Shown here: positions 1-64,000 of the stretch, in pieces
How the letters are laid out: each line of letters starts with the position of its first letter
Numbering within the stretch: the stretch's first letter is position 1
Assembly: GCA_973895155.1 (NCBI GenBank)
Contig: OZ316895.1
Location: 17,278,170 to 17,342,169, forward strand
Source: Marsupella aquatica
Taxonomy: Eukaryota > Plantae > Marchantiophyta
DNA: 64,000 nucleotides
Reading direction: 5' to 3'
Position numbers and translations under genes: made by a program
The notes under the pieces: model-generated
What the model was told of the DNA's origin: nothing
Seen by the model: the letters and a program-made list of their open reading frames with translations, nothing else
Databases searched by the model: none

Positions 1-2616
1 GCACACATCGGATCCTGAGCGAGCTCCACCTGCAGTCTTCGGAAAACTGCAATTGGGAGGAGCGTTGTGGCTCTGTACTGCACTTTAAGGCCGTAGCCCA
101 TCACCCATTGATCCCTCGCCTCCATCATTTCGGAGCGCGCCCAAAAGTAGGATGGATTTGGGTTCCCAAGGTCAGAGATAAGAGCAGGAATCAGAACCTT
201 GTTAGAACCTGCCATATAGCAAATTCCCAGTCTCAAGAGCATTGCCACGATGTCAGAGACTTGTTGCTTATCATGGAGAAGGTGATGGAAGTAATTTTTC
301 AGTTCCTTCAGAGCGACGGAGCCATCATGATGCACTTTTCTAGTGAGAGGGAGTTCCTTGTCAGCCAGCATCGTAGAATTGTCAGGAAGGAGCAGCTGAC
401 CCACAACTCTCCTGCAAAACCAATCGGGATCTAGCACCACCAGACTTCGCCCTGGACCAAATCCTCCGTGGATGGTATCCTCCCAGCCTTCCCGAAAGTG
501 GATCAGATGTCCAGATTCGTGCAAGTAATCCACTGCTGCTTTCAATTTATTCTCGTCAGACACCGAGCTTTCGAACTTGGCAGCAAACACAGCCCAAGGA
601 ACGACAGGAAAATCCTTTGTTTTAATGTCCTCCCTGATTGTAATTTGGATAAATTGACAAATCTTAGGAACTTTCTTTCCCTCCAGCTGCTTTCTGGTAT
701 GCTGAATGAGATGTTCCCGTAACTGTGACACTGACCTTGCAACTCGAGCATCAACAACAAACGCCGTGTCCCTAATTTCGAGGTAATCGCTAAAAAGCGC
801 TCTCAATTCTTTCAGGTATTTGACCCACTGGTCAAGGTACTCACAGGGCTCGTCGTTGAAACGATTCAGAACAAGGATCACGTGACGTTTCTCCTCCCCC
901 TTCAATGAGCTCGACGCGATGAAGCGCATCCAGTAGTTCAGCACCTGCCTACCATGATGCTGGCTCCCAGTGTCGGAACTCGGGTACTTAGCATTGCAAA
1001 CAATTACAAAAGTTGTTGCTTGACCATCGGCGAAGGCCAGGTCAGGAAGAAAAGCACTTTGCAAAACCTGGTACTCCGACTGGCCCGCCAAATCCCAAAT
1101 TGCTAAATTGATTGGCTCCCCGCTCCCCTCTCCCCTGCTCACAATGTGAGACACTTCAATGCCCCGCGTGCGCGGCTCTTCTGTAAATCTCGTCTCTCTT
1201 TTAAAAAATGTGATAAATGGAGGCAACCTGTTCTGCAGACTACGTCTCAGGGTCGTCTTGCCTGCATGTCGGGCAATGCCAATTTGTCAATGGCTTGAAA
1301 TTGGCACGAGAAAAACCTAATTCAATCTAATCCACTGGAATAAATGACCTCAAAGTTGACAGCCATTGCATTCAGCACAAATGTGCAAGTAGGTCTTGAC
1401 CGTTTCGAACTTGCTTTCCAATTCTGCTGTGGGACCATGAATTCCACGTAAGACATGACCACTTACCCTCCCTTGGATCCCCACAAAGAAATATCTTCCC
1501 ATTCGTAGCTTGCACGTCCTCCTCTCCTTTCAATTGCTCTAGTATCCTCGCAAGCCTCCCATTCCGTTCCAGGTACCTCCTCACACTGTTCTCATAAGTA
1601 CCAAAACTGGGCCAGTTGATCTTCAACGTCAGGGCCAGGGACTTATTAGATCGAACTGCATTTTTTAAGGCCTCTGCGACCTTCTTGCTGCCGCCCACAT
1701 TATGTTCAAGATCCAGAATTTGTAATTTTGGTAGTTGCCCATTCTGTAGCACCCGGACGAGCTCCATCAAGCCTTGATCATTTGGTGTGAGCAATCCCTC
1801 TCTACTAGGTCCTTTTCTACCCATGTCATTGTTACGTAGATAGAGCTCAGTCAACCCCGGAAAGTTTCCAGACATGAATGCAGTGGCAAGAGCCTTCGTG
1901 CCATCCATAAAAATGTTACATGTTTCCAAATCAAGCACCGTAAGATTGTTGCCTGATTCTACAAACGCTTTGGCTATAGCCCTAATGCCCTCATCTCCGA
2001 CATCATTGTAGCTCAAATTCATGACCTCTAGAGCTGGTAGGTGGCCTTCTCGTATTTCGCGTGCAAGGTCTTTGGCACCCTCAGGACTGAACCCGTTGTG
2101 TTCCAAAGTCAGGACCTTCAAAGCTTTAGCATGTCCTGATGCAAAGGCTAGTGCCAGAATCTTCACTCCTTCGTCCTTGATCTGATTGCGGAACCAATTT
2201 GATTCCCCCGGTTTGGTAAACCTTTGTCTGTCATTGCGTCCTCTTTCAGGAAATAAACCCAGAGACTCCAGGGCAGGGATATGGCCTTTTTTTATGGCTC
2301 TTGCTACAGCACGTATCCCCACTGCAGTTACATAGTTCCCACCGAGCTGGAGAGACTTCAAGCCTGGAAACGGAACTTCCACCATAGCTCTTCCCAATGC
2401 ACTGATGATTGTATCTCCCAAGTACTGGCCGGCCAAATTTATCTCTGTTATGTCGGATACTGCTTTGAAATCTTTAACGAGCTCCTGGAACTGCAGGTCA
2501 TCAATTGAATCAGGCTCCGGCCCCATACCTCCCTCCCAAATCCTCTTCTTGTCCTTTAACCGGTTCACTGGAATTGAGGGTCCTCCAACTGAGGGACTTC
2601 CATTCTTACTCGACAT
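1..2616 (-). CDS. LRR-ROC-COR (Roco) GTPase, TORNADO1-like; exons 2616-1467 and 1261-<1, 3' end outside window
   Basis: ATG at 2616-2614 (MSSKNGS); RI-like LRRs (LxxLxLxxN). Removing the GT-AG intron 1466-1262 builds the P-loop GDPREGKT. G3 motif WDLAGQ at ~1080-1097; COR-like motifs DYLHESGHLIHF and LDPDWFC. Frame stays open to position 1. Confidence 0.9.
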
Positions 2617-4492
2617 AATTTCGATCCCTTCCTTCAGTCTCCCCAGGAGAATGAAAGGGAACGTGATTCCCACGTTGTGCACAAGACAAGGCCCGATAGA
2701 GGGACAGGCTGCAGACGCCTAGAGTAACTTACAACCCACTGCAGGCAAAGGAATGTCTCGAACCAGAAACGATTGGAAAGTCCCTGAATGGATGGACAAA
2801 TTGCTTGGTAGGTGACGAGCTAACTACACTAGATGGATGGAGGCCAGACCTTCTTTGACATGAATCTAGTGGTCACGGGGCCCAAATAGGCCATGATAGG
2901 ACACCTATGTACAAAAGATAAACCACAGCCCGTGATTGCCAGGCGAACACGAGATCAGTAAACCGGAAAGTAACTCGCAAACAAGTCAACGTCCCCGATC
3001 TGAACTAGGTGCCTAATGTATCGACCAACACATTTCTAACCTTGGACTAAGAGATGTGGAAATTGATTGTCCTGAATCGTTCGAACGGAGCGACAGAGGG
3101 AGACGAAGGACCAATGTTGAGCCGAACAAAATTGCTCGGCTAGGAGTGAAAACACCAACTTGGATGGCAACCATCTCAATGTCTAACCCGCGCAGGGCAT
3201 CGGGCATCACAACCAGACAGACAGACACACAACTAGACCTACGCATCATTTGAGAAAACAGGAGTCGATCAATCAGGCGGACAGCAGCGCCGCCAACCGT
3301 GCGTGTGCTGCCAGGCGTATCTTCTGCACATTAGATTATCACGTTCATCGCCACAGTTCCGTAATGAAATTTCCCATCCAAACGACCTTCGAGTCCATTC
3401 CGGCCAGGAGTGCTAGTATTACGTGCTCACTGCATCCACAGCGACGACAATTGGGAGTGATGTACACGACAAGGACGAGGCACAGTGTTGCTACTTCCGA
3501 TCCAACGTCGTCGGAGGCATTGTGTCGAAAAATGATGCAACACCAATCCACGCCATTATGAATCGAGGAAACTCCACGCCACAAATGAAAATATTCCCGC
3601 ATCCGCCCAATAACTCAGCGAGTACTCTACGTGCGATCGTGAAACGAAGGATTCCGCCCAATTCCCGTTCTCAGGCAGGTTCATCTTTTGCGGGATTAAC
3701 TTAAACAATTGAGTGGCAGCTGTAGCTGCACAATCCACATGGGGTGAGGTTCATCGAGAGATCGCTCCGGGAATCTCTTCTTCAGTCAGCACTCACTCGA
3801 TCGCGTCGCTCGTTTTGACACCTCGGAGGGAAACGAGGGACCGAGGGCCCAACTGAGAGAGGGACGAATTTCCCAAAGGCGAGAGGGGGGAGGATCGGAA
3901 TTTTTAGAGGACGATTTGAGACTTTGAGTAGTATACACGATCTGCGCAGAGAGAAATTGGATCTCGCACTCTCGCCGAGTTTAACGAAGAATCGTCCCCC
4001 GATGACGACGACGACTTTTTGCAAGCTCGCGAGGGAAGTCCGATGATGCCAAAATTCCTGCCTTTCGTGAAGGAGCGCATGCTCTACAGGAGATTACTTT
4101 CTGACCGGTAGATCTCCCTAGGTTTAAGGAGAAGCATCAGATTCTGGCTAGTGGGGTTTGTGGCTGGGTTAGTAACTGGCTAAGAGGGGACGGCAAGCAC
4201 AGGGAAGCTTCGCCAAAAGTGGCGAAGACTTTTCGGATAATGCCCAAAAAACAAGTGGATATATATTTTTATTATTCTTGTTTTTCCCTGAATAAACAAA
4301 AGGAGCACAACCAGTAGGCACTCTTCCATAGGCTAAAGACCCAATCAAGGGGTGGCAACAAAAATGCCAAAAGCTCAGGGACCTGACCACAAAAGCAGCC
4401 AGAAAAAAAACTGAAAACCCTATCTAGCAGCAAACTGAAGAGCATAGTGGTCCTATGGGGTGAAATTTCAGAGGTGGAATTGGTCTATTTTT

Positions 4493-4984
4493 TGTCATTG
4501 CAAAACTCTTTCAGGAGAGTATGCACATGTGCAACATCCAATGAACACAACCTAGTAGTAGACAGATCCAATGAACACAACCTAGTAGTAGACAGAGGAG
4601 ATACGCCTTTCACCTCACTAGAGTCCCCGTCCATGGTAAGACACAAAAGCTAGAGTTATACTGAACTCTCAGCCCGTCAGTCATGTTGAGTCTCCAGTGA
4701 CTAAGCCCTTTCTATCTCCTAATTGTCCATGGTAAGACACAAAAGCTAGAGTTATACTGAACTCTCAGCCCGTCAGTCATGTTGAGTCTCCATTGACTAA
4801 GCCCTTTCTATCTCCTAATTGGCCCAGTAACAATGAGCCTTTGTTAGGGCCTAAGTTCTACTCACTAACTAAGTCCTGCTAGTGAATAGAGTAGTAGCAC
4901 ATCTAACCTTAACCAAGCACCTCAGTATGGTTAAACTAACTATGGTTACATAGTGTCTCTAGACCTAAGAGTAAATGTCTAACA
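4493..4984 (-). mobile_element. LTR of a decayed Ty3/gypsy element
   Basis: TG...CA ends on the minus strand (TGTTAGAC...ATGACA); homologous to 36890-37246 and 55019-55363 (shared AGGCTCATTGTTAC); integrase-tail remnant upstream at ~5460-5650. Confidence 0.65.
4536..4820. repeat. Two tandem duplications inside the LTR: 30 bp (4536-4595) and 96 bp (4629-4820)
   Basis: Directly visible near-perfect direct repeats. Confidence 0.95.
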
Positions 4985-5459
4985 ATATGTTGTTCTTGTG
5001 GAAGTGAGACCCCCGAGACCCCAAAAAACAGAGTGTGCCACTAGCTCTACAAATCCCCTGATCTAGGAGGATGGCATGCATGTTTGTTCCTAGAGGACTG
5101 ACCTTTGATCCATTACCAGCCCACGGCTTTCAAGTGGTGATCCTGGCATCTGTTTGGGCAGCTTCCGACACTGCAGTCAGAGTTTAAATACACTCTAGAG
5201 CTTCTGTTGGCACCTTACTTAGAGACTATGTGGCATCTTTTAATCCCATGCTTTAGATGATGGGATTTATCACTCTGGGTATCATTCCCACTGGCAGCGC
5301 ATATTTAAGTGAAACTCAAGAGATTCATGAGTTTATCTTCCTCTCTCATTTCTCTGGCTTAAAGGATCCTGGGCTTGTCCAGTTCCCATATTTTACCACT
5401 TTGCCACTAGACAGGTTATGTCCAAGCATTGTCCATACTTTTTGGGCCTCACAACTTTA

Positions 5460-5650
5460 GAGTCTCTTATTGACCATTAACTGTACGTAAAGTTTACCTT
5501 GAATTCCTCAGTAAGCTTGCCTTAAAACATTCCTATTGGAAGAGTGGAAAGTGGGTAATCCATTTCACTTCTCTATTGCCTTGTCTTGCTAACTTTAAAC
5601 ACCAATTAATTTGAAAGGCCCTAAGCTTAATTTTTTATTGGAGTAAAAAA
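5460..5650 (-). pseudogene. Degenerate gypsy integrase C-terminus
   Basis: Minus-strand peptides NKKLSLGPFKLI (GPF motif) and TVNGQ, broken by frameshifts. Confidence 0.45.
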
Positions 5651-8600
5651 TTACAGCATCTTACAGGCAAGTACCTTCCAGAAACAGGGCTTTTTGGGTC
5701 AAAATCTCCAATGATTTTGGGCTACAGCGCTCGGGCTCAGGCGTTGTAGCTCATAAGCCACTATAGTTAGTGTGAGTTACTACACTGTTTTACACACTGC
5801 AACTTGAAATTATTTTGGCCAATTCAGCTAGAGAAATGCTCACATAGGGAAATGAGCTTCCCCTTCTACTACCACTGATATTTTGCCTGGAGACATACAC
5901 TAGGTACATATGTCATTTACATACTACAGAGAGAAGTTACGTCATCATATTTGGGGGCGGGATCATTCTGGAATTATTAACAATCTTTCCTCAAAGAAAT
6001 TATGGAAAGCCCTCATGGACACAAAGGTGGGTTCTCAGAAATTAATGGACACAATCAAATTAACTAATCATAGTGTAAGAAAACAGGAGCAAAGTACTTT
6101 GAAAAGTGTTGTGGAGTCAGTGATCCAACCCATGGGTATGCGTACTAGTTACATCCCAGACCCAGCAACTTCTTGACATTGAACAATTCTTATTATACTG
6201 TAGTTCAACATACTGATGTTAGTTCTGCCCTCAAAGCCACGGCCTAGAGGCTTCACTCTAGACAATGGACTCAGGGAGTAGCTTTTGTTTGCACCTTATT
6301 AGTTAAATATAGTGAGACCAGAAAGATTAGTGAATTGATAACTTACTCAAAGTATGCAAGAAGAACTTGTCTGCATTAGAGCACCCAATCAGGTTTTAGA
6401 CATATTCAAAATTCATACTATCTTAGCACATAGAGAGTTCAAAACATGCTATTATTGCCATTTACCTATTTTCTTCAATGATATTCACATAGTGACCCAT
6501 GAATAAAATTTTAGAAAGCTAAAATTAAAACCTTGTAGTTTGTCTCCTGATTGAGATACATCAATTTCTTGCAATAGCATCCAAGGTGTATCTGAGAGAG
6601 ATAGAGATGGGGATTGAGATAGATATAGAGTAAAGATTTGCTACCACAAATGAGAATGTTCGTATGATTCAGGCCCATGTATGGGTGTTGAATGATTTGG
6701 GTTTGATTGACTAACTTATTATTGCATTTTTAAATAAAAAGTTTACTAAGACATGAGCACAACAGTATGGTGAATCACTGAGTTTTGACTTCCTTGGTTA
6801 TGAAGGGTGGCAACCTTTCATATATACTTACACCCTTTCCCAAGGGAAGATTCTTGCATCTTGTTGTGTCTACTACCAGAATTGAGGTGAAAAGTGGATC
6901 AAAGTACAATCATTCTCCACTTTCAAGAAACTTGCTTAGGTTGAAAATACTAATGGGCTCAACCGTACTCCTCAATGATATTTTTGAAGGCCAATGTCAA
7001 CAGTGCAATGTGCCTGTTGACTTGAAGGCTCAAAGGTAGCAATTGATTCCAATGTTGAAAACCAATTGAAACAGTCATTGTAATTGTATAACTAATCAAA
7101 TGGCTCTCATGTGGGCTGTGTCATGACTTGTAATGAGTTCTGATGGCGTGATATATGCCTTTCAATTCCATGGAAAAAAATAAAACTTGTGAAATTAATC
7201 AAAATTGGCAGAGAGTAGTTGGGTGTGTTTGACGGATCCCAGAGTGATCTCATCGTGCTGTTGAAATTGCGGAGAGAAAAAAAATTAGTTTTGCAACAGT
7301 CTAGCTCAGTGGTCCCCTCTGAAGTCAGATCATCCTCTCACATGTAAAGTTTGCAAAATGAACATTTGTCATTTGAGAAGAGTTTAAAGTTCGGAGGAGA
7401 GAACCAATGTCATAATGTTTGATAGCAAGAATTTTCTTGGGTTGTTATTTGCTAAAAACATACCACAATCGCTTGATGAAAGGATTAGCAAACATGCATT
7501 GAAAGTATGTAGCTGATGTTCCATACACATAAACACATTGTGTCTTGTGGGTTATCAAATTACTTACTAGATGGGGCTTCCACCTTTGTAATCAAGATGA
7601 TTACTCTCTAAGTTTCCAATTTCAAGAGAATGATTTCATTACTTCGAGTACTCTACAAATTGCTTTCAAGAAATAGTTATTTGTCATATTTACATTCAAT
7701 AAATTCTTACAAATAAAATACAATTCAGTCAATCATACTTTGCACCATGCAAACATTCAAGCATGATCTTCTTCTATGTCTCAAGTTGTGTTAGCTCAAC
7801 TAGACATTTTGGTTTCTCCCGAATGAATGAGTCACACATATTCAGACGTTCAATATATGAATTAAATCACAGTGATCTCAGATACATCAATCAGATGCAA
7901 CAGTTGTTACGTTGTTAATATGTTTTAAGTTGAACAGTTGTTATCTAGTGTGATTCGCTCCTGCACCTTTCCTTGTTTTGCGATAAACTCCTGAGAAGAG
8001 TGTCGTGCTATGCTTCAAGGTTCAGCATAATACCTATGTGATCAATTGTGGTTGATAATGTTGAAGGTTTGAATTCCTTCAGGAACGTAAATCTCATTGC
8101 ATCCAATCCACTGCATAGTCTACTATCAATCATTTGGCATGACCAAGAACGATTGAGTATGATGTAAGCCCACCACCTTCTATAAGCAGTTATCAACCCA
8201 AGTACAAATGGCATGCAAAATAGATCTATATGTTTTGGGATGTCTTGGGCAAAAGGATCATATGTATTGGGATTAACAAACCACCCTTCAATTCTATTAT
8301 GTTTATCAAACAAATCAGCTCCCAGTGTAGTTCACGGAATTACTCCAATAAGTGAACATTGGTGACCAAAAACAAACATTTTAAAGTTTTTTCCTGTAAT
8401 TTTTGTGTCCAAATAAGCTACCTAGTTTCAGGAAGGAATACTAATAGTTATAAGTATTTTGCACAATTCTCCCAAGAACCATTCAACATTTGTTCACCCT
8501 AGTTAATGTTAATGGTTTTCTTGAACCTACTGTAAAGTAGTATAGGGCAATCATCTTAGCTTTGTCTAGGGTTTGAGACTACAAAAGAGTTGTTTTGTAG

Positions 8601-9214
8601 AAGGGAGCTAAGGCCCCTGTTGTGGTTCATTTCCAAGAATAGTTTAGGTAACCGCAAAGAGTTAGAACCCACTGGATTTGATGTGTTATATTTTCAAACC
8701 ATGTTAAATCATAATTAAGGTTCCTTTGTTCATTCCAAATTATTTTCAACATCTAATCAAGCAAGGCTAAGACAATCATTAAAGCAATAATAGTTCAATT
8801 GAAACTTTCATTTTAGTAAATATTTTGCCACAATTCTTGATAATCTAATTGGCGCATCTACAACGGTGATATAGTAAAGTTGAGTTGAAATGAGTGTTTA
8901 CTTAGCAGATCTTTATGTACCTCCAAGCATTGCAAGCCATAAAGGGTAACAATGGCATCTTGGGTAGATTCATGTTACAGCCAAGTTTATGATCTTGAGT
9001 AAGGCTAAGGTGACCATTTTCATTATTATTTTATTAAAAATATGCAGATATTTTACTTTGCCTGTGGAAGAGGGCTTATGTAGTGATGATTGAGCAGAGT
9101 TTAATATATATGTTGTAATAGCTGCACCACCATGTAAAGTATCAAAGATAGTAAACCAAGAGTAAGGGCTGATTGCATAATTATGTTTAGTAATGAGCTT
9201 GTTTTGTAAATATA

Positions 9215-9240
9215 CTAGCTCTCATCCGTGCCGATGGCTC
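9215..9240 (-). mobile_element. Helitron-type 3' terminus
   Basis: Minus strand reads GCCATCGGCACGG...CTAG followed by T (short hairpin plus CTAG). Confidence 0.5.
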
Positions 9241-9939
9241 TAAACGAGGCTGCCCATCCCTTCATCTAAAGATGAAAACTATATGCCCATCCCCAAGTCT
9301 ATTTTTGGTTCATACTAACATCTCCAACCATAGAGGCCAAAGTTGATGGACATGGATTGGTTCCACTGCTAAATTAGCCAAGCATGGATCATTGATGAAG
9401 GACCTGTTGATGAAATTAGCTGAGAATAGGTCCATCCTCGTCATCGTTTGTAAGTGGTCCTGAGAGCATATCTGAAACTGCGCCTTTACTATCTTGAAAA
9501 TTCTCATGATTGTGAACAAAAGGGATACACACATAATTTGATCAAAGTTTGCTGACAATTTATTTATTCTATTGGATGAACAATAAGCCATAAAATTTGA
9601 ATATTATATTCAGTGAAATTGATCATCAGTTTTTCCCACCATTAAGGTTAGCTGTAGCTCATCAGACTGTTCTTGGGATGGAGCAGGGCATCTCAACTTT
9701 ACAGATCATTGCTAATTGGATGACAAGTCTCAGACATTCCATGTTGGTGAGACTAAATCAATAAAGGCCGATTCACACAGAAGCCATTGTATAATTTGTT
9801 GTTCGAAGTCCCACAATGTGGGGTTCTCGGAATCCTCGTAATATACTTTTGGAGTCTGATTGCTCATTCCATGAGTCATGTGAGGATTCCCACACACATT
9901 ACCCGAGCCACTACCAACCTCCAAGACCTATATGTACAG

Positions 9940-10483
9940 ATAGAATTTGCTCAGAAGCGTATGGCTCCAGAGACATAAGAGGTTATACATCACCTCGAGA
10001 GAGTGTGCGTCCCTCTACAACCCCCAGCGAGTCTTCTATACGGGATTATACAAGAAAAACAAGTTTTCCAGTTGGAAAATATTCAGATGGTAAATATTCT
10101 GAAAAAGGCCATGACAAACATAATCATGCGAGACCCATTCAACCAGCTGGATATGATGGGAAGTTTACTACAGGAGCTGATATTCAATCTAATAGCAGTG
10201 CCCCTCAAGGCGACTATCACAAGCAATTTAGGCAAGGAATTGCAGATAATGTTCATGGGACTCCCCCTAGGAGGGGGACAAGTATGGATGATTGTTCATG
10301 GCAAGATGTCAAGAACACAAGATGCAGGAGCAATGAGAACAAATGTTCAAGGGATAAACCTGAAGGCACATCCTTTTCTTGTAACGATTGCATGGAGCCA
10401 CAGTGCTTATACTGCTGGAGGAAATTACGAGATGCTAAGGGAGACTTTTCATTTTTGGATCAGTTTGAAACCCAAGAACAAAA
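9940..10483 (+). other. Putative orphan exon (Ser/Gly-rich, with CNDCMEPQCLYC)
   Basis: Open frame within ORF 9816-10622, flanked by TACAG| and AG|GTAC; no recognisable family. Confidence 0.3.
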
Positions 10484-10690
10484 GGTACTACTACATCTCC
10501 CCTTCATTGGTAGCAACAATACATATTCTTTACTAGATTTTTCCCCGGATTGTTCAATATTTTTGTTATTTATAATCCAACTTGTTCTTAATAGATTGAC
10601 AAACTATATCTTGTTTTTCTAACAACATATATAATCTGGTAGTCACATCTCTCCAAAATTAAACACACCAGGCCAGGCATGGATTTACCA

Positions 10691-10940
10691 GGAGATATTA
10701 ATAGATCCATTGTCAATTGTATTTTTCTATTCAGTCAAGACTTAGTGAGGGATAATACCTAGCTGAGAGCCGTGGAAGTAAGGGGAGGGCATATGCCAAA
10801 AGGTGGAGGGAGATATTAATAGATCCATTGTCAATGCATTGGCAATTGTATTTTTCTATTCTGTCAAGACTTAGTGAGGGATGATACCTAGCTGAGAGCC
10901 GTGGAAGTAAGGGGAGGGCAGTACGTGAAAAGGTGGAGGG
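10691..10940. repeat. ~120-130-bp tandem duplication
   Basis: GGAGATATTAATAGATCCATTGTCAAT...AGGTGGAGG occurs twice. Confidence 0.9.
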
Positions 10941-13900
10941 AATTAGCTGAGGCTGTTGGTTTTACCTAGGACCTCTGGCAATTTTCTCTTTGTGACCCTT
11001 CTACGCACTTCACTCCGGACCTTTATCTGGCTTTTGAGTTTACTGATAAGTAGGGTTTTAGTTCCATTTTGTCCTGTGTTTTTTTTTTTTGCCTCATTGG
11101 TCTTTCCAGGGTTTCACCCTTGTTTTCTTCCCTTTATTGGGTCTCCTGCCTTTCCTGCTGCCTGTGGGATCTTGTCTCCGGATTTGATCTTTCTGCTCTT
11201 AAGTTTGGCCCCTAACAAAAACTGACAGAAAATACACAGGAATGTCTTAATCTCCAAAATCTTCTGTAATCAACTTCTAGTCGAGCATCTAGTCAGTTAT
11301 TATACATGTGTACAACCTTGTGACATATTATACATGAATACATAACTATACATACAAGAGGTATTTGAAAGACGAGGACCCAAGAGGTATTTGACAGAAG
11401 GCTCTAGTTACATACTGAAGGGAGTCCAATAGCAATACCGACATGAAGCATTGTCTCCACCCAATATTTCAACCCAGATTTCACCCCTTAATAACCTGTT
11501 TTCTATTCAAGCATTGCACATAATGTACACTAAACTGGCATTTTAGGAAATGATTATCACTGGCACTTTCTTTTATTTACAATTGTGATTTTCACTGACT
11601 ATATAAAGCTACTTTTTTGCACACGTTCCTATACTGTTGACTTATAGGTCTTCACTAGGAACACATATCTGAGCCCCCCTTTGGCCAGATGGCGCATGGT
11701 TATCATATCTCCTGGAAGTCTGTGAAATCAGGACGATTTTGACCTTGTATATTTATGACAATTTAAGCTGACTGCACCACAAGGTAGGAAAACCTTACTA
11801 GACAAGGCAAGTGGTTAAAGCTCTTGGCATGGTTAGGAGCGCATGTAGTGGTTAGAAATTGTTAGGGCCAAGTATTTTCTCCAAGCTTGTATGCTCGGAG
11901 AGTGTGTAAAGTGTGTTGGTTCCAACCTCCTACTAAGTTCAAACTCTTCTAACAGGTATCTTACCAAGGTTAAACAATCACGTTGATTACAATTGATCAC
12001 CACATATTTTCTCATAAACATTGCTCTAGGATTGAACGTACTGTAAAGTATAGGTGTAACACTATTTGTTCCTAAAATTTGAGGCTTCTTCTCCAATCAT
12101 GAGTGGGTAAGCAAATAGCTTTCACTATTGTGCAAAGGTTCTTGTAGATTATCCATTTCACGTGAAGATGATCAAGAATATGATAGCTGCAAAAATTAAT
12201 CTCTAACGTAACTTGGTAACCTGTAGAACTGTTTGAACAAAGGTTTTAGTTCCTTACCTTAAAGAGTTTGACAAAATCATTTTGTCTGACTTGTAGTTAA
12301 ATTTCATTGCCAATGTTTTCTTAACCAAAAACCTCCAATGGTCATTTTAACCCTGATTACAACACATTGGCAGCAGTCCTCAAGATGAACTGAGGCCCAC
12401 TTGGTAACCCTTAATGGCCCTTGTAATGGCCCTCAACTTGCTCGTCAGAGAGAACATAACTGTTAACGTTGGTTAACATGATGGTGTTCTGAAATTTTCT
12501 CAAGACACCATCAACAAGGGATAGTCTTTTCCTCTGCAATTAATTGAGGTCACCTCAATCATATTTCTGGTCACCCCTACTTCCTTGAAAGGTTGACCCA
12601 AGGGTTAATCAAGGTCAAGGTAAGAAGGACTGTCTTAACTAGTGAAGGTTGTCATGCGGCTTAATTTACTCTCTAAAATTATATCTGAATGACTGACTTA
12701 CGAGCAACCTTGCAGCATGTTTATAATTTTTCTTTGGTCAGATACCATAGTATAGTCACTCCCAGATACTCACCATTGGGATTATATTGGTTATATTATG
12801 CTCTTTCGTAGTGCACTTTTCAATTTTGCAACCATCGTTTGCCCTCTTTAATTAAAACATGTCTTCTCGTTGGATTTGAAATTTTTGGGAAGTTCATGAA
12901 CCCAAATGAGAGTCACATTATCCAGCAGGCATGTAGAAGTAATTTTCAGGTAAATTAGACTTTCTACAAAGGATCAAGCTTAGCAACTGTGCTCCTTTCT
13001 ACCTTTAAGGGGCTTCAAGAACTGTATTGTGTAAATTTTAAGCATGGAGGACTGCCTCAGCCATCAATATATGTAAACTAATGGAAACTACCTCTGAACA
13101 GACCCTCGACTACCCTTTTTATTTCAGTTCAATTCCCCATGAAACATCTACTTGTTACCCATAATAAGATTAAAAAATTAGAAGATTAATAGCTCAGAAT
13201 TTATTTAAATTACCCTTGCTGTGTTCACATGTCCTTTCTGAATAAGTTAAGTTGAGGGCCTAGGGGGAGCACTGAAAGGACATAGATAATTTTTTCCCAT
13301 CGTAGTAGCACGGGCTAATTAGTTAAAATCTCTCCATCCATCACACTCAGAATAAATATAAATATCTTTTATTGGTTGTGTGATTGGTTGGCTACTTAAG
13401 TTGCATCCTTTTGTTTCTTTCTTCACACCCTTTCGCTTCAATCTTTCTTTGCATGGGTTTGGGTGAATTTCCAAGTTTAATTTCTCTTCACGTATACCAC
13501 AAAAAAACAAATGTTTACCTCTCCCAGACAAGGGCCTGCTTTCCACCCCACCACTACTAACATTAGACTACCACCAAAAATATTATTGTCTAAGCATCTA
13601 TAATTTCATATATTTGGAAAAGTAGGGAACAAAAATCGTAATGCCCCAGTAGGATGAAATCAAACAAAAATAAACAATGCAAAGATTTTTCTCATTTATC
13701 TTTGGTAATTTCTCCTCTTGGTCCTGCTCTTGGTAAGGTTTGGTTGTTATAAAAATGCAGAGTGTTACTTGTTTGCCTATCAATCTTACCATCTAGAATT
13801 TTTCAAAGCTTTAATTTAGATGGACTTTAAATATATGGAATGATCTATTATAATAGAACTCATATCACACCATCACAAGGAATCTGCTAATGATGTTTTA

Positions 13901-14360
13901 AAATTTTCAATCTTTATTACCTACTCGGGTGACATGGCTCCAGCCCACTCAGGTTAATGTCACATATCTCATACTCATATGATACCAAGAAAACGGGCAA
14001 ATAAAATAAAATGACCAAAATTTATTCAACACATGTATTTTGATCCAATTCTTCACAAAGGAGTTAGTATTGCTTTGATGCAATCAGAATGAGAATAGAT
14101 GCTATACTAAGCTTGAAAGTTAACCATGCATGGCGTAGCCGTCAAAATATCTAGAATAGGTTACTCTATCTCAAACATGGCAATCGGGTACAGTATTCAA
14201 AACTCATCCTTGCACTGTCTGTCTTTTGTTGTGATCACGTGGTGATAAACAGTGGAAACCTAGCATAAGACATGTTGACCAACTCAATAATTTCCACACT
14301 GTACACAATCAACACAATTCAAGCAGCTCCAAATCTTTAGAAGATAGATTGCATTCAGAA

Positions 14361-14802
14361 ATTCACAAGCATAGATCAAGTTCATGCCATTCATCATGCC
14401 CTCCTGAGGAGCCTAAGTGGAAACCAACAAATAGCATTCATGAAAATCAAGAAGGTCATGAACCCATCGAACATCAAAATGCAAGATGTGAACCACCATC
14501 TAGAGAGAACCAGTGGCCATGGCCCTTAGGTAAAGGTCGTGGCATGGGTCCAGTTCCTGGGGAATGGGTTCCACCATTTCGCAGATTTTCATCCGAATAT
14601 CCGGCAGAAACATTTCAAAGAAGCAAGGGACCTGGGGCAATGCCTAATTCAGATGACTGGGTACCTCCTTTTCGGGGTGAAGAGCAACCATATAGTTGGC
14701 ATAGATGCAAGGGTTCTGGAGGGTGCCCTCCTCGAGACCAGTGGCATGCCCCTTGGTCTGACTCCATCAAGAATAAAGGAGTTGGTCAAGCCTACGGTGA
14801 TA
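14361..14802 (+). other. Putative orphan exon with W/P-rich internal repeats
   Basis: Open frame flanked by TTCAG| and AG|GTAAGC; WVPPFR occurs twice. Confidence 0.3.
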
Positions 14803-15249
14803 GGTAAGCTTAGAACTCTTGAATTTCTCTACAAGTTGGTGTACTCTTTCATCTGACTTTGGATGGCCTTCAACAACTAAGTTTTATTAGAATATTATAG
14901 ACTACGCTCTTGGCTTTCTAGTATATAATGATTATTGGTAGTACTGTCTTGATAAAACGTACAAATCAAACATTCTTAACAAGGACCTACAATTATCATC
15001 ATAATTAAATTAGTGCACTCAAGTTCTTCACCCAAGAATTTATATGAAGTTTTTTCTAGTCTGAACATTTTGTCTTGTTTATATTGCACAAGTGACACTC
15101 TAGCGCAGCACAGTAAATGTGATGTGGCAGGAAAAATTTGGGCATTTAACAACTTTTGTAAACTAATTGAAATAATTAAAGCTTCTCCATAAAAAAATTG
15201 TAATGGTGTTTGGAGTGCGAGTTTTGTGAGCAGAGGTGAGAATACTTGC

Positions 15250-17040
15250 TTAGACTATCCAGAAGTAAGCAAATCCTGGAGGGAAGATACAAGAGAAGTG
15301 TATTGAAGCATTTAAGAGGACTTATAAATGGGCAAGGAGATGTTCCTCCCAAAATGAGACAGAGGGCTCTATGGGAATCAATGGTCCGTGATATTTGGAC
15401 ATAATAGATTTAGCAATGTGTTGCTTCTACAAACAGCATAGCCATACAGCATATGGCTATGCATGAGTGACTGACCTGTCCAGAAACATGATATCAGGTC
15501 TCGAGTGTGTGCATATGAATCAAGGTAAAAAGGGATACAGTTGTGTAATTGAGGATAGTTTGGGTTTGGATTAATCATAAGGCAACAATATTTTTAGAAG
15601 TCTCCAATTGTCATTAATTCTTTGAGTTGTGACTCTTAACCGCATTAATGGATGTTATTCCAGTTAGGTTCATTGTATTTTACAAAAAGTCGAGCAAAAA
15701 GTGGTTGTTGATAATAAGTGAAGTTTACATAGAGAAAGGGCCTCTGGCTGCTGCATCATCTAGTCCCATGCATCAAGCTTGGCAGTGACTCAATGACTAC
15801 TCACCTATGTCCCACAAGAGCTAAAGGCCTTCCATACTCTTTGGGCATTTTGGTGCAACATAAAATAAATACTGCAAATGAAAAACTTCTCCCCATGTGC
15901 AGATGGCCTCTTGGACAATGACATGTGTTTATCATTCTCGAAAATTGTCCATATTAGGAACAACAAACATCCAGAAAGAGAGATTATCAGCCCACTCATA
16001 CCAATTAATGTACCCTAACCACTGAAATTACTTTCCTAAGTTCTATTTGGGATGATGACTTATTTACATGAAAGGCTCAGGTTCATCCAGTTGCGGCAAT
16101 ACGACAAATTGCAACAATAGCTTGTACATATTTGGACTCTTATGGCCTGGTGGGAATGAGAGAACATGGCAGGACCAGACCACGGGCCCAAATTTGAACC
16201 CCACTGTGCCTTGGTTCGCACACCCCAAAGTCATGGGCCCCCCAAAAGTTTCTCCTAAGTTGGCAGTCCTCTGCTCCACAAGCTAGTGGGACAAAGCTTG
16301 ATGACCCTGATCACACTCCTCACTCTTCATAAAATGTCTGGAGATACTCTGGCAAGTGAGCTTCACACTTCAGCTTTCAATGTGGTTTGAATGGTGGCTG
16401 GCTGTTTTAGGTGAGTGTGAAAGGCGGGACAGGTGGGGATCAAGCCCTAAGTCCCCTGCAGAATCCAAATGCACTGGCATCACACCTGCTCTCTAAGTCA
16501 ATCTCTCTGATGGCAAGGCTATTTGGTGTGCCCTAGTGCTCTTACACACCAGATGACTTTGCAGAATTATAAGTCAGGATACTGGCTCTTTAATTTTTAG
16601 AAAAGTAACATTGCTTTCCAACTCCCTTATGTACAACTTAACTACTGGCAAGTCCAACCCAATGTCAATTGGCCATGTCCTGCTGGAGGACCGCAAGTGC
16701 TCCAGTTTTTTTATGCCCAAATCCGAGTAAGGGGTCCATGCGCATATATTTTGGATTGACCCTTCACATGTATTAGAGTATCTCCAGTTGTGACCTGTAT
16801 CCAACACACTGCTACACACCAACACCAATGCCATGATTTACCTGTTTTTTTTAATAAGAAGCTGTATAGCAACACGAGGGGACAGCATCACCCAAACGCA
16901 CAGGACAACATCACCACCCAGTCCTGGGGGCAAAGGCAAACAGCCAACCCCCGACCACCAACCTATTCCGACCATTGCATCCTAAATAGCCATCTAATCA
17001 GAGTGTCACTAAAAAACCATCTAAACAAAATGTCCTTAAG
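15250..17040. mobile_element. Degraded LINE-like fragments
   Basis: Weak L1-like peptide remnants and an A-rich tail (TTTTTTTAATAAG at ~16846); heavily decayed. Confidence 0.3.
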
Positions 17041-17747
17041 GGCCAAAGTAAGTGATGTTTCATCTTTTTGTGTCTATTGTCTTCCCTACTTTGCCTCTTC
17101 TCGTGAGTAATCAGCTCCTTACATGTGTAATAGTAATCACAAACGGTCTCTCTATGTATCTCTTTGTTGTGAGATTCTCCTGTGGCAGAGTGCTAGTGTA
17201 GGTCCTCAGCAGAATGAGCATTAATCCTAAGATTCCTACTACCAACCTAACAAACTTATGTAAGCAAAGGGGGTTAGTGCCCTTGGGGTCAAGCTTATGA
17301 TACAAGACAGAAAACTAAGATAATGTTGTCACTCATGATGTAGTCTTGGTTAAGAGCGCCAGGAATTTTGTGATTAGCCCACAGTCTCAGGATGAAGTGG
17401 AGTTCATCCTTATTCCGTTGAGCTTGTCTGGTTTTCCTCACTGACCTGCAAACAGCCGTCATCCCAGATGTTAATGCTATGACTTTGCAGAGGATGCTCT
17501 TGGGAACCATCCCTTCCCCCAGTAGAGGGATTAAACTCTCCCTATGCCTCCCCACTTGATATAAAGCTCATATATATATATATAAATTTGTGTAAAGTAC
17601 ACTACGTGATTTAGTTGAGTCCATTGGTTTACATGCAATCGCTCTTGATCCCCCATAACTTGGAAGGGCTGTCCAATTGATATAGATATGTAAACTTCCA
17701 ATGACAATCTACTACAGTAGATATTCGGACTGCAGTGAGGTTCTTCA

Positions 17748-17960
17748 GTTCTTTATGCAAGTCTCTTAGATCCCCTTCACTCCTTCTGTTCGTTAGGGTT
17801 TAACCTTCCTTCCTCCCTTCCTATAAGCAGTGTTTTTAATCCCACTTGTTCTTGGGGAAGTAAAGTTCTTTATGCAAGTCTCTTAGATCCCCTTCATTCC
17901 TTTTGTTCTTTAGGGGTTGACCTTCCTTCCTCCTTTTAAGCAGTGTTTTTATTCCCACTT
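17748..17960. repeat. ~115-bp tandem duplication
   Basis: AGTTCTTTATGCAAGTCTCTTAGATCCCCTTC... occurs twice. Confidence 0.9.
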
Positions 17961-18254
17961 CCTTCACTGAAGTGTGCTCTCTTTCTGTTGTGTTTTTATA
18001 CTTTTCCAGGGGAGTTTTGGTCCTAGCTTTCAATTGATAGGGCTTTCTTGCATCCTTCCCTTTCCATGTTTTTAAAGTAGAGTAGAGTAAGAAAACAGCT
18101 AGATGTCCTCTCAACTTGTAGAAAAGGGTGTCTATCGTAACATTCATGTTATCAGGCAATTGGCTCAGCAGCCAGTCTTTTCAGAGACTAGCCTTGATTA
18201 CCCCTTCCATGAAGGGAGAAGAGAGGTGAGGACAAAAAAGCAATGTGCACAAAA

Positions 18255-18522
18255 ACATTTCTGGCTGGGATCATCTTTCAGTCTTAAGTGTTTTGTGAGA
18301 GAGTAGAGTCATATCTAGAGCCTTCACTCTAGACCATTGGCTCTAAAAGCAGAGTTTTCTGGCTGGGTTCATTTTTCCCTCTTAAGTGTTTTGTGAGAGA
18401 GTAGAGTGGCGTAGCGTGGTCTAGAGGCTTCACTCTAGACCATAGGCTTTAAAAGGAGAGGGTTCACTCTAGACCATAGGCTTTAAAAGTAGAGGGTTCA
18501 CTCTAGACCTTAGGCTTTAAAA
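18255..18522. repeat. Compound tandem repeat with ~33-bp units TTCACTCTAGACCATAGGCTTTAAAAG
   Basis: Four visible copies of the core; a related motif lies at ~6245. Confidence 0.85.
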
Positions 18523-19585
18523 GTAGCTTCTGTTCGCGAATTATTAGTAAGATAAATATGTAGAATGCTGCCCATCGCAGCCTTTCCTTATGATCCTCAT
18601 ATATAGAGTACCTCCTCCCAAGCTTTGGAAATCTAGTATGTTCTGCACAGAAGAGGCCGTTCTTGCCTGTCTTCGTCTCCTGTCAGCTACTATGTCACAG
18701 TAAACTGGCAGTTGTATGGACTGAAACGCTACTGAATGGACTGGGCGTGCTGAACACTTCAACTTTGCAACAGTTGAATTCCACAATGGCCAGGAACATC
18801 AGGAACGACCGTCAAGGAAAAGCTTGCAAGAAAAACTGAAGACTCAATCTATATCTACGGTCTAGTGAGTCACAGCAAATCCACTCTACTAGTCCAAACA
18901 GTTCGGCGACGGATGCTCTAATTTATGTTTCAGTTTTGGCTTAGATCTCTGCCTCGATGTGACTGAAAGTAGACTCGTCAATGTAAGCATTAGAGTGCGC
19001 ACTTTTTCGTGCAGAATTGTTACGGTCCTCTATGTCTGGATGCTAAATCTTCCACAGGCCCTTTCTAAGAAGAGTTTTCTTGGATATCTGTGTGCCCAAA
19101 GCTTTATACCATGAGGATTCAGAAGTACATTCCACGGACTTCACACACCTACTAAATGTGCTAGCGAGTCTTATTGTGAAGGAGGATCTAAATACAGACA
19201 GCAAGGTTTCCAAGTATCCCACACCCTCACACCTGCACTCCATTCGTTAGTTACTTGGCCTGTCTCTCGATTTCTAACGTCCATGCTTTCCAGTACTCAA
19301 AACAATGCGTTCGTACTGCCACAAGGACGCATGACATAAATGGGCGGCCGATTGTAAATGGAGAGTCTTTCTGAAGGCAATGCGAACCATAATCCCAATC
19401 ACCATAAAAAGAGTCAGAAACCCGGAGCCTCTTGCTCGAGGGCAGTGTAACATAGACAATCAATACACCTCAAAAGTGTAGTCCATTGATCAGGATTGAG
19501 AACCAAGTAAAAATCGAGTCAAAATTGTTAAAGGGATTCTCAATACATTATTGCCGAAGTCATCGAACATATATCTCGGAAAAAC

Positions 19586-22500
19586 CTAGTCGAACAGACT
19601 GAATCCCATGTCGTCGTCAGATTCTTCCTTCTCTTCCTCCTTCTCTTCAACCTTAGCAGCAGCAGCAGGGGCAGCCGACTCGGTGGTAGCCACTGGAGCA
19701 GCAACGATGAACTTGCTGGGATCCTAGAGAAATGAACAAATTTAATGTCATTAATTAAAGAGTCCTCCCCAAGACACACAGATAACGCTCGCCAACAAAG
19801 AGCTGGACAACGATTTCAGCAACAGTAAAGTATGACCTCCAACTCGGGATTAGCATACCTTGAGAATCTCCTTAATGGTATCGGCTTGAGGAAAGGAATA
19901 CTCAGTAGCCAAAGACACGGACACCACGTTCTTGAACGCATTGACGAACATGTGTGGCGCAGCAGCAAGCGTGGGATAGCTGAGACCCAAGGAGAGGGCA
20001 GCAACGTTCGAAACACCAGCAGAAAACTTGGCAATGAGGTCCTCCTCCGTGAGATCCAAAACCTCGGGGCTGAAAACGGAGCCGTTGTCGTAAACTGAAA
20101 CCACCACTAGACCGTATGAGAAAGGCCTAATCCCTAGCTTGGCCAGGAGAGCAGCCTCGGAGGAGCCCACCTTGTCACCCTTGTGGATAAGTTCAACAGG
20201 TGCAACAATCTCGACAGTACCCTTGTTAATCTTGGTGGGAATGTTGAGAACCTGTCAATGCCATTAGGAGAGCAGCGTTAGTACCAGAGGTGATCAGCCA
20301 AACCGAAGTATCGCTCTAATGATCTCTCATGGTCCTGCAAGTATGATCGCCTCCAGGAGTCCTCACCTCCCTGTTAGCTCCATCTACCTCATCACTCAGC
20401 TTATGAAACTTGTTCTCGTGTGCTAGCACTTTGGACAGGTAAGAGACCTGTCCAACACATTACTCTGCGGGTCCTGGGAAAAGCCAAGGCAGTGGAAACG
20501 AGTGGCCAAGACAGTGAGTTCACCGACTCGGCAACCGATACATCTAATGCTAAGAATTCGACAACGAGCTGCTGACAAGTCTGAGGAAAGAAGGATCATC
20601 TGGCAAGCTAGGTGCCCACTCGGGCCAGCAGTCCAGTCACCATTATTGATCACCATTCAGTCCACTCTACCCTACAAGCCAACGCAGCAATTCACACAAG
20701 GAGTACGAAGGGGAGAACTTCCGATTACGAACCTGGAAGAAAGACGTCTGAGATGGGTCAAGACCGGTGTTTCCGGGGGGAACAACCACATCGATGGGTG
20801 CAACCAATCCGACACGGGCAGGGGCTCCAACCTGTGAACCGAGCAAGATGAGTACCTCGTCCCATAAACGCTCAAAGGAGCTTGCTAGCTTCAAGCTGGA
20901 ATACTCGGCGACATGATTGACTCGGCGGACATGGAGGGAAGGAAGCTATTAGCAGGGCAATCACAAAGAGTACCTTATACTTTCCGACTTCCTCGCTCAC
21001 TTCCTTGAGGTCACCCTTGGTGAAAATGAGACCAACATTCCCCTGGAAAACCAAATCAATCAACGAACGTTGAGGTTGAGTGCTTGGATATGTCAGCTAG
21101 GAAATTTTTGATGAGAACTACAAAAGCCAATCAAAATTTGATGAGAACCACAACAGCCAATCACTCCGAAAATTCACCAAAGTATGGACATTTGACTGCA
21201 GTTCGGATGACCCGGAAAGCCTTCATCTTCCTATGTATGCGTTTGTGGATCTGCTCTGCTGGACAGACCCTAACAGAAATCAGGTTTCTCCACCATCCCA
21301 GCAGGGTGATTTAGGCCCGTTTCGTGGACCAACCTGACCCATCCTCCATCCAATAATACTTCCCGTAACCACAATGGAGACTAAGTGTTCGTGTCCGCAA
21401 GATCAAGCAGGTCCTGAACACTGAATTTGAAAAACCAACCTTGTATGAAATCTTAAGGCCCTTTGTTTAAAAGTCTGGCAAACTATCTGGCTCTATCTAC
21501 CGACTTATCGACAATATCCTCAGACCAAACCAAACCAAAACAAAACAAAACGAAAGATGAAACTACACAACGCATTTAAATTGAGGTCCTGTACATTGCC
21601 AACATAGTCAAATCATTTCCACCATAGCTTGTTTCTGATGCCTGTTCACAGCGGCTCTATTTTCCCTTGGAAGTTTTTCAACCTAAATTCTGTCTGACCT
21701 TCAAAATTCTCTTGCTAACAACACTTGGCAGGGGTCCGGGAGATTGATGAAATGCCAATTTCACTCTAGGGTAGTGCGATACAGTTTGATGAGAAATGCA
21801 GTGAAAGAGCTCGAATGTACAACAAAGAGGTCTGATTTTGGCAGTTCTGTTGTTGCATAGATTGTTTTCTTCAATCAATTTGCTCTCCCATCATTCCAAA
21901 GACTATTCGAGCCACACATATAATGAACACCACCGCATCAGCCTCGAATTGAAGTTGCGAATACAAGTGTTCCATCCACCTGGATCAATCAATATTCCGA
22001 AATCTTGACGCTTGTTGCATCGACGGTATATTGAATTAGCTCCAGTACACTACTGGGAAAGGCACAAATACCGCACACATACCTGCCAGAACCAATGGAC
22101 TAACCAACTTGACTTGGACAACCAAAACGTAGGGACGATCACAGCAAAACAGCCTACCATCTCCCCGAAAACAATTTTATTTGGAAGTGCCGTGCTGGGT
22201 AGTAATTTGGATACATGCATTACTTAACGATGATAAAGGTTGTGGTATTAGCAAAAGCTGTTCTCGGCCTGTAACTTGAGCCTCTGTCCACCATGTTCTT
22301 CTGCATTTCCAGGGTTAGGGTCCCTTGGTGGGCAGCAAAGTAAGCTAAGATGGGAGCAACTGAGGTGAATTATTCGATGGGAAGCTCACTCAGCTGGAAT
22401 CAGTTAGCCGCTCTGCCAGCGTTTCACACAAAGAAACACTCCACGACGAATCAATCGAAGGTTGCCCTCCCTTCGTGGACTCCTGCTTTACCGAATGTTA

Positions 22501-22876
22501 CCCGACCTCCCGTCCAACTCCTGCCCGCCCTCTTCCACTAAACTACACAAGTGAAACTGAATTTCCTTCACATTCCCCATTCCAATTACTCCGGAGTGAG
22601 GTCAAGAGAGAGGCGTTTATATACGTACCACAAGGAGGGGGATGAGATTCAAGTATGCTGAATTTCCCGTCTTCTCGGCGTGAATTCGGATGGAACGCTT
22701 CATCATGGTGTTCTTCCCCATCAGAACCACCGAATCGGGCCTCAGACCCTGCCTGATACCCTGGAGCTGAGTAGATCAGCTGCATACACCAGCACCTGTG
22801 TGAACTGCTCCACCAGGTCACAGAGCTTGGCGTCATAATGCACCTTCTTCTCCGCTTTGGTACCCTTGAATCCCAT
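19586..22876 (-). CDS. RPLP0: 60S acidic ribosomal protein P0 (uL10); exons 22876-22629, 21042-20974, 20831-20733, 20251-19859, 19723-19586; apparent 10-bp deletion in exon 1
   Basis: [11 protein letters not shown]..., [44 protein letters not shown] and the C-terminus [13 protein letters not shown]. All introns are GT-AG and phase 0. Exon 1 is 248 nt, not a multiple of 3. Confidence 0.95.
20290..20400 (-). ncRNA. Candidate intronic box C/D snoRNA (no target identified)
   Basis: Box C GTGATGA (20395-20389) and box D CTGA (20297-20294), ~100 nt apart, short terminal stem, same strand as the host RPLP0 intron 3. Confidence 0.45.
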
Positions 22877-23556
22877 TTTTTTTCCGAGTCTTTTCTTACA
22901 ACCAAACAAACACTGAATCGATTGACGCACAGCAAAACAGTGCAGAAAAATGAAGGTATGGTCCAACAACAGTCGAAGAATAGTTCGACAGATTCACGAG
23001 AAAATCCAGGAGTGGGGGCCAAGTCGAGTTCGATGTCCCGAGCAAGGTGGGCAGCAATTTCTTACTACCTCTTTAACCCCTTTCGCCCTCACAAATCCCA
23101 CGAGAAAATTCGACAACAACAATTGAGAAGAGACGTGCCTGAGCTTTTGCCTGGCCCTCTTGAACCCTAAACCCCTTTGCCCCAGAGCCAGGGCAACGGG
23201 TTGGACCGCCCAGATCTGATCTGAAATCGAGAAAACAGATCTTTTCAGCTTCCATAGCACTTTTTGACTTCCATTTTGCTTCCCTGATCCCCTTCTGTAA
23301 GCCTTCTTTTGCAGCGACGAACTCTCACTTCTCTCGTTCTTCTATTTCACTAGGGTGAGCGTTTCAATCTTCTCCCTTCTCATCGATATCATCTGTTCGA
23401 AGAATCGATCTCTCTGGACTTCGTTCTCCGCATCTTCATGCGTTTCGTTGCCCCTTTTCACCAATTTGTTCTCTTTTTCGTACCTGATCAAGGTCCTCCT
23501 CGACGAGCCCTTGTCTTTTTACATGGAAGAAGTGTGGTGAAGAAAGATTCAGCGCT
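22877..23556. promoter_or_regulatory. Compact bidirectional promoter/UTR region of RPLP0 and frataxin, with telo-box-like AACCCTAAACCC (23163-23174)
   Basis: Divergent ATGs ~680 bp apart; telo-boxes are typical of plant ribosomal-protein promoters. Confidence 0.6.
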
Positions 23557-26487
23557 ATGGGGCTTCGAAGGCCGAGACCGTTGTGGCAGCGAGTTGTGTC
23601 ATCTCTTTCGGATGCAGCGTTTGTGCGCCTGTCTGGCCTTGGACCACCGAGATCAGGTCGCTTGCTGCGCAGCAGCCGACATTCTGTTGCCGTAAAGGGA
23701 TCTCGTCCCACGGTGCACGGCCCTGATGTTCAAGTGTTCCGGAGTCGATGTGGTTTGCACCACGGCAGGGCATTACCTTCGTGTGCGTGGAGGAATGCGG
23801 AGGAGGGTTTCAGATTGCAGTCGAAAGGGTGGACGGGGTCTTGTCTTTATAGTTCCGTGAAGGATGATGCGGAGGACATCCATGGACCTGTCACCGTGGA
23901 TTACAGGTACTCTACGCCACTTCTTCGCTTGGCTTTAAGGGCGAAAAATTTTCCCAGTGGCATCGCCAATAACTTAGCTTATAGTCTAAAGCTTAGAAGA
24001 GAGAACTCCCTACAGGTTTGAGGAGCTACTGGTATGGAACTTTTTGTATCAGACGAAATGGGGAACTGTCGTAGCCAAAGAAGGTCTTGCTGATTTGCGC
24101 TGGATCATCCTGCAAATCTGTGATTGTCTAGTTGATATTGTTTCGCTGTGCGTGTTAGTTTGTAAGGTCTACTTTTTCATCTGGAGTAGAGAGCCTCTTG
24201 GCATGTGTCATCTACTTCATGTAAAAATGAGACTGATAATGAGCCGTTTGTCGCATCTACAGAAGCCTAGGACGTCGTTGTAGTCTTTTGGTTCATAATG
24301 TTGCGCACATTTGTGTATACGTCTGTTTTCTGGGAATTCTTCCTGGGCGAGGTGCGCTGAGCCATTGGTCTCACAGGCCGCTACATCACCTTGAAGTAAA
24401 AGCTGTATCGTATATGAGAGAGCCTGGGAAGATTTGGGAGTGTCCATTGAGTGATACATCTATTCCAAGAGATTGTTATCTTTTGGAAATGAAGTTGCAT
24501 GGCTGGAAATTCTCCAGTTGCCATCCGGCCTCAGGGAAAGGTGGATCTAGAGTAATGTATTGCCTCACAGATACCTGAGCGCCCCGATCATGGACTCACA
24601 GGTCACTTGATGCAAACATATATGCCAGTAATTAATACTGAATGATGACATCGTCGGATTGTCTCAACTTCGTAAGTTTGGGGAGCAGGGCATCTGGTTT
24701 GCACTTCTCGTTGCCACCTAGTAATTTAGCTCTCATTCCCCAGGGTTTCGCTAGAGGAAAGTGTGGAAATCTAATTTATGCTTTACTCAACCGTGCAACA
24801 AGTGTTGTTTCTACAGACATGGGTGAATATCATAGTGTTTTAAACTTGCAAATTCTTGTGAATCCTAAGCTGTCCCACGGGGAAGCTCTCGCGCGTCCAG
24901 TCGTAGCTCATGCTCGTTTTACCTGTTGTCTACAATTTCCTTCAGCTCTTGCGTTTTCTGTGTCTTTCTTTTTGTGAAGAGAATGTCATGTATGTATTGC
25001 AGTGGACAATGCAGTAAAGTCCTAGGCTGATCGGACCTTCATATCGCTCCACAATGACTCTATGATACTGTGACTTCTAGCTCCGTGTTGGAGGAGGATC
25101 GTTTTCATGAACTTGCTGACGATGTCCTTCACCACTTGCAGGATAAGATGGAGGTAATTTCACATATCTTGTTTCTTGATTTCCTCTAGAAATTCTGTAG
25201 TCATGTGATGTGGTCTGGTTATTTGTCCCCCCTCCCCGAGTCCCTCTCCTGCGGGGCCAATGAAGATTCTTATTGGAATTACCGTCTGAGATCAGTTATG
25301 AGAATAATTGGTCGGGAATGAGGACAACATATGGCTGTAGCTGAGGCCTCGCAAGGCAGGAGTTGACCTTTAATTGATTAATCGCATGTACTGTTCTGAC
25401 TTGAGCGACATGTATATACTAGCGCCTGAATTGTCGGGATCCTCCCAGTTGGCCGATTATATGTGTTCTCAGAAGGGTTTATTTGTCATCAGCAGTAGGA
25501 TTCTGGTTTGAGCGTAATCATTGTTTCATCAGAGGAAGTTGTAAGGGAAAACATATGGTCTAACAAATCACTGGAGACAGAGAAGCTGGTGTCAAAAACT
25601 TGATTTAGTGATCTTTGAGAATTGCTAGAATTGGATTCGGGATATTCTCTTTCGCTATTGTGAAGCCCTTCACGATGTGCAGAGTGCTATCAGTTTGTCT
25701 TCCATTGGAGAGTCTGCAGCGTCGAAGCTTTGGTCAAGTTGTAAGGAGAGGTTTACTGATGAATATTTTGTGATTTGCAGGTTTATGGAGAAGATCTAAA
25801 CGTTGACGGATTTGATTTGGACTATGCTGTAAGAAACGAATCTCTTAAGTCGTAGTATTTACAAGCTGTGGTGCTCTCAGAATAATGAACGGTTGATTTT
25901 TTGCCAAATGGGAGTAGAAGCCAGAAATAAGTAAACGTGAACAGAGGTGATGCACTTGCTCGGCTACGTAATTGCAATAAGGGGACATTCCCAAATAGCT
26001 AACAAAGTAGATATCTGTCAGTTGAGAATCTCTTCATTAAGTTTTCTTTGACCCTGAACCTAGTTCAATATCAATTCCATCGAGTTCACGTGATATTCCT
26101 GTATCGGAGCTCTGAATTATGTCCTAATATACTTTCTTGCAGTCTGGAGTTCTGACGGTCCGACTGGGGGATCTTGGGACATATGTTATAAATAAGCAAT
26201 CTCCAAATCGACAAATATGGCTTTCATCGCCTGTGAGGTATCCTTATTTTCCTGACCCCGGCAGGTCGTGCATTCCTGATTGCCTGTCCAATGCCACAGT
26301 TGTCTGATTGCAAGATTATTCCTGGTTTTGTCTGACTGGGGAAATTTGTTCCAGCAGTGGACCAGGTAGATTTGACTGGGCCAATTCCAAGTCGTCATGG
26401 ATATACCGGCGCAATAACGTCGAACTCGTATCTCTTCTAGAAAAGGAGTTCAGTGAGCTCCTTGGTGCTACAATTGACCTATCCTGA
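23557..26487 (+). CDS. FH: Frataxin (organellar Fe-S/iron chaperone); exons 23557-23906, 25081-25153, 25781-25828, 26143-26237, 26358-26487 (231 aa)
   Basis: Arg/Ser-rich transit peptide, then [58 protein letters not shown]. Splice phases are consistent; tandem CAGCAG acceptor at the last exon. Confidence 0.95.
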
Positions 26488-26857
26488 GCTTAAATCTGCT
26501 TAGCTGCATATCTGAAACAAGGAATAAACTCTCTAGTAGCTGTAGGGACAGGGGGACAGGGTTCGAGCAAAGAACCTTTCGAGTTTGCTACCTCTTGCTT
26601 TTGAGTAGTTGAAAGAGTGTTTTGTGGGGATGGAGTACTGGGGATTCCTGAGCATAAGTTCTGGGACTCGCAAAAAGAGAGACCAGTATGACGGACAGGA
26701 CTTTTTATTAAAAATTCTGATTCAATGAGAAATAAAAGCAGTCTTGGTCCTCAAGTTTGACTGCAGTTCACATCAATGGCCTCCAGTACGAGACTGTGGC
26801 TCATGAAGTTCAGAAGTGCCCTACGAATGGTTTGGTGCACTATTGTGCATGAAATTT

Positions 26858-27504
26858 TTTGCTTACTGTCAGCTCCCTTCTTCCTCGTGCAAACCAGAAC
26901 TAATCGGAAGGGTGCTGAACATGGCTAACAGTTACCAAGTAATTCCCACGGGCATTCTGCGGGGTATTCGTACGGAGATAGGAGGGATCGCATTCACTAT
27001 CAACTACATTGTGATGAACCTGGTGAATTCCAAATCATTCCGAGTTTTGATAAGACGACCTTGGTTGTATTTGGCCAAGTTAATCGAGAATTGGGGCACA
27101 AAACAATTCACATTCGGAACTCGACCTATTACCTGTCATGGGAAGTAGACGACGAAGCGGCGGCCTTTCGTGAAGCAGACGGCTATGATATTGGATTAGA
27201 TACTGCAGATGATGTTCGATGGTTAGAATTATGTTCGATGGTAAGATTTTTGCTCTCGTGTACAGGGTGATCCTGCCACAGACTGCATTGATGATCAATT
27301 TCCGGATGAGGAGTTATTTATGTTTGAGGTCTCAGATATCTGGTATCCGAAGATCTTGGGTTTCTTAAGTACTGCTAGGAATGTGATACAGCTCAGAGAG
27401 CGGTGGGACTCATTTCCTAAATGATATAGTCAGCCGATTTAATGAGCAGTATTTGGTTCGACATCGGTTTGCTTACTGTCAGCCCCCTTCTTCCTCGTGC
27501 AAAC
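26858..27504 (+). mobile_element. Gypsy protease-region fragment between 37-bp direct repeats (26858-26894 and 27468-27504)
   Basis: Peptide IRTEIGGIAFTINYIVM...VLIRRPWL resembles the retropepsin LLGRPWL motif; the two repeats differ at one position. Confidence 0.65.
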
Positions 27505-29758
27505 TGCCTTCGCTAAAAGATTGTCACCCAGTATTGATCGGGGTTGAGTGGTTTATACTGAGTATTGAATTTTACGTAGGATTTGCAATCGTCTGAGTGT
27601 CCCAAACTAAATAATCACGCCATTGTAAGTGTCAAGAAACGCCCGGAAATTTTCTGTTTCAAATGGAAGAAACCTACATTTGAGAGAGAATTGAGAGCGT
27701 CGATCAAATTCCAGAGTCACAGACTCTGCTTTTGGTGACTTTCCCTCACCCGTGCGACTATGATCAAGGCATTTGGTATGCTTGCCTCCCATCTGAGCAA
27801 AAGTAGACTGTTATACAAGGCCAAGGCCAAATAGAGCTTGTCATTTTAAAACAGCTCCGTTTCTAATCTTGAGGCAGTACAAGATTTACAAGCTGTTAGT
27901 TCATCTTTATCAACTTATTGTAAGAAAGTTTGCTACAAAACACCAAGTAGAGATAGTGCACAATCAGGAGGCAACTAGTGTTTGCAAAAGGGTACCTTCC
28001 AGCTACCCTGTAAACAGCATGTATTGAACCCAGGCTTTCAAACATGTTTCGGTTTCCAGTGGTTTTCGAAGGACTTCACTATTCCAGTTATCGGTCCCTT
28101 TAACCTACTCACGGAATGTGTGAAACCCATGGCAAACTCAGAAACATTCATTTGACCATTTGTGAAATGCGAAGCACACGAAGTGATAACTTGTGTCTTA
28201 TGTCTAACTCGACGAGAAATATGTCTGCTTTTAGTGATTCTCCCTTGTGTTCTGTTTTACAGTCCTCTATTCAAGGGATGGATGCCAGAGTTTTATAATG
28301 ACTCTTCTGTTCCACTACATTAACCTCATTCCCAGAGCAGATTAGTTTCCCAACGAAAAGCACAGGTATTTCGGCTTGGCAGACATGGATAGAGCTTGCC
28401 TGCAACTGTGGTCCTGAGCGTCTGGAAGCTCGGTAGGCTGATTTTGCTGAAAGTTTGCATTTCTCACAAGGTTAAGCTGGAATACATTCCAGCGGCAACA
28501 AGAGCATCCTAAGATGTCGTCCGTACTTGTCCAATGTTTTCCACGCCCCCAGAAAGATTAGTCCAGGGCTTGAGTTCCTCTGTAGTCACAAGAACAAAAC
28601 ATCCAGGAAACTAGTAGGTGATTGATTTCTGCATGAGGTTCAAAACTGTTTGAGAAACTGAGGACATTCCTGCGGATGGGAGAAAGGATTTGCAGTGCTC
28701 AGGTGCAGTATTTACGGGAACTCTAATGACCGTCCGAAAGCTTACCCCTTTTCGAAGCCTAAACCCATTTGAACTTTCAAAACACATTAGCTTGACCTAC
28801 CCGTTAATGGTGGAGATACACTCAGCTTGAACCCTTCTTATCGTAGCGAAGGCAAACCATACAACCAGGTTCATGTGAAAAGGAGCCTACGACCCAGATT
28901 TCCAGCATCTGGTAAGGTCTGTGGATGCTTTATAACATTACTAAAAAGTGTCGACATCCTCCCAGAATAGCGGGAATAGTAAAAAGGACTACAGAAACGG
29001 AACCCTACATGGCCTGTAGCTGTCTCGTTCCATGAATTTCAGTTACAACAATCACAGAGACAACGAAGCAACTGCAACACAGATGCAGTTGTATTCAAGA
29101 CAATCCAGGGAAAAACATTGCTAGGCATATTGCCTGAAGATGGTCATAAAAAGGACCAATATTTCCTTCTACAGGAATCTTATCCGTGAGAATGCAATAA
29201 AACATGTCAGATTAGAACAAAAAGTTTTAGTTGGAAGACGAATGCCCGCGCGTAAACACCACAATTTGACACCAAGAGATCACCATATTACTGTAAAGCT
29301 GAGAATCACAGCATAAAGTTTACATGCAGATTGGTAGAAAATGAATTTACGTACCAAAACAGGAATCCACCTCGAGAGTATATGAGGGATCAGCTTTGTA
29401 GTATACATGAACTTGGCCACATAGAAACTAAGTCAAGTAAGCACCTTTGTGACACTCCAGAAGCCACAGCTGTACTGCTCGCTTCTTTTCGAACTTGGAA
29501 TTTTCAGTCAGCACAAATGGGTAGCCATTGGATGTTTCAAAATCAAAGGGGTTTGCATTTTGAAAAACCAAGTACCTCGACCTAAATGAATTTCCAAAGT
29601 TACATATTGACAAGATACCGAACTGGGCAACTCTGCAAGTACGCCTACAAAACTCCCTACATTGAGCATTCCTACGTTCTGCAATGTACAGCTACTAAGC
29701 AACTACACTAATCAATAGCTTAATCAATAAATAGGGATCCTTGCTTTGTGAGAAATGC

Positions 29759-32700
29759 TCACTCCCCTCCAGATTCTTCTACCGTTGTATCTGCAACTGG
29801 AGCTGTTTGGTTATCCTCCGTTTTGGCCTCGGTTGACTCCGGTTTGCTAGGAACTTCCTCGTCAGCAGCTTCAGCTTCAGCTTCAGCCTCAGCCTCAACT
29901 TCCTTTGCAGAATCACCTGCGTCAGAATCTCCTGGTCCTTCAACTTCCATCGGTTCAGCTGCCTCTTCGGCTTCAGGTTTCTCTGCCTTTTCAGCTGCTT
30001 CTGTAGTATCAGTGGCTTCTCCCTCAGGCTCTACTTCTGGCTCTACCTCTATCTCTGCTCCCTCTTCAGCCTCTTGATCCTCGTCTTCCTCCTCAACGTA
30101 CTCTGCAAGCCTGCTTACCTCTTGTCGGATCAGCAATTTCACGTGAGCCTTCTTCACACTTAGGTCAACGTTGAACTTCTCTTCTGTAGAGCCCCAAAGG
30201 TCCAAGACAGGCCAGTTGTTTAAGCAGATCAGAAAATTACAAACCATCTCTTGCAAGCAAATCTTTGCCAAAGATGACAACAGACAAATCTATTTAAAGG
30301 GCGAAAAATTTACAAAGAACGGCAAGTTTATTCCAGCGTATGGTCGTCACTGGTAAAATCTGTGGGCGCTTCACAATGAAATCTGGACCAGACAGTCCGC
30401 AGAGGGAGCTTACCCAATTTGACGACAATGTCCATGAAGGTAACCTACAAGAACCACGGACCAAATTGATTAGGAAAATGCACCGAGTTGCGTACGGTCA
30501 CAGGAAATAATCTAAGGTAATCTGCTGGAAGAAAACGTTTTTACATCTTCGTTTTAAAACCTACCTGGCTGAAGTCTGCTGAGCTGAGATCTTTAAGTAA
30601 GTCACGGATTTCATTTTGTAAAACTTCGTCGGAAGGGATTTCTGCAGTCTTCCTTTTCTTCACACGAGGTTCTTTCTCTTTTGCTTTCCCTGTCGGAGCA
30701 GACAAACATTCAACAGAGTACAACAACAAACTCCCTGTTGTTTTAAGTGATCGACGATACATACTCCATTCCATGTTCTTGTATTCTCTGAGTAACCAAA
30801 CACAAAACTGTAGTAGGAGTATGCACAATACGTCAATGCAAGTATTGCTCACCTCTTCCTCTACCCCTGCCTGACGGTTTCTCAGCACCCTTTTCCTTAC
30901 TGATTGACTTTTGTTTGCTCATTCGTTTCCCAGCTGGTTTTTCCTTCTCTTTCTCTTTCTCCTTCATTTCCTTGCTCTTCTTTCTAGAGCCTTTGGTGTA
31001 TACCTTCTCAGCTGGTTTTGATGAGCTTCTCGTGATGTCTGGAGATGATGGCATTGAGCTTTTCATATATGCACTTGATGTAGATTTTGGAGCAGACCGT
31101 TTTGCAGCCTGATCACCATCTGATTCGTCTTCATCGTTGGATACCTTCCCCTCAGCTGGCTCTTTGTCTCCCTCTTTTGATGACTTTGCAGGCTTCTTCT
31201 GAGGTTTCTTCTTTGCATCATAATCTTCATCATTAGCGTCGTCATCTTCGCCGTCATCATGGTCATCCATAAAAGTCAATCGTTTCCTTTCAACCTCCTC
31301 TTCTTCCTCCAGACTCTCATCATCGCTGTTTGCGTAATCTCCTTCTGTTTCCTCGTCAGTTTCGTTCTTCTTCCTCCTCCCTCTCTTCTTTGACGTGGAA
31401 TAATCCTCTGTTTTGTGCCGCTGAATCCAGCCCACAGACGTAAAATGATTCACGTATCAAAAGCAGTACTGACGTATTTTTTCAAAGTCAGGAACGTCAG
31501 AAGTTACGGGAGACGTTTGCACCCGAAGTAAAGCATTTTGTGAAGCTTTACTGAGTGTGCAAACGTCTCCCGTAACTGCACCACGTAACCAACGAGAGTT
31601 TAGTGAAAAAGCGAATAATGATCAATTATGCTACCTTTCTTCCAGGTCCTCTTCCTCTTCCAGGAGTTCTACCTTTCCGCTTCTTTTCCTTCAATCTCTG
31701 TAAACGAATAAGGATACACAATCAGCTCGAGCTGTTACTCAACCTCTATAAGACATGTTTGCAACGACATTGGCATTCGAAGCCAACTCCTAGTGCAACA
31801 AAATTATACCACTTCATACTAAGCATAGTCAGCATCACGGGGGATCTAGAGGACGCAACAATACAGTTATAATCAACAAGGTTTCTGCAATCTCAGGAAT
31901 GGACTTAGCTGACATTATAAAAAAAGTCAAGAATCACCAAGGGTAATGGCAAGTATGGATTGCCTGTTCGCGTTCTTCAATTGAGACCTCGGTTGTCTTA
32001 TGAGGTGACTCCAAGAACTCTAGAACTTTACCTACAAGCTCTTCCTGCATATAAGTTCACATAGTCCACCGTAAGTGAGGACGTAAAGATCATTTATCGG
32101 CACTCGCACGTGAAGGTTCTTGACAAACGATGCCTAGTGCAAATGTGGTCGATGCAAAGATAGCAGTACCTTCTTCCCAGTCTTGTTAAGATGAAGATCC
32201 AGCAAATCAATAAGTTGACCCAAGCCTTCCTTCGTAAACCTTTCCAGCTTCTCCCTCACTTTGGTCCTTTCCTTCTCCTGTTTGCAGGCAAACCTTCCGT
32301 TAGTTATCAATGACCGACAAGCGTCCGTGTATTCATCGAAGCGCTAAATAAATGCTTGCGCCAAAAGAGCCCAGTCTTTGTGTACGTCTTGCCAATAGTT
32401 TGGTGGTCCTCAAGGGACTATTGTTGCCTTCTCGAACAGATTCTACAATATCAGATGTAACGCCAACAACACACACCTCATTTTCAGCCCAGACATATCC
32501 TGAAAACCGGAAGATGTTGTGTTTGATGACAGTCGCCTGCGTCCAAAATGACAACAGAGACCAAAGTTATTAAGAGGATCAAAGAGAAAAGTATACAAGT
32601 CCACCGTCTAGCGTCACGTGCCTGTGACAATCGAGAGGGGAAAGAAACGCATTTTAACTCGGTAATCGAACGTTTGCGTACGAGTTCGCATGGTCCCGTT

Positions 32701-34027
32701 GCATGGTGCCGTACTCACCTTAGCACGCTTGTTGTAGAGCAAAGAGTGTAGCATGTTCAATATCTCGTCGCCCTTACTCCTCTTGCTCAACTTAAAGGCA
32801 ACTGCAAAAGCAGCACATATTATTTAGGCTGTCACAGGTTTCGGTGGTCAGTGAGACGAAGTGGGCGGAGCTCTTCAGCGACGCGACGCACGGAAGGGTC
32901 TGGTGAAAAAGGCATGTGCGCAAACAAGTGCACAATGGAAATCCTTTTTGCAGTGATATGAAAGCACTAAAGACCACAAAAAACCCACGAAAGACCACAA
33001 AAACCCGTAAAAGACCTCAAAAGCGAAGGGAATGACGGAGCATACCGTTAGGGATGTCCATGAGGGCCGTTCCAGTGCCCTGCGCACGTCGGATAAAATT
33101 AATAAAACCGATAGTTAGGAGCAATGCACTTCAGCTAAGAAATAGCTCCAAACTTCGTTATGCAAGAGCGACACCAGAAGTGAAGTACAAAAACTCCATG
33201 TTCTGGTTCCTTACCTGATTGATAACAAGGTCCTTCTTCTTATCCTTCTCTACCGACGCAACAAATCTCTCGATCGACTTTCTCTCCCGAGCTGGTCGGT
33301 CTCGCTCTGAGAGCGGTGTGACTGGCTCCTTTTTCTGCCTGGACCTCTTCTTAGTTTCCGCCACTGGAGTTTTCTGCGCCTCTTTAGGTCCTTCCGGATC
33401 TCTGATCTTTTTAGGTCGCCCGAGCTTCTTTTTCGGAGTGACTACAACCACGGCCTGCTGCTCAACCTTGAGTTCTACCTTAGCTTCAGTCTTTTCCTCT
33501 TTCTTGTCGTCAATATCCATTGCCTCGGGTTTGCCTTCTTCAACGATAGCGTCGTTCTGTTCGCTGGAATTTATGGCGATTGCTTCGACCTCTTTATCCG
33601 TTAATGTTTCCTTTTCCTTTTTCGGCTTCGTGTCAATGCTGACTGTGGCTTTCGTTTCCTCAGGGTTTACCTGCGGAAGCTCAGCATTCGTTTTCCCGCT
33701 ATTCACTTCCGCGCTAGTTTTCAAGTCCTCTTTTCCTTCCGTGGGCTCGGCAGCGTCCGCTTTTTTGAGGTCCGAAGTTTCTTTGGCCACAGCCTCGTCG
33801 GAAGCTTTCGTCGCAGTCACGGCTTTAGTGGTGCTGTCCGCCGGGGCAGTGTCTTCCACTGCCTTCTCCTGCACTACTTTGGTCGCTACAGGTTTCAAGA
33901 CCCCTGCTCCTGCTGCTTTATCCCCGGTCTCAGCTGCTACAACGAGAACCTCTTCCACTGGCTCGACTGCCTTTATGTCATCCAATTTCGTACCGTTCGA
34001 AGCAGAGTCTGTGGCCGTCTCAGCCAT
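29759..34027 (-). CDS. DEK: DEK domain-containing chromatin protein (about 10 coding exons)
   Basis: ERDRPARERKSIERF, GTGTALMDIPNVAFKLSK, NIFRFSGYVW, KVLEFLESPH and the DEK_C domain PSDEVLQNEIRDLL...FMDIVVKLEEKFNVDLSVKK; acidic tracts; stop at 29761-29759. Confidence 0.92.
31502..31577. ncRNA. Intronic hairpin: pre-miRNA-like, or a tiny MITE
   Basis: Perfect 21-bp inverted repeat AGTTACGGGAGACGTTTGCAC / GTGCAAACGTCTCCCGTAACT plus an inner 8-bp stem AGTAAAGC / GCTTTACT. Confidence 0.55.
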
Positions 34028-36045
34028 AGCGTCAACGCTCTTTGGCTACAGACTCCGTAGCAAATTTCTTCCAGCCCCAGGAAATGCGTTCTTGAGAAAG
34101 AAACAATCGTCTTCCAAGGTAGTGCTCAAAGTAACTTACCTTCGCGAGGAAGGAGAAAATAAGGCGAATAACTTATCTTCTGTCTCGAACTTCAAAAAAG
34201 CGGTAGCGACGATACTGCTGCTTCAATACTGCTGCTTTACGGTTGTCGACCTTCGATGCAGCAAAGTGAACAGAGCACGGGTATTCTTTCCTTTTCCGCA
34301 TGTATGACCAACACACCGCATTATCAACACCGTGCTCAACAACCACTTCGTAAAAATTCTCCGAACTTGATCTGGCCCAAACCCCCAGAGCCTGAGACGT
34401 CTATCGCACACTTTCGCTACGTCCCCCGAAAACTGTAGCCATACCTCATCATTTTGCCGCCCAGCTCGAGTCAAGCTTTCCACCAATTAAGTCCTGTTCC
34501 TCCCCTTCGCCACCAAAAACCCTCCTACTTCCAGCTCCCCCCCTTTCCCGAAGAAAGCCCGAACCGAACCCACAACTAAAAACAACACACACTCGTCGAG
34601 TATCCTTCCAACGCTGCAGTCACTCACTCTCGCACTCTACACTTTTCAGCTCGCATTCTCCTCGCCTCCTCCCGTTGCCATTTAAAAATCTTGAATGTAC
34701 TGACTAGTCCAGTCTCCTGCCCGCCAGCCCGTCCGTTAGTTCCGCATCAGCCAGACAAGCTTTACCCCCGCGCACGCCGTGTCACAACATTTTTGAGCCT
34801 CTGTCTGTAGTTTGTCCCTCCTGCGCATTCCTTCATTCCCTCACACTCTCACACTGCTTTTCCGCCTCCCGCCTCCTGTTCGCACCTTCTCTCTTTCCTG
34901 TCACCATACCTTGCCCCTCGCTTTGCTTCTACCAGTCCCAGCGCTTCCTCCATTCCTGCACCTCCTCCCTTCCCATAATCATCACTTTCTTCGTCCCGCC
35001 AAACCTCCTTTTCAAGCTCCAAGAAATCCCCCCCAAAATTCCAAACACCTCTCTCTCTCTCCCTCTCCCTCTCTCACTCTCTCTCCCCCTCTCTCTCACG
35101 CCTGCAACCATCTCTGCTCCCTCCGAAGAGTCAGTCCCGTCGCCCATGTCCCCCACTCCCTCACTCCCTCACTCCCCCCCTCGATCCGCACGACTTCTGT
35201 ACCTTGCATGAAACCCTCCACCCCCCTCACACTACCCCCTCCTCGCTCCTTCCCTCCGGATTTACGCGCTGGATCCCCTCATCCTCCTCCAGTTCTCACG
35301 TGGATCCTCCAGATCCAACTCCGACCCGCTGCACAAATACCGAGCCACCGTTTTCTGATGAGTTGCTGCCCCCCTTTCATCAGTTTACCCATTGGCTCTT
35401 ACTCAGTAGTTTTATTCTCTTTCCATCGTTTTCTTAGTTCTTACTGTGTTGCTCGTATTTGTACGATGGATGTTCTCGCCTTCCTCCAGTCTTTGCCGGC
35501 GTCCACCGGATCTAACCCCGACTCGCTACCCCCATCCCAGCTACCGTATTCTCATCAGTTACCTCCTTTCCCTGTCTAACCGTTGGATTTCTCGTTCCTA
35601 CCTTCTGGGTAGCTGTTTCCGAGTAATAATTCATTAGTTTTAATCTCTATCCATCGTTAACTTACTCGATCCTTTGGATCTCTCAAGACCCGCTGGCTGG
35701 CTGTCGACCGCCTCGGATACCTCTGCCGGTCATTCAGTCAATCCCGGAGATACCGTCGTGGCGGGTACGTCAGCACCCTCTGGTCATTCCTTGGAAACTT
35801 ACGCTCAAATATTTTATATTAACTAGTTATTATTATCGTTGTTACCGGAATGGGTTCCGATGACATGTTTCTCGCGTGGGGATAGGAAAGCGAACATGCA
35901 GGGAGAGTCATGGTGGTGAATGAGTCCTTTATTGTGGTCATTCAAATCCAAGCTAAAGTACAAAATTACTATATCTGTTCTTGGTCCTTTTTTTAATATT
36001 AAGAGTCGAAGTTACGAATTTCAAACTCCGGCCACTTATTTCTAA

Positions 36046-36450
36046 GGGGGGCTTTACAAGAACTTGGCGGCAGCCATTCCATTTTTTCTAAGTGAAAGAT
36101 GCAATCCTAGCCATTCATATGTGGGAACTGGCCACACTTCACTTTACATGAACTTGGGGGCACAATGAACAAAAAGCATTACCGAACCTAGTCATCTGTC
36201 AGTGGGCCCCTTGTGGGTCCCTTTTTTTGGTGAGGTGTGCAAGTTTTTTTGTCAAAAACTTAGACCTCCTCTTGAGGTGGTCTAAAAACTTGGAGCAAAC
36301 GGCCGCTTGTTTTAAGGGAATTGCATTGATTACTTCCAAACCTGACACATTTTGGCTCAGGCATTTTAACTTTTGTGGAATGAAATGGCCATCAGCTTTG
36401 CTCTGGATGAAGAGAGAGTGAACGGCCCCCATCGTCTTGTAAAGCCCCCC
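36046..36450. mobile_element. PIF/Harbinger (Tourist-like) MITE, 405 bp
   Basis: Perfect 16-bp TIRs GGGGGGCTTTACAAGA / TCTTGTAAAGCCCCCC; TAA target duplication at 36043-36045 and 36451-36453. Confidence 0.9.
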
Positions 36451-36889
36451 TAAAGCATTTGTCTTCGGTTGTACAAGTTACCTACGCTTAGGGATTCAGT
36501 CCATTCTCACATTTATGGAGATTCGAGGATGCTACTTTTTCTTCTTTCGAGAATAAATTTTCAAATGTGATGTCCCTTGGACAGATAAAACTTGCAACCG
36601 GGATGGCATAATTAATAACATTATCTGTGAGATTCCCCGATTCAGTTATAATATATGTGTTCTTCTATATGAGCGTAGTTTAATAATCCTTTGAGAAAAA
36701 AACTTAAAACTAAGCTCACATAGAGTTTATCTATCTCAGCCCTTGATGGGAATATTACTGGCCAGGATCTTTTAGTTCCTACCTGATATTAAGTTGGGTA
36801 TATTGATAAAATGAAAAATTTGCACTTTGTAACAGTACTCCCTCATCAAATCATTCATATCAAAAGCCTTTAGGGTTGAAGGGATAATT

Positions 36890-37700
36890 TGTTAGGTATT
36901 TACTCTCAGTACTAGCGTTACTATGTAACCATAGTCAGGTGTTTCATTATGGTTAAATGTGTTAGTACTATATTCACTTGCAGAATTTAGTTGGTGAGTA
37001 AAACTTAGGCTCATTGTTACAGAGTCAATTGCAAGATAGAAAAAGTTTAGTCTCTGGAGATTTGGTATTGCTACCTAGTTTAGATTTCTGTAAAGTTCTC
37101 GTGTTCCTGTGGGCTTGACCTCTGGTGAGGTGAAACTCCTATGTCAACTACTTGTGTGATTGTTGAATGTTACACATGTCAACTACTTGTGTGATTGTTG
37201 AATGTTGCACATGTGCATGCTGTCCTATAAGAGGTAGTCATTTACAAGGTAGTGACCATTAAGTGGTCAATGGTAATTTGGCATAGGGCTCTTGATTCAA
37301 ACAAAATAGGAGCAACCCATGTCATGCACTATCCCTTGACTAAATTCCATAGCCTGTTATAACTGTTAAGTATTGCTCTTAGTCTTGTGACTCATAGGTT
37401 ATGACAATTAGTCTAACCACAGTTAGAGACTTAGCTGAGGTTAAGTTAGTTGTAAATGACCTTGTATATACCAGGGCTAGTGTAAGCCACCAGTACATTA
37501 ATGCTTGCTTATTGTAACGACGAGATGTGTGGAGACAACTCTTGAAGTAAAGTTTTTCATGTTCGTGTGGACGTAGCCTTGGAGAAGAGGTGAACTGTGT
37601 ATGAGTCATGATCGTATCGTCATGAAGGAAGACTTCATAGTTCAACAATAACTTGTTTATAGCCCACTCACTTAGGGGTTTCACTATTTGAAAACCTCTC
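36890..37700 (+). mobile_element. Two adjacent LTR-family remnants (36890-37246 and from 37364)
   Basis: Begin TGTTAGGTATTTACTC and TGTTAAGTATTGCTC; similar to the reverse complements of 4493-4984 and 55019-55363; 35-bp tandem duplication at 37141-37210. Confidence 0.65.
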
Positions 37701-39842
37701 ATATGATTCTGAACATTTTTGTATCTCTATCAACCTGAAACTACAGTAAGTAGTGGCTGCTTTAGACTAATCGTGTAGCCTCATTTCTTTGTGATGGCCA
37801 GAATGGAAGGAAGGCCCTCCAAGTCTAGTTTATCAAAATTCAAGAGATCTTATAACCAAGTCAGGCAAGCAACAACTAGCATCTACATTGCACAACCCTT
37901 TCTGAAAGCCACCACAGTGTGCCATGTTACGTCTCAAACTTTGGCCACATGTGTTGAAGTTGCCAATCAATTCAATACTTGGATGTGACGTGGTTGAGGA
38001 GAGTTCCCTTCAATCTACTAGGATAACCTGCTCTCTACTTCTTTGCTAAACTACTCTCATCCATCAGTTTTCAGTCATACGGACAAAGTTTATTGATTCC
38101 CCACAAATAGTAGCTCCCATCCACGATTTAGATACTGGATTCTAGTGACAAAAGAACATATACTTGTAGCATCAATTAATTTGACAATGAGTGCAAAGTA
38201 GCACGGAGGTGCAATCTAGACTATTTGATCAAAATATTGAAGTGGAATAAGTAGTAGTTGCACCTTAGTTTTGTGTATGTTAATTTAATTTTGCACTTTC
38301 AAATGCATTAATTTGTATGCACTAAAAGTTTGACATGTTGTGCTCTGCTTGTGCACCTGTCTCCTAATTAGCATTATATTATTGTAAACTTCACATTGTT
38401 TACTATGGCTCTCTACAAGTTACACTTTGCTGGTGTTTGCTTGTGGGTGGCTTGCAATACATTTGGTGCACCATCACTTTTCTCCAAATAAAAACCCCTT
38501 TGAAGTTCCTCTTTTAATTACGGATCAGTGGGAAATTTGTTCTTGATATCTGCCATCAAACATGACGTTGCAATTGCCAAGTTGGCATGCCCAACAAGCA
38601 TGAGTTCCATGCGATTCACAGCCTTTCATTAAATGCTTTTTGGGTTAGACTAGTCACAAGACCATTGTGTACTGTTGTTCAATTGGTAAAACACTCATCT
38701 CTTGAGCTATCTTGCCTAACCTTTTTTTAATGTTGAACTCATATTGCATGGATTTGTCTAAGCTGGGACATCCCCTCTTGCCCTTTCGTTCACTTCCTGT
38801 CGAAGACCCACAATCATGCTTTGCAGTCTTCCTAATTTCTCTTGCAACTGCTTTGATGCCTTAATGACATAATTAGGAATTTCTTTGCACAAGGCATCTA
38901 CCAGAATTTTCTTCCACAACAAAATGCGTTGCAGTAACAAATGACATGTCCTTTTGTATTCTAGGATGCAATTGAGGTCACTAATCGGGTGAAACACTGT
39001 AGTAGTACCTTTCACAACCCAATGTGCACCAATCAAAAAATATTTTTTAATCTGCATTTTGCCTGCTTTTTGTAAATTTGCTAGGTGTCTTTAAGTACTT
39101 CAGTAAATTTTGTGTTGTTTCTGCACATTTTCTCTTTGTCACAGACCTATCCTTGGTCACCATAATGTAGTGGCATTGGTTTATTGGTAATTACACTGGT
39201 TATTAGATAATGAATTTTTTTGGTATGAAAACTCACATTGTTTTGGTGTGAAAAAGTGAGTGGTTCATCATAGTCCTTACAAAATGTCATGGTCCACCCC
39301 AGGGAGCTATAAGCTAGGGTGGGTTCTCCATCCCAAATGTTTTGCTCAAATAGGATTTGAAGCTCGTATGGGATCTGTTGAAACCTACAATTTTGAAACG
39401 TACTATATATGACAGATTTAGAGTAGAAATGTTTGACTGACATGCAAAGGGCAGTGTGGAATCATATCCAGGTTCAAAGGTTTGGATATAGATCCTACTT
39501 TATGACTCTCCGACTTAGCATCTAGGTCAATCATGTAAAGAAAAATTAGATAACTCAAGACAAAGGTTTTTCTGGGTAGTTGATCAAGCAATTGGGAGTC
39601 AATGATCAAGGTGACTTTGTGGGGCACTAGTGATTTTCACCAAAGGGAACTGGAGGACCACTTCTTGTTCGAAAGTTAAAATCCAAACCAAAATGTATTG
39701 AAATGAAGTTCAATATATATGCAAATTCCTTGAATGAAGAAGCCAAAGTTTGGAAATGATTAAAAAGCTCTGAAACTGTGGAGTTGGTCTAAAATTCTAG
39801 ACAAAATGAACTCTTAGATGGTCAAATTAATTTTCATTGGGT

Positions 39843-40740
39843 CCACTCCTTGCCATGTAGGATGCGTAAATACCATACCTGAATGAGAGTGGGAGTCTTG
39901 TAAAGCTAACCAGTGGTCTTTCTACTCACCATACCATACACATTTAACCTCAAAGAGAATAACTCTTGATTTCACCTCAGAGTGCTGTCATCTTCACTCA
40001 TTATCAGGTCTAGATTTATGAACACTATACAAGTCAACATTTCCTTGGCCCACTGCTTGCCATGTAGGATGGGTAAATACCTGAATGAGAGTGGGATTCC
40101 TTTAAAGCTAACTAGAGCCATTTCCACTGACAATCAGGTACACATCAATCTCAAAGAGAAGGAATCTTGATTTAACCCCAGAGTGCAGTCATCTTCACTC
40201 ATTATCAGGTCTAAATTGAAACCCAATGAGAACGAGGTCACAGATTCAGTCTTATAGAAAATAAAGACCAATTTAACCTTACAGTGCAGTAAACTTCAGT
40301 CATTATCCAGTCTAGATTTAACCTCAATTCAAATCTAAGCTCAAAAGGAATAAAATAATACAAAATAAATTACAAAGGGGTAAATACAGGCTAACCCATG
40401 AGGGAATAAAAATCGTAAGAGCCCTGATTTCTAAAGACACCCAAAAGTTCTAGTACGATTCCCTCTAGAGCCAGTCTCCCAATGTGCTATTGAATTTCAG
40501 AGGAATAAATCCAGACTAATCAATGAGGGAATATAAAATGGCATGACCCGATTCTTGTAAAAACACCCCAAGATCCTAGTACGATTCCCTCTAAAGCCAA
40601 TCTTCCAATGTGTTATTGAATTTCAGAGGAATAAATCCAGATTAATCAGTGAGGGAATAAAAATAATATGGACCCCAAATTTTGTAAAGACACCTCGAGA
40701 TTCTTGTACTATTCACTCTAGAGCCAATCCCCCAATGTGT
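39843..40740. repeat. Degenerate tandem repeats (~205 bp x2; ~125 bp x3)
   Basis: CCACT..TTGCCATGTAGGATG twice; TAGTACGATTCCCTCTA..GCCA..CCAATGTG three times. Confidence 0.85.
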
Positions 40741-40949
40741 TGGATAGGGAAACACGTCGGCCCTACAGGCAATCACACGTCAAAATGTAGTAAATCAAGG
40801 TGTGCACTCAATGATTAAAATAATAATAATGAAATTTATTATGGTATGAACGGATACTGTATGTCACATAGTCCAAATCATGCTTAAAATTTTGAACCTA
40901 GTACCTTTGTTTTCTGTCATTGGAGGCCCATCCATTGGGATTGTCATTT

Positions 40950-41331
40950 TGTGCATTGGAGGTGGGATTATAGGTGGATTCATTTCTTGGCCATTAGTAG
41001 GTGGTTGACTAGGACTCATTCCCGCCCTAAAGTCTTGACCTAGGGCCCAGGGGCTTTGTTTCTTGGGCGCCGGTGTTGCTCTGGCCTTTGCCGGTGTTCT
41101 TTTGCTTGCTGCTGGGTTTCGCCCCTTGCCCCCTATCTGGTCCTCGCCGTGGGGTTTCTTGGAGCCTTTTAATTGTGTAGTTTATCATGGTATGGAAGGA
41201 TGTGGTACTCATATATGTCATGTGTTTAATATAATGGTGTACTCATGAAAATAATGAGGTTTATCGTATGGACGAATGTGATACACCATGTATATGTTAT
41301 AATTTGATTTTGATTTGATTGATTGATTTGA
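40950..41331 (+). mobile_element. Probable LINE 3' end with (TTTGA/TTGA)n tail
   Basis: Segment ends in ATAATTTGATTTTGATTTGATTGATTGATTTGA. Confidence 0.4.
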
Positions 41332-42422
41332 TGCTGTGCATAGAAGGACCCGGAGTCTCGGTCTCGACGACAGGAAGCAGAGACGAAAGGCGCTTCACTC
41401 TCAGTCGTCCCCCGCCGCGAGACTGGGGCCGAGCACCGCCAAGGATGCGGCCTCCCCGTCCCTTCCCGTCCTCTCCCGTCCCGTCCCTTCCCGTCCCTCA
41501 CGACGCGGGTACTCCACGCCTCCCGACGGTCTTCTCGTTCCTCGTTGTTGTCGGGAGAATCCCATCCAGCTCGACCGATTCGTTTCACCCGCAGCTCTGC
41601 TCCATCGCGCTTTTGCATCCATTGGGATCGAGTCTGCCGTTTCGTTTCGCTTCTCGCCTCTGCGGCTGCGACTGCTCCTGTGCGAGCTCGGCAGGAATCG
41701 CTGTGAATTTCAGTCCAGGGATTGTCGAGAATTTCAGTGCATTGACTGCGTGTGTGTTGGCTGTATCCCGGTTCGTTGTCGTGTGGTTCCGTGGCTAACA
41801 GTAGTACAGTACTTGAGTACCTCGTTCTTGAGAATTATGGTGAAGTAGGTTGTGTTTGTTCGGGTATATCGTATCCGGTTCTCCTCTGGTTCAGGAGACT
41901 ACTTTCATTGTTTAGACACATAGTGCCGGAGTTTGGAGTGCGTTGCTGCTATGTCCCGGTGTCTCTGCGGTTTTGGAGGGCTATTTTATATCAGTTTCTA
42001 ATGCTGTTTGATTTTGAGGGAATATTGATGTTCTCGCGAGCAGTGATTGACATTCTTCTCTGTGTTTTAGTCTGTGTTTAGGCTAACAACAGACCTGGAA
42101 GGATATCGTGTGTCCAAACCATTTCTAGAATCGTTCGCGGGTTTGCCTGAATACTGCAGAGTAGAGGAGAGTGTGCCATTTCCGCTGCTCATCGTTTGTA
42201 GTTCTCCTGCTCGACTTAGGTCACGAGTGTCATACTTGCGGCGGTGGTTCTACTCTGTTGCCCCTTCCCCTAGCAGTCGCCAACACAGTTCAATTTTGAG
42301 TCAAACCGGCTCCGAGTTTTTTCTTCATTACAGAGGCTCCATCCCGCCCGTCTTCGGTTCTTGTCATCGCCTTCGCTTCTGTCGATATTTCTGTGTGTGT
42401 AATAGCTCTTACGGTTGTGAAG

Positions 42423-42866
42423 ATGCAAAACGTTACAGAAGCTCCACTGTGCCGAGGCGACTGCGCTCCTCTGAACGGCATTTCGTGTCTTGCTTGTAAA
42501 GAAGCCCAGCCGAACGCTGTGTACATTTACTGCGAGAGCTGCATAAACAGTGGAGTGTCGAAATTGGAGTCAGAAGCGATTGCAACTCCTAGTCTGGAGC
42601 CTGAGCTGGAAGCTTTAAAAAATGTGCTGAAAAAGAGAAAGGTGCAGTTTATCACCGAAGAAGCTTCACTGGAGCGATCTAATTGCGCTCCTCTTGGGAC
42701 TATTTGTTGTCTCTCTTGCAATGAAGCACAGCAACAACCGGTTAACATGTACTGCCAGGACTGCCTTCATGATGGAGCTGGCGGAACGACAACTAAAAAT
42801 CTTGACCTGGAGTTGCAAGCATTGAAGGAAGTGCTGATGAGGAGAAAATCTCAAGCCAACTCGTAG
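42423..42866 (+). CDS. Orphan 147-aa protein with two tandem Cys-rich (CxxC-x11-CxxC) modules, each followed by a helical basic motif
   Basis: Intact ORF from ATG 42423; internal duplication visible; GC-rich 5' UTR-like region from ~41400 and an acceptor TTTAG| at ~42081. Confidence 0.7.
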   Translation: MQNVTEAPLCRGDCAPLNGISCLACKEAQPNAVYIYCESCINSGVSKLESEAIATPSLEPELEALKNVLKKRKVQFITEEASLERSNCAPLGTICCLSCNEAQQQPVNMYCQDCLHDGAGGTTTKNLDLELQALKEVLMRRKSQANS

Positions 42867-45050
42867 AGTTCGCCAAGTGAAGTGCTCTATCGTTCGCTTG
42901 CTAATTGCCATAGAGGTTTATCCTAAGTTTTCGTGTTCAGAGGTCACTTACAATTAGGGCCGAGATTCTGTTCATATTTGCAAGAAGCCATCCTCGGGCA
43001 GTATTTTGTGCTGTAGTGTCGACCTTATGTTCATCGGGTCAGTTGTCTATGTGGTCAGATCTCATCTCACCTATGTACATAATCCAGTCTTTCTAGGCTA
43101 TGGGTGCCACATTTGCAGTTACTCTGGGGGTTATCATGTACGATACTGTACCGTATGAAGTCCTACTGTGAAATTTACATGATGGCATGAAGAACAGTCG
43201 ATGCTTCTGGCATTGATGACAAAGCTTCGTATTATCGTGTGGACCTCAGCCTTGTTCCATATATTCTCATATACGCACGGTATGTGCGTCGGCCATCAAT
43301 TATGTGTAGATTTGCAATGCCCACTGCTGGGATTTTAACGGTGGTATAATCATCAGTTCGATGCTATGTGCCCTGCTTTTTGCTTATTCACTTGACGGAT
43401 TGTCCTAGAACCTAATTTGCTACTCTCCGAAATTCAGCCTTTCTGAAGCAGAGGAAAGCTATTACTGTAGCACTTGCACAGAAGCGTTTCATGCCAGGAA
43501 AGGATGTTGTTTGATTTGTGCCAGTCCCATGGACTCGGTGTGGGAACTGCTTGAATTTCACGAGGAGCAGATTACTTGTAAGCTGGATTTCTCCCAGTCA
43601 CTTAGAATCAACAGGAAGGAAACCTCGTTAGAATCCAAAGCTTTGGTATACGTGTGTGAGAGCTTGAAGAGAGCCGCAAGTCTTTTCTGTTGTGCGACGA
43701 GCGATTCTCCAGGCGATTCCCAAGCTCGCTACATGTGGATGAGTTCCCAATCTGATCTCTCAGGTACGAGTTTAGAGTGAAGGTCATTGTCCACGAGAGT
43801 CAAGGTCGTATCTGGCGAAGCCTTGCGGTCATGAACCTTAGTTCTCTAACGAATCGGGCGATATTCTATCAGAATCGAGTAGTAAGTGTATGCCTGTAAG
43901 CTTATTCCAAGTCCGTCAGTAGGTTCGCATATGTCGTTTCGACGGTTTCGAGCCAATGGAAGCTGCGTGGAGATTCTATATCTCACTATCTCATCTCAAA
44001 AGGTGTAGATCAATTTTCTCGCATAGACCAATTTGGTGGACAACGTCGGGAGTTCTTTGGGGGAAATTGGTCCAGTCTACATCGTCGACACCTTTTCTCT
44101 GGCATAGACCAATTTCTCTCACAATGCTTGTGAGGATGTGTCTAGCCAGTTGTTGGTTGTGGTATTTTCGGATATAATTAGACATGAAGGGATCTGTTTC
44201 TGCAAAATGTTTAGAATATTTACTCGTATTAACTTTTGAACTACGGTAGTTCTGCTAAAGATCACGTTTTCGATTGTGATGTCACCCATTTTCTCCCTCG
44301 AATTCTCAGGCTGACGTGGCAGCATTTTCCAAGTGTCGTAGTTTATGGTGAGAAGGTCTCAATTTGGAGGTCCAGTGCAATTGTCTTTCTAAAGTTTTTC
44401 GTTAATCAGGTTACATTCCCAGCTCATGATACCTTACTTTGCACAAAGGTCATAGATGGCGAAATGATCACGAATATCCAGAATGTTATGCAGTCATCTT
44501 GCCTAGCCACATCATGTCAGATTCCACTCCGTCATGTCGTACAGTTTCTGTTCCGTGAGAAGATGATCTGCATCCATATTTCAGTCGATTTATAGGATCT
44601 GCACATGGACCAGATGTCTTATAGATGTGGCTCCAAGTTGTAGGGAAGGAAAGTTGGGAGGTGCATACTTTCTTCACATGTTATCGGAGGCCGCTATCAG
44701 GTACATACTTTCTTCATGTGTTACTTAAGCCCACTGTCCCAGTAAACAATTAGCTGAATATCGGGAACCCACTGCCAATTAGTAAGTTCCTAACTGGTTC
44801 GCCACTTGGAAACCAGAATTCCATACTACTTTCTTGAATTTCAGCTATGTACTAGGGTTTTCCATAAACTCTAGGGGAGATGAAATCACGTTTTGGTCCC
44901 TTTTGGTGAGTTATCAACTGTAGGAGTCGACAGTACCGATGAAAAGCACTTTTGGGGCCCGTTGGTGAGTTGCCATAAAGTCTCCTCCAGGAAGGAAAAT
45001 GTAAAAAAAAACCGACAGGGAGATGTACACACTGCCACTGACCCTTTGTA

Positions 45051-45555
45051 GAGCTCCCCAGCGAGAAGCTTAATCGTTCACCAGCTTGGTCCTCCCCTGC
45101 ACATATTGAGGCGCCCATTGTCGAGCTCCCCAGCTAGAAGCCTAATCGTGCACTAGCTTGGACCTCCCCTGCACATTTTGAGTCCCTCGGAGAACTACTG
45201 TAAAAGTCTACATTCTCTCCCTAACCTTGCCAGGAACCAAAACGAGTTTCACCTCTAGTCTCACCCCCGTGTTAGTACGATGAGAGAATGATAAGTTTCA
45301 CCTTCACCTTCAGGGAGCACTGCAGACCACTTGTCTCACCCCTGTGGTAGTACCAATGAGAGAATTCTAAGTTTCGCCTTCACTTTTAGACAGAACTGCA
45401 AACCACCACTTGTCTCACCCTTGTGGTATAGTCCATGAGGGCATTCTAAGTTTCACCTTCACAGAACTGCAAACCACCTCTAGTCTCGCCCCTGTGTTAG
45501 TGCATGAGAGAATTATGGATGTCACGTTCACTTTTAGGCAGAAATGCAGACCACC
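45051..45555. repeat. Tandem repeats (72 bp x2; ~75 bp x4)
   Basis: GAGCTCCCCAGC..AAGC.TAATCGT twice; TCTC(A/G)CCC..GTG.TA...ATGAG four times. Confidence 0.85.
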
Positions 45556-46674
45556 TGCCCTTGATGGCAAGAGTACTTTTTTGGAAAGATGATTCTGTGA
45601 GGGGAATCTCTGACTTGTTGCCCACACGTTGACTCAGTCGCTAAAACGCAAATTCGTGTGGGTTTGATTTTGTCAACCTTTCTTTGTGGACTAATTGTGA
45701 GCTTTTTCATTTGTTGACTAGATCAAATGTGGGGCTAAGTGATGAGCTGGTCAATCAAGCTTGTACATATCATGCTTCCAAAGAACAATGTATACCATTA
45801 AGCTCCACACAAAGGTGAAAGGAAAGCCCAGATAGACACAAAGGATTTACAAGTTGCTCTGATGGACTCACATAACCCTGCTACTAGGCACCATAAAAAC
45901 ATTCAATTATACTCCCACAACACACTATATATTTTTCTCAAAGTACTTTGCTATTATTTTGCTACACTATGCTTGAAACAAGGGGCCTTTTGCTAAGCTA
46001 GTGAAAGGTGCTGTCTGTATTCAAATTGACAAAAAATGACTTGCCTAATCCCTCTACAGATCTCCCGAGAGTTGGCAAGGTGAGATGCTATTAATATGAC
46101 CTTGTTCTCCAAAGTTGTTTATTACGGACCCCACTAGAGGTTCCTTTCAAAATTTGAGACTCCACAATGTGCCACGTTATCATGACGTGCTCCAAACAGG
46201 TATGGATTGGTTTACAAAATAAATTTACTTCACCGTTCGTGTTTGTGGCTGGATTTTGGTAAATTTGAGGACACCATGCCGTAAACCTTGATGTAAAATG
46301 TTTGAAAAATAACCATTTTATTTACCCTAGGTAACAAACTGTTCAATTAGTAGGAGGCCCACATTCCGTGTTTTTTACCCTGAGTAACCGCTACCCATCT
46401 GCATTCTGAATTGTGTTTCAATTGAATAATAACTAAATCTCTCTCAGCAAGTTGATCTGATGACAAAGTAATCGTGGCAATTTTCTCGACCTTCTATTGC
46501 CACAAAGGAAGAAGTGGACATGATTCTATGTTGGATCACTCAGCACTCCTTTCCATGGCGTCATCATTGCTGTTTCTAACTCGGTGATGCCTCTGCTACT
46601 GTTAGATTGTCCAACGAGGCACGAGCGAACGAAAGAGAAGCAAGCTTAGTCGGGTTCAGTAAGGGCCTCGTCTA

Positions 46675-46796
46675 CGTGCAGATGGTATTGAAGAGCCTGG
46701 GCATGAAAGAAGGACATAGTTATAAGAAATGTCAACAGATGATCAAGGGAGTCGATGCGGACGGCAATGGGAAGGTGGACTTTCAGGAGTTCAAGG
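46675..46796 (+). pseudogene. Calmodulin-like (CML) C-terminal EF-hand fragment
   Basis: VLKSLGMKEG...CQQMIKGVDADGNGKVDFQEFK; N-terminal EF hands absent. Confidence 0.75.
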
Positions 46797-49700
46797 GGTC
46801 CACGAACTAATTAAGTTCTTTAAACCCCTATTGTCTTAAATTTGTTCAAGGACCCCTTGCTTACACAACATTGGTCAAGTTAGAGCACATTAAGAGTTTG
46901 TTTGTTATGCAAAAAGAACCAAACATAAATAATTATGCTTGGGGCAAGACAAAGGAAACAATATGTTTGAGCAAGACCAAAGAAAACAATTAAACCTAGT
47001 AAGTGTAAAAACAATGTAAATTTGAAAAACAATATTTCAAATAAACAAAGAATGGGTTATAATTGAGATATCATCCAATAAATTGTATGAGTTTTATCTA
47101 TATTCTGCAATTTTTTGAATTAACCATGGGTAGAGAAAAACTCTTCAACTATTGTAACATTTATCAAGGTAACATGAGAAACCCTTCCGCTACTATGGAC
47201 AGAGGGATACCAATACTATGGACAGAGGGATACCAAGAGAACATAAGAAACTTTAGATGACTATGGATGAAAGAATGAACATAAGAAACCCTTCAACTAC
47301 TATATTTTGCATAGGCTGTATGATGTGTGACATAGACTCTGTATGATTAGTGTGTGACATAGACTCTATGGACATAGGAGTACCAAGGGAACCGTGTACT
47401 TACATGTACTACTACCATGAATAATCTACTCTTTTTTCTGTCTCATCTCCATATTCAAACCTATTCTTGACCAATAGTGCTCATGTGGTTGCAGTGCTTC
47501 CAGGAATTTTGTGATGAGCTTAATTCGATGGGGGGGAGTCCATAATGAACACAAGACCCTGTCCTTCTATAATTGGGAGTCCTAAACTTCCAAATTTGAT
47601 GGACCTTAACCTAGTTGTTAAGGTAAAGGACAGAAACTTTACAGACTACTAAATTCATGATAGATAACTTTGGTCATGGAAGATTTGTCAGCCATGACCA
47701 TAAGTCACTCTAGAGGCTAGTGAAAAACAAACAAACTTTTAAATGACCCTGTGAAAAAGCTATGATAGCCAAAAACCATCATCCCTAACTATGAAAGGCT
47801 AGTGAAAAATAATCAACTTTTACATAACCCTATGCAAAGAAACTACGCCTTGATTTAAAGGAAATAAACTACATCTTGACATAATCATGAAACTGTCTTT
47901 TATTGGGGCATTATATCCCACAAGACTTATCCTATACTCAATTCCCTTAGTAAATTTTCTCTTTGTATTTTTCAGGGCATTCTGGGAACAGAACACCCCC
48001 CCCCCCCCCCAACAAAATCTGGATCACCTCTTTAGGAAGATTCTCCTCTACTTCACAAAATTTGAAAAAAGAAAAAATTTCTCAGGCCTTTAAGTGTACT
48101 AGTAAGGTCCTGCTTCTGGACAACTATGGGCAATAAGAGTCCCTCAAAACTTGAGTTGAAGCTTTTGTTAATTGGGAAGCTTTTCTTAATTCTGTACGGA
48201 ATGCAGGTTACGAGCATGTAACAATTTTGGGATGGGAGGCACCTGATATTCCTATAATCTGTTGCCCAGTAATAACATTTTTGTGTGTGCAGAAATTAAG
48301 TACTATAGAGGAGGTCTGGTCTGGGGTAGTAGCCTCCAAGATAGCTCAGAAAACCTTTCCAATTGCTGCTATTTGGGTTTTCTTCACTTTATGGTCATAT
48401 GGTTACACCCTGGTAACCCAGAACCTCCATTATCCTATATGTTTTTGGGGGCATTATCCTAAACTATAATACACAGTTGCGCCAAAAATGGTGTGATCAT
48501 CATTCAAATTTGGAGTGTCCTTTTGCGTGAGAAAAATTCAAACCTGTAAATATGGACTAATAAAAAGAAGAAAAAAAAAGGGAGAGGGAAATGAAGAAAC
48601 CAGGTACTGGCCCGGTATCTGGTGGCCCGGTATCCGGTGCACAAGGCAGGTACTCACAAGGCAGGTACTATTGTACCTGCAGGTACAAACATATGAACTC
48701 ATTACCCTTGGGAGCCTCATCAGGTACAAGGTACAAAGAATAGAGGTCATGTATGGAGGTACAGTTGTACCAGCAGAGTACAACTTTTCAGTGAGAGTGA
48801 GGAGCGTAACTTCTTTCATTTTGGAGTTTTGAGCTCTCTATTCCAAGCCTATGTGAACTCATAAGGGGCTCCTGCATTTAATGGGGGCTTTTAAGCAACA
48901 ACAACTTAATGAAGAATGGCCACTAGAGGGAGAGCAATGAGAGGATGAGGGAGAGTGACAAGGAAGCTACGATGACTCCTGAGACCCTTGCCCTCGCCTG
49001 GATCCAAACAACTAATTTTTTCCTTGGAACAAACAACTTATTTTTTAGGTGCAAACTTTTGCCAAATTACACCTCCCCAAAATGTGCTCACCACTTTTCC
49101 CGCCACTTTTGCCAAAAAATATTAACTTCTATAATAAACAGTTGCGCGCATTTTTGCAGTGGTCGTCGTTTTAAATTACCGGGGTTTTTTGGGTGACAAA
49201 AACCAGCACCGGGAAAAACGGAAGCAATAATTAGACCAAAAAAATCAGTTGCAGGGCTGCACGGCACTCTCTCCCTAGCGCTCCCATTCTCCCAAAGTTG
49301 CGGCCACTTTCTCCCTCCTTGGCCCGACTTGGAGCCGTTAAACACTAAACCCCCCACGTCCCGATGACGCCCCTTCTTTTGGTGCCTGGCCCTTTGCATC
49401 CCTCCCTTGGGCGCCCCTACTCCAACATCCCAACTCGCCAAGACACGGCCGTCAGCCCCCCGTCGACCAACGCTTGCATCCTACTCGCCCTCCCCCGCCT
49501 GGACCAACTTGCCTCCTCGACGCCTGACTCCTTGCCTCGACTCCCGACCAGGCTGTCACACCATTCTAGGTAGTGTTAGAGTGTATCATACTATCTAGAT
49601 CTGTATGTTTGGTATGTGTGCTATATGAGCCGATAAGGTTCCGTTAGGTTTGTGTGAGAGGGTACTTCTCTCTTGTGAGGCATTGAAAGGTTATCTTTCA

Positions 49701-50903
49701 ATGTTGAGCCGTGGAGAGGAGAGCTTTGTGTGGTGGCTATGGTGGCTGAGAGCTCTCTCTATGTAGCGTGGGGATTCCTTGAGTGCAAGGTGCGTTGGCT
49801 CGACATATGTGTGTGATCGGATCGGACGAGATTGAGTGCGTATTGTTGGCGTTGATGGTTGTTCCAATTGTATTGAGATTACATTGAAAGATCAGGCATC
49901 GAACTTTGCTGTTGTTGGACGGAGCTTCGATTTTCAGTTTGATTGTGTTTGGCGACGGTTCGTGGTATCTCGGATCATGCATCGTATTACTTTGATTGGA
50001 GCGCCGGTATGTGGATCCAAGTTGAGATCGTGTGAGTTTGATTATTGAGCAGATCTGGAGTTGGAGGTTCGGCAGATCTGTAGCCTGTATGCACAAATCT
50101 GTCCATAGGGTGCAAATCGTTTGTGTTCCTTGGTTGCAGATCGATGTTTTGAGTTGTATCGATTGGCTGCAAGCAGATCAGGGCGGTAACGTTCTATCCT
50201 GTGAAGCGGTGGCTGTTTTCTGTGAAGGAAACAATGTTTTGATGGTGCCATCGGTTGCAGATCTGCGAGTGCGCGGTTGCTATCTAGTTCGTCCGTATGC
50301 AGATCTGCGAGGCGCGGCCGTATTGTTGTCTAGTTCTTCCGTAGGGTGATTTGTGCGGACCGCGTTTGGTGTGAAGAAAGCAACTGTCCGCTGCTGCATA
50401 TGTTGCTGATTTTGTGCTCGGCTAAGTGTTGGTTGACGCAAAGTTGAGTTGCATTTCTTTGAAGACGTGTTTCTTTGAAGGAAACTGAGGGACTGAGTCC
50501 CGAATGTTGCGAGATTTCAACTGACGCTCGCTGCAGATCTGCATTTTGTGAAGATAGTATGTCGATGCGGTGGCAGCATCTATGGATACGAGGCAGATTG
50601 TTGCTGCGACAGACTGTACTTTGCCACATCGCCGATGTGCATTTCTGCGAAGGGAAATAGAGGGCGGAAGTCTAAATGTTGTCGAAACCCAAAGTCACAT
50701 CCGGCGTAGCGAAGCGTTGCGGGTGTGAAGGGCTCACTCTTTGGCTCATCTTGGCGTTTCGAGGCAACTCGTGGTTACTCAGGACGAGGGGCGTGAGGGC
50801 GGAGCAAGAGCGGGTGGGCCAGCAAGCCAGCTTGCTGGTAAGTGAGGAGTAGTTGCAAGCTATTGATTTTGGAGCGGCCAATTTAGTGCATAACTACAAG
50901 TGA

Positions 50904-50957
50904 GAGGTCACCCATCCCAAAACTATTCCTTCCCCACGCGCTTAACTATGTGGTTCT
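50904..50957 (-). pseudogene. 5S rRNA-derived internal promoter segment (A box to C box)
   Basis: Minus strand AGAACCACATAGTTAAGCGCGTGGGGAAGGAATAGTTTTGGGATGGGTGACCTC versus plant 5S AGAACTCCGCAGTTAAGCGTGCTTGGGCGAGAGTAGTACTAGGATGGGTGACCTC (recalled consensus). Confidence 0.7.
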
Positions 50958-51708
50958 TAAGTGCTTTTGTGTACACACACTCCTTTCCACTTTGAAGGGA
51001 GCACTTAGGCATTTTATACATATTCTGGTTTGTTTAAATTGTCATTTTGGACCAAATCATAAGCTCTCTAAAGGTTTTTGATGCTTCTGAATCCATCTAG
51101 ATGCATGGATTGAACCAATTGTGCATGGATCCTTAGCTACGACATTGAACGTTGAGAGGCCTATTATGAAGGCCCTACATTGAATATTATGAACATTGTT
51201 TGATTGATGTATGATCACTGCTGATGTGGAGAGTTATTGTGGATCTCTTCTTATTGATTGGATCCTCTCCATATATGCTTCCTGTTTATGCACCAGGTTA
51301 GTTTGGCGTGAGCACTTGATTCTATAGGAGTGATCCGGGTTTGCAACCAGACATTCTAGTTGTGCTACGTATTTCTCTCTTGGTGATGTTGGAGTGATGC
51401 CCAACACACCATGGTGAGTGCTTGTGTTGCTGACAAGGATAAATTGCCCTTAGGATTAGCATATAGATTAGGTTAGGTTGGTCACCACGGATTCTTCTGG
51501 TGCTACTGGGTTACCCAATGGACGACGGACCGGTTTCACGCGGAGTGGGGCACAATTTTGGCCAGCAACATTGGTAGCAGTCAGCAGCACAGCTTTAGAC
51601 AATGATTCTAGCGAGGACTCTGTGACCAGTTCTTCTCATCATTAGGTGATTGCACCTTTGTTGTGGGATATGGAAGAGACGTATGGGGCTACAAAGGGCC
51701 CATGACAA

Positions 51709-52340
51709 TACTCTGGTGCAATTGGCATGATTGATCTGGATGACTTCATCCAGGATTTTGATACGTGGTGCGATATGTAGACATTGCGTAACGCCACGTT
51801 GTTTACCCCTTTCATGGCATGGAAGAGATTATTTTAACATTTAGAGGGGCCACCCATGGATGACTACCATGACTTCCGGAAGGCTCATTTGGTTGAGATT
51901 GAGGTATGGAGGCAGCATTGGTCGCCTAATTACGTGTCCATCACCTATGGCACTAGTGCGGCTGCTCAACCCATTGTCATAGTTGCTGCTTCTTCTAGCA
52001 GCACTAGCCAGAGTGACACACCATCCACCTCAATATGATGAATGAGAAGGTGGTGACTTTTGGATTTGCCAAAGAAGCACCAAAGGCTGCATCTACATCC
52101 ACACCATAGCCTACTGCACGAAAGAGCCAAAGGGAGAAGCCTACTGCACAAGAGTCTACCAGCCAGAGACCTGTCAGTGCCCTCTTACGCTGGACAAGTC
52201 AGGATGTTGGACCTGTGGTGGGGATCATGCACAGAGAGATTGCCCAGATCATAGAGGATCAAGGGGAGCATCAGCGCCTGATCAGCGACAATGTGATCAT
52301 TGTAGAGCTCCTGGACACACCAAGGATAGGTGTTTCTCAC
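51709..52340 (+). pseudogene. gag: Gag with two zinc knuckles
   Basis: LDDFIQDFDTWCDM*...HLEGPPMDDYHDF; CWTCGGDHAQRDC (52205-52243) and CDHCRAPGHTKDRC (52292-52333). Confidence 0.85.
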
Positions 52341-52699
52341 TCCATCCTGAGTTACGGAGAGGAGGACCCCGTACACATGATCAGGGAAGAGAAGGCGGAG
52401 GTAGAGGTGGTGGGACGTGGTCGTGGCATGCCACATGCAGGGAGAAAGGGAGGTGACGCTGCCCCTGTTGTAACCATAGATCCAAAGGATGCTAAGATTG
52501 CTCAATTGGAGCAACAGCTAGCTTCCATGGCTAGTTCCTAGGTGAGACCTATTTTGGGTGATGGGGCATCTACATCCTACGGACCTTCCACATCCCATGG
52601 TCCTTCCACATCTTATGGAGCTGATGGAGACCTTGCCACCATGGGATTCATGTGTGGCACTACGCATATTGATGCATCAGCAGCTTTGACACGAGTGGT

Positions 52700-54290
52700 G
52701 GCCCTCCCACCACGTGCCCGTCCAAACTCGTTTCTCAGCCTTGAAACAAGTTGAACCTTGCACTAACACGGAATGTTGGGGCAAGTTCTCTCCGACTATA
52801 CTCCTTGTCGTTAGCAACCCCTCCCATATGAAGCTGCACTTGCCCTCGTCAGCACAACCGTCGCTCAACGGTCTTTGCTATCTGTACAAGCAATCAACCA
52901 ACTGGTAAGAACCCGTCTTGATCTTGGAACTCCCAAGACCATTATCGTGCATCAAGCTCAACAGTCATTATTAAGTAGGTCAGCGGATAGAGCCTCCCAG
53001 GCCCGCATGGCCTTGCCATAAGCTAAAACTAAGGTCGGCATCATTGTTCGTCTGGAACAGTCTATCTACCAGATGTCGCCCAAGCTTCCCCACTTTATAC
53101 CCGTCAATGGCTGACCGCCCTGCCTCCAGGACATGCCCATGGCCCAAACTTAGTTTTTCACAAACTAGTAGTAACACGTCGGGACCATTCGATTTCTAGA
53201 TCTTAGCCACCTCTCGGCAAAACCGGATTCCGCTCAACCTCTCACCATGCATTGGGACCAGATCTCAACGACAGCCCCCAGAGTCTACTTGGTTCTACCT
53301 CTCCAACATCAGGTCCCCGTGGGAACCAAATGCGGTCTGGTCACTGTTCAACTTTGGATCGGCAAGAGGGACTCCCCCCATTGCAAGCCTCAAAACCAAA
53401 ACCATCCAATGCACAATCAGAGAGCACCATGAGGTAGCCTTCTTCATTAGCTTTCCAACGAGCCCAAGAACTCCCCCAACGGAGATCCGGTCGTCGAGTT
53501 ATGCTTGTTTCCGCTTCAAAACTCGAAACGATATATCTTCGTCGATCGCGATCAGCTCGAGCTCAAACTTGAGAGGACCACTCCCCTCATATATGATTCT
53601 GGGGACCTGCCACCCCGGACCAACTTTGGTCCCCTATCTTTGGCCCCCTACCCGAGGGCCCGTGGGCCCCGTCACTTAGCTCGAAATGAAGATAATCGAA
53701 AACCTTCCGTAACTTGGCCTTGAGCATAAATTGTGGCATAGGGGGCTAAAAGTTACGGCCCTAACCCGGCTCTGGTCCAGGCAACCCCCTCTTGGTCCAT
53801 CGATGCACGGCGACTCTAATCGAGTCTAAATCGGCCATAACTTTTGGCCCCTAGGTCCGTTGGCCAAAAAATATGCGGCCCCATGATCGGGCTCATGTGG
53901 GGCTTCTTGGGCCCCTATGGTGATCCGTCGGAAAAATAGTTCATTTTTCCATGATTGGCAACTGACCCAAACTACAAGTATGCGGCTTGAGTTGGCCATA
54001 ACTTTTGGCCCCTCGGTTCGTTGGCCGAGAAACATGCGGCCCCATGATTGGGCTCATGTGGGGCTTCTTGGGCCCCTATGGTGATCCGTTGGAAAAATAG
54101 TTCATTTTTCCTTGATCGGCAATGGGCCCAATAGAGTTAAATTGGAGCGCGCTTTTTTTTAGTCTTGTCCTTGCTCTTACTAGCCTCCTCTTTGTTAGTC
54201 GCATCCCTAATGGCCATGACGGTAGTAAATCTAAGAGGGGCTCAACGTTGGAGTTAGGCAACGCCGGATCAATTACAAGTAGGTGAAAGT
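52700..54290. mobile_element. Nested foreign insertion(s) in gag-pol, including a 161-bp-period duplication (53833-54121) and an inverted motif at 53740-53761
   Basis: Interrupts pol-like coding; GGCCATAACTTTTGGCCCCT repeated and present inverted. Confidence 0.6.
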
Positions 54291-54859
54291 TGTATTCGCG
54301 ACTACACGTGGGGCAGCCAAAGCTCTTGAGCCCCGGGGAGCAGTAGTGGAGCTAGATCCACAGAGAGGGGATGCACGTCGGCAGACAAAGCTTCCTCACT
54401 CTTTCACATAGTCAGAGACAATGCAGACTGCCTCTATGAACCCGGTTCAGACAAACCCTAGTCGGGGTAAGTTGGCAAAATCAGGTAGTGATGAAGTAGG
54501 GGTGACAGGTACCCTGCTGGGGGCGGCTACTACCAACTAGCGCACCCCATTATTTTCAGTGACAAACATGCTGAACTTGGGAGTTGGTCCTGCAGAAGTG
54601 TTCAGATTGGCAGCTATACTTTGTGAGACAGGACACTCCAGTTGTTGCTTCCCATGCAGAAGCAACTTGTAGGGTTGAAGCAGTGAAGACCATGCCACCT
54701 ACTGCTACTACTGAGACATGGCATGCAGCAGCATGGTTGGTGGTTTTACCAGCACGCCCTGCAATTGAGAGCACTAGTTTTAAACCTAGTGTTGTGTCAT
54801 TGGATAATCGGAGTGGTATCTTTTGATTATCCAATGGGCCTTCTGGAGCAGTATACCAG

Positions 54860-55540
54860 CCAGAGAGAATATTATTGGATACTGGTGCTCAGGCCTTGAT
54901 GTTGGGAAAGTTTACCATACGTGGATTGGGATTGCTTCTAGAGGATTTGGAGGATTGTCTCTTTCCCATTCAGACTTCATTGGGGGACCTACACCTACAC
55001 AGCATATCAGTAGGAGACTGTTGAGCATAGACAACATTTGCAACGGCAAGCCCATGAACCATCCAACGCACAAGAGTCGACACAGAGAGATACGTGGTTC
55101 ACCTCCACATGAGACTACATCCACGGGGACACACAAGAGCTTTACTGCACTCTAGGGCGACCGGTCATACTAAGCATCCACAGCTCAAGCTCTCCCTATC
55201 TCTCAACTAGCTCTGTAACAATGAGCCTAAGTTCCATCCAGGGTTTGGCATCAGCCCTGGCTATATGCACAACAACACTACCGCTAACATTAGCTAAGTC
55301 CTAACCCAAGTTAGACTAACTGTGGTTAGCTCATGAGTCACAAGACTATAGCAATATCTAATAGAGACCACTTGATTTGAGGATTCAAGAAGGTCATGCT
55401 ACAGATAGCTCACAGATACAGGCGCGAGCTATTTTGACTAAGGCAGAGTCATATGATGTGTTGGTGGGATGTACGATGCTCTACCCCATGGGATTTATTC
55501 TTGATTTTTGGGATGAATCAGTGTCATATAGACCTGATTG
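54860..55540 (+). pseudogene. Aspartic protease domain split by a solo LTR
   Basis: ILLDTGAQ (DTG at 54878-54886) and, after the insert, YDVLVG. Confidence 0.85.
55019..55363 (-). mobile_element. Solo LTR, 345 bp, with 5-bp TSD GAGAC
   Basis: GAGAC at 55014-55018 and 55364-55368; excision restores ...QHISRRPLDLRIQEG; homologous to LTRs at 4.5 kb and 37 kb. Confidence 0.9.
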
Positions 55541-55940
55541 GCAGTCAGGAGATGCTCGATTGAGCAGGTTGCCAGTGAGATTTAGTGGACCTGTGGGAGG
55601 CCCTAAATCCACACTCTTGTCTTTGGCATCATTCAGTGGTGTAATTACTAGACCTGATGATTTGATTGAGGGTAATGCGCATGCAACAGATGTTCCACCA
55701 TTGGAGGAGTCACATGAGGAACAGATCATGCAGGGATTACCTGTTGGCAGTGTGGCGCCACCAGTGTGGGGCACTGGACAGGCCTTGCCACAGGAAGCAG
55801 CACGATTGGTACATGACGCATGGCGTCATGCTTTTACTCCACAGTCAGGAGCAAAGCAGTCTCTTCCAGATGGACCGGTAACTCTTTCACCATTGAATAC
55901 CACTCCTATTGCTTGGCAGTATCCACCAGAGGGTATTTGC

Positions 55941-56870
55941 TTGTTGGATCTATTTGGTGGGATTAGTACTAGATTGGCTGTTGCTCTTCAGGCAGGAATT
56001 CCTGTGCATTGCTATTTGTATGTGGAGACAGATGAGATAGCACGGAGGGTCTCATTGCGGCATGTGGCTATGTTGGTGGATAGATATCCATAGTTGCTGC
56101 CAGTGGATGTTGTTTGTGGTTATCAGCATGCACTACCTGCTGATATTTCATTGCTGGGGGCGGATCATCTGCATCATGTTGATCCCATTGATTTGGTGAT
56201 TGTTGGTTGGCCATGTTAGGGCCAACCAACAATTGGTGTTGGGCATGGACTTCATGATCCACGCTCTGCATTATTTTGGAAGATGTTACGGGTGCTGCGT
56301 CATCTCCAGCTACATCAGACACAGTCTCCAACATACATTTTGGAGAATGTACCATTATTAGGTGACGATCGTAGTCGGATTGTTGCCAGTGTTCACCAGG
56401 TGAGGTCTTGGATGGACCTGCTGTGTTATTGGATGCTGCACGTGTGGGTTCTCGTGCACATTGTCCATGCTTGTGGTGGACTAATTTGATCTCATGTGAG
56501 GTGCTGAAGCGCGCATTTGACAGCATTCCACGCTCACCAGCCTTAGTGGTGGATGATATTTTGGATCCAAGGCGTTGTGCACAGCGTGTGACCCAACCTG
56601 ATAGACCTCCATTGGCAGTGGTCAATGCAATTGGGCGCCCATGTTGTGCGTTACCCACTCTTGTAAGCCACTCTGCTTCATATACATTGAGAGCAAGTGG
56701 CCCTGGACTTGTGTGCGTGGGACACAACTCTCCAGTAGTTAGTGGAGCCTACTGCTGATGAGAGGGAGCGTGCTATAGGATTTTTGACAGGCACCACTGT
56801 AGTTGCCTCGGTCCTTGGTCAAGCAATGGATTTGAACTATTTGACTTGGATTGTCAGCTTGGGAGTAGCT
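55941..56870 (+). pseudogene. C5-cytosine DNA methyltransferase domain (DNMT3/DRM-like) within retrotransposon pol
   Basis: Motif I LDLFGGIS (from 55944), IV GWPC (56205-56216), VI ENV (56343-56351), VIII RAHCPCLWWTN, IX ERERAIGF, X LGQAMD, in canonical order; N-terminal part in frame with the protease. Confidence 0.9.
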
Positions 56871-57239
56871 GAACAGTTGCGGATGCGCTCTGCTAGTGTT
56901 ACTGATCGTCCATTAGTGAGCTTGCGGTCCATTGAGACAGTGATGACCACAACTTGGGACAACAGTCCATGGACCTATGGAAGGATTGGCCAAGGCTGGA
57001 CAGATTGTTGAGCATGAAGGGACTGCTCAATCTACTGCTAAATAGCAATCATCGACTATCTCTTCTACCCTACAAAGAGATATTAGGGATTTGGTGGAGA
57101 GTTGGGAATCACAGCTTGGCCCTAAGTTGACAGGGGAGGAGAGACGTCGCATGCATCAATTCTTGAAGAGTTACTGGAATTGTTTTGCATTTAGCATGAA
57201 GGATTTGGGGACATTAAGGGCCCTGGTATTCAGATTGAA

Positions 57240-58530
57240 TTGGCTAGTGATGCGCCAATCTTTCGTAGACCATACCATTATAATGACATGGAGAGAGCTC
57301 TGATTCAAAGCAGAACTCAAGATTTGTTGGAGGCTGGATTGGTGGAGATTTCATATGGGGAGTATGCATCTGCCACAGTGATGCCAGCCAAGAAAGATGT
57401 GCATGGCAATTACACAGATAGACGCATGTGTGGTGATTACAGACCTATTAATCGCCACACAAAATCTGATCGATATGCCATGCCCACACCTAAGGAGATC
57501 TTTGATGCTGTGGGGCATGCAAAGGTTTTCAGTTCATTGGATCTTAGGACAGGGTACCATCAACTTCCAATTAGGCATGCTGACAGGTCCAAGATAGCAT
57601 TCTGAGGATTGATTCTTATGGCAAAGATCGTTTGTATCAATGGTTGTTCTTACCATTTGGGTTGAAGAATGCACCAGCTGAGTTCCAGAGAGTCATGGAT
57701 CGAATCCTCGGAGGTTTGGATTTTGTTAGATGTTATATTGATGATATTCTGGTCTATTCTTCTACTGTGGAAGAACATCAGCACTACTTGCAGATTGTGT
57801 TGGAGAGATTGAGAGCACATGGGTTGAAGCTCCATCCTGGCAGCCAAGTGTAAGTTCTTCCAAGACCAGATTGAGTATTTGGGCCACACTATATACCCAG
57901 GGGGATTGGGTGTACAACAGACTAAAGTGGAGGCCATTACACAGATTTCTCATCCTACTGATGTGAGCAGAGTTCGTGCATTCTTGGGATTGGCGAGCTA
58001 CTACAGGAGGTATGTTAAAGGATTTAGCCAGCTTGCTAAACCTTTAACCATACTCACTAAGTTGGATCAGGAATGGACTTGGGGTGAACCAGGAGCATGC
58101 CTTTCAGGAGTTGAAGCAAAGGTTGGCATCATCCCCTATTTTGAGAAGACCCATTTCAGGTAGACCATTTCAGCTACACACTGATTGGAGTGGAGTAGGA
58201 CTTGGAGCAGTGCTGACTCAGAAGGATGATGAAGGGCATCAGGTTGTTGTGGCTTATGCCAGTAGATCAAACAATTCAACAGAGGCTAAGTACAGCTCTT
58301 ATGAGGGAGAGTGTTTGGCAGCAGTGTGGGCTGTGGCACACTTCCGTTGTTACTTGTTTGGTAATCCTTTCACTTTGATCACTGATCATCAGCCTCTCAA
58401 GTGGTTAATAGAGTCTGACAAGCTTACTGGGAAGCTTGCAAGATGGGCATTGTTGTTGCACAAATATGATTTCCAGGTTGTACATAGACCTGGAAAGGTA
58501 AACTTGGATGCAGATGGGTTGAGCCGCAAC
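57240..58530 (+). pseudogene. pol: Reverse transcriptase and RNase H
   Basis: RMCGDYRPIN, LDLRTGYHQ, LPFGLKNAP, YIDD (57734-57745), LHTDWSGVGLGAVL, ADGLSR. Confidence 0.95.
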
Positions 58531-58899
58531 CCATGTACCAGTCAGCAGGATGAGACTGGAGCCAGATGGCATGATGAGTCAGATAAGGAGATGGTGTCAG
58601 GATGACATGCATCTGTCTTTCTTTGTTGGGTGCCAGCATACAGTGGATCTGTGGACTCTACCTCATTGGATGGAGTGGATGATGAGTCTTCAAATGTGGA
58701 TGCTAGTGAGGTAACTTCTGGACAACAAGATATTCACAATGATGTGAGAGTGTTGGAATATCTGCGTAGTGGTTCTATTGTTGGCAGTGTTGATGCCAAG
58801 GAGCATGACAGGGTTTTGCAAAGAGCCAAGAGGTTTCGATGGGAAGGAAACCATCTTCTGAGAGTACTGCATGATGGTAGGGTGTTGGTGGTACCAAAA

Positions 58900-60162
58900 C
58901 CATCACAACGAGTACATTTGGTGCGACATGCGCACGAGGAGTTGGGTCACTTTGGTGTGAAGCGCACTTATAGCTTGGTGTAGACACAATATTGGTGGCG
59001 TGGTATGCACACTCATGTCCAGCGGTTGATAGCTAAGTGTGTGGTATGTGATAGAGTGAGAGCATCATTTAATGCTCCCACTCCCTAGTTGCACCCGTTA
59101 CCGATCATGGGTTTGGGATATCGTTGGAGTTTGGATTTTGCTGATCCATTACCTCTTACCCAACGTCATAATCAGTATGTTTTGGTCATGGTGGAGCACT
59201 TGTCCAAGTGGATTGAGCTAGTGGCGTTGCCAGATAAAGCCAGTGGAGGAGTTGCTGCTACATTTTTGGATTGTGTACTTAGTCATTTTGGAGCACCAGC
59301 TGAGGTGTTGACTGATCAGAGAACTGAGTTCCGTGGAGAGTTCAAGAGTTTGTGTGAACGAGCTCTAATTGATCATCGTACTACCTCTCATGATCATCCT
59401 GAGCCAGATGGATTAGTTGAGAGAGTTGTGCAAACTTTGAAGAGAGGATTGCGTAAGTATGGCTTGCATCTGGGAGATTGAGATCTCTAGCTACCTTGGT
59501 TAGCTATGGGTTATCGTTTTAGTCGGCAAGCATCACTTGCATCCTTCTCACCTTACTTTTTACTCGATGGTAGAGAGCCAGATTTGCCAACAACTATTCG
59601 TCGTGATGCTGCATCAGTTGTGAACTTGGATGATCCTGATGTTTGGGTCAAGGTGTGTTCAGAGAGAGCACGGGTATTTCAACAAGTGATGCCCATGGCT
59701 TTTGACAACCTTGCCATTGCCCAACATCGTGATACTTTGAGGTATGCCACTATTCGTGGAGGAGGTTATCGTGCAAGCATTTGATGATTTCATCCTGGTG
59801 ATTATGTTTATTTGTAGCAGACAGCATCCACGACACTTGATGTGACCGCAGACCGGACAATCTTACGTGTGCATGAAGTGTTGCCTTCTGGTGTCCTGAT
59901 GTTGGAGGGGCGCGATGGTATGGTTTGGAAGGATCATGTGCGCAATTGTGCACCATGTCACCTTCCCAACATTGATGGTACAGTAGATCCAAGCCTGGCA
60001 CATGTTCGTGCTAGCTTGAAATATATGTTGTGTGGATCTGCTCAGGGAGCAGCTACTATGTTGATTTGTGATAAGTGTTCTAGAGGATGGCACATGTCAT
60101 GTTTGACACCACCATTGTAGGTGATTCCTAGTGGATCATGGTTGTGTCCTCAGTGTCGATGA
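58900..60162 (+). pseudogene. Integrase (HHCC, DDE) with C-terminal PHD finger
   Basis: HEELGHFG...CVVC; SLDF, LTDQ, GLVER; PHD YMLC...MLICDKCSRGWHMSCLTPPL*VIPSGSWLCPQCR* at ~60020-60162. Confidence 0.9.
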
Positions 60163-60470
60163 ATCCGACTAGTTATCAGTTGTGTTCTCTTGGAAGATAT
60201 GGATTGCAGGTTGGTGATTGATGGGCTTCACTTGCACCCGACCTCCTGATCTTCACACCTAACAAGGTGTATATCAACCTTGTAGAACTCATGGCTAGCT
60301 AGAAGGGGACCTTACTCCCAGCTAGGGGGGCGATTGTGGGTTTTGGACATGTGTGGACATGAGTTCCACTTGTATTCCATTCTCTTGTGTTTGTGATGTG
60401 GCAGTGTGACTATGTCTGGATGTATGTGACAAGCAATGTATGTTGTGTAACGATGTGTATGCGCACGACA

Positions 60471-62336
60471 AGGCTCCCAACTCGCGACTGCCTTCCTTGA
60501 CTCTCTGCCACCCCCTTGCCTCGACACCCAACGCAACTCCTTGCCTTGAGGCTTGCCTCAAACCGGGCCTCAAACTCAACTCCCTCCCTTGAAGCCTGCC
60601 TAGCCTCAAAGCCCTGCCTCGACGCTGCCTCAAAGCCCTGCCTCAACTCCCTGACTCACAAGTCAACTCCCGACTCCCTACGACGATAAGGGGGCAACAA
60701 GGGAGCAATGAGGCAATGATTGGGACCAGCCTGGGGTGGGAGCGACGGAGGGAGCCTTGATGGAGGGAGTGACAAAGGGAGCGACTCGGAGGGAGCAACG
60801 ATGGAGAAGCAAGCGGAGAGGGAGCAACGATGGGTGACAACAAGGGAGTGATGACAGGGGAGAGCAACAAGGGAGCGGTGACAATGACAAGTCTGGGGAC
60901 AACCCTGGCCCTTGCCTGGACCCAACATCCCGGGTGGAATGAAACTCGAGACCCCAGGGTCCCATCCCCAACCCTAAGTCAAATTCATGCCCCGGGTTCC
61001 AACTCCCCGACAAGCCCTTGGTTGCCATGATCACTTGCCACCCTATTTAGAACTCAAATACGCATGGGTTGGGGTCCAAACCATCGGGACCAAATGTGGT
61101 CCAGGGCGCAATGTCCTCAGAAGTATATATGAAGGGACCACCTCTTCTCAAATATCCAATTATATTGAACGGACAGTTTTACAAACCACACCACCACCCC
61201 AAGGGTGCATGGTGTTCGAGAGTAAGGAGCCAAGTAAATTTGGATGCGGTTACCAAAGGGGTTCCATGCAAAGGGTAGGAAAAGGTCTGTTGAAAAGTGG
61301 GCTGAGTTGTGCTGTTGCCCCAAGGGGTTGCAGCATTGGGGCAGCTAAAAGCCAAGTAAGCAACCTAGGGCGACTTTAAGAAATTAAACTAAGCTTAAAG
61401 TAACAAAAATTGGGGTTTGAGGATGTAAGTTGTGACCAAAAAGGGCTGTTGAAAAGTCAGCCAAGTTGTGCGGTCGCCCCAAGGGGTCTTGGCATTGGGG
61501 CGGCCAAAGCTAAGTAAGTGATTGGGGGCAACTTTAACCAAAATTTGGGTTACCAATGGGATTCCAGGATGCAAGGGGTAGGAAAAAGAATCATTGAAAA
61601 GTCAGGCAAGCAGTACCATTATCCCGAAGGGCCTTGGCATTTGGGCAGCCAAAGCCAAGGAGGTGGTCGCAACGATTTTAAGTTCAAAAGCCTATAGTAT
61701 CCAGAAAGTTGGGCTTACCAATGGGGTTTCAAGATGCAAGGGGTAGCATAACGACATCATTGGCAGCACAACATCTATTTCCTTGACGATGACTTCTTAC
61801 TTGATGACATATTGGGCAACACAGCATCCCTTTTCTTCACAACATCTTTTATCTTAATGACATCTTGAGCCATGACATCTTGGGCGCCACAATATCTTTT
61901 TTTATTAACGACATCTTGGGCGACACAACTTCTTTTCTCTTAACACAACATCTTAGGTGACACGACATCTTTTTCTCTATCATAATGACATCCCGGGCAC
62001 CACAACATCTTTTTTATTAATGACATCTTAGGCAGGACAACTTCTTTTCTCCTAACACAACATCTTAGGCGACTTGACATCTTTTTCTCTATGACATCTT
62101 GGGTGACACGACATCTTGGGCGAGACTACATCATTTTTCTCAACAACTTCTTGGCCGACACAACATCCTTTGTCGCAACCACTTCTTGGCCGACACAACA
62201 TCTCTTTTCTCAATGGCATCTTGGCCGACACGACATCTTTTTTCTAAATGACATCTTGGCCGACACAACATCTTTTTTCTAAATGACGTCTTGGCTGACA
62301 CGACATCTTTTGTGCAACGCACGGGTATTGAGCTAG
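60471..62336 (+). mobile_element. Non-autonomous Helitron-like 3' portion with internal tandem repeats
   Basis: Ends TGTGCAACGCACGGG-TATTGAG-CTAG|T (CTAG at 62333-62336); ~170-bp degenerate repeats at 61250-61750. Confidence 0.65.
61750..62310. repeat. Degenerate minisatellite, ~37-bp unit GACATCTTGGCCGACACAACATCTTTTTTCTAAAT
   Basis: More than 10 visible copies of the ACATCTT core, becoming more regular toward the 3' end. Confidence 0.9.
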
Positions 62337-63236
62337 TATACCATAATGCCCTCGAAACAATCTCTTTAGTGATTTTTTTTTTGTATGTTTGAGTGTATTA
62401 ATTTTTCAAAAACCTCCCTCGGGATTCTGAGAAACACGATAAATGTAGGAAAGATAAAATCCAAATATGGTTTTATCATATAAAACAAAATCATAAATTC
62501 TATCAAAGATCAGAAGATGTTTTTTTAACCTCTTTCATGTTTTTGGCCAAATTGTATAACAACCACTTATCACATGATCCTTTAACTTTAATTGTCTATT
62601 TTAGAGATCCATTGTTTAGTCTCTAATATGTAACAATCACTCAAGTTTCTAGCTTCAATTTTCTATTTTAGAGATCCATTTTTTCTTGTCTAGTATATAA
62701 TAATCCCTCAAGTTTTTAAGTAAATTAATGTTCGAGTTACAAGCATTGTGAGAATAATGTCTCTCAAAGTAGGGCTACCTTTCTCAACTTTTGGGGCATT
62801 ATATCTCAGATGTCCAGATGCCCTCTAACCAGGACATTATACTATTCATTAAATCTTACATTTATCGTGGCATGTCACTTATTGAGGTTGCACTTATCGA
62901 AGTCTGACTGTGATTTACGCACTGTATCATTCTATCCATCTAAATCTGCAGTGCCCTGTCGTCACGAGTCTATCACTGCCCATCCGCCCTTCATCCACTT
63001 GTAATCGCAGCAGCAGCAGCAGTAGAGAAACCTTGTAGCTGGACGCAGAAGATCTCAGCTGCACGAGGAGGAAAGAGGGAAGAGGAAAGGAGACCGGCGA
63101 AATGTGCTTTGCTGGGCCTGAGGATTAGCGGAGGAGACGAGGCTTTGCATTTCGGAGCAGAGCGACTCTGTTTTTGATTTCGTCGGAGCTCTTGTTATTG
63201 TTGCTCTTGTTATTGTTGCTGTTGTTGTTGTTGGAG

Positions 63237-63399
63237 ATGGCCGCGGTTTCAGCTACGATCGTGGGTGCTGCTCTCGGATCCGTTGCGTCGCGCCGGACGG
63301 CTGCAAGCCAGGTGGGGATCTCGACCGGAGGCCATAGCCAGTGCTCTTTGAGAGATTCGAGGCCTGTTCGGTGCCGTTCCCCAATTGTTTCCAGTTCAG
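63237..63399 (+). CDS. First exon of a probable plastid-targeted protein (partial)
   Basis: MAAVSATIVGAALGSVASRR... Ser/Ala/Arg-rich transit-peptide-like sequence; donor CAG|GTGGGT; (TTG)n tract in the 5' UTR. Confidence 0.6.
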
Positions 63400-64000
63400 G
63401 TGGGTTTCGGGTGGTGATTATCTACTGTTGTAGAAGAGTCTCTGGTTGGAGAGAATGAGCTCCACGAGAAGCTTTTCTGTGGTCTGCGTGGGAGTAATGC
63501 TTGATCTAGAATGTATGGCGTTGTCATCTGTGAAGACGTCTTTCTTGCTACCTGTCTGCAATCTGTGTTGGGCTGTGCGTGTTGTATTATAGAAATTGGT
63601 TTTCCGAGTGTAATTTATAACTGTGAAGACTGCCCCGGATATAGAAACTATGACAGGCCTTGGAAGCTTCAGAGGTAAAACTCAGGGCCTGTGTATTTCT
63701 CTCGAGACTGTGGTGGAAGTGTCGCAATGTTCGTGACGCTCAGATTTCTGGTTCTTTTTGCGAGCTCGATCTCGTAGTGTCAGGTCTTTGAAGGCTTCTG
63801 AGTCTTGTTTACATCTCTTCGTATTTTTTGTGTGGACTAACTTGGCGGCGTATATCTTCTTAGAGAGCTAGACTTGCATGAAGACCTCCAAGACTGGTTT
63901 AGAGTAATGAAATCTGGTAACAATGTTCACACTGTTACTTCAACGACGTGCCTTATCCTAAACAATTTCTGGCTTCGTTATGTCTTCAGCCAAGACTCCT

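Follow-up and report, generated by a model that had tools for sequence, protein, structure and literature searches.

What would a retrotransposon do with a DNA methyltransferase and a chromatin reader of its own? The question is raised by a locus of the liverwort Marsupella aquatica, in a 64,000-nucleotide stretch of contig OZ316895.1 (the window), where positions 49554-60470 form a single degenerate Ty3/gypsy element. It is bounded by a 4-bp target site duplication (TSD), AGGC at 49550-49553 and again at 60471-60474; the preliminary description, which confined it to 54860-60162, was too narrow. Its domain order is gag, protease, C5 methyltransferase, reverse transcriptase (RT), RNase H, integrase and PHD finger. 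The succession of gag, protease, RT, RNase H and DDE integrase fits Ty3/gypsy, as do the TG...CA termini, the polypurine tract and a TSD within 4-6 bp. A DIRS/Ngaro element is ruled out by the rve integrase and the aspartic protease, and none of the 18 pieces of the element that were scanned matched a tyrosine recombinase. It is not a chromovirus either, since the integrase ends in a PHD finger and no chromodomain was matched.

All directional features lie on the forward strand. Gag survives as an internally deleted remnant with two CCHC zinc knuckles (51670-52700), found by tblastn with Marchantia P0002 (71% over residues 1-94, 57% over the knuckles) and with P0332. ORF1 is then interrupted by unrelated DNA (52700-54282, edges approximate), on both sides of which P0332 residues are in register; this insertion contains a 161-bp repeat pair. 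The gag-protease linker and the N-terminal half of the aspartic protease (LLDTG) occupy 54283-55018. A nested solo-LTR-like insertion of 345 bp (55019-55363), with a 5-bp duplication, GAGAC, splits the protease and is related to window positions 37002-37443. The C-terminal half of the protease and a linker (55365-55922) precede the methylase domain (55923-56876), which starts, as first described, in the protease frame, within one ORF (55365-56093). Further downstream are RT (57046-58085, YIDD, frameshifted; RVT_1, E 1.7e-18), RNase H (58090-58560; RT_RNaseH, E 9.9e-37) and integrase (58750-59960), with an HHCC zinc finger (Integrase_H2C2), a DDE core (rve, E 2.7e-12) and a C-terminal region. 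The PHD finger and the ORF2 stop lie at 60024-60162. The copy is dead, as had been noticed: besides the insertion in the protease, its frame shifts near 56414 and 56715, three stops (56091, 56217 and 56736) interrupt it, eight codons are deleted upstream of motif X, and there are more breaks in RT, integrase and PHD finger.

Three-frame translation bears out a canonical order of C5-methyltransferase motifs after the protease: I (LDLFGGIST), IV (GWPC) and VI (ILENV), then, after the frameshifts, VIII, IX (ERERA) and X (LGQAMD). Scored with Pfam as single broken pieces, the window copy matches DNA_methylase at E 0.0098, under the cut-off, and RVT_1, RT_RNaseH and rve strongly. The lack of a C5-methyltransferase profile match, which the preliminary description had named as counter-evidence, was not observed: the uninterrupted relative P0001, whose aligned segments across 55365-57042 are 65-79% identical, reaches 46.1 bits (cut-off 22), and 12 of 17 relatives match DNA_methylase at E<=0.01. 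Among solved structures, the methylase profile ranks DNMT3A, DNMT3C and DNMT3B best (E 3.6e-28), with the DRM-type entry 4onj (4.9e-14) and M.HhaI (1e-9) behind. A predicted model (pLDDT 96) has only DNMT3 enzymes as top Foldseek matches (TM 0.72/0.84). By this ranking and modelled fold, rather than by a tree with cellular DNMT3, the methylase is of the DNMT3 type, as had been surmised. A DRM methyltransferase is ruled out, since the motifs run I-X and are not permuted (VI-X, then I-V).

Copies of the family without the methylase, the other finding that could have spoken against the element, are not the rule: of 50 related loci, 48 have it after the protease. Judged by these sequences it is a family trait, and one-off capture of a host gene fragment is excluded. 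We give very little credence to the wider alternative, in which the domain is such a fragment, a catalytically idle passenger or a nucleic-acid binder that does not methylate. Motif IV reads WEC instead of WPC in 55 of 136 family domains, and the isolated KnitGypsy-Dnmt3 domain from Klebsormidium gave no methylation in yeast, apparently the only published test of the class and one that its authors call inconclusive (PMC5890265). However, an alignment of 46 domains, 31-70% identical, shows no variation in the catalytic Cys, the motif VI Glu or the motif IX residues. The methylase is also under purifying selection: dN/dS is 0.146-0.179 (about 0.17) in five between-family pairs, dS being saturated in four pairs with L019, and 0.66 in one within-family pair of decayed copies. 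CpG observed/expected is 0.34 in the element, 0.57 outside it and 0.27-0.78 in relatives, a deficit indistinguishable from the effect of host methylation.

The methylase had been placed within pol. It does lie between protease and RT, but a conserved stop at 57043 parts it from RT. In the window, ORF1 ends in UAG-CAA-UCA (57043-57051), and P0001 ends at the aligned residue, as do Marchantia P0002, P0006 and P0008 and Calypogeia P0009. Among 29 distinct loci an in-frame stop occupies this boundary in 27 (TAG in 16, TAA in 11; TAC in the other two), while any other of 80 codons examined is a stop in at most 4. The next codon is CAA in 27 of the 29 and never CAG; CCC follows in 24, so most relatives have CAA-CCC and not CAR-YYA. 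The stop is in frame with RT in four divergent families (window, L003, L019 and L002-type) despite linkers of 390, 432 and 510 nt. In L003 and the window a conserved RT N-terminal stretch lies upstream of the first in-frame AUG, and these 50 codons have dN/dS of 0.2-0.3 or saturated dS. We suggest on these patterns that the stop is likely read through, the methylase being made with Gag and RT-integrase-PHD by readthrough. A stem-loop downstream is weak (z -0.65 to -2.7). Methylase and RT are fused without a stop in Closterium P0101 and in P0028, P0130 and P0150; thus methylase at Gag level is not required family-wide.

Gammaretroviral gag-pol is also made by readthrough, with the stop after gag and not after protease and methylase, and a few LTR retrotransposons use readthrough (RIRE2, and SIRE1 for env). 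The exact UAG-CAR-YYA, the type I readthrough motif of tobamoviruses (PMC3542737), occurs in L003 and in the window, where AA precedes it; in the virus the polymerase is the extension, as it would be in the element.

We consider improbable an alternative in which a spliced RNA, or re-initiation at an AUG further downstream, yields ORF2 and the repeats are copied from an A-coding-B-A-B RNA as in DIRS/Ngaro. The commonest family does have an AUG three codons past the stop, but neither the window nor L003 nor L060 conserves it, and the frame is preserved across linkers of unequal length. Many ORF2 proteins are annotated alone, and the Marchantia gene models P0003 and P0042 splice across the stop; however, the two splice differently and both are predictions.

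The copying part of this alternative concerns the ends of the element. Two full direct-repeat LTRs around the coding region are absent from the window; instead, unit A lies at the left and unit B at the right, with no mutual repeat. Unit A (49554-49878, right edge approximate) is LTR-like and starts with TGTCA at a point given by sequence and TSD. Its position and length (about 333 bp) match unit A of the related loci, while its DNA does not align to unit A of that family, and no TATA was found at the expected place. Unit B (60335-60470, TGTGG...CACGACA) matches B of related loci at 72% and follows a polypurine tract and spacer (60325-60334), whose G-run also precedes B there. As described in one related family and the window, the ends are thus split repeats, either A-coding-B, as in the window, or A-coding-B-A-B. 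The long form is complete in L047; B-A-B is present in L050 and L064, and B-A up to the contig end in L011. The right end is always B, which is followed by flanking DNA in nine distinct loci and the window and by A in four; B upstream of the 5' A was found in 0 of 20 distinct loci.

Reverse transcription of the element is probably self-primed. Just after A, the candidate primer-binding site (49881-49892) has no tRNA-type TGG and is a perfect 12-nt complement of 49693-49704, the predicted 5' end of the transcript; no more than 10 nt was reached in any of 500 control windows. The same layout, with different sequence, is present in 11 of 20 related loci, and a 9-nt primer complement is missing in 7 of 20. 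RNA transcribed from A would quite likely fold its 5' end onto this site and prime itself. In Tf1/Sushi and Tcn1 the sequence after the 5' repeat likewise complements the predicted RNA 5' end; these elements, in contrast, have ordinary twin LTRs and chromodomains and no methylase. Like the window element, these self-priming gypsy elements lack a tRNA primer site (PMC6317226); our trees were built without Tcn1.

The junctions between repeats point to how the split could arise. All three loci that run past the right-hand A read A-TTTT(C/T)-A(G/A)T-B. Here the two predicted ends of the cDNA meet, the right one reaching to the primer site and the left one starting after the polypurine tract. An identical AGT-B end abuts a retained primer site in L025 and L028, and a truncated RT in L041 and L055. 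As sequences, these junctions fit standard cDNA with an LTR of B+A. Copying from A-coding-B-A-B RNA leaves unexplained why three different right-hand partners share one AGT-B end at the edge of the polypurine tract, and a DIRS/Ngaro-like route is at odds with the missing tyrosine recombinase and the 4-bp TSD, which is exact in seven of the ten copies with both ends, differs at one base in L040 and L041 and fails in L071; 4-bp duplications occur in six related loci. Nevertheless, de Mendoza et al. compare such repeats to DIRS (PMC5890265), short forms could stem from later B-B recombination, and A-B-A-coding-B copies, which a circle model predicts, are absent among the 20 distinct loci.

We lean towards the following explanation for this dead Gypsy-DNMT3-PHD copy, of an element vertically inherited within the plant lineage: its ORF1 was read through, and its particles carried methylase in Gag-like amounts that marked the cDNA before integration. 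Readthrough of UAG-CAA at a low rate would likely give Pol, and the protease would release the methylase. LTR-type synthesis with an LTR of B+A would then yield B-A-coding-B-A, and the methylase may mark this cDNA, two events that we only slightly favour jointly; the mark could plausibly make the cDNA look like host DNA or pre-silence the insertion. By a similarly narrow preference, integrase would open the near-palindromic CA-NN-TG site found between B and A, leaving the ends untrimmed. Cutting at both sites, or in a one-LTR circle, would give A-coding-B as in the window, and cutting one site in an end-joined circle would give A-coding-B-A-B, the form that can be copied again. The integrases of HIV-1 and foamy virus can likewise open palindromic CA...TG junctions in closed circular DNA before integration (PMC1905944, PMC4372172; see also PMC1180852 on 2-LTR circles). 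There, however, it is a side route that restores normal ends, whereas the cut proposed here is inside the LTR, regular, and permutes the repeats.

The PHD finger replaces a chromodomain on the integrase, as the preliminary description had it (Pfam E 3.5e-6, 27.4 bits, cut-off 24), and lies downstream of integrase in all 18 loci that extend far enough. Its closest solved relatives are CHD4, PHF12, ATXR5, KDM5A/B (KDM5 PHD1) and PHF21A; we take the fingers of CHD4, ATXR5, KDM5 PHD1 and PHF21A to prefer H3K4me0. Trp is found at what we presume to be the cage position in 0 of 112 scored PHDs. The finger would thus likely bind the unmodified H3 tail, and it might, though we are less than evenly convinced, steer insertion away from H3K4me3 promoters.

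The idea of a self-contained write-and-read system holds in that methylase and PHD are both carried; as a novelty it does not, such retrotransposons having already been described (EpiLTRs and PHD-bearing elements). The preliminary description had noticed neither the conserved stop nor the split repeats nor the self-priming site. With the stop, writer (ORF1) and reader (ORF2) would be made in differing amounts and separated by the protease, and writing where the PHD chooses becomes less direct than supposed. It is unlikely, in our view, that the methylase travels with the integrase-PHD complex and acts instead on chromatin in or near the insertion site or, in trans, on host DNA. Cellular DNMT3 with its ADD domain offers a parallel to a DNMT3 joined to an H3K4me0-type reader; writer and PHD also occur together in both large clades, and in a sister clade the methylase is directly upstream of integrase. 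Here, however, the two flank a stop with RT and RNase H between them, and across clades the methylase moves while the PHD stays, which fits independent modules.

Of 17 matches, 12 were Marchantia and 2 Calypogeia proteins, which confirms occurrence in land plants, but an early-land-plant invention is overstated. The family is present in liverworts, Closterium (methylase included), Coleochaete and moss-like loci, and the lineage is old, common to Closterium, Coleochaete and Klebsormidium-type elements. RT and methylase trees show the same split. In a sister clade that is itself large and includes a chlorophyte member, the methylase lies between RNase H and integrase. The K. nitens RT-integrase(-PHD) proteins P0051 and P0088 fall in the same RT clade as the window family (support 0.965, tree without outgroup), a placement that concerns RT alone and does not establish them as KnitGypsy-Dnmt3; no K. 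nitens methylase was among the protein matches.

REM1 of Chlamydomonas encodes its PHD apart, on an antisense ORF that also has a chromodomain, and is not known to carry a methylase. A PHD in a gypsy-type context is common to our element, REM1 and further PHD-bearing retrotransposons (cited in PMC6673714). EpiLTRs also carry both a cytosine methyltransferase and a chromatin reader, but these are DNMT4-related, with Dam and a chromodomain, in Cymbomonas and Euglena, and their authors separate them from Gypsy-DNMT3 (bioRxiv 10.64898/2026.05.21.726589). Since Gypsy-DNMT3 is published from Klebsormidium (PMC5890265), the core idea is not new. KnitGypsy-Dnmt3 shares the gypsy domain set, a non-permuted DNMT3-type methylase, purifying selection and, with the relatives of the short-form window copy, A-coding-B-A-B repeats. 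It differs in having DNMT, RT and RNase H in one ORF, where our family keeps the frame across a stop. The available text of that paper does not contain 'PHD' (which may be drawn in its Fig. 4c), proposes no priming or integration mechanism, leaves the role of the captured DNMT3 open and presents the gypsy case as peculiar to Klebsormidium and acquired in the K. nitens lineage, whereas we find it also in the other lineages named above.

More tentatively, these elements could form a green-lineage-wide gypsy clade without ordinary LTR ends, which primes itself, circularizes its cDNA by end joining, regularly opens the circle at a palindromic site inside the LTR with a DDE integrase, methylates its cDNA (cut-site CpG included) with DNMT3 at Gag level, and avoids active promoters through its PHD. 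Permuted ends mean that the clade is missed by finders of LTR pairs and, if our reading is true, that internal cleavage by a DDE integrase is regular and not accidental. The conserved stop gives a sharp dosage prediction, with methylase as abundant as Gag and integrase-PHD scarce. At least 12 annotated Marchantia proteins, several labelled methyltransferases, are pieces of this element family. Marchantia is genetically tractable and has methylase mutants, and thus what a retrotransposon does with a DNMT3 may be tested there.

Translation of the window in three frames gives, in order along the forward frames, a protease (LLDTG) and methylase motifs I, IV, VI, VIII, IX and X, followed by an RT (YIDD), RNase H, an HHCC-DDE integrase and a PHD finger. 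On the window pieces, Pfam confirms the last four. The methylase pieces reach only a sub-threshold Pfam match, but P0001, an uninterrupted related protein that aligns along 55365-57042 with 65-79% identity per segment, lies above the methylase cut-off. The frame translation, this alignment and Pfam bear out the preliminary description, which placed a methylase and a PHD finger in a gypsy element; its wider interpretation is partly supported. The copy is dead, inactivated by stops, frameshifts and two nested insertions. Another repeat family is represented in the window by three related pieces (4481-4985, 36889-37443 and 55019-55363), the last of which is an insertion within the protease. Tandem arrays lie directly downstream of the element (61806-62311 and 61248-61762, with units of ~35 nt and ~150-165 nt), 63238-63330 is a probable host gene start whose N-terminus is Ala/Ser/Arg-rich and by eye transit-peptide-like, and a 76-bp imperfect palindrome is present at 31502-31577.

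The same architecture is found elsewhere. With the ORF at 55365-56090 as query, 17 proteins were recovered (12 from Marchantia, 2 from Calypogeia and 3 unnamed), and a metagenome scan gave 74 loci out of 154 candidate stretches, with the order gag-knuckle-PR-methylase-RT-RH-IN-PHD. The methylase is 3' of the protease in 48 of 50 loci, both exceptions also being without an RT, and the PHD is 3' of the integrase in 18 of 18. These counts and the liverwort proteins mark the methylase as a family trait. Since the loci were found through protease or methylase patterns, by which clade members without a methylase would escape, the presence of an upstream methylase in 38 of 38 RTs is biased and is excluded as support. 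Two pattern matches among viral contigs were not relatives. A search of sequencing runs, in which small shares were disregarded, gave 17 runs with matches, none recorded as RNA; contigs of four runs cover methylase and RT alike over 55900-57500 (1731, 3882, 157 and 36 pieces), and among the matches listed the majority are without the internal breaks of the window copy.

On the RT side, the family has relatives in Calypogeia, Riccia, Marchantia, Coleochaete, Closterium and Klebsormidium. An RT-RNase H tree of 126 sequences, rooted at the midpoint without an outgroup, places the window with Marchantia, Calypogeia and metagenome loci (support 0.98), and this bryophyte-side group is nested in a larger clade that also takes in Closterium and Klebsormidium (0.965). 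A bryophyte is thus the probable host. P0020, a complete RT-RH-IN-PHD ORF from a Coleochaete scutata transcriptome assembly, lies near the bryophyte branch. P0085 and P0130 point to a further, second sublineage, one with a Calypogeia member, that groups with a stop-less methylase-RT fusion protein; liverworts may therefore have both layouts, with the stop and fused. A search of 1.84 billion representatives revealed a second, large and diverse clade (P0158-P0287 and P0303) in which the methylase follows RNase H and precedes the integrase (RT-RH-methylase-IN-PHD). All five domains are visible in 32 of 150 representatives, and the single named member is the chlorophyte Hariotina reticulata. A methylase tree (136 sequences, near-duplicate proteins left out) divides like the RT side, and the methylases of this sister clade, in which motif IV is frequently WEC, form a clade of their own. 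No description of the sister clade was found in the literature searched.

Gypsy-DNMT3 elements have already been described (PMC5890265) and are mentioned as streptophyte elements (PMC12344493; also a preprint). EpiLTRs (bioRxiv 10.64898/2026.05.21.726589) and PHD-bearing retrotransposons (cited in PMC6673714) are likewise known; PMC11244446 contributed nothing further. In the full-text literature searched, whose coverage leaves out most subscription papers and Repbase, we found no report of the family in land plants and nothing on the stop, priming or integration route of the Gypsy-DNMT3-PHD family.

The methylase is DNMT3-like, as had been suggested from its motif order. DNMT3A, 3C and 3B rank far over DRM-type and bacterial enzymes, both with P0001 and with a profile of 46 family domains, and a structure model of the natural domain of metagenome locus L003 (pLDDT 96) matches DNMT3 chains only, among the matches listed. 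The catalytic Cys, the motif VI Glu and the motif IX residues are invariant in the family domains. Between families, methylase dN/dS is 0.15-0.18, with dS near saturation, and that of RT-RNase H is 0.08. In a yeast test, the Klebsormidium methylase domain was negative (PMC5890265, excerpts).

P0001 terminates exactly at UAG-CAA-UCA in the window (57043), and ORF1 proteins, which run through the methylase, terminate at the matching place in Marchantia and Calypogeia. Both domains are present in 38 metagenome loci, 36 of them with a linker of <700 nt; the two exceptions, L001 (1218 nt) and L058 (1252 nt), were excluded, and merging of 7 near-identical pairs left 29 distinct loci, mostly of one family. 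With the codon index moved by hand for L062 and L019, the matching codon is TAG in 16, TAA in 11 and TAC in 2, and CAA follows in 27 of the 29. The other codons among 80 examined are stops in at most 4 of 29 loci each; this background, together with CAG in 0 of 29 loci, rules out a methylation hot spot (CAG to TAG) as the origin of the stop. Four divergent families agree on the stop, with the frame preserved. We consider it likely from these alignments that ORF2, from RT to PHD, is made via readthrough. The window and L003 match UAG-CAR-YYA, a readthrough motif (PMC3542737, excerpts). Against readthrough count the CAA-CCC context in 24 of 29 loci, an AUG three codons past the stop in the commonest family, the fused relatives without any stop, and the weakness of the downstream structure: a stem-loop is predicted for all 6 of the 6 sequences, but at z -0.65 to -2.7 and with a covariation of -0.4 kcal/mol. 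In KnitGypsy-Dnmt3, the Klebsormidium nitens element, the methylase is within the RT ORF (PMC5890265 peer-review file, in part), whereas in the window family a stop lies between them.

No flanking LTR pair was found for the window copy. It starts with TGTCA (49554) and ends with CACGACA (60470), with an AGGC duplication on either side, and its coding region lies between a left unit A (49554 to about 49878) and a right unit B (60335-60470). In related loci, the left unit A measures 333 bp, and a B of 112 bp comes after the polypurine tract. What follows this B is flanking DNA in 9 distinct loci and a copy of A in 4; where the sequence continues beyond that A, in 3 loci, the order is B-A-B. The TSD is 4 bp long and exact in 7 of 10. 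The long form, A-coding-B-A-B, has the layout that the legend of Fig. 4 gives for KnitGypsy-Dnmt3 (PMC5890265, in part). Assembly collapse is unlikely as the origin of the short form, A-coding-B, because the paired repeats of metagenome locus L047 differ by 6-8%.

In a related family, the sequence past A complements a mid-A stretch ~26-30 nt after a TATA. The window has an equivalent primer complement of 12 nt with different letters, where 0 of 500 controls reach 11, and the arrangement is present in 11 of 20 loci. By analogy with Tf1, the element would self-prime. Tf1-like self-priming would give such a complement (PMC6317226, excerpts). The predicted 5' RNA fold pairs the primer with its site, but with an overall z of -0.9. 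tRNA priming was rejected, with no TGG site 3' of A and no tRNA genes in the window.

Self-priming and the polypurine tract would produce an ordinary cDNA with an LTR of B+A and the ends AGT-B and A-TTTTC. In the long form, A meets B at a junction that corresponds to these predicted ends joined. In aberrant copies (L041:7290-7420, L055:5360-5490 and L025:11600-12520), the same AGT-B left end is fused to other partners, a retained primer site in L025/L028 and a truncated RT in L041/L055, and the TSDs of the L041, L055 and L025 copies match or nearly match wherever both ends are present. The integrated ends, by contrast, are the two halves of a near-palindromic CA-NN-TG site where B adjoins A. 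On the simplest interpretation, it is this internal site that integrase opens. Retroviral integrases are able to cut palindromes of this kind (PMC1905944 and PMC4372172, excerpts). Cutting both sites, or a one-LTR circle, would give the short form, and cutting one site of an end-joined circle would give the long form. Only the long form has a second A available for strand transfer. Alternatively, short forms could arise from B-B recombination. Internal opening leaves unaccounted for the absence of an A-B-A-coding-B form (0 of 20 loci). The proposed cut site (49554-49562 and 60462-60470 in the window, and in related loci) holds a CpG, as in CACGACA and, in L064, TGTCACGA. This CpG is frequently present as its deamination product, and the methylase that the element encodes may target it. 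Depletion of CpG was rejected as a proof of self-methylation, being confounded.

On comparison with solved PHDs, the PHD of the element is similar to those that read unmodified H3, the presumed preference of its nearest neighbours. We tentatively suggest, as a reading that is possible rather than probable, that members of the family regularly integrate from a circle opened at an internal site and combine this route with a methylase at Gag level. If readthrough holds true, the methylase would be as abundant as Gag; packaged alongside it, the enzyme would mark the cDNA, and the PHD would steer integration.
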